Source: Piromyces finnis finn
Lineage: Eukaryota; Fungi; Neocallimastigomycota
Length of the DNA: 64,000 nucleotides
Assembly (NCBI GenBank): GCA_002104945.1
Contig: MCFH01000047.1
Location: 124,001 to 188,000, forward strand
Direction of reading: 5' to 3'
Part shown: piece after piece, positions 1 through 64,000 of the stretch
Layout: each line of letters opens with the position of its first letter
Position numbering within the stretch: the stretch's first letter is position 1
Notes under the pieces: generated by a model
The model's database searches: none
What the model was told of the DNA's origin: nothing
The model's input: only the letters and a program-made list of their open reading frames with translations
Program-made: the position numbers and the translations under genes

Positions 1-1369
1 TTATTAAAGAAATGTATAATAAAGAATATATATACATTATTTTTTGAATACTATTTTTTTATTCATATTATTCATATATAAATATAGCATTAAAATTAAA
101 AGGTATAAAATAGGAATATATATGTCCATCTATATTATATCTTAATTTTCATTAAAACTTTATAATTTTAACTAATAACTATTAAATATACTATTAATAA
201 CATCTACTTCCTTTAATAGAATACCAATGCATATCAGGCTTTTTTTTATTCCATAATTTTAAAAAAGAAAATTATAAAAAGATAAAAAAATCATATTAAT
301 AAATCAGTAAATAGTATTGTTATATTATACGAAATGTAGTTAGTGTTATATAATATTATTAAATAAAGTTGAGCTACTTATTCTCTTATAATATTCACAT
401 TGAAAAGTAATAATCTTGTTTTTAGTAACAGTAACATGTATTACTTTTATATTATTTATATAATTATCCTAACCCTAACATATTTTAATATTTTTGTGTC
501 ATATGACATTTATTTAACCCAACCCACTTATTTAAATTGGATTACAAATACTATATTTAGAATAATAAAAAATCAAACTTTTGTAGATTAAAAAAAAAAA
601 AAAAGTAAAACATTGTCATAGTTATTAAAAATATCACTATTATTTCTATAAATAATAAATAGAATTAGAAAGGAATTGTAACTATAACCTCAACTATTTT
701 CTTTTCATAACTATAAAAATACGTTAAATTGTAATTATTTTTATTAAAAAATATAGTATTCAATTTATTATCAAAATTATTTTTTATGATAAAAATACTT
801 TTTATTATTAATTTTATATATTAAATATAAATATATAACGCTTAATAATATATATATTATATACTATTATATGATTTATTATTTATTTTGTTTCAATATA
901 TATAATTAAACACCATTCTATTAGGTATCTTTGTATATGGTAGAAATGACTTTTTTACCCGATACAAAAAAATTATTTTATAAACTTTTAATAATTAATA
1001 TTAATGAAATTATAGATTTCATGGCATGATTGTAAAGTAAAATTTCTCCAAAAAATCATAAAATTTATTCATCCATATCTGTAAAAATAATTGGATAAGA
1101 AATTTATTAGAAATAGAAATAATAGCTATTATTATAAAAAATTATGTAAAAAAGTTTTTATAAGAGTAATAATAAAAATATAAAATAATTGCTATATTGT
1201 AATATTAAGTTTATTTTTTTTTTAATGATTTATATTTAATAGTATATTCAGGTTAAATCCCCTTTTAAAAGATCAATTTTCAAAATTACCATATTTTTAT
1301 AATATGAATAAATAATAAATTAATATATTAATATTATTGGCTATTGAAATCTTTATAAAATTTAACTTT

Positions 1370-1405
1370 GCATTTTTATCCAAATTATAAAATGTGGATA
1401 AATTT
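1370..1405. promoter_or_regulatory. Candidate cis-element: inverted motif gcatttTTTATCCA..tgTGGATAAAttt about 870-900 bp upstream of PFL1
   Basis: The same two half-sites recur at 27682-27722, although the surrounding sequence is no longer alignable. Function is inferred only. Confidence 0.4.
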
Positions 1406-1701
1406 ATTATGTATAAAATGCAGACTTTTTTATTTCATATTTTTATATTTTTATTAATCAATTTTTTAGGAATTAAGATATGTTATTTATTTCTTTTTAA
1501 TAATATTATACATTCCTTTCCCTTTTATCTACTGTTTTATTTTATAAGAAAAAAAAATAAAAGTTTTCTATAATATTTATAATATTTATTAATTAAAAAC
1601 TATAGGTATTATTAAACAAAGAAATTTATTTTTAAAATTTATAAGACATACATCTATTAAAACTATTTTATGAAAATAAACATAAAGATATCTGATTGAT
1701 A

Positions 1702-4700
1702 TATAATAGTTTAGGCATATTTTAATAATTTTCAAAAAACTATACTAGGAATTGAATACGAAATTTTTAAAATTCAAAATGTACAAAAATCAATTACATT
1801 AACCAATAATGTTAATTTAAACATAATGATTTTTGTACATTTTCGTTAATATAGAGTTTAAAGAAAAAGTTTTAAAGGATCTTTACACGATGATTAAAAT
1901 TAATTTAATTATATAATATATTACAATATATTACAATATTATAATTATTTTATTAATGTTTTAGTAAATTTTTCCTTTAAAAAATTTTTAAATAATAATA
2001 ATTATAATAATAGTATTAATGATAAATTTTTAATATAAATACGAGATTATTTTCCAAGTTCAAATTTATAATTTGTAAAAAATAAAATATTCATATAGAA
2101 TAGTAATCATTCAAAGAAAAGAAAACATATTATACAAGTTTAAAATAAACTAGATTTTATATCAAAGATTAATAATTACATTTAAACATTTAAATAATAG
2201 TCAAATAAATAAGTTTAATTTTTACAAATACATAATATAAATACATAATACATATAAATATAAATAATTAAAATGGAAAGTTTAACTTTAAATCAAGTAA
2301 GTAACACTATTGCTAAATCAGTTTCAGTTAGTGCTGTTACTGCTTCAAAGTTTGCCGGTATTAAATTACCTAAATCTTCTCGCGCCATTCATACTACCTC
2401 AGTTATGAATAATATTTCGGGTTTCAAGACTACTACCACTACTACCACTGCTTCTACTGCTTCATCTACCTTTAATTCTATTCAAAATAAATCTTATGCT
2501 ACTCAAGTTGAATCTGAAATCACCGATGATGCTATGAAAAAATCGGAAATTGATGTTGAAGGTTGGATTAAAAAACATTATACACCTTATGAAGGTGATG
2601 CTACCTTCCTTGAAGGTCCAACTGAAAAAACTAAAAAACTTTTTGCAAAGGCTGAACAATATTTGACTAAAGAACGTGAAAATGGTGGCTTATACGATGT
2701 TGATCCTCATACTCCTTCAACTATCACTTCTCATAAACCTGGTTATCTCGATAAAGAAAATGAAGTCATTGTTGGTTATCAAACTGATGAACCATTAAAA
2801 AGAGCCATCAAACCATTTGGAGGTGTCAATATGGTCAAGAATGCTCTTGCTGCTGTTAACGTACCAATGGATGAAAATATTGAGCATATCTTTTCTGATT
2901 ATCGTAAAACTCACAACACAGCAGTTTTTGATCTTTATTCTAAAGAGATGAGATCTGGTCGTTCTAATGCGATTATGACAGGTTTACCAGATGGTTATGG
3001 TCGTGGTCGTATTATTGGAGATTATCGTCGTGTTGCACTCTACGGTACCGATCGTCTTATTGCTCAAAAAGAAATGGATAGAGTTGAATTGCAAAAGAAA
3101 TTGATGGATGAACCTACCATGAAATTAATTGGTGAAGTTGCTGATCAAATCAAAGCACTCAAACAACTCACTCAAATGGCTAAATCTTATGGCATTGATA
3201 TTTCTAAGCCAGCAAAGAATGCAAGAGAAGCTACTCAATTCGTATACTTTGGCTATTTAGGTTCAATTAAAGAACAAGATGGGGCAGCCATGTCACTTGG
3301 TCGTGTTGATGCTTTCCTTGATTGTTTCTTCGAAAACGATTTAAAGAAAGGAATCATCAATGAAGCTGAAGCTCAAGAAATCATTGATAATCTCATTTTA
3401 AAATTAAGATTTGCTCGTCATCTACGTACTCCGGAATACAATGATTTATTTGCAGGAGATCCAACATGGGTTACCATGTCACTTGGTGGTATGGGAAGAG
3501 ATGGTCGTCCATTAGTAACAAAAACTTCCTATCGTGTTCTTAATACACTTTACAATTTAGGACCAGCACCAGAACCAAACATCACTGTTCTTTGGAACAA
3601 GGCACTTCCAAAGAATTTCAAGGACTTTGCTACTAAAGTTTCTATCGATACCTCATCCATTCAATATGAATCGGATGCTCTTATGTCAGCTAGATTCGGA
3701 GATGATTATGGAATTGCATGTTGTGTTTCAGCCATGAGAATTGGAAAGGATATGCAATTCTTTGGAGCTCGTTGTAATCTTGCAAAGCTTATGCTCTACG
3801 TTCTTAATCATGGAAAGGATGAAAGAACAGGAAAACAAGTTGGACCAGATTTTGGACCAGTTCCAGAAGGACCAATTCCATTTGAATGGATGTGGGAAAC
3901 CTATGACAAAGCCATGGATTGGATTGCAAATCTTTATGTTAACACCATGAATGTTATTCACTTCAGTCACGATCAATATTGTTATGAATCACTTCAAATG
4001 GCACTTCATGACACGGATGTTCGTCGTCTTATGGCATTTGGTGTTGCTGGACTTTCAGTTGTTGCTGATTCATTCTCAGCCATCAAATATGGTAAGGTTA
4101 CACCAATTCGTGATGCAAAGACCGGATTAACCGTTGATTTCAAGATTGAAGGAGATTTCCCAAAATTCGGTAACGATGATGATCGTGTTGATTACTTTGC
4201 TAAAACAGTCACGGATAAACTTATTACTAAACTCAGAAAGATTCCAACTTATCGTGGAGCTGAGCACACACTTTCAATTCTTACAATTACTTCCAATGTT
4301 GTATATGGTAAGAAAACAGGATCCACACCGGATGGACGTAAAGCAGGAGAAGCATTTGCACCAGGATGTAATCCAATGCATGGTCGTGAATTTTCAGGTG
4401 CTATTTCTTCACTTTCATCGGTTGCTAAAGTTAATTATGATTCATGTATGGATGGTATTTCAAATACATTTTCCATTGTTCCAAATACCATTGGTAAATC
4501 ATTAAAAGAACGACAAGGTAATCTTTCCGGATTATTAGACGGATACTTCACCAAGGGGGCCCATCATCTCAATGTTAATGTTCTTAAGCGAGAAACATTA
4601 GAAGATGCTATGGCTCATCCAGAAAACTATCCAAACCTAACTATTCGAGTATCTGGATATGCTGTCAACTTTGTTAAATTAACACCACAACAACAAAAAG

Positions 4701-5087
4701 AAGTTATTGCACGTACATTCCATGAAAAGATGTAAAAAGAAAAAATTGATTTTTTTTTTTTAACACGTTTAATTCACACCCCTATATTAACATATTAAAA
4801 AATAACCTAATTTAAGTAGTATCATAATTTAATATCATAATTTAATATAATGTCATTATTTAAATATTATTATAATTTAGTTATTTTATTATTATTAAAA
4901 ATTCATAGAAATCTAATACATTCAGTTACATTTATTATACCATTATTATTATATCCTATCATATTACATATTATTATTTTATTAAATAATTTATTAAAGT
5001 TATAAAAAGTTCTTAATTCTAAAATAAGAAAACAAAATTGGGAAGGCAAAATACAATTTAAATTTATATATTTTAGAATTAGATTTT
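1702..5087 (+). repeat. About 3.4-kb near-identical segmental copy (PFL plus about 570 bp upstream and 350 bp downstream), a direct repeat of 28161-31544
   Basis: Identity begins at tataatagtttaggcat (1702 vs 28161) and ends at tagaattagatttt (5087 vs 31544). Only scattered transitions and small indels were seen by eye. Confidence 0.93.
2273..4735 (+). CDS. pfl: Pyruvate formate-lyase, copy 1, with about 75-aa Ser/Thr/Ala-rich N-terminal extension (probable hydrogenosomal presequence)
   Basis: 820-aa intronless ORF. It has the HYTPYEGD start of the PflB core, the adjacent catalytic cysteines (ACCVS) and the C-terminal glycyl-radical motif RVSGYAV. Confidence 0.97.
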
Positions 5088-6669
5088 CTCTATTATTATT
5101 ATTTCCAGTAAAAAGAAAATTTTTTTCAAAATTCTATGCTTTTTAATTTCTATTTTTATTCATGTAAATATTCAACAAGAGTATAAAATAATAAAAAAAT
5201 TATAAAATATAAAGATAATAATAATATATATATAATAATATATATCTATTTTTCTTTATTATTAATGCTTATTGAATGGGATTTATTCATAATTAAATAA
5301 ATACTATTAATACTATTATTAATAATAATAATATATAATGAAAAATAGTTATTAAATATAATTATTTCATCTAAAATTACTTCAATTTATTAAAAATAAT
5401 GTATTTATTTTATTTATTTATTTTATTTAAATTCATTTAACTAAATTTTAAATTATTATATCTTTTCATAACTTTATAAATTCCTTTTTTTTTTTTTTTG
5501 TTATAAGTTAAGGATTAACTTTTGTTTTTTAAATGGATTTTTTATTGTAATATCTAAAAAATTATAATTCATTTTTAAAGTTTTTAAAATATGAACTTTA
5601 ACCAATAAAAATTATAAACTGTGTAATTTTATTTAATTTATTTTAATTTTTGAAATTTTAAAATAGATCAATGAAAAACACGTGTCCAAATAATTTATAA
5701 CAAAATAGTAAAGTTGTCCTTACAATAATGATATATTGATTTACAACCATTACATTATATCTTTTCTTTTATATTTTTATCTTAAAAATTCTTCTTTCCA
5801 ATAAATATATCATTATTTTTAATTTTTTTGAGTATTATTAATAATAAAAAAAATTATAATGGTAATAATCGCTATGATCTCTTTATATTTAATATTTAAT
5901 TTATCTTTTATTAATTTTTCTGATATTTTATCGATATTTATATTCTAACCCTAAATAAACCCTCAAGAGATTGATAGTCCTTTTTTTTTTATTTTTATAA
6001 AGTATAGTAATAATAGTTATTTTTATACATGTGTATAACATAACTTTATAAGGAAACTAATAATTAAGATCCATAATAATATAAAAAGATATAGTAATAT
6101 CGATAGAAATAAAGAAATTGTAATAATGTATCAAAAAAAAAGAAAGTTTTAAATTAAGTAAAGATGTGTCAAATTTTCTATAATAATATATTAATCTTAT
6201 TTAGGATAAAGTTTTTTAAATGACTATGAATACATATTAATTTTTATTTCAGCATACTGTATATAAATTAATAAAATTTGGTTGAGTCATCTTTTAGTGA
6301 CTAATTTTAAAGTAATTTTTTTTTTCGATTGTTTGGTGAAGGATAAAAAAAATATCCTTAGATAACTAGGATGAAGCAATTTAAGAATCAAAAATAAGAA
6401 CATCAAATATATTATATTCATTTTTTTTAATTCAGATTATAGAGACAACTTAATATAATATTTATAACAATTGAAAAAAAAATAAAGTCATTTTGTAATA
6501 TTTATTATATCCCTTTGATATTTTTCAATTTTAATAAACATAGTCAACTTTAAAAAAATATTAAACATTTCATATTCTTAAATATTAATTATCTATCTAA
6601 TGAAAATAAATTTCATTTTTAATATTTAATATTTTATTAAAACTTTAATTTTAAATATTTTTTGTTTTA

Positions 6670-6736
<67 letters not shown>

Positions 6737-6741
6737 GTGAA

Positions 6742-6788
<47 letters not shown>

Positions 6789-6789
6789 A
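6670..6789. repeat. (TAAA)n microsatellite
   Basis: About 30 units with one variant near 6736-6740. Confidence 0.95.
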
Positions 6790-8939
6790 AAACTATCAAA
6801 ATTTCTTATTATTTTGTTAAGACCTTAATCTTTTAATCTATTTATTTTATTTATTCTTTCATATAAATAATAGATGAAATTGAAATCATATAATTGTATA
6901 CTTTTTTTTATTAAAATAACAAAATTAAAATAGTATGAATTATCACTTATTTTCTAATTTAATAGCGTATAACACCTTTATTATTATTGTTTCTTATTTG
7001 TACTATTTAATGATTCATTTTTATTTTTAATTTATATACATCGAATTAATAAAGTATTAAAGGATTTATTAATAAATTCATTTAAATGGTATAAAAAAGA
7101 ATATAAAGAACGAATTATTTTGATTTGGTTTCTTATGAAATTAGCTTTTTTTTAATGTTGACTTTTAGTAAATTACCATATAAACACAATATACAACACT
7201 AATTTATAATTATCATAAAAAAGAAAAAGAATATATATATATTTATTGCTTTTCCAATTCTATTAATATTCCAATTCTATTAATAGAATTTTTTTTATAA
7301 AGAATTACCAGCAATTCTGGTTATTTATTTTTATTTTTTTTTTTTTTATTATTTCATCTTAATTTCTTTTTTTATTTTCTCCTTCTTCCTTTTTACCTTT
7401 ACCATAATACTAAAATTATTATTATTCAAAGTTTTGTTTCCTTTTTTAATTATCTATTTATATTAGTTATTTAATTAATTTGTACATTAATAGTATAATG
7501 TAATTAATTCTGTGTATTTAAAAATTAATGCCATTGGTAAGCATTTCAAAAATGATAAATTAAAAAACGTTACACCTTGTTTCATCCTTAATCTATTAGA
7601 TATATATAAAGTTTAGTACAATATATAGCTCAATTGAATTTATCATAATTTAAATAATTAATGTAACATAGAACATTTAATTTATTATTTAACGTGGTAC
7701 TAAAAATAACTTTATTTATATTTAAAATACTAAATTCCTCTATTTTAATTAAAATAAATGAATGTAACCTAAACTTAATTTATTAATTAATCTGAATGTT
7801 GTTATTTCTCTACCTGTTTCTTTTCACTAAAATAAATTTAAAATAATAGATGGCGTTTTGACAAATCTCACCTAATGGAAGTAAACATATTTACAATGTT
7901 TGCTATACTCAATATAAAGCTTTTTTTTTTTTATAAATAAAATCATGTTGAATAAATTTTTTAAAATAGTGGCTATTTACAAAGTTAACCTACATTCCAT
8001 AATTAAATTTAAATTATTAAATTTTAGTGCATTAAATAAATGATTCTCATGCATTAATTCCATTCAAGTATTAAAAACTATTAATATAACTATTAATAAA
8101 ACTTTTTTTTTTTTTCAAAAAAAAATATTACTAACATTTTTATAAAAACTTGTAAAATGTTGATTACATTGGTATAAGTAAGGCTTATTTAAAACATAAT
8201 ATATTTTTTATTAGTAGTTATTACTTTTAAATGATTTAAAAAATAGTATTAAATTTCCATATTCTAATTAAATAGTATAATTATTAATAATTATTTATGT
8301 ATGATTTAGGCGTAGCAGGATATTTTTTATCTAGATAAATTATTTTTTATGGAAAAAAGAGAATTTAAAAATAGATCATCTTATATATAATCAATTATAT
8401 TTATAATATATTAATGTAGTATATTTTGAGTGTAATCTATCTAATAAAATAATATAAAATTTCAAAGTAATCGTTTAAATTAAAAAATTCCATTCTAAGT
8501 CAATTTTTATATTAAAATTAGCGATTAATTTAAATATAATTTTGAAAAATAAAATACATTTTTTAACATTATTTTGGTAGTTTTAAAGAATGGCGGTAGT
8601 AGTAAATAGGTTTAATAAAAAAGATATTTTATAAATCTATAAACTATTTTAAGAAAAAAAGTTTAATATTCGTATTTAACCTGTATATTTCCTAACATTC
8701 CTATTTAAAGTATTGATAATAATAGTTTTTTTTTTTTAAAAATAAACAATATTTCATTAGTTAATCATTAAGAATATAATTATTTACTATAATTCATATA
8801 ATTTATAGGAATTCACAATATTTAATTTATGTGTATTTAATAAAATTTATTATAATTCATCATTTATTCATTATATGTTATATAATGGGTAAATGTTTTT
8901 TTTTTGTAGGACAAATAAATCGCATTATCCTCATTATTG

Positions 8940-9013
8940 TAAACTATTTGGAGATTTGGCAAGGTACGGTTTACCATAAACTATTTGGAGATTTGGCAAG
9001 GTGCGGTTTACCA
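8940..9013. repeat. 37-bp tandem duplication (2 copies, 1 mismatch)
   Basis: taaactatttggagatttggcaaggt(a/g)cggtttacca occurs at 8940-8976 and 8977-9013. Confidence 0.95.
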
Positions 9014-9222
9014 TTTTTTTATTATTTAATGGAGAGAAATGATATGGCTTTGATATTCAAATTGTGAATCTTTTATTTTGTTCATCTCTCTTGCCTTCCC
9101 ATTCTTATTTAAATTTAAAAAATTTATTGTATTTATAATGAAATTAATGGAATTATGTCCATTTCCTCTTTTTACCTACCCCATCGTTCTATTCTGCTGT
9201 TTGTAGTGTGAAGGTGCACAAT
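8940..9222 (-). pseudogene. Possible decayed retroelement integrase fragment
   Basis: GC-richer island. Minus-strand frames give CAPSH / TTNSRIERWGR and FSP..IVYGKPYL with stops and frameshifts, loosely resembling the integrase motifs PYHPQTNG..ER and TPF..VYG. Weak, by-eye match. Confidence 0.25.
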
Positions 9223-9924
9223 TTCATTTAAATTTACCTATAAAAAACCTCTCATACCTTTCTATTATTTATCAAAGTTATTTATTTACTTACTATAGAT
9301 ATTTATTTAAATAAATAAAATTCATTCACTTATTTTTCTTTTTGCTATGGTTATTATTATCATGTACTATTTTATATTTATTTATCAAGATTGACATTTT
9401 ATTATTTATTTATAGTAATCATTAATTATAATATATCACACAATATAAATTAATTTATATTTTTCATTATTATCATTATTTTTAAAATTTCAAAATAGAA
9501 TTGAATTTTTCCTTCTATTTCGATATATTTTAATTCTATTTTAATTTATTATTCTAATATATTTCCTATTAGATTATTGATATTAATAGAGTATATTATA
9601 ATTTATATATGAAAGGAATAAACAATTTAATTCTAGTGTAGACTTTTAAAAAATCCTATTATTTAAAATTCTGACCTATAATTAAATATTAACAAATAAA
9701 ATTATTGAAAATACTATTTAGATTTAATTCATTTTAATATATAATATTTATATATTAATTTATATTGATTCTATAGCGATTTTTTGTCTATTAATCTATA
9801 GTTTAAAAAAACATATAAATTATATATAAATGATTATTTAAATAAAATGCTTTTTATATATGAAAGTATAAATTAGAATCAAGCCTGACATGGTATAGTG
9901 AGGTAAAATGAAGAAAATCAAAAT

Positions 9925-10002
9925 AGTAAATGATTTGATTTTTATTTATTTATTTATTTATAAAGTAAATGATTTGATTTTTATTTATTTATTTATTTAT
10001 AA
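9925..10002. repeat. 39-bp perfect tandem duplication
   Basis: agtaaatgatttgatttttatttatttatttatttataa occurs at 9925-9963 and 9964-10002. Confidence 0.9.
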
Positions 10003-12514
10003 AAAGTAGTTTTTATTATGGATTACCTTCCTTTTTTAAATTTAATTTTAATATCTATATTTATATAAAATTGTCATTATTGTTCTATCAAAAAATTACG
10101 GCGGTTATTCTTCCATTTGACGGTGTATCTTATTTAAATAATTAATTATTTTGTTAACCTCCTGTTTTCTCTCTTCCTCTTTTGGATGTTATTGAATAGT
10201 GATAAGAATGTACAATAATATTGTTCAAAACCTTTTAATTTCAATAATTTATGTAATGTAATGGATAGTGTATATAATGAATTGAATACATAATATATTA
10301 AAAAACATTTTTAATATATTATCAACAAACATTCAATATATTAAAATGAATAGTTTAATTTATATTATATTAATGTAATATAAAGAAATTTCATATAGTA
10401 TCATTTAATACTATTGATTAAAATTAGACTCAACTAAACATTTAATATTATTAAATTTAATATATAGATATATTATATCATATTAAACTCTATAATAAAC
10501 TATTAATATTAAAGTAATATATTAAAATATATTGAACTTTTAAAACAAAGTTTAAATTACCAAAATTCTTTTCTTCAAAAATAGAAATACATTAAATTCA
10601 TTTACAATTCCATCCTAAGTAAACTTTAATTATTATAAAATATGAATTTCTATTGAATTAGGAATATGTATTATTATATATTAATAATATATTTTAAATT
10701 ATATTAGTTACATTAAAACTAAACCATCAATATACATTATTATTTATTAGAATATATTGATAGAATCAATACTTTGTAGAATTATTTATATTAATATTAT
10801 AATTTTAATATATTGTCTATTGAACCTCCTCATTTACTATCCATCTTAAACTCAATAAATTATTTATATATTGTTGCCAATATATTAATTAGAATACTAT
10901 GAAAAATATATTAATTATGTAATTATTTAGTAAAACGATATAAACATATCATATAAAATAAATAATATATTAAAGTATATTTAGATCAATTTTAATTTTA
11001 AATTAATTATATATTATTTTAATATTATAATAATACTATTGTTAAATGACAAAGATTCGTTATTTTAAATAAATAAAAAGATGAGTAAAAGTGTGTGTGT
11101 GTGGTGTGTGTATATTTGGTAAAAGGTAAGCTTAGGCTTGTTCAAATAGTTAAATATTTTTTTTTAGTTGCTTTCTCTTTCTATAGCTACTTTCATCACT
11201 AAAAATATCATTAAATAGTATGACATTATTAAGTATTATTCCTAGTTTAGGAAATAAAATAAAGAAAGGAATAACAATTAAATTATTTTAGAATGTTAAA
11301 TAAAATTTATTGTCATTTATTAATTTATAGATTTTTTATTCATTTAATTATTTTTAATAACATTTTTAAACGATTTAAAATTTTTCATAAAAATCATATT
11401 AATTAGAATTTAATAGGAATTTAATTATTATTTATTTAAACAAATAATATTTTAAAAAAATTAAGAGATAATAAAAAAATTAAAATTTCTTTTCTTTCTT
11501 ATTTTTATTTAAATATTTTTTGTTTTATTTTAAAAATTTCTTTTTTTTTTTTTTTTCAATTATTAAATTGACATTCAATATAAAGGTTTTCAGTTTTTAG
11601 TATTCTTGTTAGTAATATTTAAACATTTATTTCACCAAACTATTTATTTATTTATTTATTTATTTATTTTCAGTATTTCCGTTTCAGTTATTATTTAATA
11701 AATAAAACTAATATATAGAAAGAAAGTAGTAAAGTATTAAAAAAAAGAAAAAGAAGAAAATATATTTTATTTACTGATAAAAGCAAAAAAAAAAAAAAGA
11801 GTTAAAAACTTTATTCTTATTTAATATATCATCATATTATACGTAAAATATAAAGTGTAATATTTTATTTTTTTCGTATTATATCAAAAGGACATTTTAA
11901 CCTATACTATAACTATTATTCCAATACTATTTTAATTTAATAGTTATTCATTTATACTATTATCATTATTTTTTTTTAAATAGATATTACTATTTTTTTT
12001 GTTTCTCTCACAACTATTTATATATATAGTTAAAAAAAGTAAATATTTATTTTAAAATTTTTATGATAAAATTACTTTGTTAAAAATATCAATTCAAAAT
12101 AATAATAATATAATAATATATAATAAATTTCACGTAAAAATTGAATTTGTCATTTTCAAAGGGAATAATATTTGGAAAGTTTAGACAAATTCTCTTTTTC
12201 ATTTATTATAATATTATTAATTATTTTATTTACTTATTTAATAAAACAAAACTTAAAAGTAGAAAGGGGAAAGAATAAAGAAAAGAATAAAAGAAATTGT
12301 TTTAAAACAATCAAATAATTTTATTATATTTCAAAAAAACTTTAAAAAGATAACTAAAATAAATATTGAAAAATATTTATTTATTAAAATATTGAGAAAT
12401 AATTATTAAAGATAACAACAACAACAACAACAAAAAAGTAGCATATATATTTTATAAGCTTCTTTTTTTTTTTTTATTCAATTATTTATTTAATTATTTT
12501 ATAAAAACTTAAAA

Positions 12515-14375
12515 ATGCCAGGAATAGATATCAATAAAAAAAGTCCACCACTTTCAATTATTCCAGAAAATAGTTCAACTACAATGGGGGGAATTAATAA
12601 TGCTATTAGTATATCACCAACAAAAAAGGCCTTTATGAATGCTTTTGCAAATTCATTAAGTCGTTCATTATCTATGGGCAGTTTTAGTTATAAGTCATTT
12701 GGAAAGTCACTTTCTCAAATGTCATATGGTAGAAGCCCATTATTTGAGTAAGTTTTCTACAACTTTTATTAATAAAATAAAAAATAATACTTTATGAATA
12801 GGGTTTTAATATTTTAATATTTATAAAAAAAAAAAAAAAACAACTTTTTCTAGTATTTATCAACAATTTAAGCAATCTGTTCCAAAAAATAGTTTACCTC
12901 CATGTATAGAGGAAGAAGATGAAATGAAACAAGATATCGAGGCAAATTTTTGTAAAGATTTTACTTGTTGTGGTATAGTTTTAAAAGATTTACATGAATT
13001 ATTACAACATTTTGAAGATGCTCACAGAATGGAATCAGATATGGAAGAAGAAGATGATTTACCATTTGAATTTGATGATTTATCTTCTAACAGAAATAAT
13101 GGTAATAATGAAAATTATTTACCAACGTTAACCGATTTATTCTTAAAAGATTTAGTAGAGTCTAAACAAAGACATATAGAAGAAACTAATTTATTAAATA
13201 ATGGTGGTGTTGGCATTTCAAATCAACCTATTCAACAATCAATTGCTATGTCAGATATTTATTCAGAAGATAAAAAATTAGTTAACCCAATTTCTACTGT
13301 TAGTAGTACTGCTGCTCCAACCACCTCATTTTCTGAATTATTAAATAATAAGATGTCTAAAACAAATTCAACATCAAGTATTAATTCTAATTTAGGTCAT
13401 CTCTCTGCTAATTTATCTCGTACTAATTCTACTTCTTCAATAGGTTCCAAATTAAATAATCCAATTTCCTTAAATATACCCACCACTAATACCAATAATG
13501 CAAAAATATCAACACCAACATCTGCCACTTCCTCAAATTTCAATCTTTCAAAGAATATATCTGCATTTAATAATGCTGTTTCTGGTACTTCCAGTTTATT
13601 TAATAAATCAGGTAGTTCGAGTCAACCTCAAACTCCAAATTTGAGTCATACAACACTAACTTCAACGACCACTTCAGCGGCTACAAATGCTACAGCAAGT
13701 GCTGCATTAGGTAGTGGTTTCCAAGCTGTTAATAATTTAAAGAATATTCAAAAATTACCATCTTCTAAAACTACATCTACCATACAACCAGCTTCCGTTG
13801 CTAATACAGCTATACATCCAATCTTTCCAAACGCTTTTGGCTTATTAAATAATGGTAAGGGAGCTGCATCTCCATTTAGTATTATCAATGCTACTAATCG
13901 TTCAATAGCTGAAGATTCACAAGATACGGATGATATGGACATGGATATGGATGAACCAAATGATATGATGAATGTTAGTGAATCTATGTTAATGGCTGAA
14001 GCTGGGCCAGATGAAGAAAAGAAATATAGATGTACAGTTCAAGGTTGTAATAAATCATACAAAAACCCAGGTGGTTTAAAATATCACTTACAACATGGTC
14101 ATTTTGAAAATACTGGCGATCCAGAAATGGATAAAATTATGCATAAACCATTTCAATGCACCTTTGAAAATTGTGGTAAACGTTATAAAAATATGAATGG
14201 TTTAAAATACCACATTGAACATTCACATACCTCATTATTTTATAATCAACAACAAAATAGTATGAATTTATCTAATAATAATCAAAATCATAATGTACCT
14301 TTAGATTCTCAACATGTTATGGCTTTACGAGCTCTTCAAATGCAACAATTACAACAATTACAACATATTAATTAA
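12515..14375 (+). CDS. SFP1: Sfp1-like C2H2 zinc-finger transcription factor (ribosome biogenesis regulator), 2 exons, about 584 aa
   Basis: Exons 12515-12747 and 12854-14375, intron gtaagt...tag (12748-12853), with the frame preserved. It has the N-terminal FCKDFTCCG..LHELLQHFEDAH motif and two C-terminal fingers C..GC.K.YKN..GLKYH typical of Sfp1. Confidence 0.9.
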
Positions 14376-15834
14376 TTTAATTAGTATTTATTAAAATAAA
14401 TTTCTTTTTTTTTTTTTAAAAAAAAAAGTAATAATAATATTAAAGAGGAACTAGATTATAAATTATTTGATTTTTTTTTTTTTTATCTTTTTCTTTTTAT
14501 TATTAAAAACATTTAAAATAAAGAGAAAAATTATTATTATAAAGTAAAAAAAAAAAAAAAAGTTTCTAATTATAATATATACATAAATATATATGAATAA
14601 TGATCTATGTTTTCTCTAAAATAATTAGTATAAAAAAAAAATTATAGTTAATATTCTATAACACATACCATATCATTTTCATTTTTTATAATTTTTTTCA
14701 TATAGTTTTATTATATTATTATATAGGGAAGAAATAATACATTCACTAGAAAAACGAAACAAAAAACAATAACCAAAAAAAAAAAAAAATAAAAGATAAA
14801 TTAGATTTTAAAAAAATATATCAATGTAAATATAATAATATAATAACATCAATACTAAAATATCAAACCTATTATTAGCAAATAGTGCTAATATTATTTT
14901 TAGATTTTATAAAATTTTAAATATATTACTATTTTTTTTTTTATAATTTTTTTTATTCAATGGATTTTCAATCACAACAACAACAACAACAAGAAAAAAA
15001 AAAATAAATCATTCTTTCACTTTTTTTAGTTATCTATTACCATTTTTTATTACCTATTTTCAATATAGATTTATCCTTTTATAAAATTTCTATGTTTAGT
15101 CATACTACCTATAAAGTTAAATAAGAAATAAATAAAAATTAAAAGATATATATTCAAAAAAAAAAAAAAAAAAAAAAATAACAAATGCCTTTTCAAATTT
15201 AAAAATATTATAATGATTCCTTTTTAGTTCAAAAAAAAAAAAAAAAAAAAAAAAAAAACTAAATAATTATTTGATTCCTTATTTCTATTTCATATTTATT
15301 TAAATTTTGATGATTTTTTATGGGGACTTTTGATTTTCAAAAGTGTAGTTTAATAAATAAAGAATTTATTTAATCCTTATTTATTTTATTCATTAATTTC
15401 TTCCTAAAAAAAAAAAAATAAATAATATCTAATAATTATTAAAGTAAGGATTAATTATAAAGAATATAACTTTTATAAACTAGTGGATTTATTTATTCAT
15501 TATTTAATTTATTCATTAAATTTTTATTTCTATTAAATAAATTATATATATATTTTTATTAAATATAAATTTTAATAATAACAATAAAAAAACCTCCATA
15601 TTAATAAGTATAAAGTTTAACGAATATATGAAAAAAGAAAAACCTTATATCTATATAATGGAAATTTAACTTTAATTATTTTAATTGAAAATGGATGACA
15701 TCTATTAAGTTTAATTAAATAAAAACTTATTCTTCTTCAAATGGAATTAAAAGAAAAAGATAAATTAAAATAGAAATAATATGAACTTTAACTAATAAGT
15801 TTATTTTATATTGAAATAATTTTATATCTAAAAA

Positions 15835-15865
<31 letters not shown>

Positions 15866-16375
15866 TAATATAAAATAAATCAAGTAAAAAAAGTTAGCTC
15901 TAAATATTTTTATGTTTAATTAAATAAATATGATAATTAAAGCATGATATGATTCTTTAAGTATATATTTAAAAAAGAATGAATTTAGATTTTAAAGCGT
16001 TTGAGAAATATAACAACAGTTAATTGTATTTAATTTAATATATATATATATATATAAATAAAATTTCTTTTTTAAAATTCAATAATAAAGAGAAAAAAAA
16101 AAAAAAGAAAAAAAAGAAAAATTGAAAAAAAAAAAAAAAAGAATATATATCATATGTAATATATTCCAAATTCATACATTCATTCATTCATTCATTGATT
16201 CAAGTGTTTTAATCGTTTATTTATCCATTTTGCATTTTTACTATAATAATTACAGGAATTTAAAAACAAAACATTTTTTTTATGTATTTTTTTTAACAAC
16301 ACACTACAAGTCAATTCATTGGATTATTTACATCATATTATTGATATAATATATATATTTTAAAAAAGAATTATA

Positions 16376-16414
<39 letters not shown>

Positions 16415-16458
16415 TTGTTCATTTAATTAAAAAGAAATAATTAATAGCAAATCCTATT

Positions 16459-17392
16459 ATGGAATTTAAACATTTTTATAAAAGTCAAACCGTCGTCAAT
16501 TCAATCTTATCAAAAATCTATGATACCTATATGAAAAAAAATGAGGATGACATAGATTGCCCGTATGTTCCGAATTATTTATTTCTGGAGGATCGACTTA
16601 AACAATTCTCTATCAATAATCTACAATTTTTAAATCAATTAATAAATCCAAAAATGTACGATTATATAGATAAACCCAAAGTATTGGAAATGTTAGCTAA
16701 ATGTTATATGGAATTAAAAAGTGTACAAATAAATAAATTGTGCGAAAAAGACGATATTGTTGATGAGTTTTTATATTTATTTTCGGTAATTGATAAAATA
16801 AGTGAATCAGAACCACCTCCATCTTTAACAACAGCTATTATAGGTAGAGATGGTAGTGATTTTCAATCTATTTTTAATCGTTTAAATCATATTAATGATA
16901 AATACTTTGAAATACAAAAGGAAGCTTCACCTTCAAACAAACAACCATCAACAACAAAAATAATTCAAAAAACAAATGGTAAAGATTTTTTTTAAAAAAA
17001 AAAAAACTCATATATTATAAACAATTTTAATCACCAAATTGATTTTAAATTATGTAATTAATATTTATTTTTCTTTCTTTTTTTTTTTTTTTTTTTTGTA
17101 ATTATATAACTTAGACAAAGAGTCATTGTCTCAATTGAGAACAATAAATTCATCAAATAGTAATATCATAGAATTAACTACTGATAAAATAATTAATAAC
17201 AACACTAATAATACTACAGATAATAATACACCAAACAATAATAATACTACAGTCAATGATACATCAAATAATAACATTATAAATAATAATATTGCAAATA
17301 ATAATACACTAAATAATAATATTGTAAATAATAATACTATTATAAATAATACAATAAACAATGATAAAGAAAAAATCATTGGGAATACAACT

Positions 17393-17447
<55 letters not shown>

Positions 17448-20400
17448 TTACTACTGTTGATAAGGATACAAGAAAAGATAATTTACCAAATGATAAAAGT
17501 AAGAACTTAATAGATAATGTTAACAATAATATGCTGTCCAAGGATGATAGATCATTTAGTAATGTAAAACAGGTCAAAACTGTAGATGATGACTCAAATT
17601 CATTATTAAGTTTAAATTCAAGTGCTTTATCGAGACTTTCTAGTGTATATGTTAGTCAAGAATATTTAACAAGAGAACAAGCTAAAATTGATGTTAAAAA
17701 TAAAGAATACATTGATAATCTAATGGATTTTAGTCAATTAAAAAAGGAAAGATTAATTAGAACTAAAATGTGTGATAAAAGTATAGATGATCCTGATAAT
17801 GAAAATTCTAAAAAAAAAATTACTAAAAAAGTAAATATTGTTAGTAAGAATCCAGATGATGAAGGTATACTATTATTATATATACATTTTATATTTTATT
17901 ATCTATATTTTTTTATAATAACTATAATTTATTATTAGGCATTTAATTTATTTTATTAGTTTTATAATTTACAAAAAAATTTTTTTTTTTTTTCATTAAT
18001 TTTTATTTTTTAATTTTTAATTATTCTTTTATTTATTATTGGTATTATTCATTCATACTCTAATTCTACCTACGTTTTTTTATAATTTAAATATTTTATT
18101 TCATATTTTGAAAACATTTAAAACACACAAACACACAAATACATATATATAAATAAATATTAAAACAATCATGATTATTTGCAAAATTGAAATAAATAAC
18201 AATAATAATAATAATAATAATGAAAAAAGCAGGTACTTTTGAAAATCAAATTTTTGAAAAAAATAAATATAAAAAGTGTTTTTTAGATTGTTATGGGGAA
18301 AAAGATTTGTACGATGATATCTCTTATGATGATGATGATGATGAGAAATTATCATATGAGGAAATTACGAAAAAAAGAATGAATTATAAAAAATATTCAA
18401 AAATATTAATTAATTTGAAGGATTTTCGAACTTGTATTGTTAATATTTTAAAACGTTTAAAAATTGAAGGTCTTCATCATAATCAACCTGATTTGGTAGA
18501 CCGAATTGAAAATTCTTGTGATACTCAAGAAAATAAAAAATCTGCTTATTATATCAAAAAGAATTATGGTAAAACAAGTAAAGTTTCCTATTTTAAACAT
18601 TGTACCATCGGAAAGTATGGCTATTATTTTTCACTTAAAAGAGAAGAATTTCGCGATATTCTTATCAATAAACAATTAATAGAATATTTACATTTACAAT
18701 TAATTGCTTGCTATCGTATTTTAATTATTGGTTTACAATTAGTTCAAAGAAAAACAATGTCTGCTCAGGTGGAGGCTTTAATTATAAAACGAAGAATGAG
18801 CGATTTATTATCGATATTTCCTGAAATTGTAAATACGGTTAAACTTTTTAAATATCTAAAAACTAATAATTATGCAATGGTGATGGATATTCTTAAACAA
18901 CAAAAATTGATTTATGTCAACGTTTTTAATTATACGGGTAGAACAATGCTTCATATGGCTATCCATCCGTTAAAAGGGCGTAATGAGAAGGACAATGATA
19001 CAAAAAAAAAACAAGTAAAAAATAAATTGAAAAAATCAAGATATAATTTGCAAGCCTATAACGATACCTATATGTCAAAATTAAATGGATCAACTCCTAA
19101 TAGTGACAAAACTAACACAGCATTTCTACCAAAAATACAGAATAATCTATCAAAAATTTCAAATGGTATTGATAATAACTATGGTAACAACAACAATACC
19201 AATACCAACCTTATTATCAATGACAATACTAAAGATAATGTTAATAATACCATGACTAATAACAATACCAATAATAGTCATGGCTATCATGATAAATATT
19301 CATTAAATACAATTTGTACATCTAAATATCGACCCATGAAAATTAATTATAATTATGCCTTTGACTATCTAACAAACAATATTATTATTCAGAATATTAT
19401 TGTCACCGACAGTAACAATAATAATAAATATTCAGAAAAAGTTACTAGAGTATCTCATAGTAATACCGAAAATGTCACTCATTCAGTAGAATGTTCATCC
19501 CTTTTAGAATTTCATAAAAGTAGAAATAAATTTATTGAATTCAATAGTAATTTGATAAATAATGAAAATATTTATTATCAACTCATTGATCGGAAACTAA
19601 ATAATATTCCGGAGGTAAAGCTGAATGATCAGGGGAAATTGTATAATGATAATAAAAATAATAAAATCATGTCCATAACAAATCTTACCAATACCGAAAT
19701 GGAAAAAATATATAATCTTAATACTTGCGGAAATAAATATACATATACCTTTTTAGATCCTAATCGTAACAGCAATAATAACAACCACACCGACAGCAAT
19801 AATAATGATAGAAATAAACGTATGAGTTGTAATTATAATAATAATAAAAATAACGAAGGACAGATGAATCAAATAGATAATACTAAAAAAACCAATTCAT
19901 TTCATAGTTCTATTAATACTTTTTCAAACAATCAAGGATTATCAAAGTATAATAAACCTGTATGGATTGGTCCTAGCTCTTCCACTTATACTATGGGAAT
20001 GAAATCACCTCATACTACCAATTCTATTAATAACAATGAAGAAGAGGATGCAGCATTTATTGATGATGATGTTCCTATTAAAAAGAATATTGTCCTAAAA
20101 CTTTTCAAGTATCCTGATCTTGATGTAAATGCCACTGATGTCAATGGTAATAGTCCATTAATTGATGCTATTGAAGTTGGAAATATTGATGTTATTAAAA
20201 TTCTTCTTTCAAGACCAGAAATTGATTTGAATTGGGTAAATTGTTTAGGTGAATTTCCATTATTAAAAGCTGTACAACAGGTAACTACCAAACCATTTAT
20301 TTTAATTTTTTTTTTTAAAAGAAAAAAGGATGGATAGCTATTAAAGTTTTAAATTTATCATAAATAAAATAATAACTATTGATAAGTTATCCATATAAAT

Positions 20401-21404
20401 TTAAATTTATTATAAATAACATAATTATTTATCCATATATATATTATTATTATTATATGTGAAATTTTTTTTTTATAAAAATATAGGTAAATAATGCAAT
20501 TACATATCTCATTGTTCAAAGAAAAGATGTCTTAGTTAATAAAAGATATAGTAAAAATGGTAGATCAGCGTTAATTGAATCAATTATTCGAGGAAATATA
20601 GAAGTTGTTCATATGCTATTATGTAGAATGGATACTGATGTTAATATAAGAACGATAGGTAATGAAGGAAGAACTCCGTTAATAGAAGCTGTGGAAAGAA
20701 ATGATTATGAAATTACAAAATTACTTTTAAAACGTTTAGATATTAATATAAATGTTAGGGATATGAATGGTAACACTGCATTTTATCGGGCAGCTGAAAA
20801 AAACAATACTATATTAGTGAAATTATTTTTAAAACGTCAAGATTTAGATATTAATATGATCTATGGTAAACAGGAAAAAACTATTTTAATTCAGGCTATT
20901 GAGCAGAACAATGTAGAAATTGCATGTCTACTTTTAAAACGTCATGATATAAATATTAATCATGTTGATAAAGTTGGAGAATCAGCATTTATGATTGCTA
21001 TTCGTCAAGAATACATTGTTATCATAAAAATGTTATTGGAACATGAAAGAGGTTTAGATATAAATATTCAGGATAGAGATGGAGAAACAGTTTTAATGAA
21101 AGTTGTACGAATGGGAAATATTAAATTAATCAATTATTTATTGAAACAAAAAGATTTAGATATCAATAAAAAAACTAAAAAGGGGGAAACAGCATTAATG
21201 ATGGCTGCAAAACTTAATAATTGTAATATTGTTAATATGCTTCTAAGTCGAAAAGATATTATTATTGATCTAAAAGATAATTATGAAGAAACAGCACTGA
21301 TGAAAGCGGAATATTTCCGTTGTGATAATGTCATTCGTTTATTAGAATCTCGTGGTGCTAAAAGAACGGTGAACATTAATGAGTTAGAAAGAACAGGTAA
21401 ATAG
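16459..21404 (+). CDS. Large Asn-rich ankyrin-repeat protein, predicted 4 exons, about 1411 aa
   Basis: Exons 16459-16978, 17115-17864, 18233-20280 and 20487-21404 join in frame through GT..AG introns (total 4236 nt). About 10 C-terminal ankyrin repeats (D.N..D..G.TAL..A). The acceptor of intron 2 is the least certain junction. Confidence 0.72.
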
Positions 21405-21407
21405 ATA

Positions 21408-21576
<169 letters not shown>

Positions 21577-21769
21577 TATATTATTATTAACTGAATATAA
21601 AATTATATATATTCATTTATTATTATTTTATAATAAACTTTAATGATTTTAGAACAACAACGCTATAACAGATTAATTGATTTAATGATTGAAAAAAGAC
21701 AATCCTACTTTAATAGAGCCTAATATTTAGTTGAGTTTAATATACTTTCTTTTATAAGGGATACACCTC

Positions 21770-21800
<31 letters not shown>

Positions 21801-22452
21801 CTCTAAAAAATTAGAAATTAAAAGCATAAAAATTGAATCAAGAGAAAAAAAAATTACTATCTTTTTTCTTTTACTTTTCATATTTTAAACTATTACCATT
21901 AAGTTATTAAAAAGGTATTAAAAGAAAAAACAAACAATAATAATAAAAATAAAAAATCTTTTATTATTAAAAAAGCCAAGTTAAAAAATTATTTATAATT
22001 ACATTATTGTCATTATTTTCTAAAAGTTAGTATTCTTTTGAAATTATAATAATTGTAATAAAAATAAAAAAATAACATTTTAATATTTATACTTTTAATC
22101 CATAATGAACATTCTCATTCATTTTTTGAAATGTTAATGTTATAATTTTAGGAAATAAGTATTATGTTTTATTTTCTTTTATTTATTTATTATTTGCAAA
22201 ATGTATTAAACCTTTAATGTATATCTAAAGTATATGCATAAAATTTATGATAAAGGCTTTTAATTATTTTATATTTACAAATGTTGAACATAAAAAAAAA
22301 AAATAAATTTGCCATTAAAACCTTTTAAATATTTATTTGAAAATATTAATTTAACTAAATTATATTTTCATCAATATTTTTTTTTTTTTTTTAATTTGAA
22401 AATATTTTATCACTATTATTTTTTTTTCATTCTTTTTTATTCATTTTTTCAA

Positions 22453-23223
22453 TTAGTTTTTCTTGTCAATAGAAATGAATCCTTGTTGTTTTAATAATTC
22501 GTAATCATCTTCGTATAAACCATAGAATTGCATGTACTTTTCAGCAAGACCCTTTGACCAATTTTCATCACGGTTGTTAGCATCTCTGGAAACAAGATAT
22601 TCATTATAAGAAACATCAAATTCATCAACACCAGATTTACTCTTAGCAGTATCGTATTTTTCATCAAAACAAACTGCACTAGTTGGTAATCTTGGCTTCA
22701 TATCTGGATCATGATCTGGGTAACCAACACATAAACCAATCATTGGAATGACATGTTTTGGTAAGTTTAATTCCTTAACAAGAGCAAGGGAATTCTTACG
22801 GATAAGACCAATTGGAACAGTACCAAGTCCCATTGATTCAGCTGCAACAATAGCATTTTGCATAGCAATAGCTGGTTCATGACCGCAAACGAAAAGAGTA
22901 TCTAATTGTTCCATGAACTTTTGAGCTTGTTCAGCAGAAACACCATTCTTTTCAAACATGTAATTAGTACGGTAAAAATCGGCACAAAAAACTAAAAAGA
23001 CTGAACATTGAGCAACGTATGGTTGATTTAAACTTAATTCAGCAAGCTTTTCCTTGTTAGCCTTGTCCTTAACAACAATAATACTCATATGTTGAGCATT
23101 ACACCAGTTTGGAGCAGCTTGAGCAGCCTTAAGAATAAGTTGTAACTTTTCATCTTCAAGTGGTTGATCCTTGTACTTACGGATGGAATGGTGTTTGAAA
23201 AGACTTTCAATAACTGGATTCAT
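22453..23223 (-). CDS. NfsA/NfrA-family NAD(P)H-flavin oxidoreductase (nitroreductase)
   Basis: 256-aa intronless ORF with H.SIRKY at the N terminus, AAQAAP, AAESMGLGTVPIG and GLCVGYP....KPRLP motifs typical of bacterial NfsA/NfrA/FRP. Confidence 0.9.
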   Translation of the reverse strand: MNPVIESLFKHHSIRKYKDQPLEDEKLQLILKAAQAAPNWCNAQHMSIIVVKDKANKEKLAELSLNQPYVAQCSVFLVFCADFYRTNYMFEKNGVSAEQAQKFMEQLDTLFVCGHEPAIAMQNAIVAAESMGLGTVPIGLIRKNSLALVKELNLPKHVIPMIGLCVGYPDHDPDMKPRLPTSAVCFDEKYDTAKSKSGVDEFDVSYNEYLVSRDANNRDENWSKGLAEKYMQFYGLYEDDYELLKQQGFISIDKKN

Positions 23224-24358
23224 TTTTATTGTTTCTCTTACCTTATTTTATTAGGTTTAAAACTAATTTTGTTTTATTTTTTTAAAAAAAAAAAGGAAAA
23301 ATTTGTCATTTTAGTGGTATTATATATCCTTTTTAATTAATAATATTTTTAATTTAAAATTGAATGTGTTTAATCATTTTTTTTATATAAATAAATTAAT
23401 TGTTGTATATTTCAAATTTATATACGAAAAACCTTATTTATTATTATTTCGGAATATAAATTTAAAGGGTTAACTATTATTATTATTATTTTTTTTAAAA
23501 GAATAAAGATAATCAATATTTTATTTTATTATTATTGTAAAATCATCAATAGGAAGTAATTATTTTATAATGTATAAATATAACTAATAGTAATAAAAAT
23601 ATTTGAAATTTGTCATTAATGATAGAATGCTTATTGTTTGTTATTGATAAAGAATTGCTTGTATGTAGGGCACACACTCCATAATGTATGTATTATTAAA
23701 AATGGAAATAATTCCACCTACTATTAAAATAAATCTAATTTTAATTATTAATTAATAATAATTTAGATCTTTAATATATATAAATATAATAATGATAATA
23801 TATTTTTTTATTATTAATAAAAAAAAAAATCAATCTTAATTCATTCCATCTCATAAATCATGTGAATTCATGAGTAATAATAAATAGATTGAATAAATAT
23901 ATCAATTCCAAACATATATTATTAAATATACTAATAAAATATAATAATGAAATGGTAGGGTTGATTTTCAATATTAATAAGAAATTAATGTGATTATAAA
24001 TAATCGTTATAATATTGCTATAATAATACTATATACTATCATCCATATTATTTATATTATATATAATATCTCTTGTTATAATTGTTATACCAAAAGATAT
24101 AGGATAGAAAATTTATTAGATATATTTTAATCGACGTTAGATATTAGTATTTAATAATGCTATTATTATTATTATTTTAAAGTATAACAAAATATTTTAA
24201 ATTTACTTTAAAAGTATTAAAAATACTAATTATTATTATTATATATTTTTTTGGCGTTTCAATATTTTTATTTAGATCTTCATGATTTTTGTAAGAAATA
24301 GAAAATTTTTATTAAACTTAAAAAGAAATTAATTTATATATATAGGTTTTTTTTATTT

Positions 24359-27300
24359 TTATTTATACTTTTAACAAGTATTTACATTATGAATTTAGAA
24401 TAATAGAATAGTAATAAAAAAAAAGACTATTTCGTATTAGAAATAGCAATAACAATATAAATAATATAAATAATAGATAATAAAATAATCTATAATTTAT
24501 AAAAAATCTAATTCTAAAATATATAAATTTAAATTGTATTTTGCCTTCCCAATTTTGTTTTCTTATTTTAGAATCAAGAACTTTTTATAACTTTAATAAA
24601 TTATTTAATAAAATAATAATATGATAGGATATAGTAATAATGGTATAATAAATGTAACTGAATGTATTAGATTTCTATGAATTTTTAATAATAATAAAGT
24701 AACTAAATTATAATAATATTTAAATAATGACATTATATTAAATTATGATATTAAATTATGATACTACTTAAATTAGGTTATTTTTTAATATGTTAATATA
24801 GGGATGTGAATTAAACGTGTTAAAAAAAAAAAAAATCAATTTTTTCTTTTTACATCTTTTCATGGAATGTACGTGCAATAACTTCTTTTTGTTGTTGTGG
24901 TGTTAATTTAACAAAGTTGACAGCATATCCAGATACTCGAATAGTTAGGTTTGGATAGTTTTCTGGATGAGCCATAGCATCTTCTAATGTTTCTCGCTTA
25001 AGAACATTAACATTGAGATGATGGGCCCCCTTGGTGAAGTATCCGTCTAATAATCCGGAAAGATTACCTTGTCGTTCTTTTAATGATTTACCAATGGTAT
25101 TTGGAACAATGGAAAATGTATTTGAAATACCATCCATACATGAATCATAATTAACTTTAGCAACCGATGAAAGTGAAGAAATAGCACCTGAAAATTCACG
25201 ACCATGCATTGGATTACATCCTGGTGCAAATGCTTCTCCTGCTTTACGTCCATCCGGTGTGGATCCTGTTTTCTTACCATATACAACATTGGAAGTAATT
25301 GTAAGAATTGAAAGTGTGTGCTCAGCTCCACGATAAGTTGGAATCTTTCTGAGTTTAGTAATAAGTTTATCCGTGACTGTTTTAGCAAAGTAATCAACAC
25401 GATCATCATCGTTACCGAATTTTGGGAAATCTCCTTCAATCTTGAAATCAACGGTTAATCCGGTCTTTGCATCACGAATTGGTGTAACCTTACCATATTT
25501 GATGGCTGAGAATGAATCAGCAACAACTGAAAGTCCAGCAACACCAAATGCCATAAGACGACGAACATCCGTGTCATGAAGTGCCATTTGAAGTGATTCA
25601 TAACAATATTGATCGTGACTGAAGTGAATAACATTCATGGTGTTAACATAAAGATTTGCAATCCAATCCATGGCTTTGTCATAGGTTTCCCACATCCATT
25701 CAAATGGAATTGGTCCTTCTGGAACTGGTCCAAAATCTGGTCCAACTTGTTTTCCTGTTCTTTCATCCTTTCCATGATTAAGAACGTAGAGCATAAGCTT
25801 TGCAAGATTACAACGAGCTCCAAAGAATTGCATATCCTTTCCAATTCTCATGGCTGAAACACAACATGCAATTCCATAATCATCTCCGAATCTAGCTGAC
25901 ATAAGAGCATCCGATTCATATTGAATGGATGAGGTATCGATAGAAACTTTAGTAGCAAAGTCCTTGAAATTCTTTGGAAGTGCCTTGTTCCAAAGAACAG
26001 TGATGTTTGGTTCTGGTGCTGGTCCTAAATTGTAAAGTGTATTAAGAACACGATAGGAAGTTTTTGTTACTAATGGACGACCATCTCTTCCCATACCACC
26101 AAGTGACATGGTAACCCATGTTGGATCTCCTGCAAATAAATCATTGTATTCCGGAGTACGTAGATGACGAGCAAATCTTAATTTTAAAATGAGATTATCA
26201 ATGATTTCTTGAGCTTCAGCTTCATTGATGATTCCTTTCTTTAAATCGTTTTCGAAGAAACAATCAAGGAAAGCATCAACACGACCAAGTGACATGGCTG
26301 CCCCATCTTGTTCTTTAATTGAACCTAAATAGCCAAAGTATACGAATTGAGTAGCTTCTCTTGCATTCTTTGCTGGCTTAGAAATATCAATGCCATAAGA
26401 TTTAGCCATTTGAGTGAGTTGTTTGAGTGCTTTGATTTGATCAGCAACTTCACCAATTAATTTCATGGTAGGTTCATCCATCAATTTCTTTTGCAATTCA
26501 ACTCTATCCATTTCTTTTTGAGCAATAAGACGATCGGTACCGTAGAGTGCAACACGACGATAATCTCCAATAATACGACCACGACCATAACCATCTGGTA
26601 AACCTGTCATAATCGCATTAGAACGACCAGATCTCATCTCTTTAGAATAAAGATCAAAAACTGCTGTGTTGTGAGTTTTACGATAATCAGAAAAGATATG
26701 CTCAATATTTTCATCCATTGGTACGTTAACAGCAGCAAGAGCATTCTTGACCATATTGACACCTCCAAATGGTTTGATGGCTCTTTTTAATGGTTCATCA
26801 GTTTGATAACCAACAATGACTTCATTTTCTTTATCGAGATAACCAGGTTTATGAGAAGTGATAGTTGAAGGAGTATGAGGATCAACATCATATAAGCCAC
26901 CATTTTCACGTTCTTTAGCCAAATATTGTTCAGCCTTTGCAAAAAGTTTTTTAGTTTTTTCAGTTGGACCTTCAAGGAAGGTAGCATCACCTTCATAAGG
27001 TGTATAATGTTTTTTAATCCAACCTTCAACATCAATTTCCGATTTCTTCATAGCATCATCGGCGATTTCAGATTCAACTTGAGTAGCATAAGATTTATTT
27101 TGAATAGAATTAAAGGTAGATGAAGCAGTAGAAGCAGTGGTAGTAGTGGTAGTAGTCTTGAAACCCGAAATATTATTCATAACTGAGGTAGTATGAATGG
27201 CGCGAGAAGATTTAGGTAATTTAATACCGGCAAACTTTGAAGCAGTAACAGCACTAACTGAAACTGATTTAGCAATAGTGTTACTTACTTGATTTAAAGT

Positions 27301-27417
27301 TAAACTTTCCATTTTAATTATTTATATTTATATGTATTATGTATTTATATTATGTATTTGTAAAAATTAAACTTATTTATTTGACTATTATTTAAATATT
27401 TAAATGTAATTATTAAT
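24359..27417 (-). repeat. Left arm of the PFL palindrome (3.06 kb)
   Basis: Reverse complement of 28631-31688. The coordinate sums are a constant 56048/56047 across the arm. Confidence 0.95.
24850..27312 (-). CDS. pfl: Pyruvate formate-lyase, copy 2
   Basis: 820 aa, identical in protein to copy 3. It differs from copy 1 by two T/A changes (EIADD, YLAKE). Confidence 0.97.
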
Positions 27418-27681
27418 TTTTATTATATCTGTTTATAAAAAATAATTAATTCTTTAATTGATTATTATTATTCTTTCTTTCTTTTTTTTTTTTCTTAAGC
27501 TATTAAAATACTTGTGTAAAATAAAATATTTTGGATATTTTTTAAAAAATTGACATTTTTTTGAATATTTATAGCTTTTTAATTAAATAAAGTAATATAT
27601 TATAATTTATTATTAAATTATTTTGGTATATATTAAAATAAATTAACAATATAATTATTGAATAAAAAAAATTTCAATTTC

Positions 27682-27722
27682 GCATTTTTATCCATAAGTT
27701 TTAAAATTTTGTGGATAAATTT
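27682..27722. promoter_or_regulatory. Candidate cis-element in the PFL2/PFL3 divergent spacer (TTTATCCA..TGTGGATAAA)
   Basis: Homologous to 1370-1405. The half-sites are conserved while the loop length changes (12 vs 17 nt). Confidence 0.4.
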
Positions 27723-28630
27723 CTGATGAAAGTTTAAAAACATTTTCCTTTTTTCGATGCATTAACTTCATCAATTCCTAACTGATTTTTAACTATTTTT
27801 ATAGAGAAAGGTCTTAATTTATTTATTAATATATATTTTATAGTAAAAATTAAATATAAATATATTTATTTACTTTTCAAATATAAAAAAAATAAAAAAA
27901 AAATAGTTTTTAGTATCAAATTTATTTCTATAAAATATTTATATATTGAAAGATTGTTAAAAGATTATATATAGTATATTCATCTATTATTCTTTTTTAT
28001 ATAATAAGATTTTTTTTAAAGGTTAATTCATTACATTAAATTACATTAAAACAATATTTTTTCGTTTTACTAAAAGAATATCGGTTATTTCATATTTTTT
28101 GTTATTTAATCTATTTTATCAATTATTTTTCTTTATAAGAGATATATACAAATTAACTTCTATAATAGTTTAGGCATATTTTAATAATTTTCAAAAAACT
28201 ATAATACTAGGAATTGAATACGAAATTTTTAAAATTCAAAATGTACAAAAATCAATTACATTAACCAATAATGTTAATTTAAACATAATGATTTTTGTAC
28301 ATTTTCATTAATATAGAGTTTAAAGAAAAAGTTTTAAAGGAATCTTTACACGATGATTAAAATTAATTTAATTATATAATATATTACAATATATTACAAT
28401 ATTATAATTATTTTATTAATGTTTTAGTAAATTTTTCCTTTAAAAAATTTTTAAATAATAATAATTATAATAATAGTATTAATGATAAATTTTTAATATA
28501 AATATGAGATTATTTTCCAAGTTCAAATTTATAATTTGTAAAAAATAAAATATTCATATAGAATAGTAATCATTCAAAGAAAAGAAAACATATTATACAA
28601 GTTTAAAATAAACTAGATTTTATATCAAAG

Positions 28631-31600
28631 ATTAATAATTACATTTAAATATTTAAATAATAGTCAAATAAATAAGTTTAATTTTTACAAATACATAATA
28701 TAAATACATAATACATATAAATATAAATAATTAAAATGGAAAGTTTAACTTTAAATCAAGTAAGTAACACTATTGCTAAATCAGTTTCAGTTAGTGCTGT
28801 TACTGCTTCAAAGTTTGCCGGTATTAAATTACCTAAATCTTCTCGCGCCATTCATACTACCTCAGTTATGAATAATATTTCGGGTTTCAAGACTACTACC
28901 ACTACTACCACTGCTTCTACTGCTTCATCTACCTTTAATTCTATTCAAAATAAATCTTATGCTACTCAAGTTGAATCTGAAATCGCCGATGATGCTATGA
29001 AGAAATCGGAAATTGATGTTGAAGGTTGGATTAAAAAACATTATACACCTTATGAAGGTGATGCTACCTTCCTTGAAGGTCCAACTGAAAAAACTAAAAA
29101 ACTTTTTGCAAAGGCTGAACAATATTTGGCTAAAGAACGTGAAAATGGTGGCTTATATGATGTTGATCCTCATACTCCTTCAACTATCACTTCTCATAAA
29201 CCTGGTTATCTCGATAAAGAAAATGAAGTCATTGTTGGTTATCAAACTGATGAACCATTAAAAAGAGCCATCAAACCATTTGGAGGTGTCAATATGGTCA
29301 AGAATGCTCTTGCTGCTGTTAACGTACCAATGGATGAAAATATTGAGCATATCTTTTCTGATTATCGTAAAACTCACAACACAGCAGTTTTTGATCTTTA
29401 TTCTAAAGAGATGAGATCTGGTCGTTCTAATGCGATTATGACAGGTTTACCAGATGGTTATGGTCGTGGTCGTATTATTGGAGATTATCGTCGTGTTGCA
29501 CTCTACGGTACCGATCGTCTTATTGCTCAAAAAGAAATGGATAGAGTTGAATTGCAAAAGAAATTGATGGATGAACCTACCATGAAATTAATTGGTGAAG
29601 TTGCTGATCAAATCAAAGCACTCAAACAACTCACTCAAATGGCTAAATCTTATGGCATTGATATTTCTAAGCCAGCAAAGAATGCAAGAGAAGCTACTCA
29701 ATTCGTATACTTTGGCTATTTAGGTTCAATTAAAGAACAAGATGGGGCAGCCATGTCACTTGGTCGTGTTGATGCTTTCCTTGATTGTTTCTTCGAAAAC
29801 GATTTAAAGAAAGGAATCATCAATGAAGCTGAAGCTCAAGAAATCATTGATAATCTCATTTTAAAATTAAGATTTGCTCGTCATCTACGTACTCCGGAAT
29901 ACAATGATTTATTTGCAGGAGATCCAACATGGGTTACCATGTCACTTGGTGGTATGGGAAGAGATGGTCGTCCATTAGTAACAAAAACTTCCTATCGCGT
30001 TCTTAATACACTTTACAATTTAGGACCAGCACCAGAACCAAACATCACTGTTCTTTGGAACAAGGCACTTCCAAAGAATTTCAAGGACTTTGCTACTAAA
30101 GTTTCTATCGATACCTCATCCATTCAATATGAATCGGATGCTCTTATGTCAGCTAGATTCGGAGATGATTATGGAATTGCATGTTGTGTTTCAGCCATGA
30201 GAATTGGAAAGGATATGCAATTCTTTGGAGCTCGTTGTAATCTTGCAAAGCTTATGCTCTACGTTCTTAATCATGGAAAGGATGAAAGAACAGGAAAACA
30301 AGTTGGACCAGATTTTGGACCAGTTCCAGAAGGACCAATTCCATTTGAATGGATGTGGGAAACCTATGACAAAGCCATGGATTGGATTGCAAATCTTTAT
30401 GTTAACACCATGAATGTTATTCACTTCAGTCACGATCAATATTGTTATGAATCACTTCAAATGGCACTTCATGACACGGATGTTCGTCGTCTTATGGCAT
30501 TTGGTGTTGCTGGACTTTCAGTTGTTGCTGATTCATTCTCAGCCATCAAATATGGTAAGGTTACACCAATTCGTGATGCAAAGACCGGATTAACCGTTGA
30601 TTTCAAGATTGAAGGAGATTTCCCAAAATTCGGTAACGATGATGATCGTGTTGATTACTTTGCTAAAACAGTCACGGATAAACTTATTACTAAACTCAGA
30701 AAGATTCCAACTTATCGTGGAGCTGAGCACACACTTTCAATTCTTACAATTACTTCCAATGTTGTATATGGTAAGAAAACAGGATCCACACCGGATGGAC
30801 GTAAAGCAGGAGAAGCATTTGCACCAGGATGTAATCCAATGCATGGTCGTGAATTTTCAGGTGCTATTTCTTCACTTTCATCGGTTGCTAAAGTTAATTA
30901 TGATTCATGTATGGATGGTATTTCAAATACATTTTCCATTGTTCCAAATACCATTGGTAAATCATTAAAAGAACGACAAGGTAATCTTTCCGGATTATTA
31001 GACGGATACTTCACCAAGGGGGCCCATCATCTCAATGTTAATGTTCTTAAGCGAGAAACATTAGAAGATGCTATGGCTCATCCAGAAAACTATCCAAACC
31101 TAACTATTCGAGTATCTGGATATGCTGTCAACTTTGTTAAATTAACACCACAACAACAAAAAGAAGTTATTGCACGTACATTCCATGAAAAGATGTAAAA
31201 AGAAAAAATTGATTTTTTTTTTTTTAACACGTTTAATTCACATCCCTATATTAACATATTAAAAAATAACCTAATTTAAGTAGTATCATAATTTAATATC
31301 ATAATTTAATATAATGTCATTATTTAAATATTATTATAATTTAGTTACTTTATTATTATTAAAAATTCATAGAAATCTAATACATTCAGTTACATTTATT
31401 ATACCATTATTACTATATCCTATCATATTATTATTTTATTAAATAATTTATTAAAGTTATAAAAAGTTCTTAATTCTAAAATAAGAAAACAAAATTGGGA
31501 AGGCAAAATACAATTTAAATTTATATATTTTAGAATTAGATTTTTTATAAATTATAGATTATTTTATTATCTATTATTTATATTATTTATATTGTTATTG

Positions 31601-31688
31601 CTATTTCTAATACGAAATAGTCTTTTTTTTTATTACTATTCTATTATTCTAAATTCATAATGTAAATACTTGTTAAAAGTATAAATAA
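28631..31688 (+). repeat. Right arm of the PFL palindrome (3.06 kb)
   Basis: Reverse complement of 24359-27417. The unique spacer is 27418-28630 (1213 bp). Confidence 0.95.
28736..31198 (+). CDS. pfl: Pyruvate formate-lyase, copy 3
   Basis: 820-aa ORF with the ACCVS and RVSGYAV motifs. Confidence 0.97.
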
Positions 31689-32461
31689 TAAAAAAAAAAT
31701 TATAATTTCAAATATAAAATAAATATTTTAATTGTTTAATGATAAAGATAAATATAAAAATGTAAAAATGAATGGTTATAATAATAATATTATTTTTATA
31801 AGATAAAATAATTTAAGATTGATTAATAGGAAATACTAAATAATCGCAATATATTATAAAATAAATATTTTACTGTATATATATTTTTTGCTTATAGAAT
31901 GTCTCTTTCATTTATTAATATAATATATATTTTATTTACTATAAAAATACACCTATGTCTAATCAAATATAAATAATTTTTAAATAGGAATAAAGTGTTA
32001 TATTCTATATTCATTATAAAATTAATTATAATATATATTATTTAATATTTTTATATTTCATATTTTATTTTCAAATTTTTTATCATTTAAATAAAAAAGT
32101 TGAAAATTTGTTTGGCCTTTAAAATATTTTTATATCTATATAGTATTTTAAATGAAAATTACAAATATTAAAGCTATAACAAACACAAAATAGTATTGCC
32201 AAATAATGAAAATGAAATAAAAAATAATTATTTATTACATATTTGAAAGCTTTATTTTATGAAAATTGAAAATTAAAAATATATATTTTAATATTTCATT
32301 TTTTATACATATTTCATATTGCACTTATATTATGTATTTATACTTAATTTTTTTTTAAATTTTATATATCATTAAAAGTCAAAAATTATTTTTTACTTTT
32401 TATGTATTCTATTTACATTGAAATTTTTGATTTTTTAACTACTTTATATTTATATGATAGA

Positions 32462-32557
32462 TTTAGTAACATTACGAATAAATTTATTGGCATTGAGAAT
32501 ACCATTCATTTTAGTAACATTACGAATAAATTTATTGGCATTGAGAATACCATTCAT
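32462..32557. repeat. 48-bp tandem duplication spanning the last codons and stop of xylanase A
   Basis: tttagtaacattacgaataaatttattggcattgagaataccattcat occurs at 32462-32509 and 32510-32557. Confidence 0.93.
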
Positions 32558-33476
32558 TCATTCTAACACATGTACCTTGTTGACAACATTTAGCTCCATT
32601 GAAACCATTACCTCCACATTGAGCCCATCTTGCTGCACAATTACCTGCATTATTATTATTATTATTGTTGTTATTATTCCAATTATTATTATTATTGTTG
32701 TTGTTGTTATTGTTGTTGTTATTGTTATTAGTGGCATTACTACCATTACCAATATATACTTTAGCATATGGGAAATCGGCTGTACCACTAGTACCTGATC
32801 CATTACTACCGGCTTCTCCTAATACTTTGGCTTCATGCAATTTACCTAATGTCATTCCAAGCTTTTCCCATTGTTGGAAGTGTGCTGTAATATCAATCGT
32901 ACCACAATCACGAGCATTCTTACGAACACTAAAGTATTGTTTGAATGTGGTATTTCCATCAATCGATGGTCCAGTACGAGTATTTTGATAAACCGTGTAT
33001 ACTGCTCCATCAATAGTATAATCTCCTTTCTTGACATTACCAACCCAATCTCCTGGACGATATGGACTAAGCCAATTGTCAACAACGTAGAATTCAACTA
33101 AAGGACTTCGACTCCAACCATAAATACCGACAAATGAATAATCAACATTTGAGATGTTTTGTTTGACGAGTTTAAAGTCAGCATACAAATGTCCGATTTG
33201 TGAATGCGTTTTAGTACTGTCGAAAGAAAGACCAGAACGACATAAATAATCCTTTGCATTTTGGAATGAGCAAGAGAAAGAACCATCAGAGTAGAAAGTA
33301 GCACTATTATTACCACTATCAGCCCATAATTCATAACCAATTCCACCAATAGAACCAACCTTATTACTTGTTTCTCTAACACTTGTACCTGAGTGTCTAG
33401 CTGAACTGCAGAAACTTTGAGCAAGTGTAGTAGAAGCTAAAGATAAAACAACAGAAGCAACTTTGACGAATTTCAT
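32532..33476 (-). CDS. GH11 endo-1,4-beta-xylanase + Asn-rich linker + CBM1, copy A
   Basis: Signal peptide, GH11 motifs with catalytic glutamates (PLVEFY, VLGEAG), poly-N linker and C-terminal CBM1 (WAQCGG.GF.G..CC...C...NEWYSQC). Intronless. Confidence 0.97.
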
Positions 33477-34387
33477 TTTTAATTTTTTGATTTTTAATAT
33501 ATTAATATTTTATATAAAAGAAAGCTTAAGCTTATAATTTACAATTTCTAATTTCAAATGTTTGAATTATTTTAATTTTTATTTTTATAATTACAATAAT
33601 TATTTACAAATATTTTTTTTTTTATAATTCTATAATTCTATTATAGTTTACTTATATATTTTACAACTAAATATTATTAATTAAATTAATAATGAATAAA
33701 ATAAAATAAAGAAGGAAAACTGACTCTTTTTATATATATATATATTTTTTTTTAAATTGATTCTTTAATGAGAGGGAAAAATAAAGGAAAAAATAAAGGA
33801 TAAAAATGATTAATATTAAAATTAATAAATATTAAATATTATTAAATATTATATTAAATAGTTTATTCATAATTTTTTAAATTAAAATTAATCATAATTA
33901 AAAATATTAATTTATATTAAATATTAAAGAAAAACAATATTTAATTTTCCCTATACTTTTTATTCATAAGTCATAAGTCATTGCTTTTGTTTTTTTTATA
34001 ATAATAAAATAAGAATATACAAAACTTAATTCTATATATATTAATAAATAAACAAATAAATAAATAAATAAATAATTGAATGAAGAAATGATATATTTAA
34101 TTATTTAATAAAATATTTATTTTTCTATTTCATTTCATTTAAAAATAATAATTAAAAATATTATTTTATAAAATGTTATTTTATATTATTTTATTTTTTG
34201 TGTACCTTGTATAAAAGTTCAAAAGATAGATTTAATTTTAATTATCAAATTATTTTATATTCTATATTTAAAATCATAGATTTAATAAATAGTTATATTA
34301 AATCTAAATAATATAACAAATTATATGACTTTCATCAAAGCAGTGAGTAATAACACAACATGTTTTCAATGCATTTATTGTTAATGG

Positions 34388-34496
<109 letters not shown>

Positions 34497-36352
34497 ATTA
34501 TAATTAATACTATTATTTTTAAACAAAAAAATAAAACAAATATGTATTTTATCATATATTTTTTTAATTAGTAAAACTATTTCATTTTTCATTTTTATAT
34601 TTATTTCGTAAAAGGAATAAAGAATTAAATAGAACCATTTTCTTTTTAAAAAAAAAAAATATAAAAAATAAGTATTAATAAATATTAAATAAACATTATT
34701 TTTATTATTATTTAAGGTTTCAATAACAAAGAATAATATCCCACATATAAAATCATTTTCAAATCAATAAAGTTTATATTTTAATATAAATTTATTTACA
34801 TTTAATTTATCTTTTATATTGATAAACCTTAATAAATATTATATTTAATATTTAAAAAATATATCATAAAATTAATTAAAAATATTAATTTTATCATAAA
34901 CTTTAAAGATATATCTTTTTATTTATTATTAACAGGATTAATAAATACAATGGATATTTTTATTATTATGATATTTTATTATATATTTATTAATATAAAT
35001 AATTTTGAATAAAATGAATATGAAAATATGAATTGTCATCGTAGTTTTAAAGAATATATTTAAAAACTTAGTATTTTATATTTTTTTAAATAAAGTCAAC
35101 ATACTATTATTAAAAATAATATATTAAATAACAATAACAAATGAAATATAATATTACTTTTTAATTTTTTTTTTTTTTTTTTTTGAATATTAAATATGAT
35201 GTTTGATAAATTATGATAACTATACAAGTTTTTAATTTTTAAGTTAACGTTTTATTAAATCAGTATTATAATGCTATCTATTTTTCATGCTTGATGTCTA
35301 TTTTTTTTATTAGTTTAAAGAATTAAAGGTAATGCTGTTTTGATAAATATTTTATTAGAATTAAAATTGAAAATAAAATTTAGTTTAGAATAATATTATA
35401 AAGAAAATTGATATTAATTTAATAAAAAAATAAATATAAAATAATATATATATATTAAATAACATCTTTTATTAACATGTTGTCTGTTTTTTTTTATTTT
35501 TAAAGGCCATAATTTGTTATATTATTTAGATTTAATATAACTATTTATTAAATCTATGATTTTAAATATAGAATATAAAATAATCTGATAATTAAAATTA
35601 AATCTATCTTTTGAACTTTTATACAAGGTACACAAAAAATAAAATAATATAAAATAACATTTTATAAAATAATATTTTTAATTATTATTTTTAAATGAAA
35701 TGAAATAGAAAAATAAATATTTTATTAAATAATTAAATATATCATTTCTACATTCAATTATTTATTTATTTATTTATTTGTTTATTTATTAATATATATA
35801 GAATTAAGTTTTGTATATTCTTATTTTATTATTATAAAAAAAACAAAAGCAATGACTTATGACTTATGAATAAAAAGTATAGGGAAAATTAAATATTGTT
35901 TTTCTTTAATATTTAATATAAATTAATATTTTTAATTATGATTAATTTTAATTTAAAAAATTATGAATAAACTATTTAATATAATATTTAATAATATTTA
36001 ATATTTATTAATTTTAATATTAATCATTTTTATCCTTTATTTTTTCCTTTATTTTTCCCTCTCATTAAAGAATCAATTTAAAAAAAAATATATATATATA
36101 TAAAAAGAGTCAGTTTTCCTTCTTTATTTTATTTTATTCATTATTAATTTAATTAATAATTAGTTGTAAAATATATAAGTAAACTATAATAGAATTATAG
36201 AATTATAAAAAAAAAATATTTGTAAATAATTATTGTAATTATAAAAATAAAAATTAAAATAATTCAAACATTTGAAATTAGAAATTGTAAATTATAAGCT
36301 TAAGCTTTCTTTTATATAAAATATTAATATATTAAAAATCAAAAAATTAAAA

Positions 36353-37297
36353 ATGAAATTCGTCAAAGTTGCTTCTGTTGTTTTATCTTTAGCTTCTACT
36401 ACACTTGCTCAAAGTTTCTGCAGTTCAGCTAGACACTCAGGTACAAGTGTTAGAGAAACAAGTAATAAGGTTGGTTCTATTGGTGGAATTGGTTATGAAT
36501 TATGGGCTGATAGTGGTAATAATAGTGCTACTTTCTACTCTGATGGTTCTTTCTCTTGCTCATTCCAAAATGCAAAGGATTATTTATGTCGTTCTGGTCT
36601 TTCTTTCGACAGTACTAAAACGCATTCACAAATCGGACATTTGTATGCTGACTTTAAACTCGTCAAACAAAACATCTCAAATGTTGATTATTCATTTGTC
36701 GGTATTTATGGTTGGAGTCGAAGTCCTTTAGTTGAATTCTACGTTGTTGACAATTGGCTTAGTCCATATCGTCCAGGAGATTGGGTTGGTAATGTCAAGA
36801 AAGGAGATTATACTATTGATGGAGCAGTATACACGGTTTATCAAAATACTCGTACTGGACCATCGATTGATGGAAATACCACATTCAAACAATACTTTAG
36901 TGTTCGTAAGAATGCTCGTGATTGTGGTACGATTGATATTACAGCACACTTCCAACAATGGGAAAAGCTTGGAATGACATTAGGTAAATTGCATGAAGCC
37001 AAAGTATTAGGAGAAGCCGGTAGTAATGGATCAGGTACTAGTGGTACAGCCGATTTCCCATATGCTAAAGTATATATTGGTAATGGTAGTAATGCCACTA
37101 ATAACAATAACAACAACAATAACAACAACAACAATAATAATAATAATTGGAATAATAACAACAATAATAATAATAATAATGCAGGTAATTGTGCAGCAAG
37201 ATGGGCTCAATGTGGAGGTAATGGTTTCAATGGAGCTAAATGTTGTCAACAAGGTACATGTGTTAGAATGAATGAATGGTATTCCCAATGTCAATAA
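36353..37297 (+). CDS. GH11 xylanase-CBM1, copy B
   Basis: 314 aa, identical in protein to copies A and C. Confidence 0.97.
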
Positions 37298-38056
37298 ATT
37301 TACTCTCAATGTCAATAAATTTATTTTTAAATAAATTTATTTTTAAATAAATTTACTCTATAAATATGAAGAAGTTATAAAATCAAAAATTTCAATGTAA
37401 ATAGAATACATAAAAAGTAAAACATAAATTTTAACATTTTAAATGAATCTTATTAATTGTAGAATTTGAATATATTGTAAAAAATAAAAATATAACATTA
37501 AAAAAGATTAGTAAATAATTTTATATATATTATGTAGATTTTAATTTTTTTTCATTATATTATTAATGAAGCATTATTGTTAATAAAATATTAAATATTT
37601 TTAAATATATTAAATACAATGAAATAAATATAATTATTTGTAATTTTGAATTTCATTAATAAAACCTTAATTAAAATAATCTTTTATAAAAAAGAGAATA
37701 TTGTTATATTTCTATAAAAATGAAATATATATGAATTTAAATTTAAACAAAAAAATAAAGTATTGTTTTTAAAATAAGTGAAATATTAATTACTTGCTTT
37801 ATATTAAAATTTTTATATATCAATTATAAAAATATAATATGTATTAAAATTATAATTAGTTTTTCAACAATTTTTAAAAAATCAACTATTCAAAAAGTAT
37901 AATATTATTTAAATTTATTAATGTTAAAATATGGAAAATATATGTAGACAATTGAAATATATTGATATATTGTAATAGATTAAATATATAAACAATATAG
38001 TATATTCATACAAATACAAATATATGATGATTTATTATTTGTCCTAGATTCTAGAA

Positions 38057-38760
38057 GGGGTATTTTCCAGCCAGGATTCTGGCCAAATAATAAATTTTGT
38101 CTGGCTAAAAAAATATGTTACTTTTATTTCTATTAGCAATGTTTTAACTATAAAATATTAATAAAGTTTTCATTATTTAAAAAACTTAATGCTTACTAAT
38201 AAACTATGCTTCTTAGTTTCTTAAAAGGAATTTTTAAAACAAAATCTCTACTTGAATAAAAAAAAAAAAAGAAAATAAAATTTATAATGTTGTGTTACTA
38301 TTATGTTAAACCTTCCAAAAAATGAATTTATTCTTATAAGCATAAATGTGAAATTGCTTATAATTGATAATGAAAATTTTGAATTTAATATCATTCAAAA
38401 TATTTATTTATGAATAATTAGTAATTAATAGACTATTTATAATGTTTACCTACAAATAATGAATATACCTTACTCCATTCATGATTTATACATTTAGTCT
38501 TAAAAATCCTTAAATAATATTGAATGATGGCATTTTATAAAAGCCAACATTAATTAATAAATTCTAAAATATTTACTAATATATCAAAAAAATATGCTAG
38601 AATATTATAATTAATATCAACACATACCCTTAACAAACTTATTAAAGTATAATTAATAACTACTACTTAGATACAAATAAAATACTCGGAAAAGAAAGTC
38701 AAGAAAGTTTATGCTGTAGCAGTTTGTGAAAGCTAACTTAATATTTATATATACATTATA
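38057..38760 (+). mobile_element. Possible decayed DNA-transposon remnant (GC-rich end plus MULE-like transposase relic) in the central spacer
   Basis: GGGGTATTTTCCAGCCAGGATTCTGGCC with a GCCAG-gatt-CTGGC hairpin (38070-38083). A stop-riddled frame near 38500-38600 reads KSLNNIE*WHFIKANIN**ILKYL, resembling the MULE C-terminal TNN..E.WH motif. No second terminus was found. Confidence 0.25.
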
Positions 38761-39702
38761 TACACTTTATATTACTTAAAAAAATAGTGTAAAACTTAAA
38801 AATATCATTTTATCCAAAAATATATACAGATATTTATAAATACATTGATTATACAAATATACATATCAATATAATAAATTTCATATAATTTCAATATTTG
38901 AATTATCAATATGACATTTGGTTAATTATATGGAAATGAAACAATAAGTTTTACAATATAAAATTATAATTAGTGATTATTAAATTGATATTATAGTTTT
39001 TTTCGTAATAATGCCTCCAAAATATAAATAAATTTAATTTATAACGAATATTAGTCGAAAAGTAACTCTAATGAAAGATAATTTATTAGCTATTTAATTT
39101 CAAGAAAGTCAATAAAAATATGTTATTTAAACAATCATTTTTTATAAAAAAAATAATATTTAAAAGTAATACTTGTTTGAAATATAAATATTTTAATATT
39201 AAGCAAGTAATTAATATTTCACTTATTTTAAAAACAATACTTTATTTTTTTGTTTAATTTTAAATTCATATATATTTCATTTTTATAGAAATATAACAAT
39301 ATTCTCTTTTTTATAAAAGATTATTTTAATTAAGGTTTTATTAATGAAATTCAAAATTACAAATAATTATATTTATTTCATTGTATTTAATATATTTAAA
39401 AATATTTAATATTTTATTAACAATAATGCTTCATTAATAATATAATGAAAAAAAATTAAAATCTACATAATATATATAAAATTATTTACTAATTTTTTTT
39501 AATGTTATATTTTTATTTTTTACAATATATTCAAATTCTACAATTAATAAGATTCATTTAAAATGTTAAAATTTATGTTTTACTTTTTATGTATTCTATT
39601 TACATTGAAATTTTTGATTTTATAACTTCTTCATATTTATAGAGTAAATTTATTTAAAAATAAATTTATTTAAAAATAAATTTATTGACATTGAGAGTAA
39701 AT

Positions 39703-40647
39703 TTATTGACATTGGGAATACCATTCATTCATTCTAACACATGTACCTTGTTGACAACATTTAGCTCCATTGAAACCATTACCTCCACATTGAGCCCATC
39801 TTGCTGCACAATTACCTGCATTATTATTATTATTATTGTTGTTATTATTCCAATTATTATTATTATTGTTGTTGTTGTTATTGTTGTTGTTATTGTTATT
39901 AGTGGCATTACTACCATTACCAATATATACTTTAGCATATGGGAAATCGGCTGTACCACTAGTACCTGATCCATTACTACCGGCTTCTCCTAATACTTTG
40001 GCTTCATGTAATTTACCTAATGTCATTCCAAGCTTTTCCCATTGTTGGAAGTGTGCTGTAATATCAATCGTACCACAATCACGAGCATTCTTACGAACAC
40101 TAAAGTATTGTTTGAATGTGGTATTTCCATCAATCGATGGTCCAGTACGAGTATTTTGATAAACCGTGTATACTGCTCCATCAATAGTATAATCTCCTTT
40201 CTTGACATTACCAACCCAATCTCCTGGACGATATGGACTAAGCCAATTGTCAACAACGTAGAATTCAACTAAAGGACTTCGACTCCAACCATAAATACCG
40301 ACAAATGAATAATCAACATTTGAGATGTTTTGTTTGACGAGTTTAAAGTCAGCATACAAATGTCCGATTTGTGAATGCGTTTTAGTACTGTCGAAAGAAA
40401 GACCAGAACGACATAAATAATCCTTTGCATTTTGGAATGAGCAAGAGAAAGAACCATCAGAGTAGAAAGTAGCACTATTATTACCACTATCAGCCCATAA
40501 TTCATAACCAATTCCACCAATAGAACCAACCTTATTACTTGTTTCTCTAACACTTGTACCTGAGTGTCTAGCTGAACTGCAGAAACTTTGAGCAAGTGTA
40601 GTAGAAGCTAAAGATAAAACAACAGAAGCAACTTTGACGAATTTCAT
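39703..40647 (-). CDS. GH11 xylanase-CBM1, copy C
   Basis: 314 aa, with one private silent change (TTA vs TTG Leu, near 40009). Confidence 0.97.
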
Positions 40648-42505
40648 TTTTAATTTTTTGATTTTTAATATATTAATATTTTATATAAAAGAAAGCTTAA
40701 GCTTATAATTTACAATTTCTAATTTCAAATGTTTGAATTATTTTAATTTTTATTTTTATAATTACAATAATTATTTACAAATATTTTTTTTTTATAATTC
40801 TATAATTCTATTATAGTTTACTTATATATTTTACAACTAATTATTAATTAAATTAATAATGAATAAAATAAAATAAAGAAGGAAAACTGACTCTTTTTAT
40901 ATATATATATTTTTTTTTTAAATTGATTCTTTAATGAGAGGGAAAAATAAAGGAAAAAATAAAGGATAAAAATGATTAATATTAAAATTAATAAATATTA
41001 AATATTATTAAATATTATATTAAATAGTTTATTCATAATTTTTTAAATTAAAATTAATCATAATTAAAAATATTAATTTATATTAAATATTAAAGAAAAA
41101 CAATATTTAATTTTCCCTATACTTTTTATTCATAAGTCATAAGTCATTGCTTTTGTTTTTTTTATAATAATAAAATAAGCATATACAAAACTTAATTCTA
41201 TATATATTAATAAATAAACAAATAAATAAATAAATAAATAATTGAATGTAGAAATGATATATTTAATTATTTAATAAAATATTTATTTTTCTATTTCATT
41301 TCATTTAAAAATAATAATTAAAAATATTATTTTATAAAATGTTATTTTATATTATTTTATTTTTTGTGTACCTTGTATAAAAGTTCAAAAGATAGATTTA
41401 ATTTTAATTATCAAATTATTTTATATTCTATATTTAAAATCATAGATTTAATAAATAGTTATATTAAATCTAAATAATATAACAAATTATGGCCTTTAAA
41501 AATAAAAAAAAACAGACAACATGTTAATAAAAGATGTTATTTAATATATATATATTATTTTATATTTATTTTTTTATTAAATTAATATCAATTTTCTTTA
41601 TAATATTATTCTAAACTAAATTTTATTTTCAATTTTAATTCTAATAAAATATTTATCAAAACAGCATTACCTTTAATTCTTTAAACTAATAAAAAAAATA
41701 GACATCAAGCATGAAAAATAGATAGCATTATAATACTGATTTAATAAAACGTTAACTTAAAAATTAAAAACTTGTATAGTTATCTTTATTTATCAAACAT
41801 CATATTTAATATTCAAAAAAAAAAAAAAAAAAAAAATTAAAAAGTAATATTATATTTCATTTGTTATTGTTATTTAATATATTATTTTTAATAATAGTAT
41901 GTTGACTTTATTTAAAAAAATATAAAATACTAAGTTTTTAAATATATTCTTTAAAACTACGATGACAATTCATATTTTCATATTCATTTTATTCAAAATT
42001 ATTTATATTAATAAATATATAATAAAATATCATAATAATAAAAATATCCATTGTATTTATTAATCCTGTTAATAATAAATAAAAAGATATATCTTTAAAG
42101 TTTATGATAAAATTAATATTTTTAATTAATTTTATGATATATTTTTTAAATATTAAATATAATATTTATTAAGGTTTATCAATATAAAAGATAAATTAAA
42201 TGTAAATAAATTTATATTAAAATATAAACTTTATTGATTTGAAAATGATTTTATATGTGGGATATTATTCTTTGTTATTGAAACCTTAAATAATAATAAA
42301 AATAATGTTTATTTAATATTTATTAATACTTATTTTTTATATTTTTTTTTTTTTAAAAAGAAAATGGTTCTATTTAATTCTTTATTCCTTTTACGAAATA
42401 AATATAAAAATGAAAAATGAAATAGTTTTACTAATTAAAAAAATATATGATAAAATACATATTTGTTTTATTTTTTTGTTTAAAAATAATAGTATTAATT
42501 ATAAT

Positions 42506-42626
<121 letters not shown>

Positions 42627-43535
42627 CCATTAACAATAAATGCATTGAAAACATGTTGTGTTATTACTCACTGCTTTGATGAAAGTCATATAATTTGTTA
42701 TATTATTTAGATTTAATATAACTATTTATTAAATCTATGATTTTAAATATAGAATATAAAATAATTTGATAATTAAAATTAAATCTATCTTTTGAACTTT
42801 TATACAAGGTACACAAAAAATAAAATAATATAAAATAACATTTTATAAAATAATATTTTTAATTATTATTTTTAAATGAAATGAAATAGAAAAATAAATA
42901 TTTTATTAAATAATTAAATATATCATTTCTTCATTCAATTATTTATTTATTTATTTATTTGTTTATTTATTAATATATATAGAATTAAGTTTTGTATATT
43001 CTTATTTTATTATTATAAAAAAAACAAAAGCAATGACTTATGACTTATGAATAAAAAGTATAGGGAAAATTAAATATTGTTTTTCTTTAATATTTAATAT
43101 AAATTAATATTTTTAATTATGATTAATTTTAATTTAAAAAATTATGAATAAACTATTTAATATAATATTTAATAATATTTAATATTTATTAATTTTAATA
43201 TTAATCATTTTTATCCTTTATTTTTTCCTTTATTTTTCCCTCTCATTAAAGAATCAATTTAAAAAAAAAATATATATATAAAAAGAGTCAGTTTTCCTTC
43301 TTTATTTTATTTTATTCATTATTAATTTAATTAATAATATTTAGTTGTAAATATATATAAGTAAATTATAATAGAATTATAGAATTATAAAAAAAAAAAT
43401 ATTTGTAAATAATTATTGTAATTATAAAAATAAAAATTAAAATAATTCAAACATTTGAAATTAGAAATTATAAATTATAAGCTTAAGCTTTCTTTTATAT
43501 AAAATATTAATATATTAAAAATCAAAAAATTAAAA

Positions 43536-44474
43536 ATGAAATTCGTCAAAGTTGCTTCTGTTGTTTTATCTTTAGCTTCTACTACACTTGCTCAAAGTTT
43601 CTGCAGTTCAGCTAGACACTCAGGTACAAGTGTTAGAGAAACAAGTAATAAGGTTGGTTCTATTGGTGGAATTGGTTATGAATTATGGGCTGATAGTGGT
43701 AATAATAGTGCTACTTTCTACTCTGATGGTTCTTTCTCTTGCTCATTCCAAAATGCAAAGGATTATTTATGTCGTTCTGGTCTTTCTTTCGACAGTACTA
43801 AAACGCATTCACAAATCGGACATTTGTATGCTGACTTTAAACTCGTCAAACAAAACATCTCAAATGTTGATTATTCATTTGTCGGTATTTATGGTTGGAG
43901 TCGAAGTCCTTTAGTTGAATTCTACGTTGTTGACAATTGGCTTAGTCCATATCGTCCAGGAGATTGGGTTGGTAATGTCAAGAAAGGAGATTATACTATT
44001 GATGGAGCAGTATACACGGTTTATCAAAATACTCGTACTGGACCATCGATTGATGGAAATACCACATTCAAACAATACTTTAGTGTTCGTAAGAATGCTC
44101 GTGATTGTGGTACGATTGATATTACAGCACACTTCCAACAATGGGAAAAGCTTGGAATGACATTAGGTAAATTGCATGAAGCCAAAGTATTAGGAGAAGC
44201 CGGTAGTAATGGATCAGGTACTAGTGGTACAGCCGATTTCCCATATGCTAAAGTATATATTGGTAATGGTAGTAATGCCACTAATAACAATAACAACAAC
44301 AATAACAACAATAATAACAATAATTGGAATAATAACAACAACAATAATAATAATAATGCAGGTAATTGTGCAGCAAGATGGGCTCAATGTGGAGGTAATG
44401 GTTTCAATGGAGCTAAATGTTGTCAACAAGGTACATGTGTTAGAATGAATGAATGGTATTCCCAATGTCAATAA
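43536..44474 (+). CDS. GH11 xylanase-CBM1, copy D
   Basis: 312 aa. The Asn linker is two residues shorter and the protein is otherwise the same. Confidence 0.97.
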
Positions 44475-45464
44475 ATTTACTCTCAATGTCAATAAATTTA
44501 TTTTTAAATAAATTTATTTTTAAATAAATTTACTCTATAAATATGAAGAAGTTATAAAATCAAAAATTTCAATGTAAATAGAATACATAAAAAGTAAAAC
44601 ATAAATTTTAACATTTTAAATGAATCTTATTAATTGTAGAATTTGAATATATTGTAAAAAATAAAAATATAACATTAAAAAAAATTAGTAAATAATTTTA
44701 TATTATGTAGATTTTAATTTTTTTTTTTTTTTTTTTTCATTTAATAAAGATTTTTAATATGAAAAAATATTCTACTTTTTTTTTTTTTTAATTAATTTAT
44801 AATAAACAATAGATTTGTTTAGATATATTTTGAAACATCCATTGATATTTTACATTAAAAAAAAAAAAAATAAGTATATAATAAAAGTAACTAAATTGGA
44901 TTTTATTATAAATATATCAATACTTTACAGATAATAAATTTTTATTCTATTAGACATTTAAAATAAGTTTATCAATGTATAATGAATTTATAATGGTAAT
45001 TATATTATCAATCTATCAAATAATATAATTCAAATAATATAATTTATGGTAATTATGCTTTACCTTTACTTTTAATGTAAATAAAATTAATCTTGTTAAT
45101 CTATGCGAATGCTTTATATATTGTTTATATTTTATTTTTATTTATTTTATTTTTTTTATTAATTACATTTTTTAAAGTTTTTTTTTTTTACTTTATTTTA
45201 ACTCTATTTTCAATTTTTATTCTTTGTATTTTTTATTAAATTATAAATATATATATATATATATTTACATTTATTATTTATAATAGTTTAATTATTTTAT
45301 TTTATTTTATTTTCTATAATTTATTATCTTTTTTTATATCTATTACAATTTTTTTAATTTTTTTAATATTCTATTTAAAAAAAAAATCATATATAACATA
45401 GATTATATCTATTTTTCTTATGAATAGACATAATTTAAAAATTTATATCAAATAAATTATTTAT

Positions 45465-48400
45465 TCAAAAAGAACCAGCAGTATATTGAATATTTTTAAT
45501 TTGGAATTCAACACCCTTACCAGTGGCATCTTGGAAGTTAAGACGGTTATATTGTGGAACGCTAACTCTTACAGTGTAAGTAGTCCATTCTTCAGTTGGT
45601 TTAACAGTTTTAACTGGATTCCAATCTGATGCTTCAGAATCAGAAAGAGCTAAACTAATGGTACTACCAGCAACAGAAGACTTAATATCGAAACGAATAG
45701 TACCCTTTTTGAAGTATTCTGGACTGTAGAAGGAAAGTGCTCCAAAGTCTGGTTCAATAGTTACATTCATACCATCTTCATATTCAATAGTAGTACTCCA
45801 AGACCAATTTTCGTATGGTTCTAAGAATTGATCACCCATTTCATAGATAGTAATAATTTCATTACTGACTGGTTCAGAGTTATCAATCTTAAAAACGGAA
45901 CTTGGACCGGTGGTGTATTTAATGTTCTTGAGACGGAATTCAACACCTTCACCACTTTCATCTTGGAAGTTGAAACGAATGAAAGCATCACAAGCAATAT
46001 CGAAAGCATAAGTCTTGTATTCGGTAGTAGCCTTGACTTGACCAAGATGAACCATTCTATCAGTATCAGCTTCGAAAACAGAAATGTTAACAAGAGTACC
46101 ATCAACTGGAGCCATAATGTCAAAGCTCATAGCACCATTGGAAAGTGTATTTGGAGAGAAGATAGAGAGGGTAGCTTGGTTAGTTTTGTTTGAACTTTCA
46201 ACAGTGTTAACAATCATTTCACCATCACAAAAGACATCAGTTTCCCAAGCCCAATTTTGGAATTCTTTTGGGAAGAAATCTTCATTACCATAGATGGTAA
46301 TAATATCGTAAGTTGGTTCAGTTTTTTCGACCTTGAAAACGGAACTTGGACCGGTGGTGTATTTAATGTTCTTGAGACGGAATTCAACACCTTCACCACT
46401 TTCATCTTGGAAATTGAAACGAATGAAAGCATCACAAGCAATATCGAAAGCATAAGTCTTGTATTCGGTAGTAGCCTTGACTTGACCAAGATGAACCATT
46501 CTATCAGTATCAGCTTCGAAAACAGAAATGTTAACAAGAGTACCATCAACTGGAGCCATAATGTCAAAGCTCATAGCACCATTGGAAAGTGTATTTGGAG
46601 AGAAGATAGAGAGGGTAGCTTGGTTAGTTTTGTTTGAACTTTCAACAGTGTTAACAATCATTTCACCATCACAAAAGACATCAGTTTCCCAAGCCCAATT
46701 TTGGAATTCTTTTGGGAAGAAATCTTCATTACCATAGATGGTAATAATATCGTAAGTTTGATTAAAGTCAGCAACAGTACCGGTAGTGTAAAGAATATTT
46801 TTAAGACGGAATTCAACACCTTCACCACTTTCATCTTGGAAGTTGAAACGAATGAAAGCATCACAAGCAATATCGAAAGCATAAGTCTTGTATTCGGTAG
46901 TAGCCTTGACTTGACCAAGATGAACCATTCTATCAGTATCAGCTTCGAAAACAGAAATGTTAACAAGAGTACCATCAACTGGAGCCATAATGTCAAAGCT
47001 CATAGCACCATTGGAAAGTGTATTTGGAGAGAAGATAGAGAGGGTAGCTTGGTTAGTTTTGTTTGAACTTTCAACAGTGTTAACAATCATTTCACCATCA
47101 CAAAAGACATCAGTTTCCCAAGCCCAATTTTGGAATTCTTTTGGGAAGAAATCTTCATTACCGTAAATAGTGGTAATTTGACCCTTGGCAAAGAAATCAT
47201 CTCTGGTACCTGAAGAATAGAAAATATTTTGAAGACGGAATTCAACACCTTCACCACTAGTATCTTGGAAATTGAAACGAATGAAATCAGGGCAATCAAT
47301 ATCATAGATATAAGTCTTGTATTCAGTAGTAGCCTTGACTTGACCAAGTGGAATCATTCTATCAGTATCAGCTTCAAAGATAGAAATGTTAACAAGAGTA
47401 CCATCTACTGGAGCCTTAATATCAAATTTAAGGGCACCATTGGAGAAATTGATTGGAGTAAAGATTGAAAGAGTAGCTTGATTAGTTTTATTAGAACTTT
47501 CAATAGTATTAACAATCATTTCACCGTCAAAGGAAACATCAGTTTCCCAAGCCCAATTTTGGAATTCTTTTGGGAAGAAATCTTCATTACCATAAATTTT
47601 AATAACCTTACTCTTATTTTCATCACCATTAACAACTTCACCGTATTCAAATTCAGCAGCAGAACCAGTTGAAACAACTACATTTCTAATAGAAATGGTT
47701 TGAGCAGCAGAGGAACCGACTTGGAAAAAGAAACGATCATATTTTGGGAATTCAATATCAACAGTAACAGTATTCCATTTAGTTCCAGCGGCAACCTTAC
47801 TAATAACGATTGCGTCTTCAGTTTCAAAATTTTGAGCATAAACAGTAACTGGGGCGTTATCGAAACTAGATTTAATATCGAAACGGAGAGAACCATTTTC
47901 AAATAATTCACCTTCGTATTTGAGAGAAAGAGCACCCCAAGCATTTTCTTCAATGACACCAGTCATACAATTATCAGTGAATGAAATTTCGGCACTCCAT
48001 GATTGATTACTAGTGGTATCTGGAAGGGCGTCAGTATTAGCGTAAAGGACAGTGTATTCTGGTGGTGGAACAACAGTTCTTGGCATACCACACCATTGAT
48101 TATTTTCATAACCCCAATCACCATTATAATCAGTTGCAATAACCTTACTACCAAAACAGCATGGAAAACCATATTCAACAGACCAACAGTCCTTAGTTTT
48201 ATCTTTAGTTGGGTCTTTTATTTCAGTTTTAATACCACACCAATGACCAAATTCATAACCCCATGTACCATATTCATCAACTTCATAAACTATATTACTT
48301 TCACAACATGGATAACCTAATAATGAAGCCCAACAATCATCTTTATTTTCTTCATATAAATCTTCAATACCACACCAGGTATTGTTTTCATAACCCCAAG

Positions 48401-48590
48401 TACCAGATTCATCAGTACTTAATACAGTAGTAGTTTCTTTACAACATGGGTAACCATAGGCTAATGCCCAACAATATTCATCATTAGTTTGTACAGCTGA
48501 AATTTGTTCAGTTTCTGTAACTGTAGCTTCTTGAGCAAATACTGAAGTAAAAACAAATGTTGATATTAAACTAATTTTTTTCCAAAACAT
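45465..48590 (-). CDS. Secreted non-catalytic cellulosome component: signal peptide + 3 fungal dockerins (CBM10/NCDD) + 6 CBM29-like modules (NCP1-like)
   Basis: Three CW...GYPCC......D..G.WG.E...WCG modules (48084-48473) are followed by six approximately 145-aa repeats with NW.W, GAlSl..GslRFDiK, FdR..FQD..G.G and I.N...StG motifs that match my recollection of Piromyces equi CBM29. No catalytic domain is recognisable. Confidence 0.85.
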   Translation of the reverse strand: MFWKKISLISTFVFTSVFAQEATVTETEQISAVQTNDEYCWALAYGYPCCKETTTVLSTDESGTWGYENNTWCGIEDLYEENKDDCWASLLGYPCCESNIVYEVDEYGTWGYEFGHWCGIKTEIKDPTKDKTKDCWSVEYGFPCCFGSKVIATDYNGDWGYENNQWCGMPRTVVPPPEYTVLYANTDALPDTTSNQSWSAEISFTDNCMTGVIEENAWGALSLKYEGELFENGSLRFDIKSSFDNAPVTVYAQNFETEDAIVISKVAAGTKWNTVTVDIEFPKYDRFFFQVGSSAAQTISIRNVVVSTGSAAEFEYGEVVNGDENKSKVIKIYGNEDFFPKEFQNWAWETDVSFDGEMIVNTIESSNKTNQATLSIFTPINFSNGALKFDIKAPVDGTLVNISIFEADTDRMIPLGQVKATTEYKTYIYDIDCPDFIRFNFQDTSGEGVEFRLQNIFYSSGTRDDFFAKGQITTIYGNEDFFPKEFQNWAWETDVFCDGEMIVNTVESSNKTNQATLSIFSPNTLSNGAMSFDIMAPVDGTLVNISVFEADTDRMVHLGQVKATTEYKTYAFDIACDAFIRFNFQDESGEGVEFRLKNILYTTGTVADFNQTYDIITIYGNEDFFPKEFQNWAWETDVFCDGEMIVNTVESSNKTNQATLSIFSPNTLSNGAMSFDIMAPVDGTLVNISVFEADTDRMVHLGQVKATTEYKTYAFDIACDAFIRFNFQDESGEGVEFRLKNIKYTTGPSSVFKVEKTEPTYDIITIYGNEDFFPKEFQNWAWETDVFCDGEMIVNTVESSNKTNQATLSIFSPNTLSNGAMSFDIMAPVDGTLVNISVFEADTDRMVHLGQVKATTEYKTYAFDIACDAFIRFNFQDESGEGVEFRLKNIKYTTGPSSVFKIDNSEPVSNEIITIYEMGDQFLEPYENWSWSTTIEYEDGMNVTIEPDFGALSFYSPEYFKKGTIRFDIKSSVAGSTISLALSDSEASDWNPVKTVKPTEEWTTYTVRVSVPQYNRLNFQDATGKGVEFQIKNIQYTAGSF
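45888..47178 (-). repeat. Three near-identical intragenic tandem modules (periods 429 and 444 nt)
   Basis: Identical antisense 69-aa ORFs at 46084, 46528 and 46957 mark the periodicity. Confidence 0.95.
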
Positions 48591-51500
48591 TTTGAAATAT
48601 GATGTATATAAATTTTTTGTATATGTATTTATTTATTTATTTTAGTTGTTTTTGTTTTGTTTTTTATCCCTCAATTATAAAATGTATTATATTTTGTTGA
48701 TATATTTTGATTTATTTTATTTTATTATTGTTTTATTTTATTTTACTTTATTTTAAAAAAAAAATTGACAAAGTTTTCAATTTATTTTAATTTTAAATTA
48801 TTTATTTTATTTTATATATTTAATTTTATTGATGATTTTAATTATATATATAATATTTATTAAATTCCTTCCCTAATTTATTTTTAATTGAATTATTTAA
48901 TATTTATTTTTTTAATAAAAAAAATAAATATTAAATAATATTTTGTATGTTTTATTGAATTAAATTGAAAAGATTATTATATATAAAATAAAATGTATTT
49001 CTTTTTAAATAAAAAGAAAAAAAAAAAAGATTTTATTATTTATATTTATATTTCAATTTCAATAATTAATATAAAAAAAAAAAAAAAAAAATAATTATGA
49101 AGTTTAATATAAATAAACTTTCCCAACTCATAATAAATTTTTTAATAATTTTTGGCTATATAATACTAATCATCAAACAAATTAATTTAAATGAGGAAAA
49201 AAAGAAATTGATTAAAAAAAAAAAGTTTTAATATTCAAACTTTAAATAATAATATTTTTATTGCTCACCAAAAATTTTCAAAAATTTAATTTAATTTGTG
49301 TTATAAAACATCAAACAGAAATTAATTCTTAATTTATATTGGTTTTGACTTTTTTTTTGGTACATAATATATAAAATATATAAAATATATAGAAGTTACT
49401 CTATTGTAGATATATTATTATATATAATTTCAATATAATTTATTATGATGTAACATAAACAAACACTTTCCAATTTTATATATAATTTCATTAAAAAGAA
49501 TGTTTCTTTTTAATTTTATAATTCTATTTGTTTATGCATTATTTTGTGTTAAACTCTAAATTTTGTACTAATCTATTTATCCTTATTTTCATATTTAACT
49601 ATTAAAGAGACCTAGTTATTTGTTATATTGGTAAATAATTTATCTACTTAAAATATTGATTTAAATCGGTAATCTTAATTTATTTCAAAATTTAGATGAA
49701 TAATATAGTGTTAAGTAACATTTCTATATATAAAATAATATATTTTATATATATTCAATTGTCCTTAAAAATTAATTTCATATAATTTAATAAATATCAA
49801 AAATGAAATATTAATATATTAATATTTAATATTATAAAACATTAAAAATTAACTTAAATCTTATAATTATTTAAATTAAAGATTAGTGTAACATTCTTTT
49901 CTCCGTAACTCAAAAAAAAATATTAATTAATATTTGGAATCATTAATTTAATTTAAATTATTATAAAAATAAAACTTTATTTTATAATAAATTTTCCATA
50001 ACCAATTTTCTATATCATTTAAGACTTTTTTGTGTTTTCTTCATCCACTATGATTATTATAGTAATAAAATATAAAAATTCACGGAATTATTATTAGATT
50101 AGGATATTCAATGGTGTATTTTCTAACTATTGTATAGAATTTTAAAGACAGAGGATATATATTTGTATAAACTTTTCCTTAAAAGCAAATTATTACCTTG
50201 TTAATGTTATTGTTGATAGTGATGGTGGTTGGTTGGAGAGTTTGTTTTGCTGTTTTTTGTAATACATTAATTATTTGTTTCTAATAAATTATTATCCATC
50301 TAATTAGTTATGGAAAATTCAAATTTTATTAAATTAGGAAATTTAGATTTCAAATCTTAATAATTATAAAATTAATTAAAAGTACAAATTTTTAATAAAT
50401 TTAAATATTTAAATAGGTGACAAATCATTGATTATTAGTTTAAAATGTATTAAGATTAAATTTCTTTTGTAACCTACTTCAATATAATAATTCTTCCTTC
50501 TGTTTTATGTTTTTCTTTCACTCTTTTTTTATTGGTTTTATAAATCTAATCTAGTGTGTAATATATAAAAATATATTTATAAAATATATAAGCATATTTT
50601 TTGATAATGTAAATAAATAATGTATACAAATATAAAATAAAATACAATAAATGTAAAAATATTAAACGATTATTTTGAAAACTTGGTATTTATATAAATT
50701 GTATAAATTGTATCATTTAAAAATTAAAAAAGGGAAATTATAAATTAAAAGGGATTTTCATAGTAGATTTTGTTAATACAAAGTTGTATAGATATGCATT
50801 TCGTTTATTCTATAATATTAATAAGATATAGAATAAAAAAAAACATTTGATTGATTATTATTTTAATATAAAAAATAACAATGTAATTAATTCTTTTTAT
50901 TTCTTTTCTTTCTTTAGTTATTCCGTTCTTTTTAAAAGATATAGTTTTATTAAATACTCTCCTTTTTTTTTAATTACACTTTTAAAAAAGCTTCACCACC
51001 CAGAAAACAAAGAAATTAATTTAAAACAAAAATTTTAAGGTACAAAAGATATTTTATAAATTCTTTTTTATTATTATTATTTTTTTTTTTTTTTAATTTT
51101 TAAAATTCTTAAATTTGCTTAAATGTAAATCAGCAAGTTCTTCTTCATTCATAAAAAGAAAGAATATATAAAGATAAAATAAAAAAAAAAAAAAAAAGGT
51201 TTACACCTATTTAATTTCATTATAAAATAACAATAAAATATAATTTATAATTTCTACTATTTAAGAATTAATTTATATTAAAAATTTAATTTAAATTTTA
51301 TTAAATATAAAAGCAACTTTTTATACTCTTTAAATATATTATTCTATTATTTTCACCATGCCTATTATTATTATTCTATTTATTATTAGGTTTATCAATG
51401 TAAACATCAATCATCTCAATAATTAGTAATTTATACGTATAATAAAATAATAAAGAATTTTATTCTAAAAAGTTTATTCTTTTTTTTAAAAAAAAAATTC

Positions 51501-51677
51501 CATAGCTTGTAGTTTATTTCATCTTTTAAATAATATGTGATATGCTTCATTTGAACTATCCAATATCTATTTGTCATTAGAATTATTATAATATGCTTTT
51601 ATCTATTTTTAAAATTTACCTTTTTTTAATATTTAAAACTTTAATAAATTTATTTAATCCTTCCTTCATTTATTCAC

Positions 51678-51772
<95 letters not shown>

Positions 51773-51777
51773 TTCAC

Positions 51778-51812
<35 letters not shown>

Positions 51813-51825
51813 TTCATTCATTCAT
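51678..51825. repeat. Compound tetranucleotide microsatellite (TTTA)n(GTTA)n(TTTA)n(TTCA)n
   Basis: Read directly from the sequence. Confidence 0.93.
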
Positions 51826-52492
51826 TCACTTATTACTTGATTGAATGACTTAGGGTGAGCCGCTACATTTAATTTATTGTTCATAATTAATATTTTTATG
51901 TACATAATTATTGGTGGATTTGTTTAATAAATTTAATAAATAATGTATTAAAAATGTGAAGAATAAAAATTTTAATTATTTATTTAATTATTCATTTAAT
52001 TAGATAACTATTTAATTAGTTATTTATTTATTCATTCATTCACATATGGAAGAATTAATTTCATTATCACATTAATTTGGTACAATTAAAAAATAATTTG
52101 TATCTTAAGCAAATTATATCAATTGTATTAAATAAATAATTTAAATTTTGTTTTTTATCACCTTAGTTTAAATAATAATAATAATAATAAAACATTTGAA
52201 ATTGACTCTGAATTTTGAAGATTATTTATTAAATTAAAAAAAAAATTAAAATATATATGGAATATATGAAACCTATGAATTAATATATTCAATTATTTTT
52301 TAAATTTACACTTGTTATTTGACCCTTTGACACTCTACTAAACATAATATAAAAAAAAACATATATAAAAAACTTCATCTAACCAATTCAATAAAGTGTA
52401 CAGTAAAAGAGAGAAAAAAAAAAGTCATAATAATATAAAATATATATATAGTTGTTTTTTTTTTTAAAAAAAAAAAAAATACATCAACAAAA

Positions 52493-54427
52493 ATGATGCA
52501 TCCTGAAAATGTTAGTGAAAGTTCAAATCTATTAACGCATGCTGCTGAATACAATTTCAGTAGTAGTGATAGTGATATTGAAGAAATACCGGAAGCAGAA
52601 GAAGATTTTGGTGTTTCAGCAATGCCAACAATGAAAGAAAAAGAAAAAAAAAGAAATTCACATTTATGTCTTGGATTTTTATTAGTATTAATTTTAATTG
52701 GTATAGGCATTGTTTTTATATTTTTTTCACCTCAAAAATTTAGATTTAAAATTAATGAAAATTCTAGTAGTGATTCAAAAACACTCTATTCATTTGATTT
52801 TAATACCAATAAACCTATTGAAGGTACCTATAATAAAACATTATCGGTCAGTTGTAAAAATGGAATATTTGTTGGTGAAAAGACAGACGACGACATTTTA
52901 TCATTTAAAGGAATTCCTTATGCAAAACCACCAACTGGAAAACTTCGTTGGAAACCACCTGTTAGACCTGATGATAGTTTAACTGTTATGGAAGCCTATC
53001 ATTTTGGCTATTCTCCAATTCAAACTCAATGGGCATTAGAAGCTGCCTCATATTACGAACAAAGTGAGGATTGTTTAACCCTGAATATTTGGGTTAATCC
53101 AACAGAAAAATACAATGGTAAAAAACCTGTCATGGTATTTATCTATGGTGGTTCCTACGGATGGGGAGGTACCATAGATCCAATGTATGATGCTTACCAT
53201 TTTGTAAAGGATCAACCAGATATTGTTTTTGTCACCGTCAACTATCGTACGGGTATAATGGGTTTTATTGATTTTTCCAAGGTGGAAGGGGGTGAAGAGT
53301 ACAAAGAAAGTGGTAATTTAGGTCTTCTTGATCAAATTCAAGCCCTTAAATGGATCAAAGAAAATATTGAAGGATTTGGCGGTGATCCAGACAATGTAAC
53401 TTTATTTGGTGAATCTGCAGGTGCCGGTAGTGTTAGTATTCTTTCGGTGATACCAGAAGCTAAAGGGTTATTTAAAAGAGTCATTGCTCAAAGTGGTTCG
53501 GTGGCCTTAACCTACAGTAAAAAAGAATGTCAAAAATTAACAGAATTATTGCTTAAAGAAGCCAATGCCGATACTATGAATGATTTATTAACCCTTACCG
53601 AAGATACCTTGAAAGAAATCAACATTAAATTAAACGATTATAATAATTTCCCTGAACGTGATGGTATAGTGATACCCGAAGATTTATATGAAGTTTACCA
53701 AAATGGTACATCCAAAGATATTGATTTTTTAATTGGTAATCATCAAGATGAAAGTCGTTACTGGATCCGAGCCTTTGGTAATGAATATATTTATCAAATG
53801 GCCGTTCCAATTCTTTATGAAAATAATATGAAGGAGGTATCCGATGACGATAAAGAATCTGCAGAAAAATTTGTACGTTTACAAAAATCAACGTATCCCT
53901 GGAGTATTTCAAAATTTTACAATGAATTATTATTCCGTATTCCAGCAATGGAACAAGCCATTGGACATTCTAAAAATGGTGGAAATGTATATATGTATTA
54001 TTGGACTTACCCCGTTTCCTATAAAAAAATTGGTGCCCATCACGGAGTAGAACTATCCTTTGTTATGGATAATTTAAATCAAACCGTATTTTCTTCTCAT
54101 CTTGCAAATAAAGAATTGGCCTCAAGTGTACAAGAAATGTGGGTCAATTTTGCTAAAACTGGTCAACCTTCCGTGGGTAATATAACATGGGAAAAATTTG
54201 AACCGGATACTAAACGAACCATGATCCTAAATGAAAATTATGAAATGAAGGATCATGTTTTAGAAGAACAATACATTTTAATTAAACCTCTTTTAAAATA
54301 CAATTTTAATGGTTGTTATACCGATTTAAATTATAATGTAAATTATGTTCAAAAAGTTATCATTGGTTCTATATGTATTCTCATTGCTATTATCATTCTA
54401 CCGATAATTATTTGTAAGAAGAAATAA
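52493..54427 (+). CDS. Type-B carboxylesterase/lipase (para-nitrobenzyl esterase family) with N- and C-terminal transmembrane segments
   Basis: 644 aa, intronless. Motifs: FKGIPYAKPP.G.LRW, SEDCLTLNIW, oxyanion YGGSY, nucleophile GESAG, and GAHHGVEL carrying the catalytic His. Hydrophobic stretches at about aa 59-78 and the last about 22 aa. Confidence 0.93.
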   Translation: MMHPENVSESSNLLTHAAEYNFSSSDSDIEEIPEAEEDFGVSAMPTMKEKEKKRNSHLCLGFLLVLILIGIGIVFIFFSPQKFRFKINENSSSDSKTLYSFDFNTNKPIEGTYNKTLSVSCKNGIFVGEKTDDDILSFKGIPYAKPPTGKLRWKPPVRPDDSLTVMEAYHFGYSPIQTQWALEAASYYEQSEDCLTLNIWVNPTEKYNGKKPVMVFIYGGSYGWGGTIDPMYDAYHFVKDQPDIVFVTVNYRTGIMGFIDFSKVEGGEEYKESGNLGLLDQIQALKWIKENIEGFGGDPDNVTLFGESAGAGSVSILSVIPEAKGLFKRVIAQSGSVALTYSKKECQKLTELLLKEANADTMNDLLTLTEDTLKEINIKLNDYNNFPERDGIVIPEDLYEVYQNGTSKDIDFLIGNHQDESRYWIRAFGNEYIYQMAVPILYENNMKEVSDDDKESAEKFVRLQKSTYPWSISKFYNELLFRIPAMEQAIGHSKNGGNVYMYYWTYPVSYKKIGAHHGVELSFVMDNLNQTVFSSHLANKELASSVQEMWVNFAKTGQPSVGNITWEKFEPDTKRTMILNENYEMKDHVLEEQYILIKPLLKYNFNGCYTDLNYNVNYVQKVIIGSICILIAIIILPIIICKKK

Positions 54428-55242
54428 TTTTTTTTTTTTTTTTTTAAAAAAAAAAAATTACTCCAACTATAAACATATACAAATACCACCCACTTTACAT
54501 CTAACCAACCCTCTTAATCATTTAAACCTAATGATATCTTGAAAATCTTAAAGTCTAATCTATCTATCCATTTTTTTCAAATAGTTATTATTGATTAATA
54601 ATTAAAAAAAAAAAAAAAAAAAAAAAAAATGAATAGTATTATATATAAATTAAAGGATTATAAACTTTACCATCTTTTTATTTACTCTATCGACGTTTGA
54701 ATTATTTATTCCATTCATTTTTATTAATTATCTTTCAAAAAAACATAGTTTTATCGAGTAAATATAAATTTTATAAATATTTAATTTTTTTTTTTTTATA
54801 TATATATTATATAAATAGTTAAAGTAGTTTATCATCAAATAAAAATTATAAAAAATATACACTTTTAAAAAAATGAAGTAAAAAATGATAGTTTATATTT
54901 TCTTTTTTTTTTTTTTTTTTTTATTTATTTATTTAAATATACTTTGACTTTTATAAATGATCAATATCATTATTCTTATATCTAAGATGGGTTGTTATTA
55001 TTATTTAATGGTATTTATTTAATAGGAATTGGTAATACTTTTTTTTTTTTATATATGATATTACATTATTTTTATTTTCTCTTTTTTTTTTTTTCTTTTT
55101 GTTATGCCTATTGTTGACTTGATTTATTTTTTGTTATCGAAATTTTATTATTAATAATACTTTTGGAAATAAAAAAATTCACCTCTAAAAAAAAAAAAAG
55201 GAAAAGTTTACAAAAATAATTTTAAACTTTTACTTTTTTTTT

Positions 55243-56982
<1,740 letters not shown>

Positions 56983-59900
56983 CGTTGATTTTTTTTTTTT
57001 TTTTTTAATATTTTTTTGTTTTTGGATATATAAAAATATTGACTTTATAATTCTGTTTAAAAACAAATGTTAAAAAATATTTAATATAAGTGACTTTTTA
57101 CAAAAGTTTTCAACTATTATTATTTTTAATGTTTACTAATTTTTAATTAAATTAAAAAAGCAACTTACAATTAAAGAATTTGAAAAGAAATAGTTTTTAT
57201 TTTTTCACAGAAAAAAGGTATTACTATCTCTTTTTATTTAATTACAAGATTCCTGATATATTATTTAATTATATTCAATAAAAAAATAATAATACATTAG
57301 CAATAGGGTCGCTTTTTCCAAAATATTATATTTATTATTTTGTTTTAGATAAAAGGTTATATTATATTGTATTTCTGAACACTTTTTTTTTAAAAAAAAA
57401 AAATAATAAAATATCACTTTTATATTTATAACTAAATCTTTAATTATTTTGCTTATCCTCTTACTTTAATATTTATTACGTTTATATATATATTATAAAT
57501 TTATATTAATCTATAATATAATTTATAATTTATCTTTTTCTTGATTTTTTTAATAAAAAAAAATTATATTTGATGTTAATTTTTTAATCTTTATGAAATT
57601 AAAAATTTTCAAAGATTATAATAATGGTTATTTTTTTTTTATTTTTTTTAAAAAAAAACCTTTTGTTATATTTTTTAAAAATCCTTTTAATTTATGTATT
57701 ATTTTTTCAATATATATATTTTTTTTCTTTTTTTTATAATAATATTCTATATAGTTTATAGAGTATGATTATTATTAAATAAATATTTTTCACAAATAAT
57801 GGTATAAATATTTTAAATTATAAATTAAAAAACTAAAACATTTTCTAAAGTCTTAAAAATTATTGATTATAAAAGTTTATACTATTTAAAAAAAGAATAA
57901 ACTAAAAAGAATAAATAGATATAATAAAAAGAAAAAAAATAAATTAAATTACTATAGAATATAGTATTTATAATTGAAGAAAATGAATACTTTAAAGTGT
58001 ATTGATGAATGCGCAAATGGTAAGGGAGGGTGTACTTTATAAAAGGATATATAAAAAATATAAAAAAAAAAAAAAATTTAAAAAAAAAAAAGATATTTTT
58101 TATTATATATAAATATAAATTTTTTTTTTTATTATTTTATTACCTAATTATTTTTTTTTTATAGATTAAATTTTTATCCATATGTTAGGTGATTTTTAAA
58201 ATAATAATAAATAAAGTTTATTATAGAATAAGAAATTATATATTAGAATAGGAACTATTATTATTATTTTTTTTTGTTTTTTTTCTGTGTTTTGAATATA
58301 CAAATAATATATGAAATATATGAAAGATAAAAGATTAATATTAATTATTATATAAGAGTGATATATAAGAATATAATAATAATTTATATAAAAATATTAT
58401 ATAATATATATTTATAATAATAATAATAATAATTAATTTCATCATTATATATTATTTAGTTATAATTAAAGATAGACTACTATAATACTTTAACTAGTAT
58501 TATATATAGAATAGTATTATGCTATTTTTACACTCATTATACTAGCGATGCATATAACTATTTTTTACACCCGCCGTACACTCCCTTTACATTACTTTTA
58601 TGAGTTGAACTCTTTTTCTTAATAACAAAATGCTTCTTCTTATTTATTACCAACCAAAAAAAGGTAAAAGGACGCTGTTCTTTAGGAATTAATATATAAA
58701 ATGCATATTTAAATTGAATATAAACAAATTTATACTATTTAATATATTTATAGATATATTCAATTTTATTTGTAAATATTAATACATATATTAAATATTA
58801 CAAATTAATTTAGTAAAAAAATATTAATTTAAATTATATTGGTCTTTTAATATATAGAGTTTAAAATAGGATAAATAAATGACACATATATTTAATATAT
58901 TATAAATATTTATTTAATATATTAATATAAATTCTATATTATTTCATATATAATAATATAAATAAAATAGTTTGATATTCATTTTATGGCATATATTAAT
59001 ATTACTATAATATATTATTATTTTAATTAATTATTAAATTAATAAAACATTCATAGTATTAAAGCTGGGAAGCCTTTAGCCCAACATACATCAAAAAGTA
59101 AAGCACGCACCATAAAAATCAAATGTACATCCTACTCTTTTTTTTTAAAATGACAACAACTGAAAAATAGTTTCAATAGCATTCATTAATATAAATTGCA
59201 ATGAGTAAATGACACCACAATGTTATTTTCTGTGAAAATAAAAAAGATAAGATAAATTTGTAATAAAAAATTGACTTAAATAGATTATATTAATAATATA
59301 TGACATAGTTTTTTATTCTATTATTATATATATTATATATTAAAAAAAAAATGTTTCTTCTTCCTAATATTAATTTATAATAAATTTATAATAAATAATA
59401 ATATATATTATTTTCAATTAAAGAAATGATTAATTAAATTATTTTTCCATAAATATAGCGCTATACCTTCTATAATATTAAATTTATATTAATTAAAGTT
59501 TATTTTGTATTACCAAATTTTTAAAAAACAATTAAGCGCTTTATATTAATTTTTTTTTCTATCCTTCTATTCTGAAAAGGTTTAAGCAGTGAGGTGAGAG
59601 GGAAGGGAAAAGGAAAATACCTAGGTAAAATGAAAAAGTTAAGATAAAAGAATAGACTATATTAATTTTTTTTAATACAGCAACAATGATAGGAAAAAAA
59701 CCTATGAAAGGTACTTTTATACAGTTTCATTGAAATAATGTAATCCTATCGATTTAAAAAAGTTAATTTGAATAACTATAATACTTCATCTATGAACTTT
59801 GGTAGTATCCCATCTATGCATAGAAATACCATGTCATCTTACATATTTTATGATTGATTAATCACCATATTATTTATATTGGTATGTTTATTAGAATTAG

Positions 59901-62519
59901 CACACTTAAAAAATTAGCTGATATAAAAATACTTTTAATAGAAATAGTTTAATAAACAATATTTATTTTTTATAATTTTTAAAATGGTTTTGCATTATAA
60001 ATTAATATATTAATGCAGTGAATCATCCTATAATATATAAACATTTTTAAACATTATCTATTTCATTACAAAAAAAAAAAGTTGATTTTTAATATAAGAG
60101 GACAATTTATTCTATCTTTTTATTATTGTTGGTTATGTATAAAGAAAAAGAAAAGTAAAATACAATTTAAACCCATCATTTATCGCTTATAAAAAAACAC
60201 TTTGTTTCCTTTAGACTATCGCTTATAAAAAAAATGAGTACAAGGGTGTAAAATACATTTATTACTATTATTAAAAAAAAAAAAAAGATAATTTTCCTAT
60301 AAAAATAAAAGTTATAACCAATCGTCTTCAAGTTTCGGTAATACAAATTTTTTTTCAAATGCCTAACAACAAAATGAACCAATAAACATTTTGTGATCCA
60401 TTAAACATTTTGTTAAAAAAAATAAAAAATTTTCAAACAATAGTAGGTAAGCGGAGAGATTAAAATGTAAGCATTTCTCCTATCCCTCCTGGTAAATAAC
60501 ATAAAAAAAAAAAACTAGAAATAGTAATATTAATTTTTTAATAAAAAAAAAAAAAAGAAAATAGGCTTTGAAAATGTATTATGTATAAAAACTCTTTAAA
60601 ACAGTATAATCTATAAATTTATATTTAATTTGGCTTTATTTTCTTTTCACTCAAAATAAAAAAAAGCATTAAAATGATCATGTGAATTAAAGATTTAAAT
60701 ATATTTATTTATGCTAAATTTACATTGATTTACATCTAACATGGGCATGAATAAAAATTAAATACATTCACAATAAACAAATTACGTTCTTTATTATGAA
60801 TGTATTTATTATTAATGTTATTGTTGTTATTATTAATGTTGTTGTTGTTGTTGTTATTAATGTTGTTGTTGTTATTAATATAAGTATTATATTAAGATGA
60901 TAGTGACGATTACTAAATTTTAAAAAAAATACTATTACTATTTATATCACCGTTATCATATTTTATCATTATTTTTTCATGTTAATTAGGACTAATAAAT
61001 ATTTTATTATTTTTGACATGATGATTATGCTTAATGATTCATTATTTTATCTATATTAAAAGAATTAGTGGAGAATTTTGTAGTTTGCTAAATTCAAAAA
61101 AGTAAAAATTTGAAATTTTATTAAAAAAGAAAAAAGTTTATTAAATATTAAATTGAATTTTTTATTAAACCTTAAAAATTATTAAATTTTAATAAATACA
61201 TTATGTATACATAAATTTTGATAGATTAATTTTACTAAAAAAATTGGTGACAAAACTGATTTAGAGTGCCCGTCCTTTTTAGGAATACGAACATACGGAC
61301 ATAGGAAGAAATGATAAATAAAAAAATAATTAAAATTACCTTTTTTATATATAAAGAAAGATTCTTTTATCTCAAATTTAAAAACACTTTTAAATTTAAT
61401 ATAATAATAATAAAACTAGTCTATTCAATTTCTTGTAAATTCAAATGTTAAAATAATATCTCTTCCCTTTTTTTAAAAAAAAAATATATATGAATTTGTC
61501 TTTTTATAGTAAAAAAAAAAGACCTTTATAAATATATATATTTTTTTTTTTTTGATTAATATAATGTATTTTATTAATTGGATTAAAGATAGGTATTACA
61601 GGAAATGTTCCAAGAAGATAAATTTCCTTCTTTTCCCTATCTATCTATACCTATCCTTTAATAACAAATATATTACAATACTTTTGAAAGTTATATATCT
61701 TTATTTAAAAAAAATTATATTTATCAAGATCCATTATATATAAACTTTCAGTAAAGTCTAGGATATTAATCGAGATATTGAGTGTGGAAAAAATTTCTAT
61801 ATTGGTATAGATGTATATAAAAACAAAATGGTATAGTGATAAATAATGTTTGTGATACTTTAAATATTATGTAAAAGAAGACAAATATAAGAAAATACCT
61901 TTTTTTTTTTTTTTTTCATTCATTAAATGTTACAACTTTTCTATTTATTAATTTATTTTTTAATTAATAAAACTTTCAATATATATAATTATTTCACAAA
62001 GTCAATTAAAAATACAAATAAATAAAGTATTAAAATAAAAAAAAAGCATTATGGAAGAAAATATTAAAAAAAAAAACTAGAAATACAATGTTTTGATAAT
62101 AAAAAATATTATGTATTATATTATAATTTATAATTGCAAAGTTTTTAAAAGTATTTAAATACAACTAGGTATATTATTGAAGATAGAGTATGGTATATTA
62201 TTAAATGGTTTAATAAAATAGGATATTGTGCTAACAATTATATAGTATTGAAAAAGAAAAAAACAATTCTTTTGCAGAAACTATTTAATATGTTTTATAC
62301 TTAATAGGATAAGATGGTTAAAATATAAAAAAGTTTGGTTGGAATTTATAATGTAAGTAAATGGAAATTATTATTTATTATTTGTATTATTTTAAAAAAA
62401 ATAATTTGTATTAATGTAAGAAAAAATACCATAAAAAGTCATCTAAAAAGTTTTAAATTTTGTTACAACAGCATTATCTATTATAAGGAGTAGAAATTAA
62501 TAGTTATATATCAATGATA

Positions 62520-62893
62520 TGTTGATGATGTTCCATTATGAATGGGTAGTCGTTCCAGTTTCTACCCTGGTTGTTAAGACGTTTCTTTAACATAAGGCTT
62601 CTGATTCACCGTATATCTATAGTGATTTTATCCACTAGTATTGCCCATGGATTAGGGTATATTCACAGGTAAGTATTGTTTGTTTCACCCCAATAGGGCA
62701 CCTGAGAGAGGGTTGATATATCTGTGGGAGGATGAGGATGCTGAATAGTATATGGTCTTAAAGGAGGAACTGTTAAGGACTCGTCTCTGCTAGGCTTTTA
62801 ACCTCGTCTTAGGGTATTGTGAGCTCCGACGCTGAAACCGGTATGGCAAAAGAACACAAAGTTGTGTTCTGTACACTATTATGTAAAAACACA
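62520..62893. mobile_element. Solo LTR (374 bp) with TG...CA ends and a 5-bp target-site duplication
   Basis: A GC-enriched island in AT desert that begins TGTTG at 62520 and ends ACACA at 62893, flanked on both sides by TGATA (62515-62519, 62894-62898). Confidence 0.75.
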
Positions 62894-64000
62894 TGATAAA
62901 ATTATGAGTGGGTACAGCAATGTACAATTATATACATTATAATATACATTCAATAAAAGGTTAGATTATTGTCATTTCAAATATTATATTATTTCTATAA
63001 TATATTAATTTTGTTTACATTCCTATTTTTATCATTTTTTCATTATTTTTTGAGAAAAAAGTACACTCCATCCTACCATTAAATATATTAAAAAAAATTA
63101 ATAATTAAAATATGAAAATATAATCATAATATATTATTAGTATTAAAATCAATTTAAAATTTAATATTACAAATAAATATAAAGACGAAACAAGATAAAA
63201 AAAAAAAAAGAACTATTTTCTTTGGTTTTTTTTTATAATAAAAGAAAAAAAAAAAAAGTATCGTTTTTATTATTTAAAATTTCGAAATATAAATTTTTTA
63301 CTTTATAATTTCAAAGTTTAGATTTCTTTTTTTTTTTATAAGAAAAAAGAAAGCAAGAAATAAAAATATATAAAGTATTTAGATATATACACATAAATAA
63401 TATTTAAAATCACAAGTAATATTAAACATTTATTTTATTATTTAAAAAAAAAAAATAAATTGAAATATATAATTTGATAAACAATACATTTATTAAAAAA
63501 AAATTGGTAATAATCTAAAATTATTTAAAAGAGTAAAATAATAAATTTTTAGTAAAATAAAAAATATTGTTAATGCTATTTTAAATTTGAAAAATAAACA
63601 AATAATATAAAGATATAAAAAAAAGAATTATAATAATTTTTCTCCGAAAAATAAAAAAATATTCATTAGGAATAATATCTATTAAATAAAAGTAAAACAA
63701 AACAAAACAAAACAAAAACAAGATAAATAAAGACAAAACAAAAAACAAAAATAAGATAAATAAAAACAATATACTTTGTGTTAAAAAACTTTTCATATAA
63801 TATTAAAAAAAATATGTACTTAAATTTTAATAAGAAATTCTTATATAAAAACTATAAAGATATAATATGATATATTAAATATTTAAATTTTTACATCAAA
63901 AAAGTATTATTTTATTGTTTTCAAAAGAACAATTTAGCTGTTCATTAAAAGAAATTGATTATTTTCATTTATAAAAAATTAATTTAATCTTTATGATATC

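Follow-up and report, generated by a model that had tools for sequence, protein, structure and literature searches.

Two unrelated genes multiplied side by side as inverted repeats in the gut fungus Piromyces finnis

Main

Gut fungi are prized for their plant-degrading enzymes, the sets of which are very large and highly duplicated, and we know of no description to date of the mechanism by which these enzyme families expand. In the literature, no published account was found of inverted or palindromic gene amplification, or of gene conversion, in Neocallimastigomycota or Piromyces. One locus on contig MCFH01000047.1 of the anaerobic fungus Piromyces finnis raises the question directly: within the 64,000 nucleotides analysed here (the window, from whose first base positions are counted), a gene of fermentation, that of pyruvate formate-lyase (PFL), is present in three copies and a GH11-CBM1 xylanase gene in four, most of them as mirror images of a neighbour. 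What produced these inverted copies, and do the similar spacers between them betray a dedicated amplification system, as the initial annotation had proposed?

Results

Architecture of the locus

The gene calls of the initial annotation proved right. The PFL genes match the PFL-like and Gly_radical families (Pfam PF02901, 680.7 bits; PF01228, 122.3 bits), and the xylanase genes match GH11 together with CBM1 (PF00457, 136.7 bits; PF00734, 39.5 bits), in each case above the gathering score. As had also been described, the two unrelated genes are each multiplied as inverted repeats in adjoining blocks about 0.7 kb apart (Table 1), with near-identical arms and sharp boundaries; three of the palindrome centres are head-to-head and the fourth is tail-to-tail.

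Table 1 Features of the PFL and xylanase arrays, in window positions
Feature	Position	Strand	Description
PFL3	1702–5104	+	third PFL copy, direct copy of 28161–31564, BLAST 99.15% over 3411 bp
PFL1 arm	24347–27427	−	left palindrome arm; gene 24850–27312, 820 aa; inverted repeat with 28621–31699
PFL spacer	27428–28620		13.5% GC; no ORF of at least 40 aa
PFL2 arm	28621–31699	+	right palindrome arm; gene 28736–31198, 820 aa
Xylanase unit X1	32369–34324	−	GH11-CBM1 gene 32532–33476; 3′ 165 bp diverged
Inner spacer A	34325–35508		1184 bp, 11.6% GC, (ATT)44 microsatellite
Xylanase unit X2	35509–37823	+	gene 36353–37297; 844 bp upstream and 526 bp downstream
Outer spacer	37824–39176		1353 bp, 17.4% GC; tail-to-tail centre of outer palindrome with 5.3-kb arms
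Xylanase unit X3	39177–41490	−	gene 39703–40647; mirror of X2
Inner spacer C	41491–42689		1199 bp; inverted copy of spacer A
Xylanase unit X4	42690–44725	+	gene 43536–44474, 312 aa, 6-bp linker deletion

The arms of the PFL palindrome (3.1 kb each) show 5 differences over 3.08 kb. Its spacer measures 1193 bp when the repeat is extended, 1213 bp when the arms are taken to end at their final perfect match and 1171 bp in the BLAST alignment; the right 460 bp (28161–28620) consist of an upstream region and 5′ UTR common to PFL2 and PFL3, and the left part is unique. The ends of the copies differ, those of PFL1 and PFL2 extending from about −105/−115 to +501 and that of PFL3 from −575 to +366, and PFL1 lacks the upstream region that the other two have in common. 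PFL3 thus shares its promoter with PFL2, yet the transcribed part of PFL2 is closest to that of PFL1. The third copy was absent from the initial annotation.

The four xylanase genes follow one another in the order − + − +. Spacer C repeats spacer A in inverted orientation with 99% identity, which makes the array a palindrome of a palindrome; the four centres of the locus therefore record three events. Between X2 and X3 there are 3 substitutions over 1767 bp of core and a single one over 275 bp of 3′ flank (4 in 2.04 kb), and the non-coding upstream (844 bp) and downstream (526 bp) portions of the arms match as closely as the coding sequence. The 3′ ends vary between copies (+526, +250 and about +165), that of X1 containing a 48-bp perfect tandem duplication (32462–32558). 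The arm of X4 ends at 44725, and the outer spacer does not recur after it. A 7.17-kb unit duplicated directly in tandem was considered as the source of the four-gene array and is disfavoured relative to a mirror copy by the orientation of the spacers and by the three informative sites, all of which pair X1 with X4 and X2 with X3 and none of which supports direct-repeat pairing; the 3′ flank of X4 fits neither of these simple models.

Support for the assembly

The palindromes are real structures and not a quirk of the assembler. Window positions 26266–47354, all four centres included, have a collinear counterpart in another contig of this assembly, MCFH01000138.1. Over 21 kb, 9 substitutions and 215 gap openings, the latter mostly in homopolymers, separate it from the main contig, a pattern that identifies it as the same locus assembled twice and not as a second real locus. 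This contig folds back without a spacer at about 24480–24563 of the window, which is probably an assembly artefact. The initial annotation had named single-copy read depth as the sign of an artefact; depths in short-read DNA contigs fit about three PFL and four xylanase copies instead, with values of 110–138 in unique AT-rich DNA, 375 (about threefold) in the PFL 3′ flank, 537 in the PFL CDS and 706 in the xylanase CDS, and a xylanase-to-PFL ratio of 1.31 (1.33 expected for 4:3), although these are assembler word depths, uncalibrated as copy numbers, from a run that may share the sample of the assembly. The junction at 28620/28621 is bridged by a short-read DNA contig and is the sole junction explicitly shown to be bridged. 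A k-mer search with five words sampled from the 27427/27428 junction returned unrelated large genomes with one word each, the fungal run being unlisted. Apparent joints in RNA and DNA contigs all had sides of 20–30 nt in low-complexity DNA and were disregarded; the sequences of their loose ends have no match elsewhere in the window.

Transcription

RNA contigs indicate that both the PFL and the xylanase genes are transcribed, including copy-specific parts of PFL1 and X1; a G specific to PFL1 (equivalent to 31472) is among the bases they contain. One RNA contig starts at 28524, within the PFL spacer, and RNA depth in the upstream DNA is 215 on the PFL2 side versus 2–8 on the PFL1 side. The proposal that head-to-head PFL genes flank a shared upstream region found no support: PFL1 lacks the upstream DNA of PFL2 and PFL3, and transcripts reach into the spacer on the PFL2 side only. 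As PFL1 is without this region and little RNA covers its own upstream DNA, a dosage benefit from PFL1 is unproven.

Uneven divergence between copies

Divergence between copies is sharply uneven. X1 and X2 differ by 2 substitutions in 1768 bp of core and by 27 in the 164 bp just past the stop codon (p = 5 × 10−28), and PFL3 and PFL1 by 0 in 2053 bp inside the CDS and by 5 in 528 bp and 5 in 333 bp beside it (Poisson, 4 × 10−9). X4 is a mosaic, its upstream part being X1-like and its 3′ flank X2/X3-like in site patterns and counts. This unevenness and the mosaic support gene conversion, both arm-to-arm and copy-to-copy, by which the copies are partly kept alike. Traces of older homology had been reported beyond the arm boundaries; they are present for about 165 bp beyond the X1 stop (z = 24 versus shuffles), and elsewhere, in the spacer halves and PFL outer flanks, no residual homology was found, with z scores between −0.2 and 2.2 that match those of shuffled sequence.

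Nature of the spacers

The spacers look like ordinary intergenic DNA rather than part of a dedicated system. Four similar, unique spacers had been reported (1213, 1184, about 1363 and 1199 bp). Their sizes stand, with 1353 bp for the outer one; the independent centres number three, as A and C are copies, and uniqueness fails for the PFL spacer, 460 bp of which recur at PFL3. When the three spacers were aligned locally in pairs, on either strand, scores stayed within the range of shuffled sequence and no common sequence emerged; the spacers contain no credible genes (no ORF of at least 40 aa outside low-complexity DNA), and no transposase ORF was found in them. The independent centres also differ in kind, one being tail-to-tail and the other two head-to-head, with arms that include 105–844 bp of upstream DNA. 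A 10-nt match lies 25–30 nt inside both edges of spacer A, with nothing comparable at the other centres, and neither microhomology nor a short inverted repeat is demonstrable at the junctions, a comparison that is uninformative in DNA of 85–90% AT.

Several other origins were rejected or are disfavoured. Comparison of the left half of each spacer with the reverse complement of the right half (z ≤ 2.2) speaks against spacers being eroded old arms. Retrocopies, whose arm ends would be transcript ends, do not fit an RNA contig that begins about 100 nt outside the PFL2 arm, nor copies that end at different points. Mobile cassettes or transposon-borne copies are disfavoured by the absence of common termini among the PFL copies and among the xylanase copies, and of a transposase ORF in the spacers.

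Inverted copies at other loci

Other inverted paralogue pairs of P. finnis, at the loci checked (contigs 38, 28 and 37), have gaps of 757–7973 bp. They include another young GH11 palindrome, with a 757-bp spacer, and pairs of GH11-CBM1 and PFL genes arranged head-to-head with 95% and 75% identity. Homologous arms lie farther apart the less identical they are, with gaps of 757–1353 bp at 99% or more, 1765–3794 bp for arms of 95% and 7973 bp for arms of 75% identity. In Neocallimastix lanati, a GH11 array comprises six genes of 93–97% identity in perfectly alternating orientation. Paralogue arrays of alternating orientation are thus seen again both at further P. finnis loci and in N. lanati, and inverted amplification appears to be recurrent in gut fungi. 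Of the recurrent inverted amplification with conversion that the initial annotation had envisaged, both processes are supported, and a characteristic spacer as the mark of a system is not: a hallmark length of 1.2–1.4 kb would rest on three independent centres without common sequence, and the other gaps in P. finnis run from 757 bp to 8 kb. The evidence falls short of a spacer-size mode; as the spacers of the four verified young, independent palindromes measure 757–1353 bp, a preferred spacing near 1 kb at birth remains compatible with the data.

Discussion

We consider it most probable (roughly 0.75) that the P. finnis palindromes are recent local inverted segmental duplications whose spacers are native intergenic DNA and whose copies later underwent conversion. 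A gene-sized segment of 2–3 kb would have been copied in reverse some 1.2–1.35 kb from its source, in one event at PFL and in another at the GH11-CBM1 xylanase. A further mirroring of all or most of the xylanase pair would then have produced the order − + − +, and PFL3 would stem from a direct duplication of PFL2 plus promoter. The spacers would be whatever AT-rich DNA lay between source and insertion point, with no recurring element. Non-allelic conversion, arm-to-arm and also with the copy 19 kb away, would have evened out the coding cores but not the flanks, which would be older or of different derivation. The inverted copies themselves may have arisen when replication or repair switched its template to the opposite strand (a fold-back or ODIRA-like error), possibly favoured by hairpin-prone DNA of 10–17% GC; palindromes with very short spacers would be lost, so that the survivors would have spacers of several hundred base pairs or more, and the extra copies may raise enzyme output.

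An unlikely alternative is a dedicated or constrained amplification that sets the inverted copy at a preferred 1.2–1.4 kb, for example through a stalled-fork geometry that fixes the template-switch distance. The three independent centres of the locus, at 1193, about 1190 and 1353 bp, would agree with this, and the widening of gaps with falling identity is compatible with birth at about 1 kb followed by erosion of arm ends; however, three centres in one window are few, the young GH11 palindrome has a spacer of 757 bp, and the centres share neither sequence, motif nor kind. Quite improbable, in our judgement, is that ancient head-to-head pairs have been held near-identical purely by ongoing arm-to-arm conversion, arm ends being tract limits and not breakpoints. 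Such a history would suit the X1 3′ flank, 16% diverged next to a core 99.9% identical to the other copies, as well as the older head-to-head pairs elsewhere in P. finnis and the alternating array of N. lanati. It would not predict the lack of residual homology inside any spacer or past the PFL arms, nor non-coding xylanase arms as identical as the CDS, which is expected of recent copies; moreover, N. californiae, A. robustus and Piromyces sp. E2 have a single gene, with no inverted repeat within ±10 kb, at each of the sampled PFL loci, whose synteny with the window is not established.

That the palindromes are false, made from long-read chimeras or an over-expanded collapsed repeat, is very improbable indeed. 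The spacer-less fold-back of MCFH01000138.1, a contig that differs from its counterpart almost only by homopolymer indels, is probably an error of this kind in the same assembly; yet fold-back chimeras are spacer-less and the palindromes have spacers of 1.2–1.35 kb, two contigs agree across all centres, depths fit three and four copies, PFL1- and X1-specific variants occur in RNA contigs, and the similarly built array of N. lanati is too diverged to be a chimera.

With recent inverted duplication as the preferred reading, the arrays belong to an already known kind, palindromic gene amplicons with conversion. The ampliconic palindromes of the primate Y chromosome reportedly undergo arm-to-arm gene conversion, and the arms of primate Y and X palindromes span 9 kb to 1.45 Mb. 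The P. finnis arrays resemble them in having near-identical inverted arms, expressed genes, a non-duplicated spacer and copies that appear to correct one another. The likeness, drawn already in the initial annotation, stands for the arms (at least 99.8% identical) and for the traces of conversion, and not for an orthologous PFL palindrome in the three other gut fungi (a weak result). In contrast to Y palindromes, those of P. finnis have arms of 2–5 kb and spacers of about 1.2 kb, appear young and lineage-specific, seem to convert with a direct copy 19 kb away as well, and have no link to a non-recombining sex chromosome.

Closer in scale are the inverted duplicates Hsp70Aa/Ab and Amy-p/Amy-d of Drosophila, which are said to evolve in concert; an excess of inverted copies has also reportedly been seen among recent duplicates in C. 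elegans. Like the Drosophila pairs, the P. finnis copies are gene-sized, inverted and a few kilobases apart, with homogenized cores and diverging flanks; in P. finnis, by contrast, the xylanase pair is itself mirrored, giving four genes of alternating orientation, amplification involves two unrelated genes next to each other, and the GH11 pattern recurs in two or more genera of a fungal phylum that diverged early. X2–X3–X4, with spacer C inverted relative to A, show the order expected of ODIRA. However, ODIRA loops are short interrupted inverted repeats and those of P. finnis measure 1184–1353 bp, ODIRA yields 2n+1 copies, the central one inverted, and P. finnis has four xylanases and two adjacent PFLs, and the last ODIRA copy runs into native downstream DNA, whereas X4 stops without a second outer spacer. 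Within gut fungi, Piromyces sp. E2 reportedly has head-to-tail clusters of near-identical (hemi)cellulase genes; these are likewise multi-copy, clustered and nearly identical CAZyme genes, but they are direct, whereas the P. finnis copies alternate in orientation.

As a tentative and rather doubtful extension, mirror duplication rather than head-to-tail tandem duplication might prevail in Neocallimastigomycota for highly used genes, with nested or alternating palindromic arrays of CAZyme and fermentation genes in several genera, each copy typically placed about 0.8–1.4 kb from its source and later subject to conversion. A practical caution concerns the assembly itself, in which one or more contigs are redundant, poorly polished and folded back without a spacer; spacer-less palindromes elsewhere in this genome warrant confirmation in the reads before they are given a biological meaning. 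If inverted amplification with conversion were the usual route, reads from such copies would be unassignable to a single copy, a warning for annotators and expression studies; it would also predict invertible spacers and locally unstable loci, and would explain the near-identical, multi-copy CAZyme and fermentation genes of gut fungi.

Inverted repeats at the PFL and xylanase loci

The window, from contig MCFH01000047.1 of the P. finnis assembly GCA_002104945.1, has a GC content of 15–30%, with intergenic DNA near 10–17%; genes were called from open reading frames (ORFs) and Pfam matches. An inverted-repeat scan and a BLAST comparison of the window with itself uphold the initial annotation's view that the pyruvate formate-lyase (PFL) and GH11-CBM1 xylanase genes are each amplified as inverted repeats, with sharp borders between arms and spacers.

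Features of the PFL and xylanase region (window positions)
Feature	Position	Strand	Remarks
PFL3, third PFL copy	1702–5104	+	direct copy of 28161–31564, 99.15% (BLAST)
Nitroreductase-family gene	22453–23223		256 aa, intron-less, adjoins PFL palindrome
PFL palindrome arms	24347–27427, 28621–31699		inverted-repeat and BLAST self-scans
PFL1	24850–27312	-	820 aa; ORF, Pfam
PFL2	28736–31198	+	820 aa; ORF, Pfam
X1, GH11-CBM1 xylanase	32532–33476	-	ORF, Pfam
Spacer A (X1/X2)	34325–35508		xylanase centre, 1184 bp
X2, GH11-CBM1 xylanase	36353–37297	+	ORF, Pfam
Outer spacer (X2/X3)	37824–39176		xylanase centre, 1353 bp
X3, GH11-CBM1 xylanase	39703–40647	-	ORF, Pfam
Spacer C (X3/X4)	41491–42689		xylanase centre, 1199 bp
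X4, GH11-CBM1 xylanase	43536–44474	+	ORF, Pfam
CBM10 dockerin protein	45465–48590		1041 aa, three CBM10 dockerin stretches, after xylanase cluster

Four centres with similar spacers had been described. The lengths are indeed similar, that of the PFL spacer being 1193 bp by repeat extension or, measured from the last base that matches perfectly, the 1213 bp of the initial annotation, but spacers A and C are inverted copies of each other (99% identical) and 32369–37823 is mirrored by 39177–44623 (98.6% identity over 5.47 kb, BLAST). The xylanase array is thus a palindrome of a palindrome, and the window holds three independent centres, not four. Nor are all spacers unique, as had been supposed: besides the A/C identity, the 460 bp at the right end of the PFL spacer recur with PFL3, whose presence identifies them as the upstream region of PFL2.

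A 10-nt match with an 8-bp self-complementary core occurs near each edge of spacer A, 25–30 nt inwards (34354–34364 and 35474–35484), and may be a trace of once-longer arms or a short inverted repeat. The inner xylanase spacers carry (ATT)n microsatellites of 44–48 units (34389–34521 and 42481–42625), with related arrays at 21400–21611 and 17249–17450. The dockerin gene, of a kind typical of Neocallimastigomycota, contains an internal tandem repeat of 429–444 bp in four copies, 74–98% identical. Public gene models of X1 (L001:3837–5946 and L011:6383–8062) are spliced products of 242–244 aa; since the X1 DNA holds an intact 314-aa GH11-CBM1 ORF, these models are probably wrong.

Assembly and copy number

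A second contig of the same assembly, MCFH01000138.1 (28 kb), is collinear with 26266–47354 through all four centres. It differs from the main contig by 9 substitutions and 215 gap openings, mostly in homopolymers, and is therefore the same locus assembled twice, poorly polished and redundant over 24480–47354. Its fold-back at L010:12788–12834 (window about 24480–24563) lacks a spacer, the signature of a long-read chimera, which it probably is; the main-contig palindromes, by contrast, have spacers of 1.2–1.35 kb. Logan contigs from a 2016 P. finnis DNA run were placed on 27300–33299, and one bridges the 28620/28621 junction. Their word depths, which are assembler values from a run possibly of the same sample as the assembly, were 110–138 in unique AT-rich DNA, 375 (about threefold) in the PFL 3′ flank, about 537 in the PFL coding sequence (CDS) and 706 in the xylanase CDS. 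The xylanase:PFL ratio of 1.31 fits 4:3, and composition bias is limited because both regions are coding. These depths support the copy numbers of both families, short of proof, and together with the collinear contig argue against an artefact or single copies.

Conversion between copies

Divergence between copies is far from uniform. X1 and X2 differ by 2 substitutions in 1,768 bp of upstream region and CDS, but by 27 in 164 aligned bases just past the stop codon (Fisher p = 5e-28). PFL3 and PFL1, mutually inverted and 19 kb apart, show 0 differences in 2,053 bp of CDS, compared with 5/528 in the stretch preceding these bases and 5/333 in the one following (Poisson about 4e-9); the PFL3 promoter is common to PFL2 only, while the transcribed part of PFL2 is closest to PFL1. 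X4 is a mosaic, joined to its mirror partner X1 at three informative upstream sites, with a 3′ flank identical to that of X2/X3 over 250 bp, beyond any homology with X1. These patterns fit no single duplication history; non-allelic conversion, as the initial annotation proposed between arms, has therefore acted. A perfect 48-bp tandem duplication (32462–32558) across the X1 stop codon explains part of that gene's divergent 3′ end.

Older homology was also said to persist past the sharp borders. It does so beyond the X1 stop, ending after about 165 bp, but none was found within the spacers or outside the PFL arms. Given this absence, and given that the X2/X3 arms match as closely in their non-coding 844-bp and 526-bp parts as in the CDS, recent duplication fits the sequences better than ancient palindromes.

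Expression

RNA contigs from two runs heavily cover both the PFL and xylanase genes. One starts at 28524, which places its end about 100 nt beyond the arm and 212 nt ahead of the PFL2 ATG. Transcription of PFL2 and PFL3 therefore proceeds from their common upstream region, whereas DNA at the corresponding place beside PFL1 is unrelated, with an RNA depth of only 2–8. The PFL spacer is therefore not a symmetric shared promoter. PFL1 is transcribed, as its private G (equivalent to 31472) occurs in an RNA contig, but any dosage gain from it is putative. Each xylanase arm has its own 844 bp of upstream DNA, and the X1-specific 3′ UTR (32462–32539) was found in RNA.

Inverted arrays at other loci and their origin

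Loci sampled through paralogous proteins show that inverted amplification recurs. On P. finnis contig 38 (MCFH01000038.1, L014:2131–19045), a second GH11 array (+ + - + - +) includes a young palindrome (757-bp spacer, 2.56-kb arms, 99.1% identity) and further gaps of 1,765, 2,755 and 3,794 bp with arms of about 95%. Contig 28 carries a head-to-head GH11-CBM1 pair (gap 2,873 bp, 95%), and contig 37 (MCFH01000037.1, L018:979–12646) an old inverted, head-to-head PFL pair (gap 7,973 bp, 75%); in the latter, one gene is long-type (813 aa) and the other short-type (733 aa); they are 75% identical in nucleotides, and a glycine-radical fragment lies between them. In the independent assembly of Neocallimastix lanati (JACVTC010000020.1, L016:1–19334), six GH11 genes alternate perfectly in orientation, with nested inverted arms of up to 6.2 kb (97%) and adjacent-arm gaps of 1.8–2.7 kb. 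GH11 repeats on P. finnis contig 22 are direct only, and the PFL loci sampled in N. californiae, A. robustus and Piromyces sp. E2 are single-copy, with no inverted repeat within ±10 kb. Inverted paralogue arrays are thus recurrent and real in the phylum; the diverged ones cannot be chimeras. A tight spacer mode at 1.2–1.4 kb is not supported: verified young spacers span 757 to 1,353 bp, and the three in the window have no detectable common sequence, credible ORFs or evident junction repeats. Spacers may still loosely favour a length near 1 kb.

A mobile cassette is ruled out, as no copy set has both termini in common. Under ODIRA (PMC4689423), 2n+1 copies would be expected, together with short-loop junctions, and copy three should run on into the native DNA downstream. 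The order X2–outer spacer–X3–C (inverted)–X4 resembles this prediction, but the loops here are 1.2–1.35 kb, the xylanase copies number four, and X4 stops early, with no second outer spacer behind it. On the favoured reading, template switching onto the opposite strand during replication or repair would repeatedly have copied a gene-sized segment nearby, with conversion following. Palindromes are unstable in yeast, and survivorship might by analogy favour spacers long enough for palindrome stability.

Full-text literature searches, in keeping with the initial annotation, turned up no account of genes amplified as palindromes or inverted repeats in anaerobic fungi. As a kind, inverted gene amplicons that evolve in concert are well known, and the finding is mainly valuable as a lead toward a genome-wide test.
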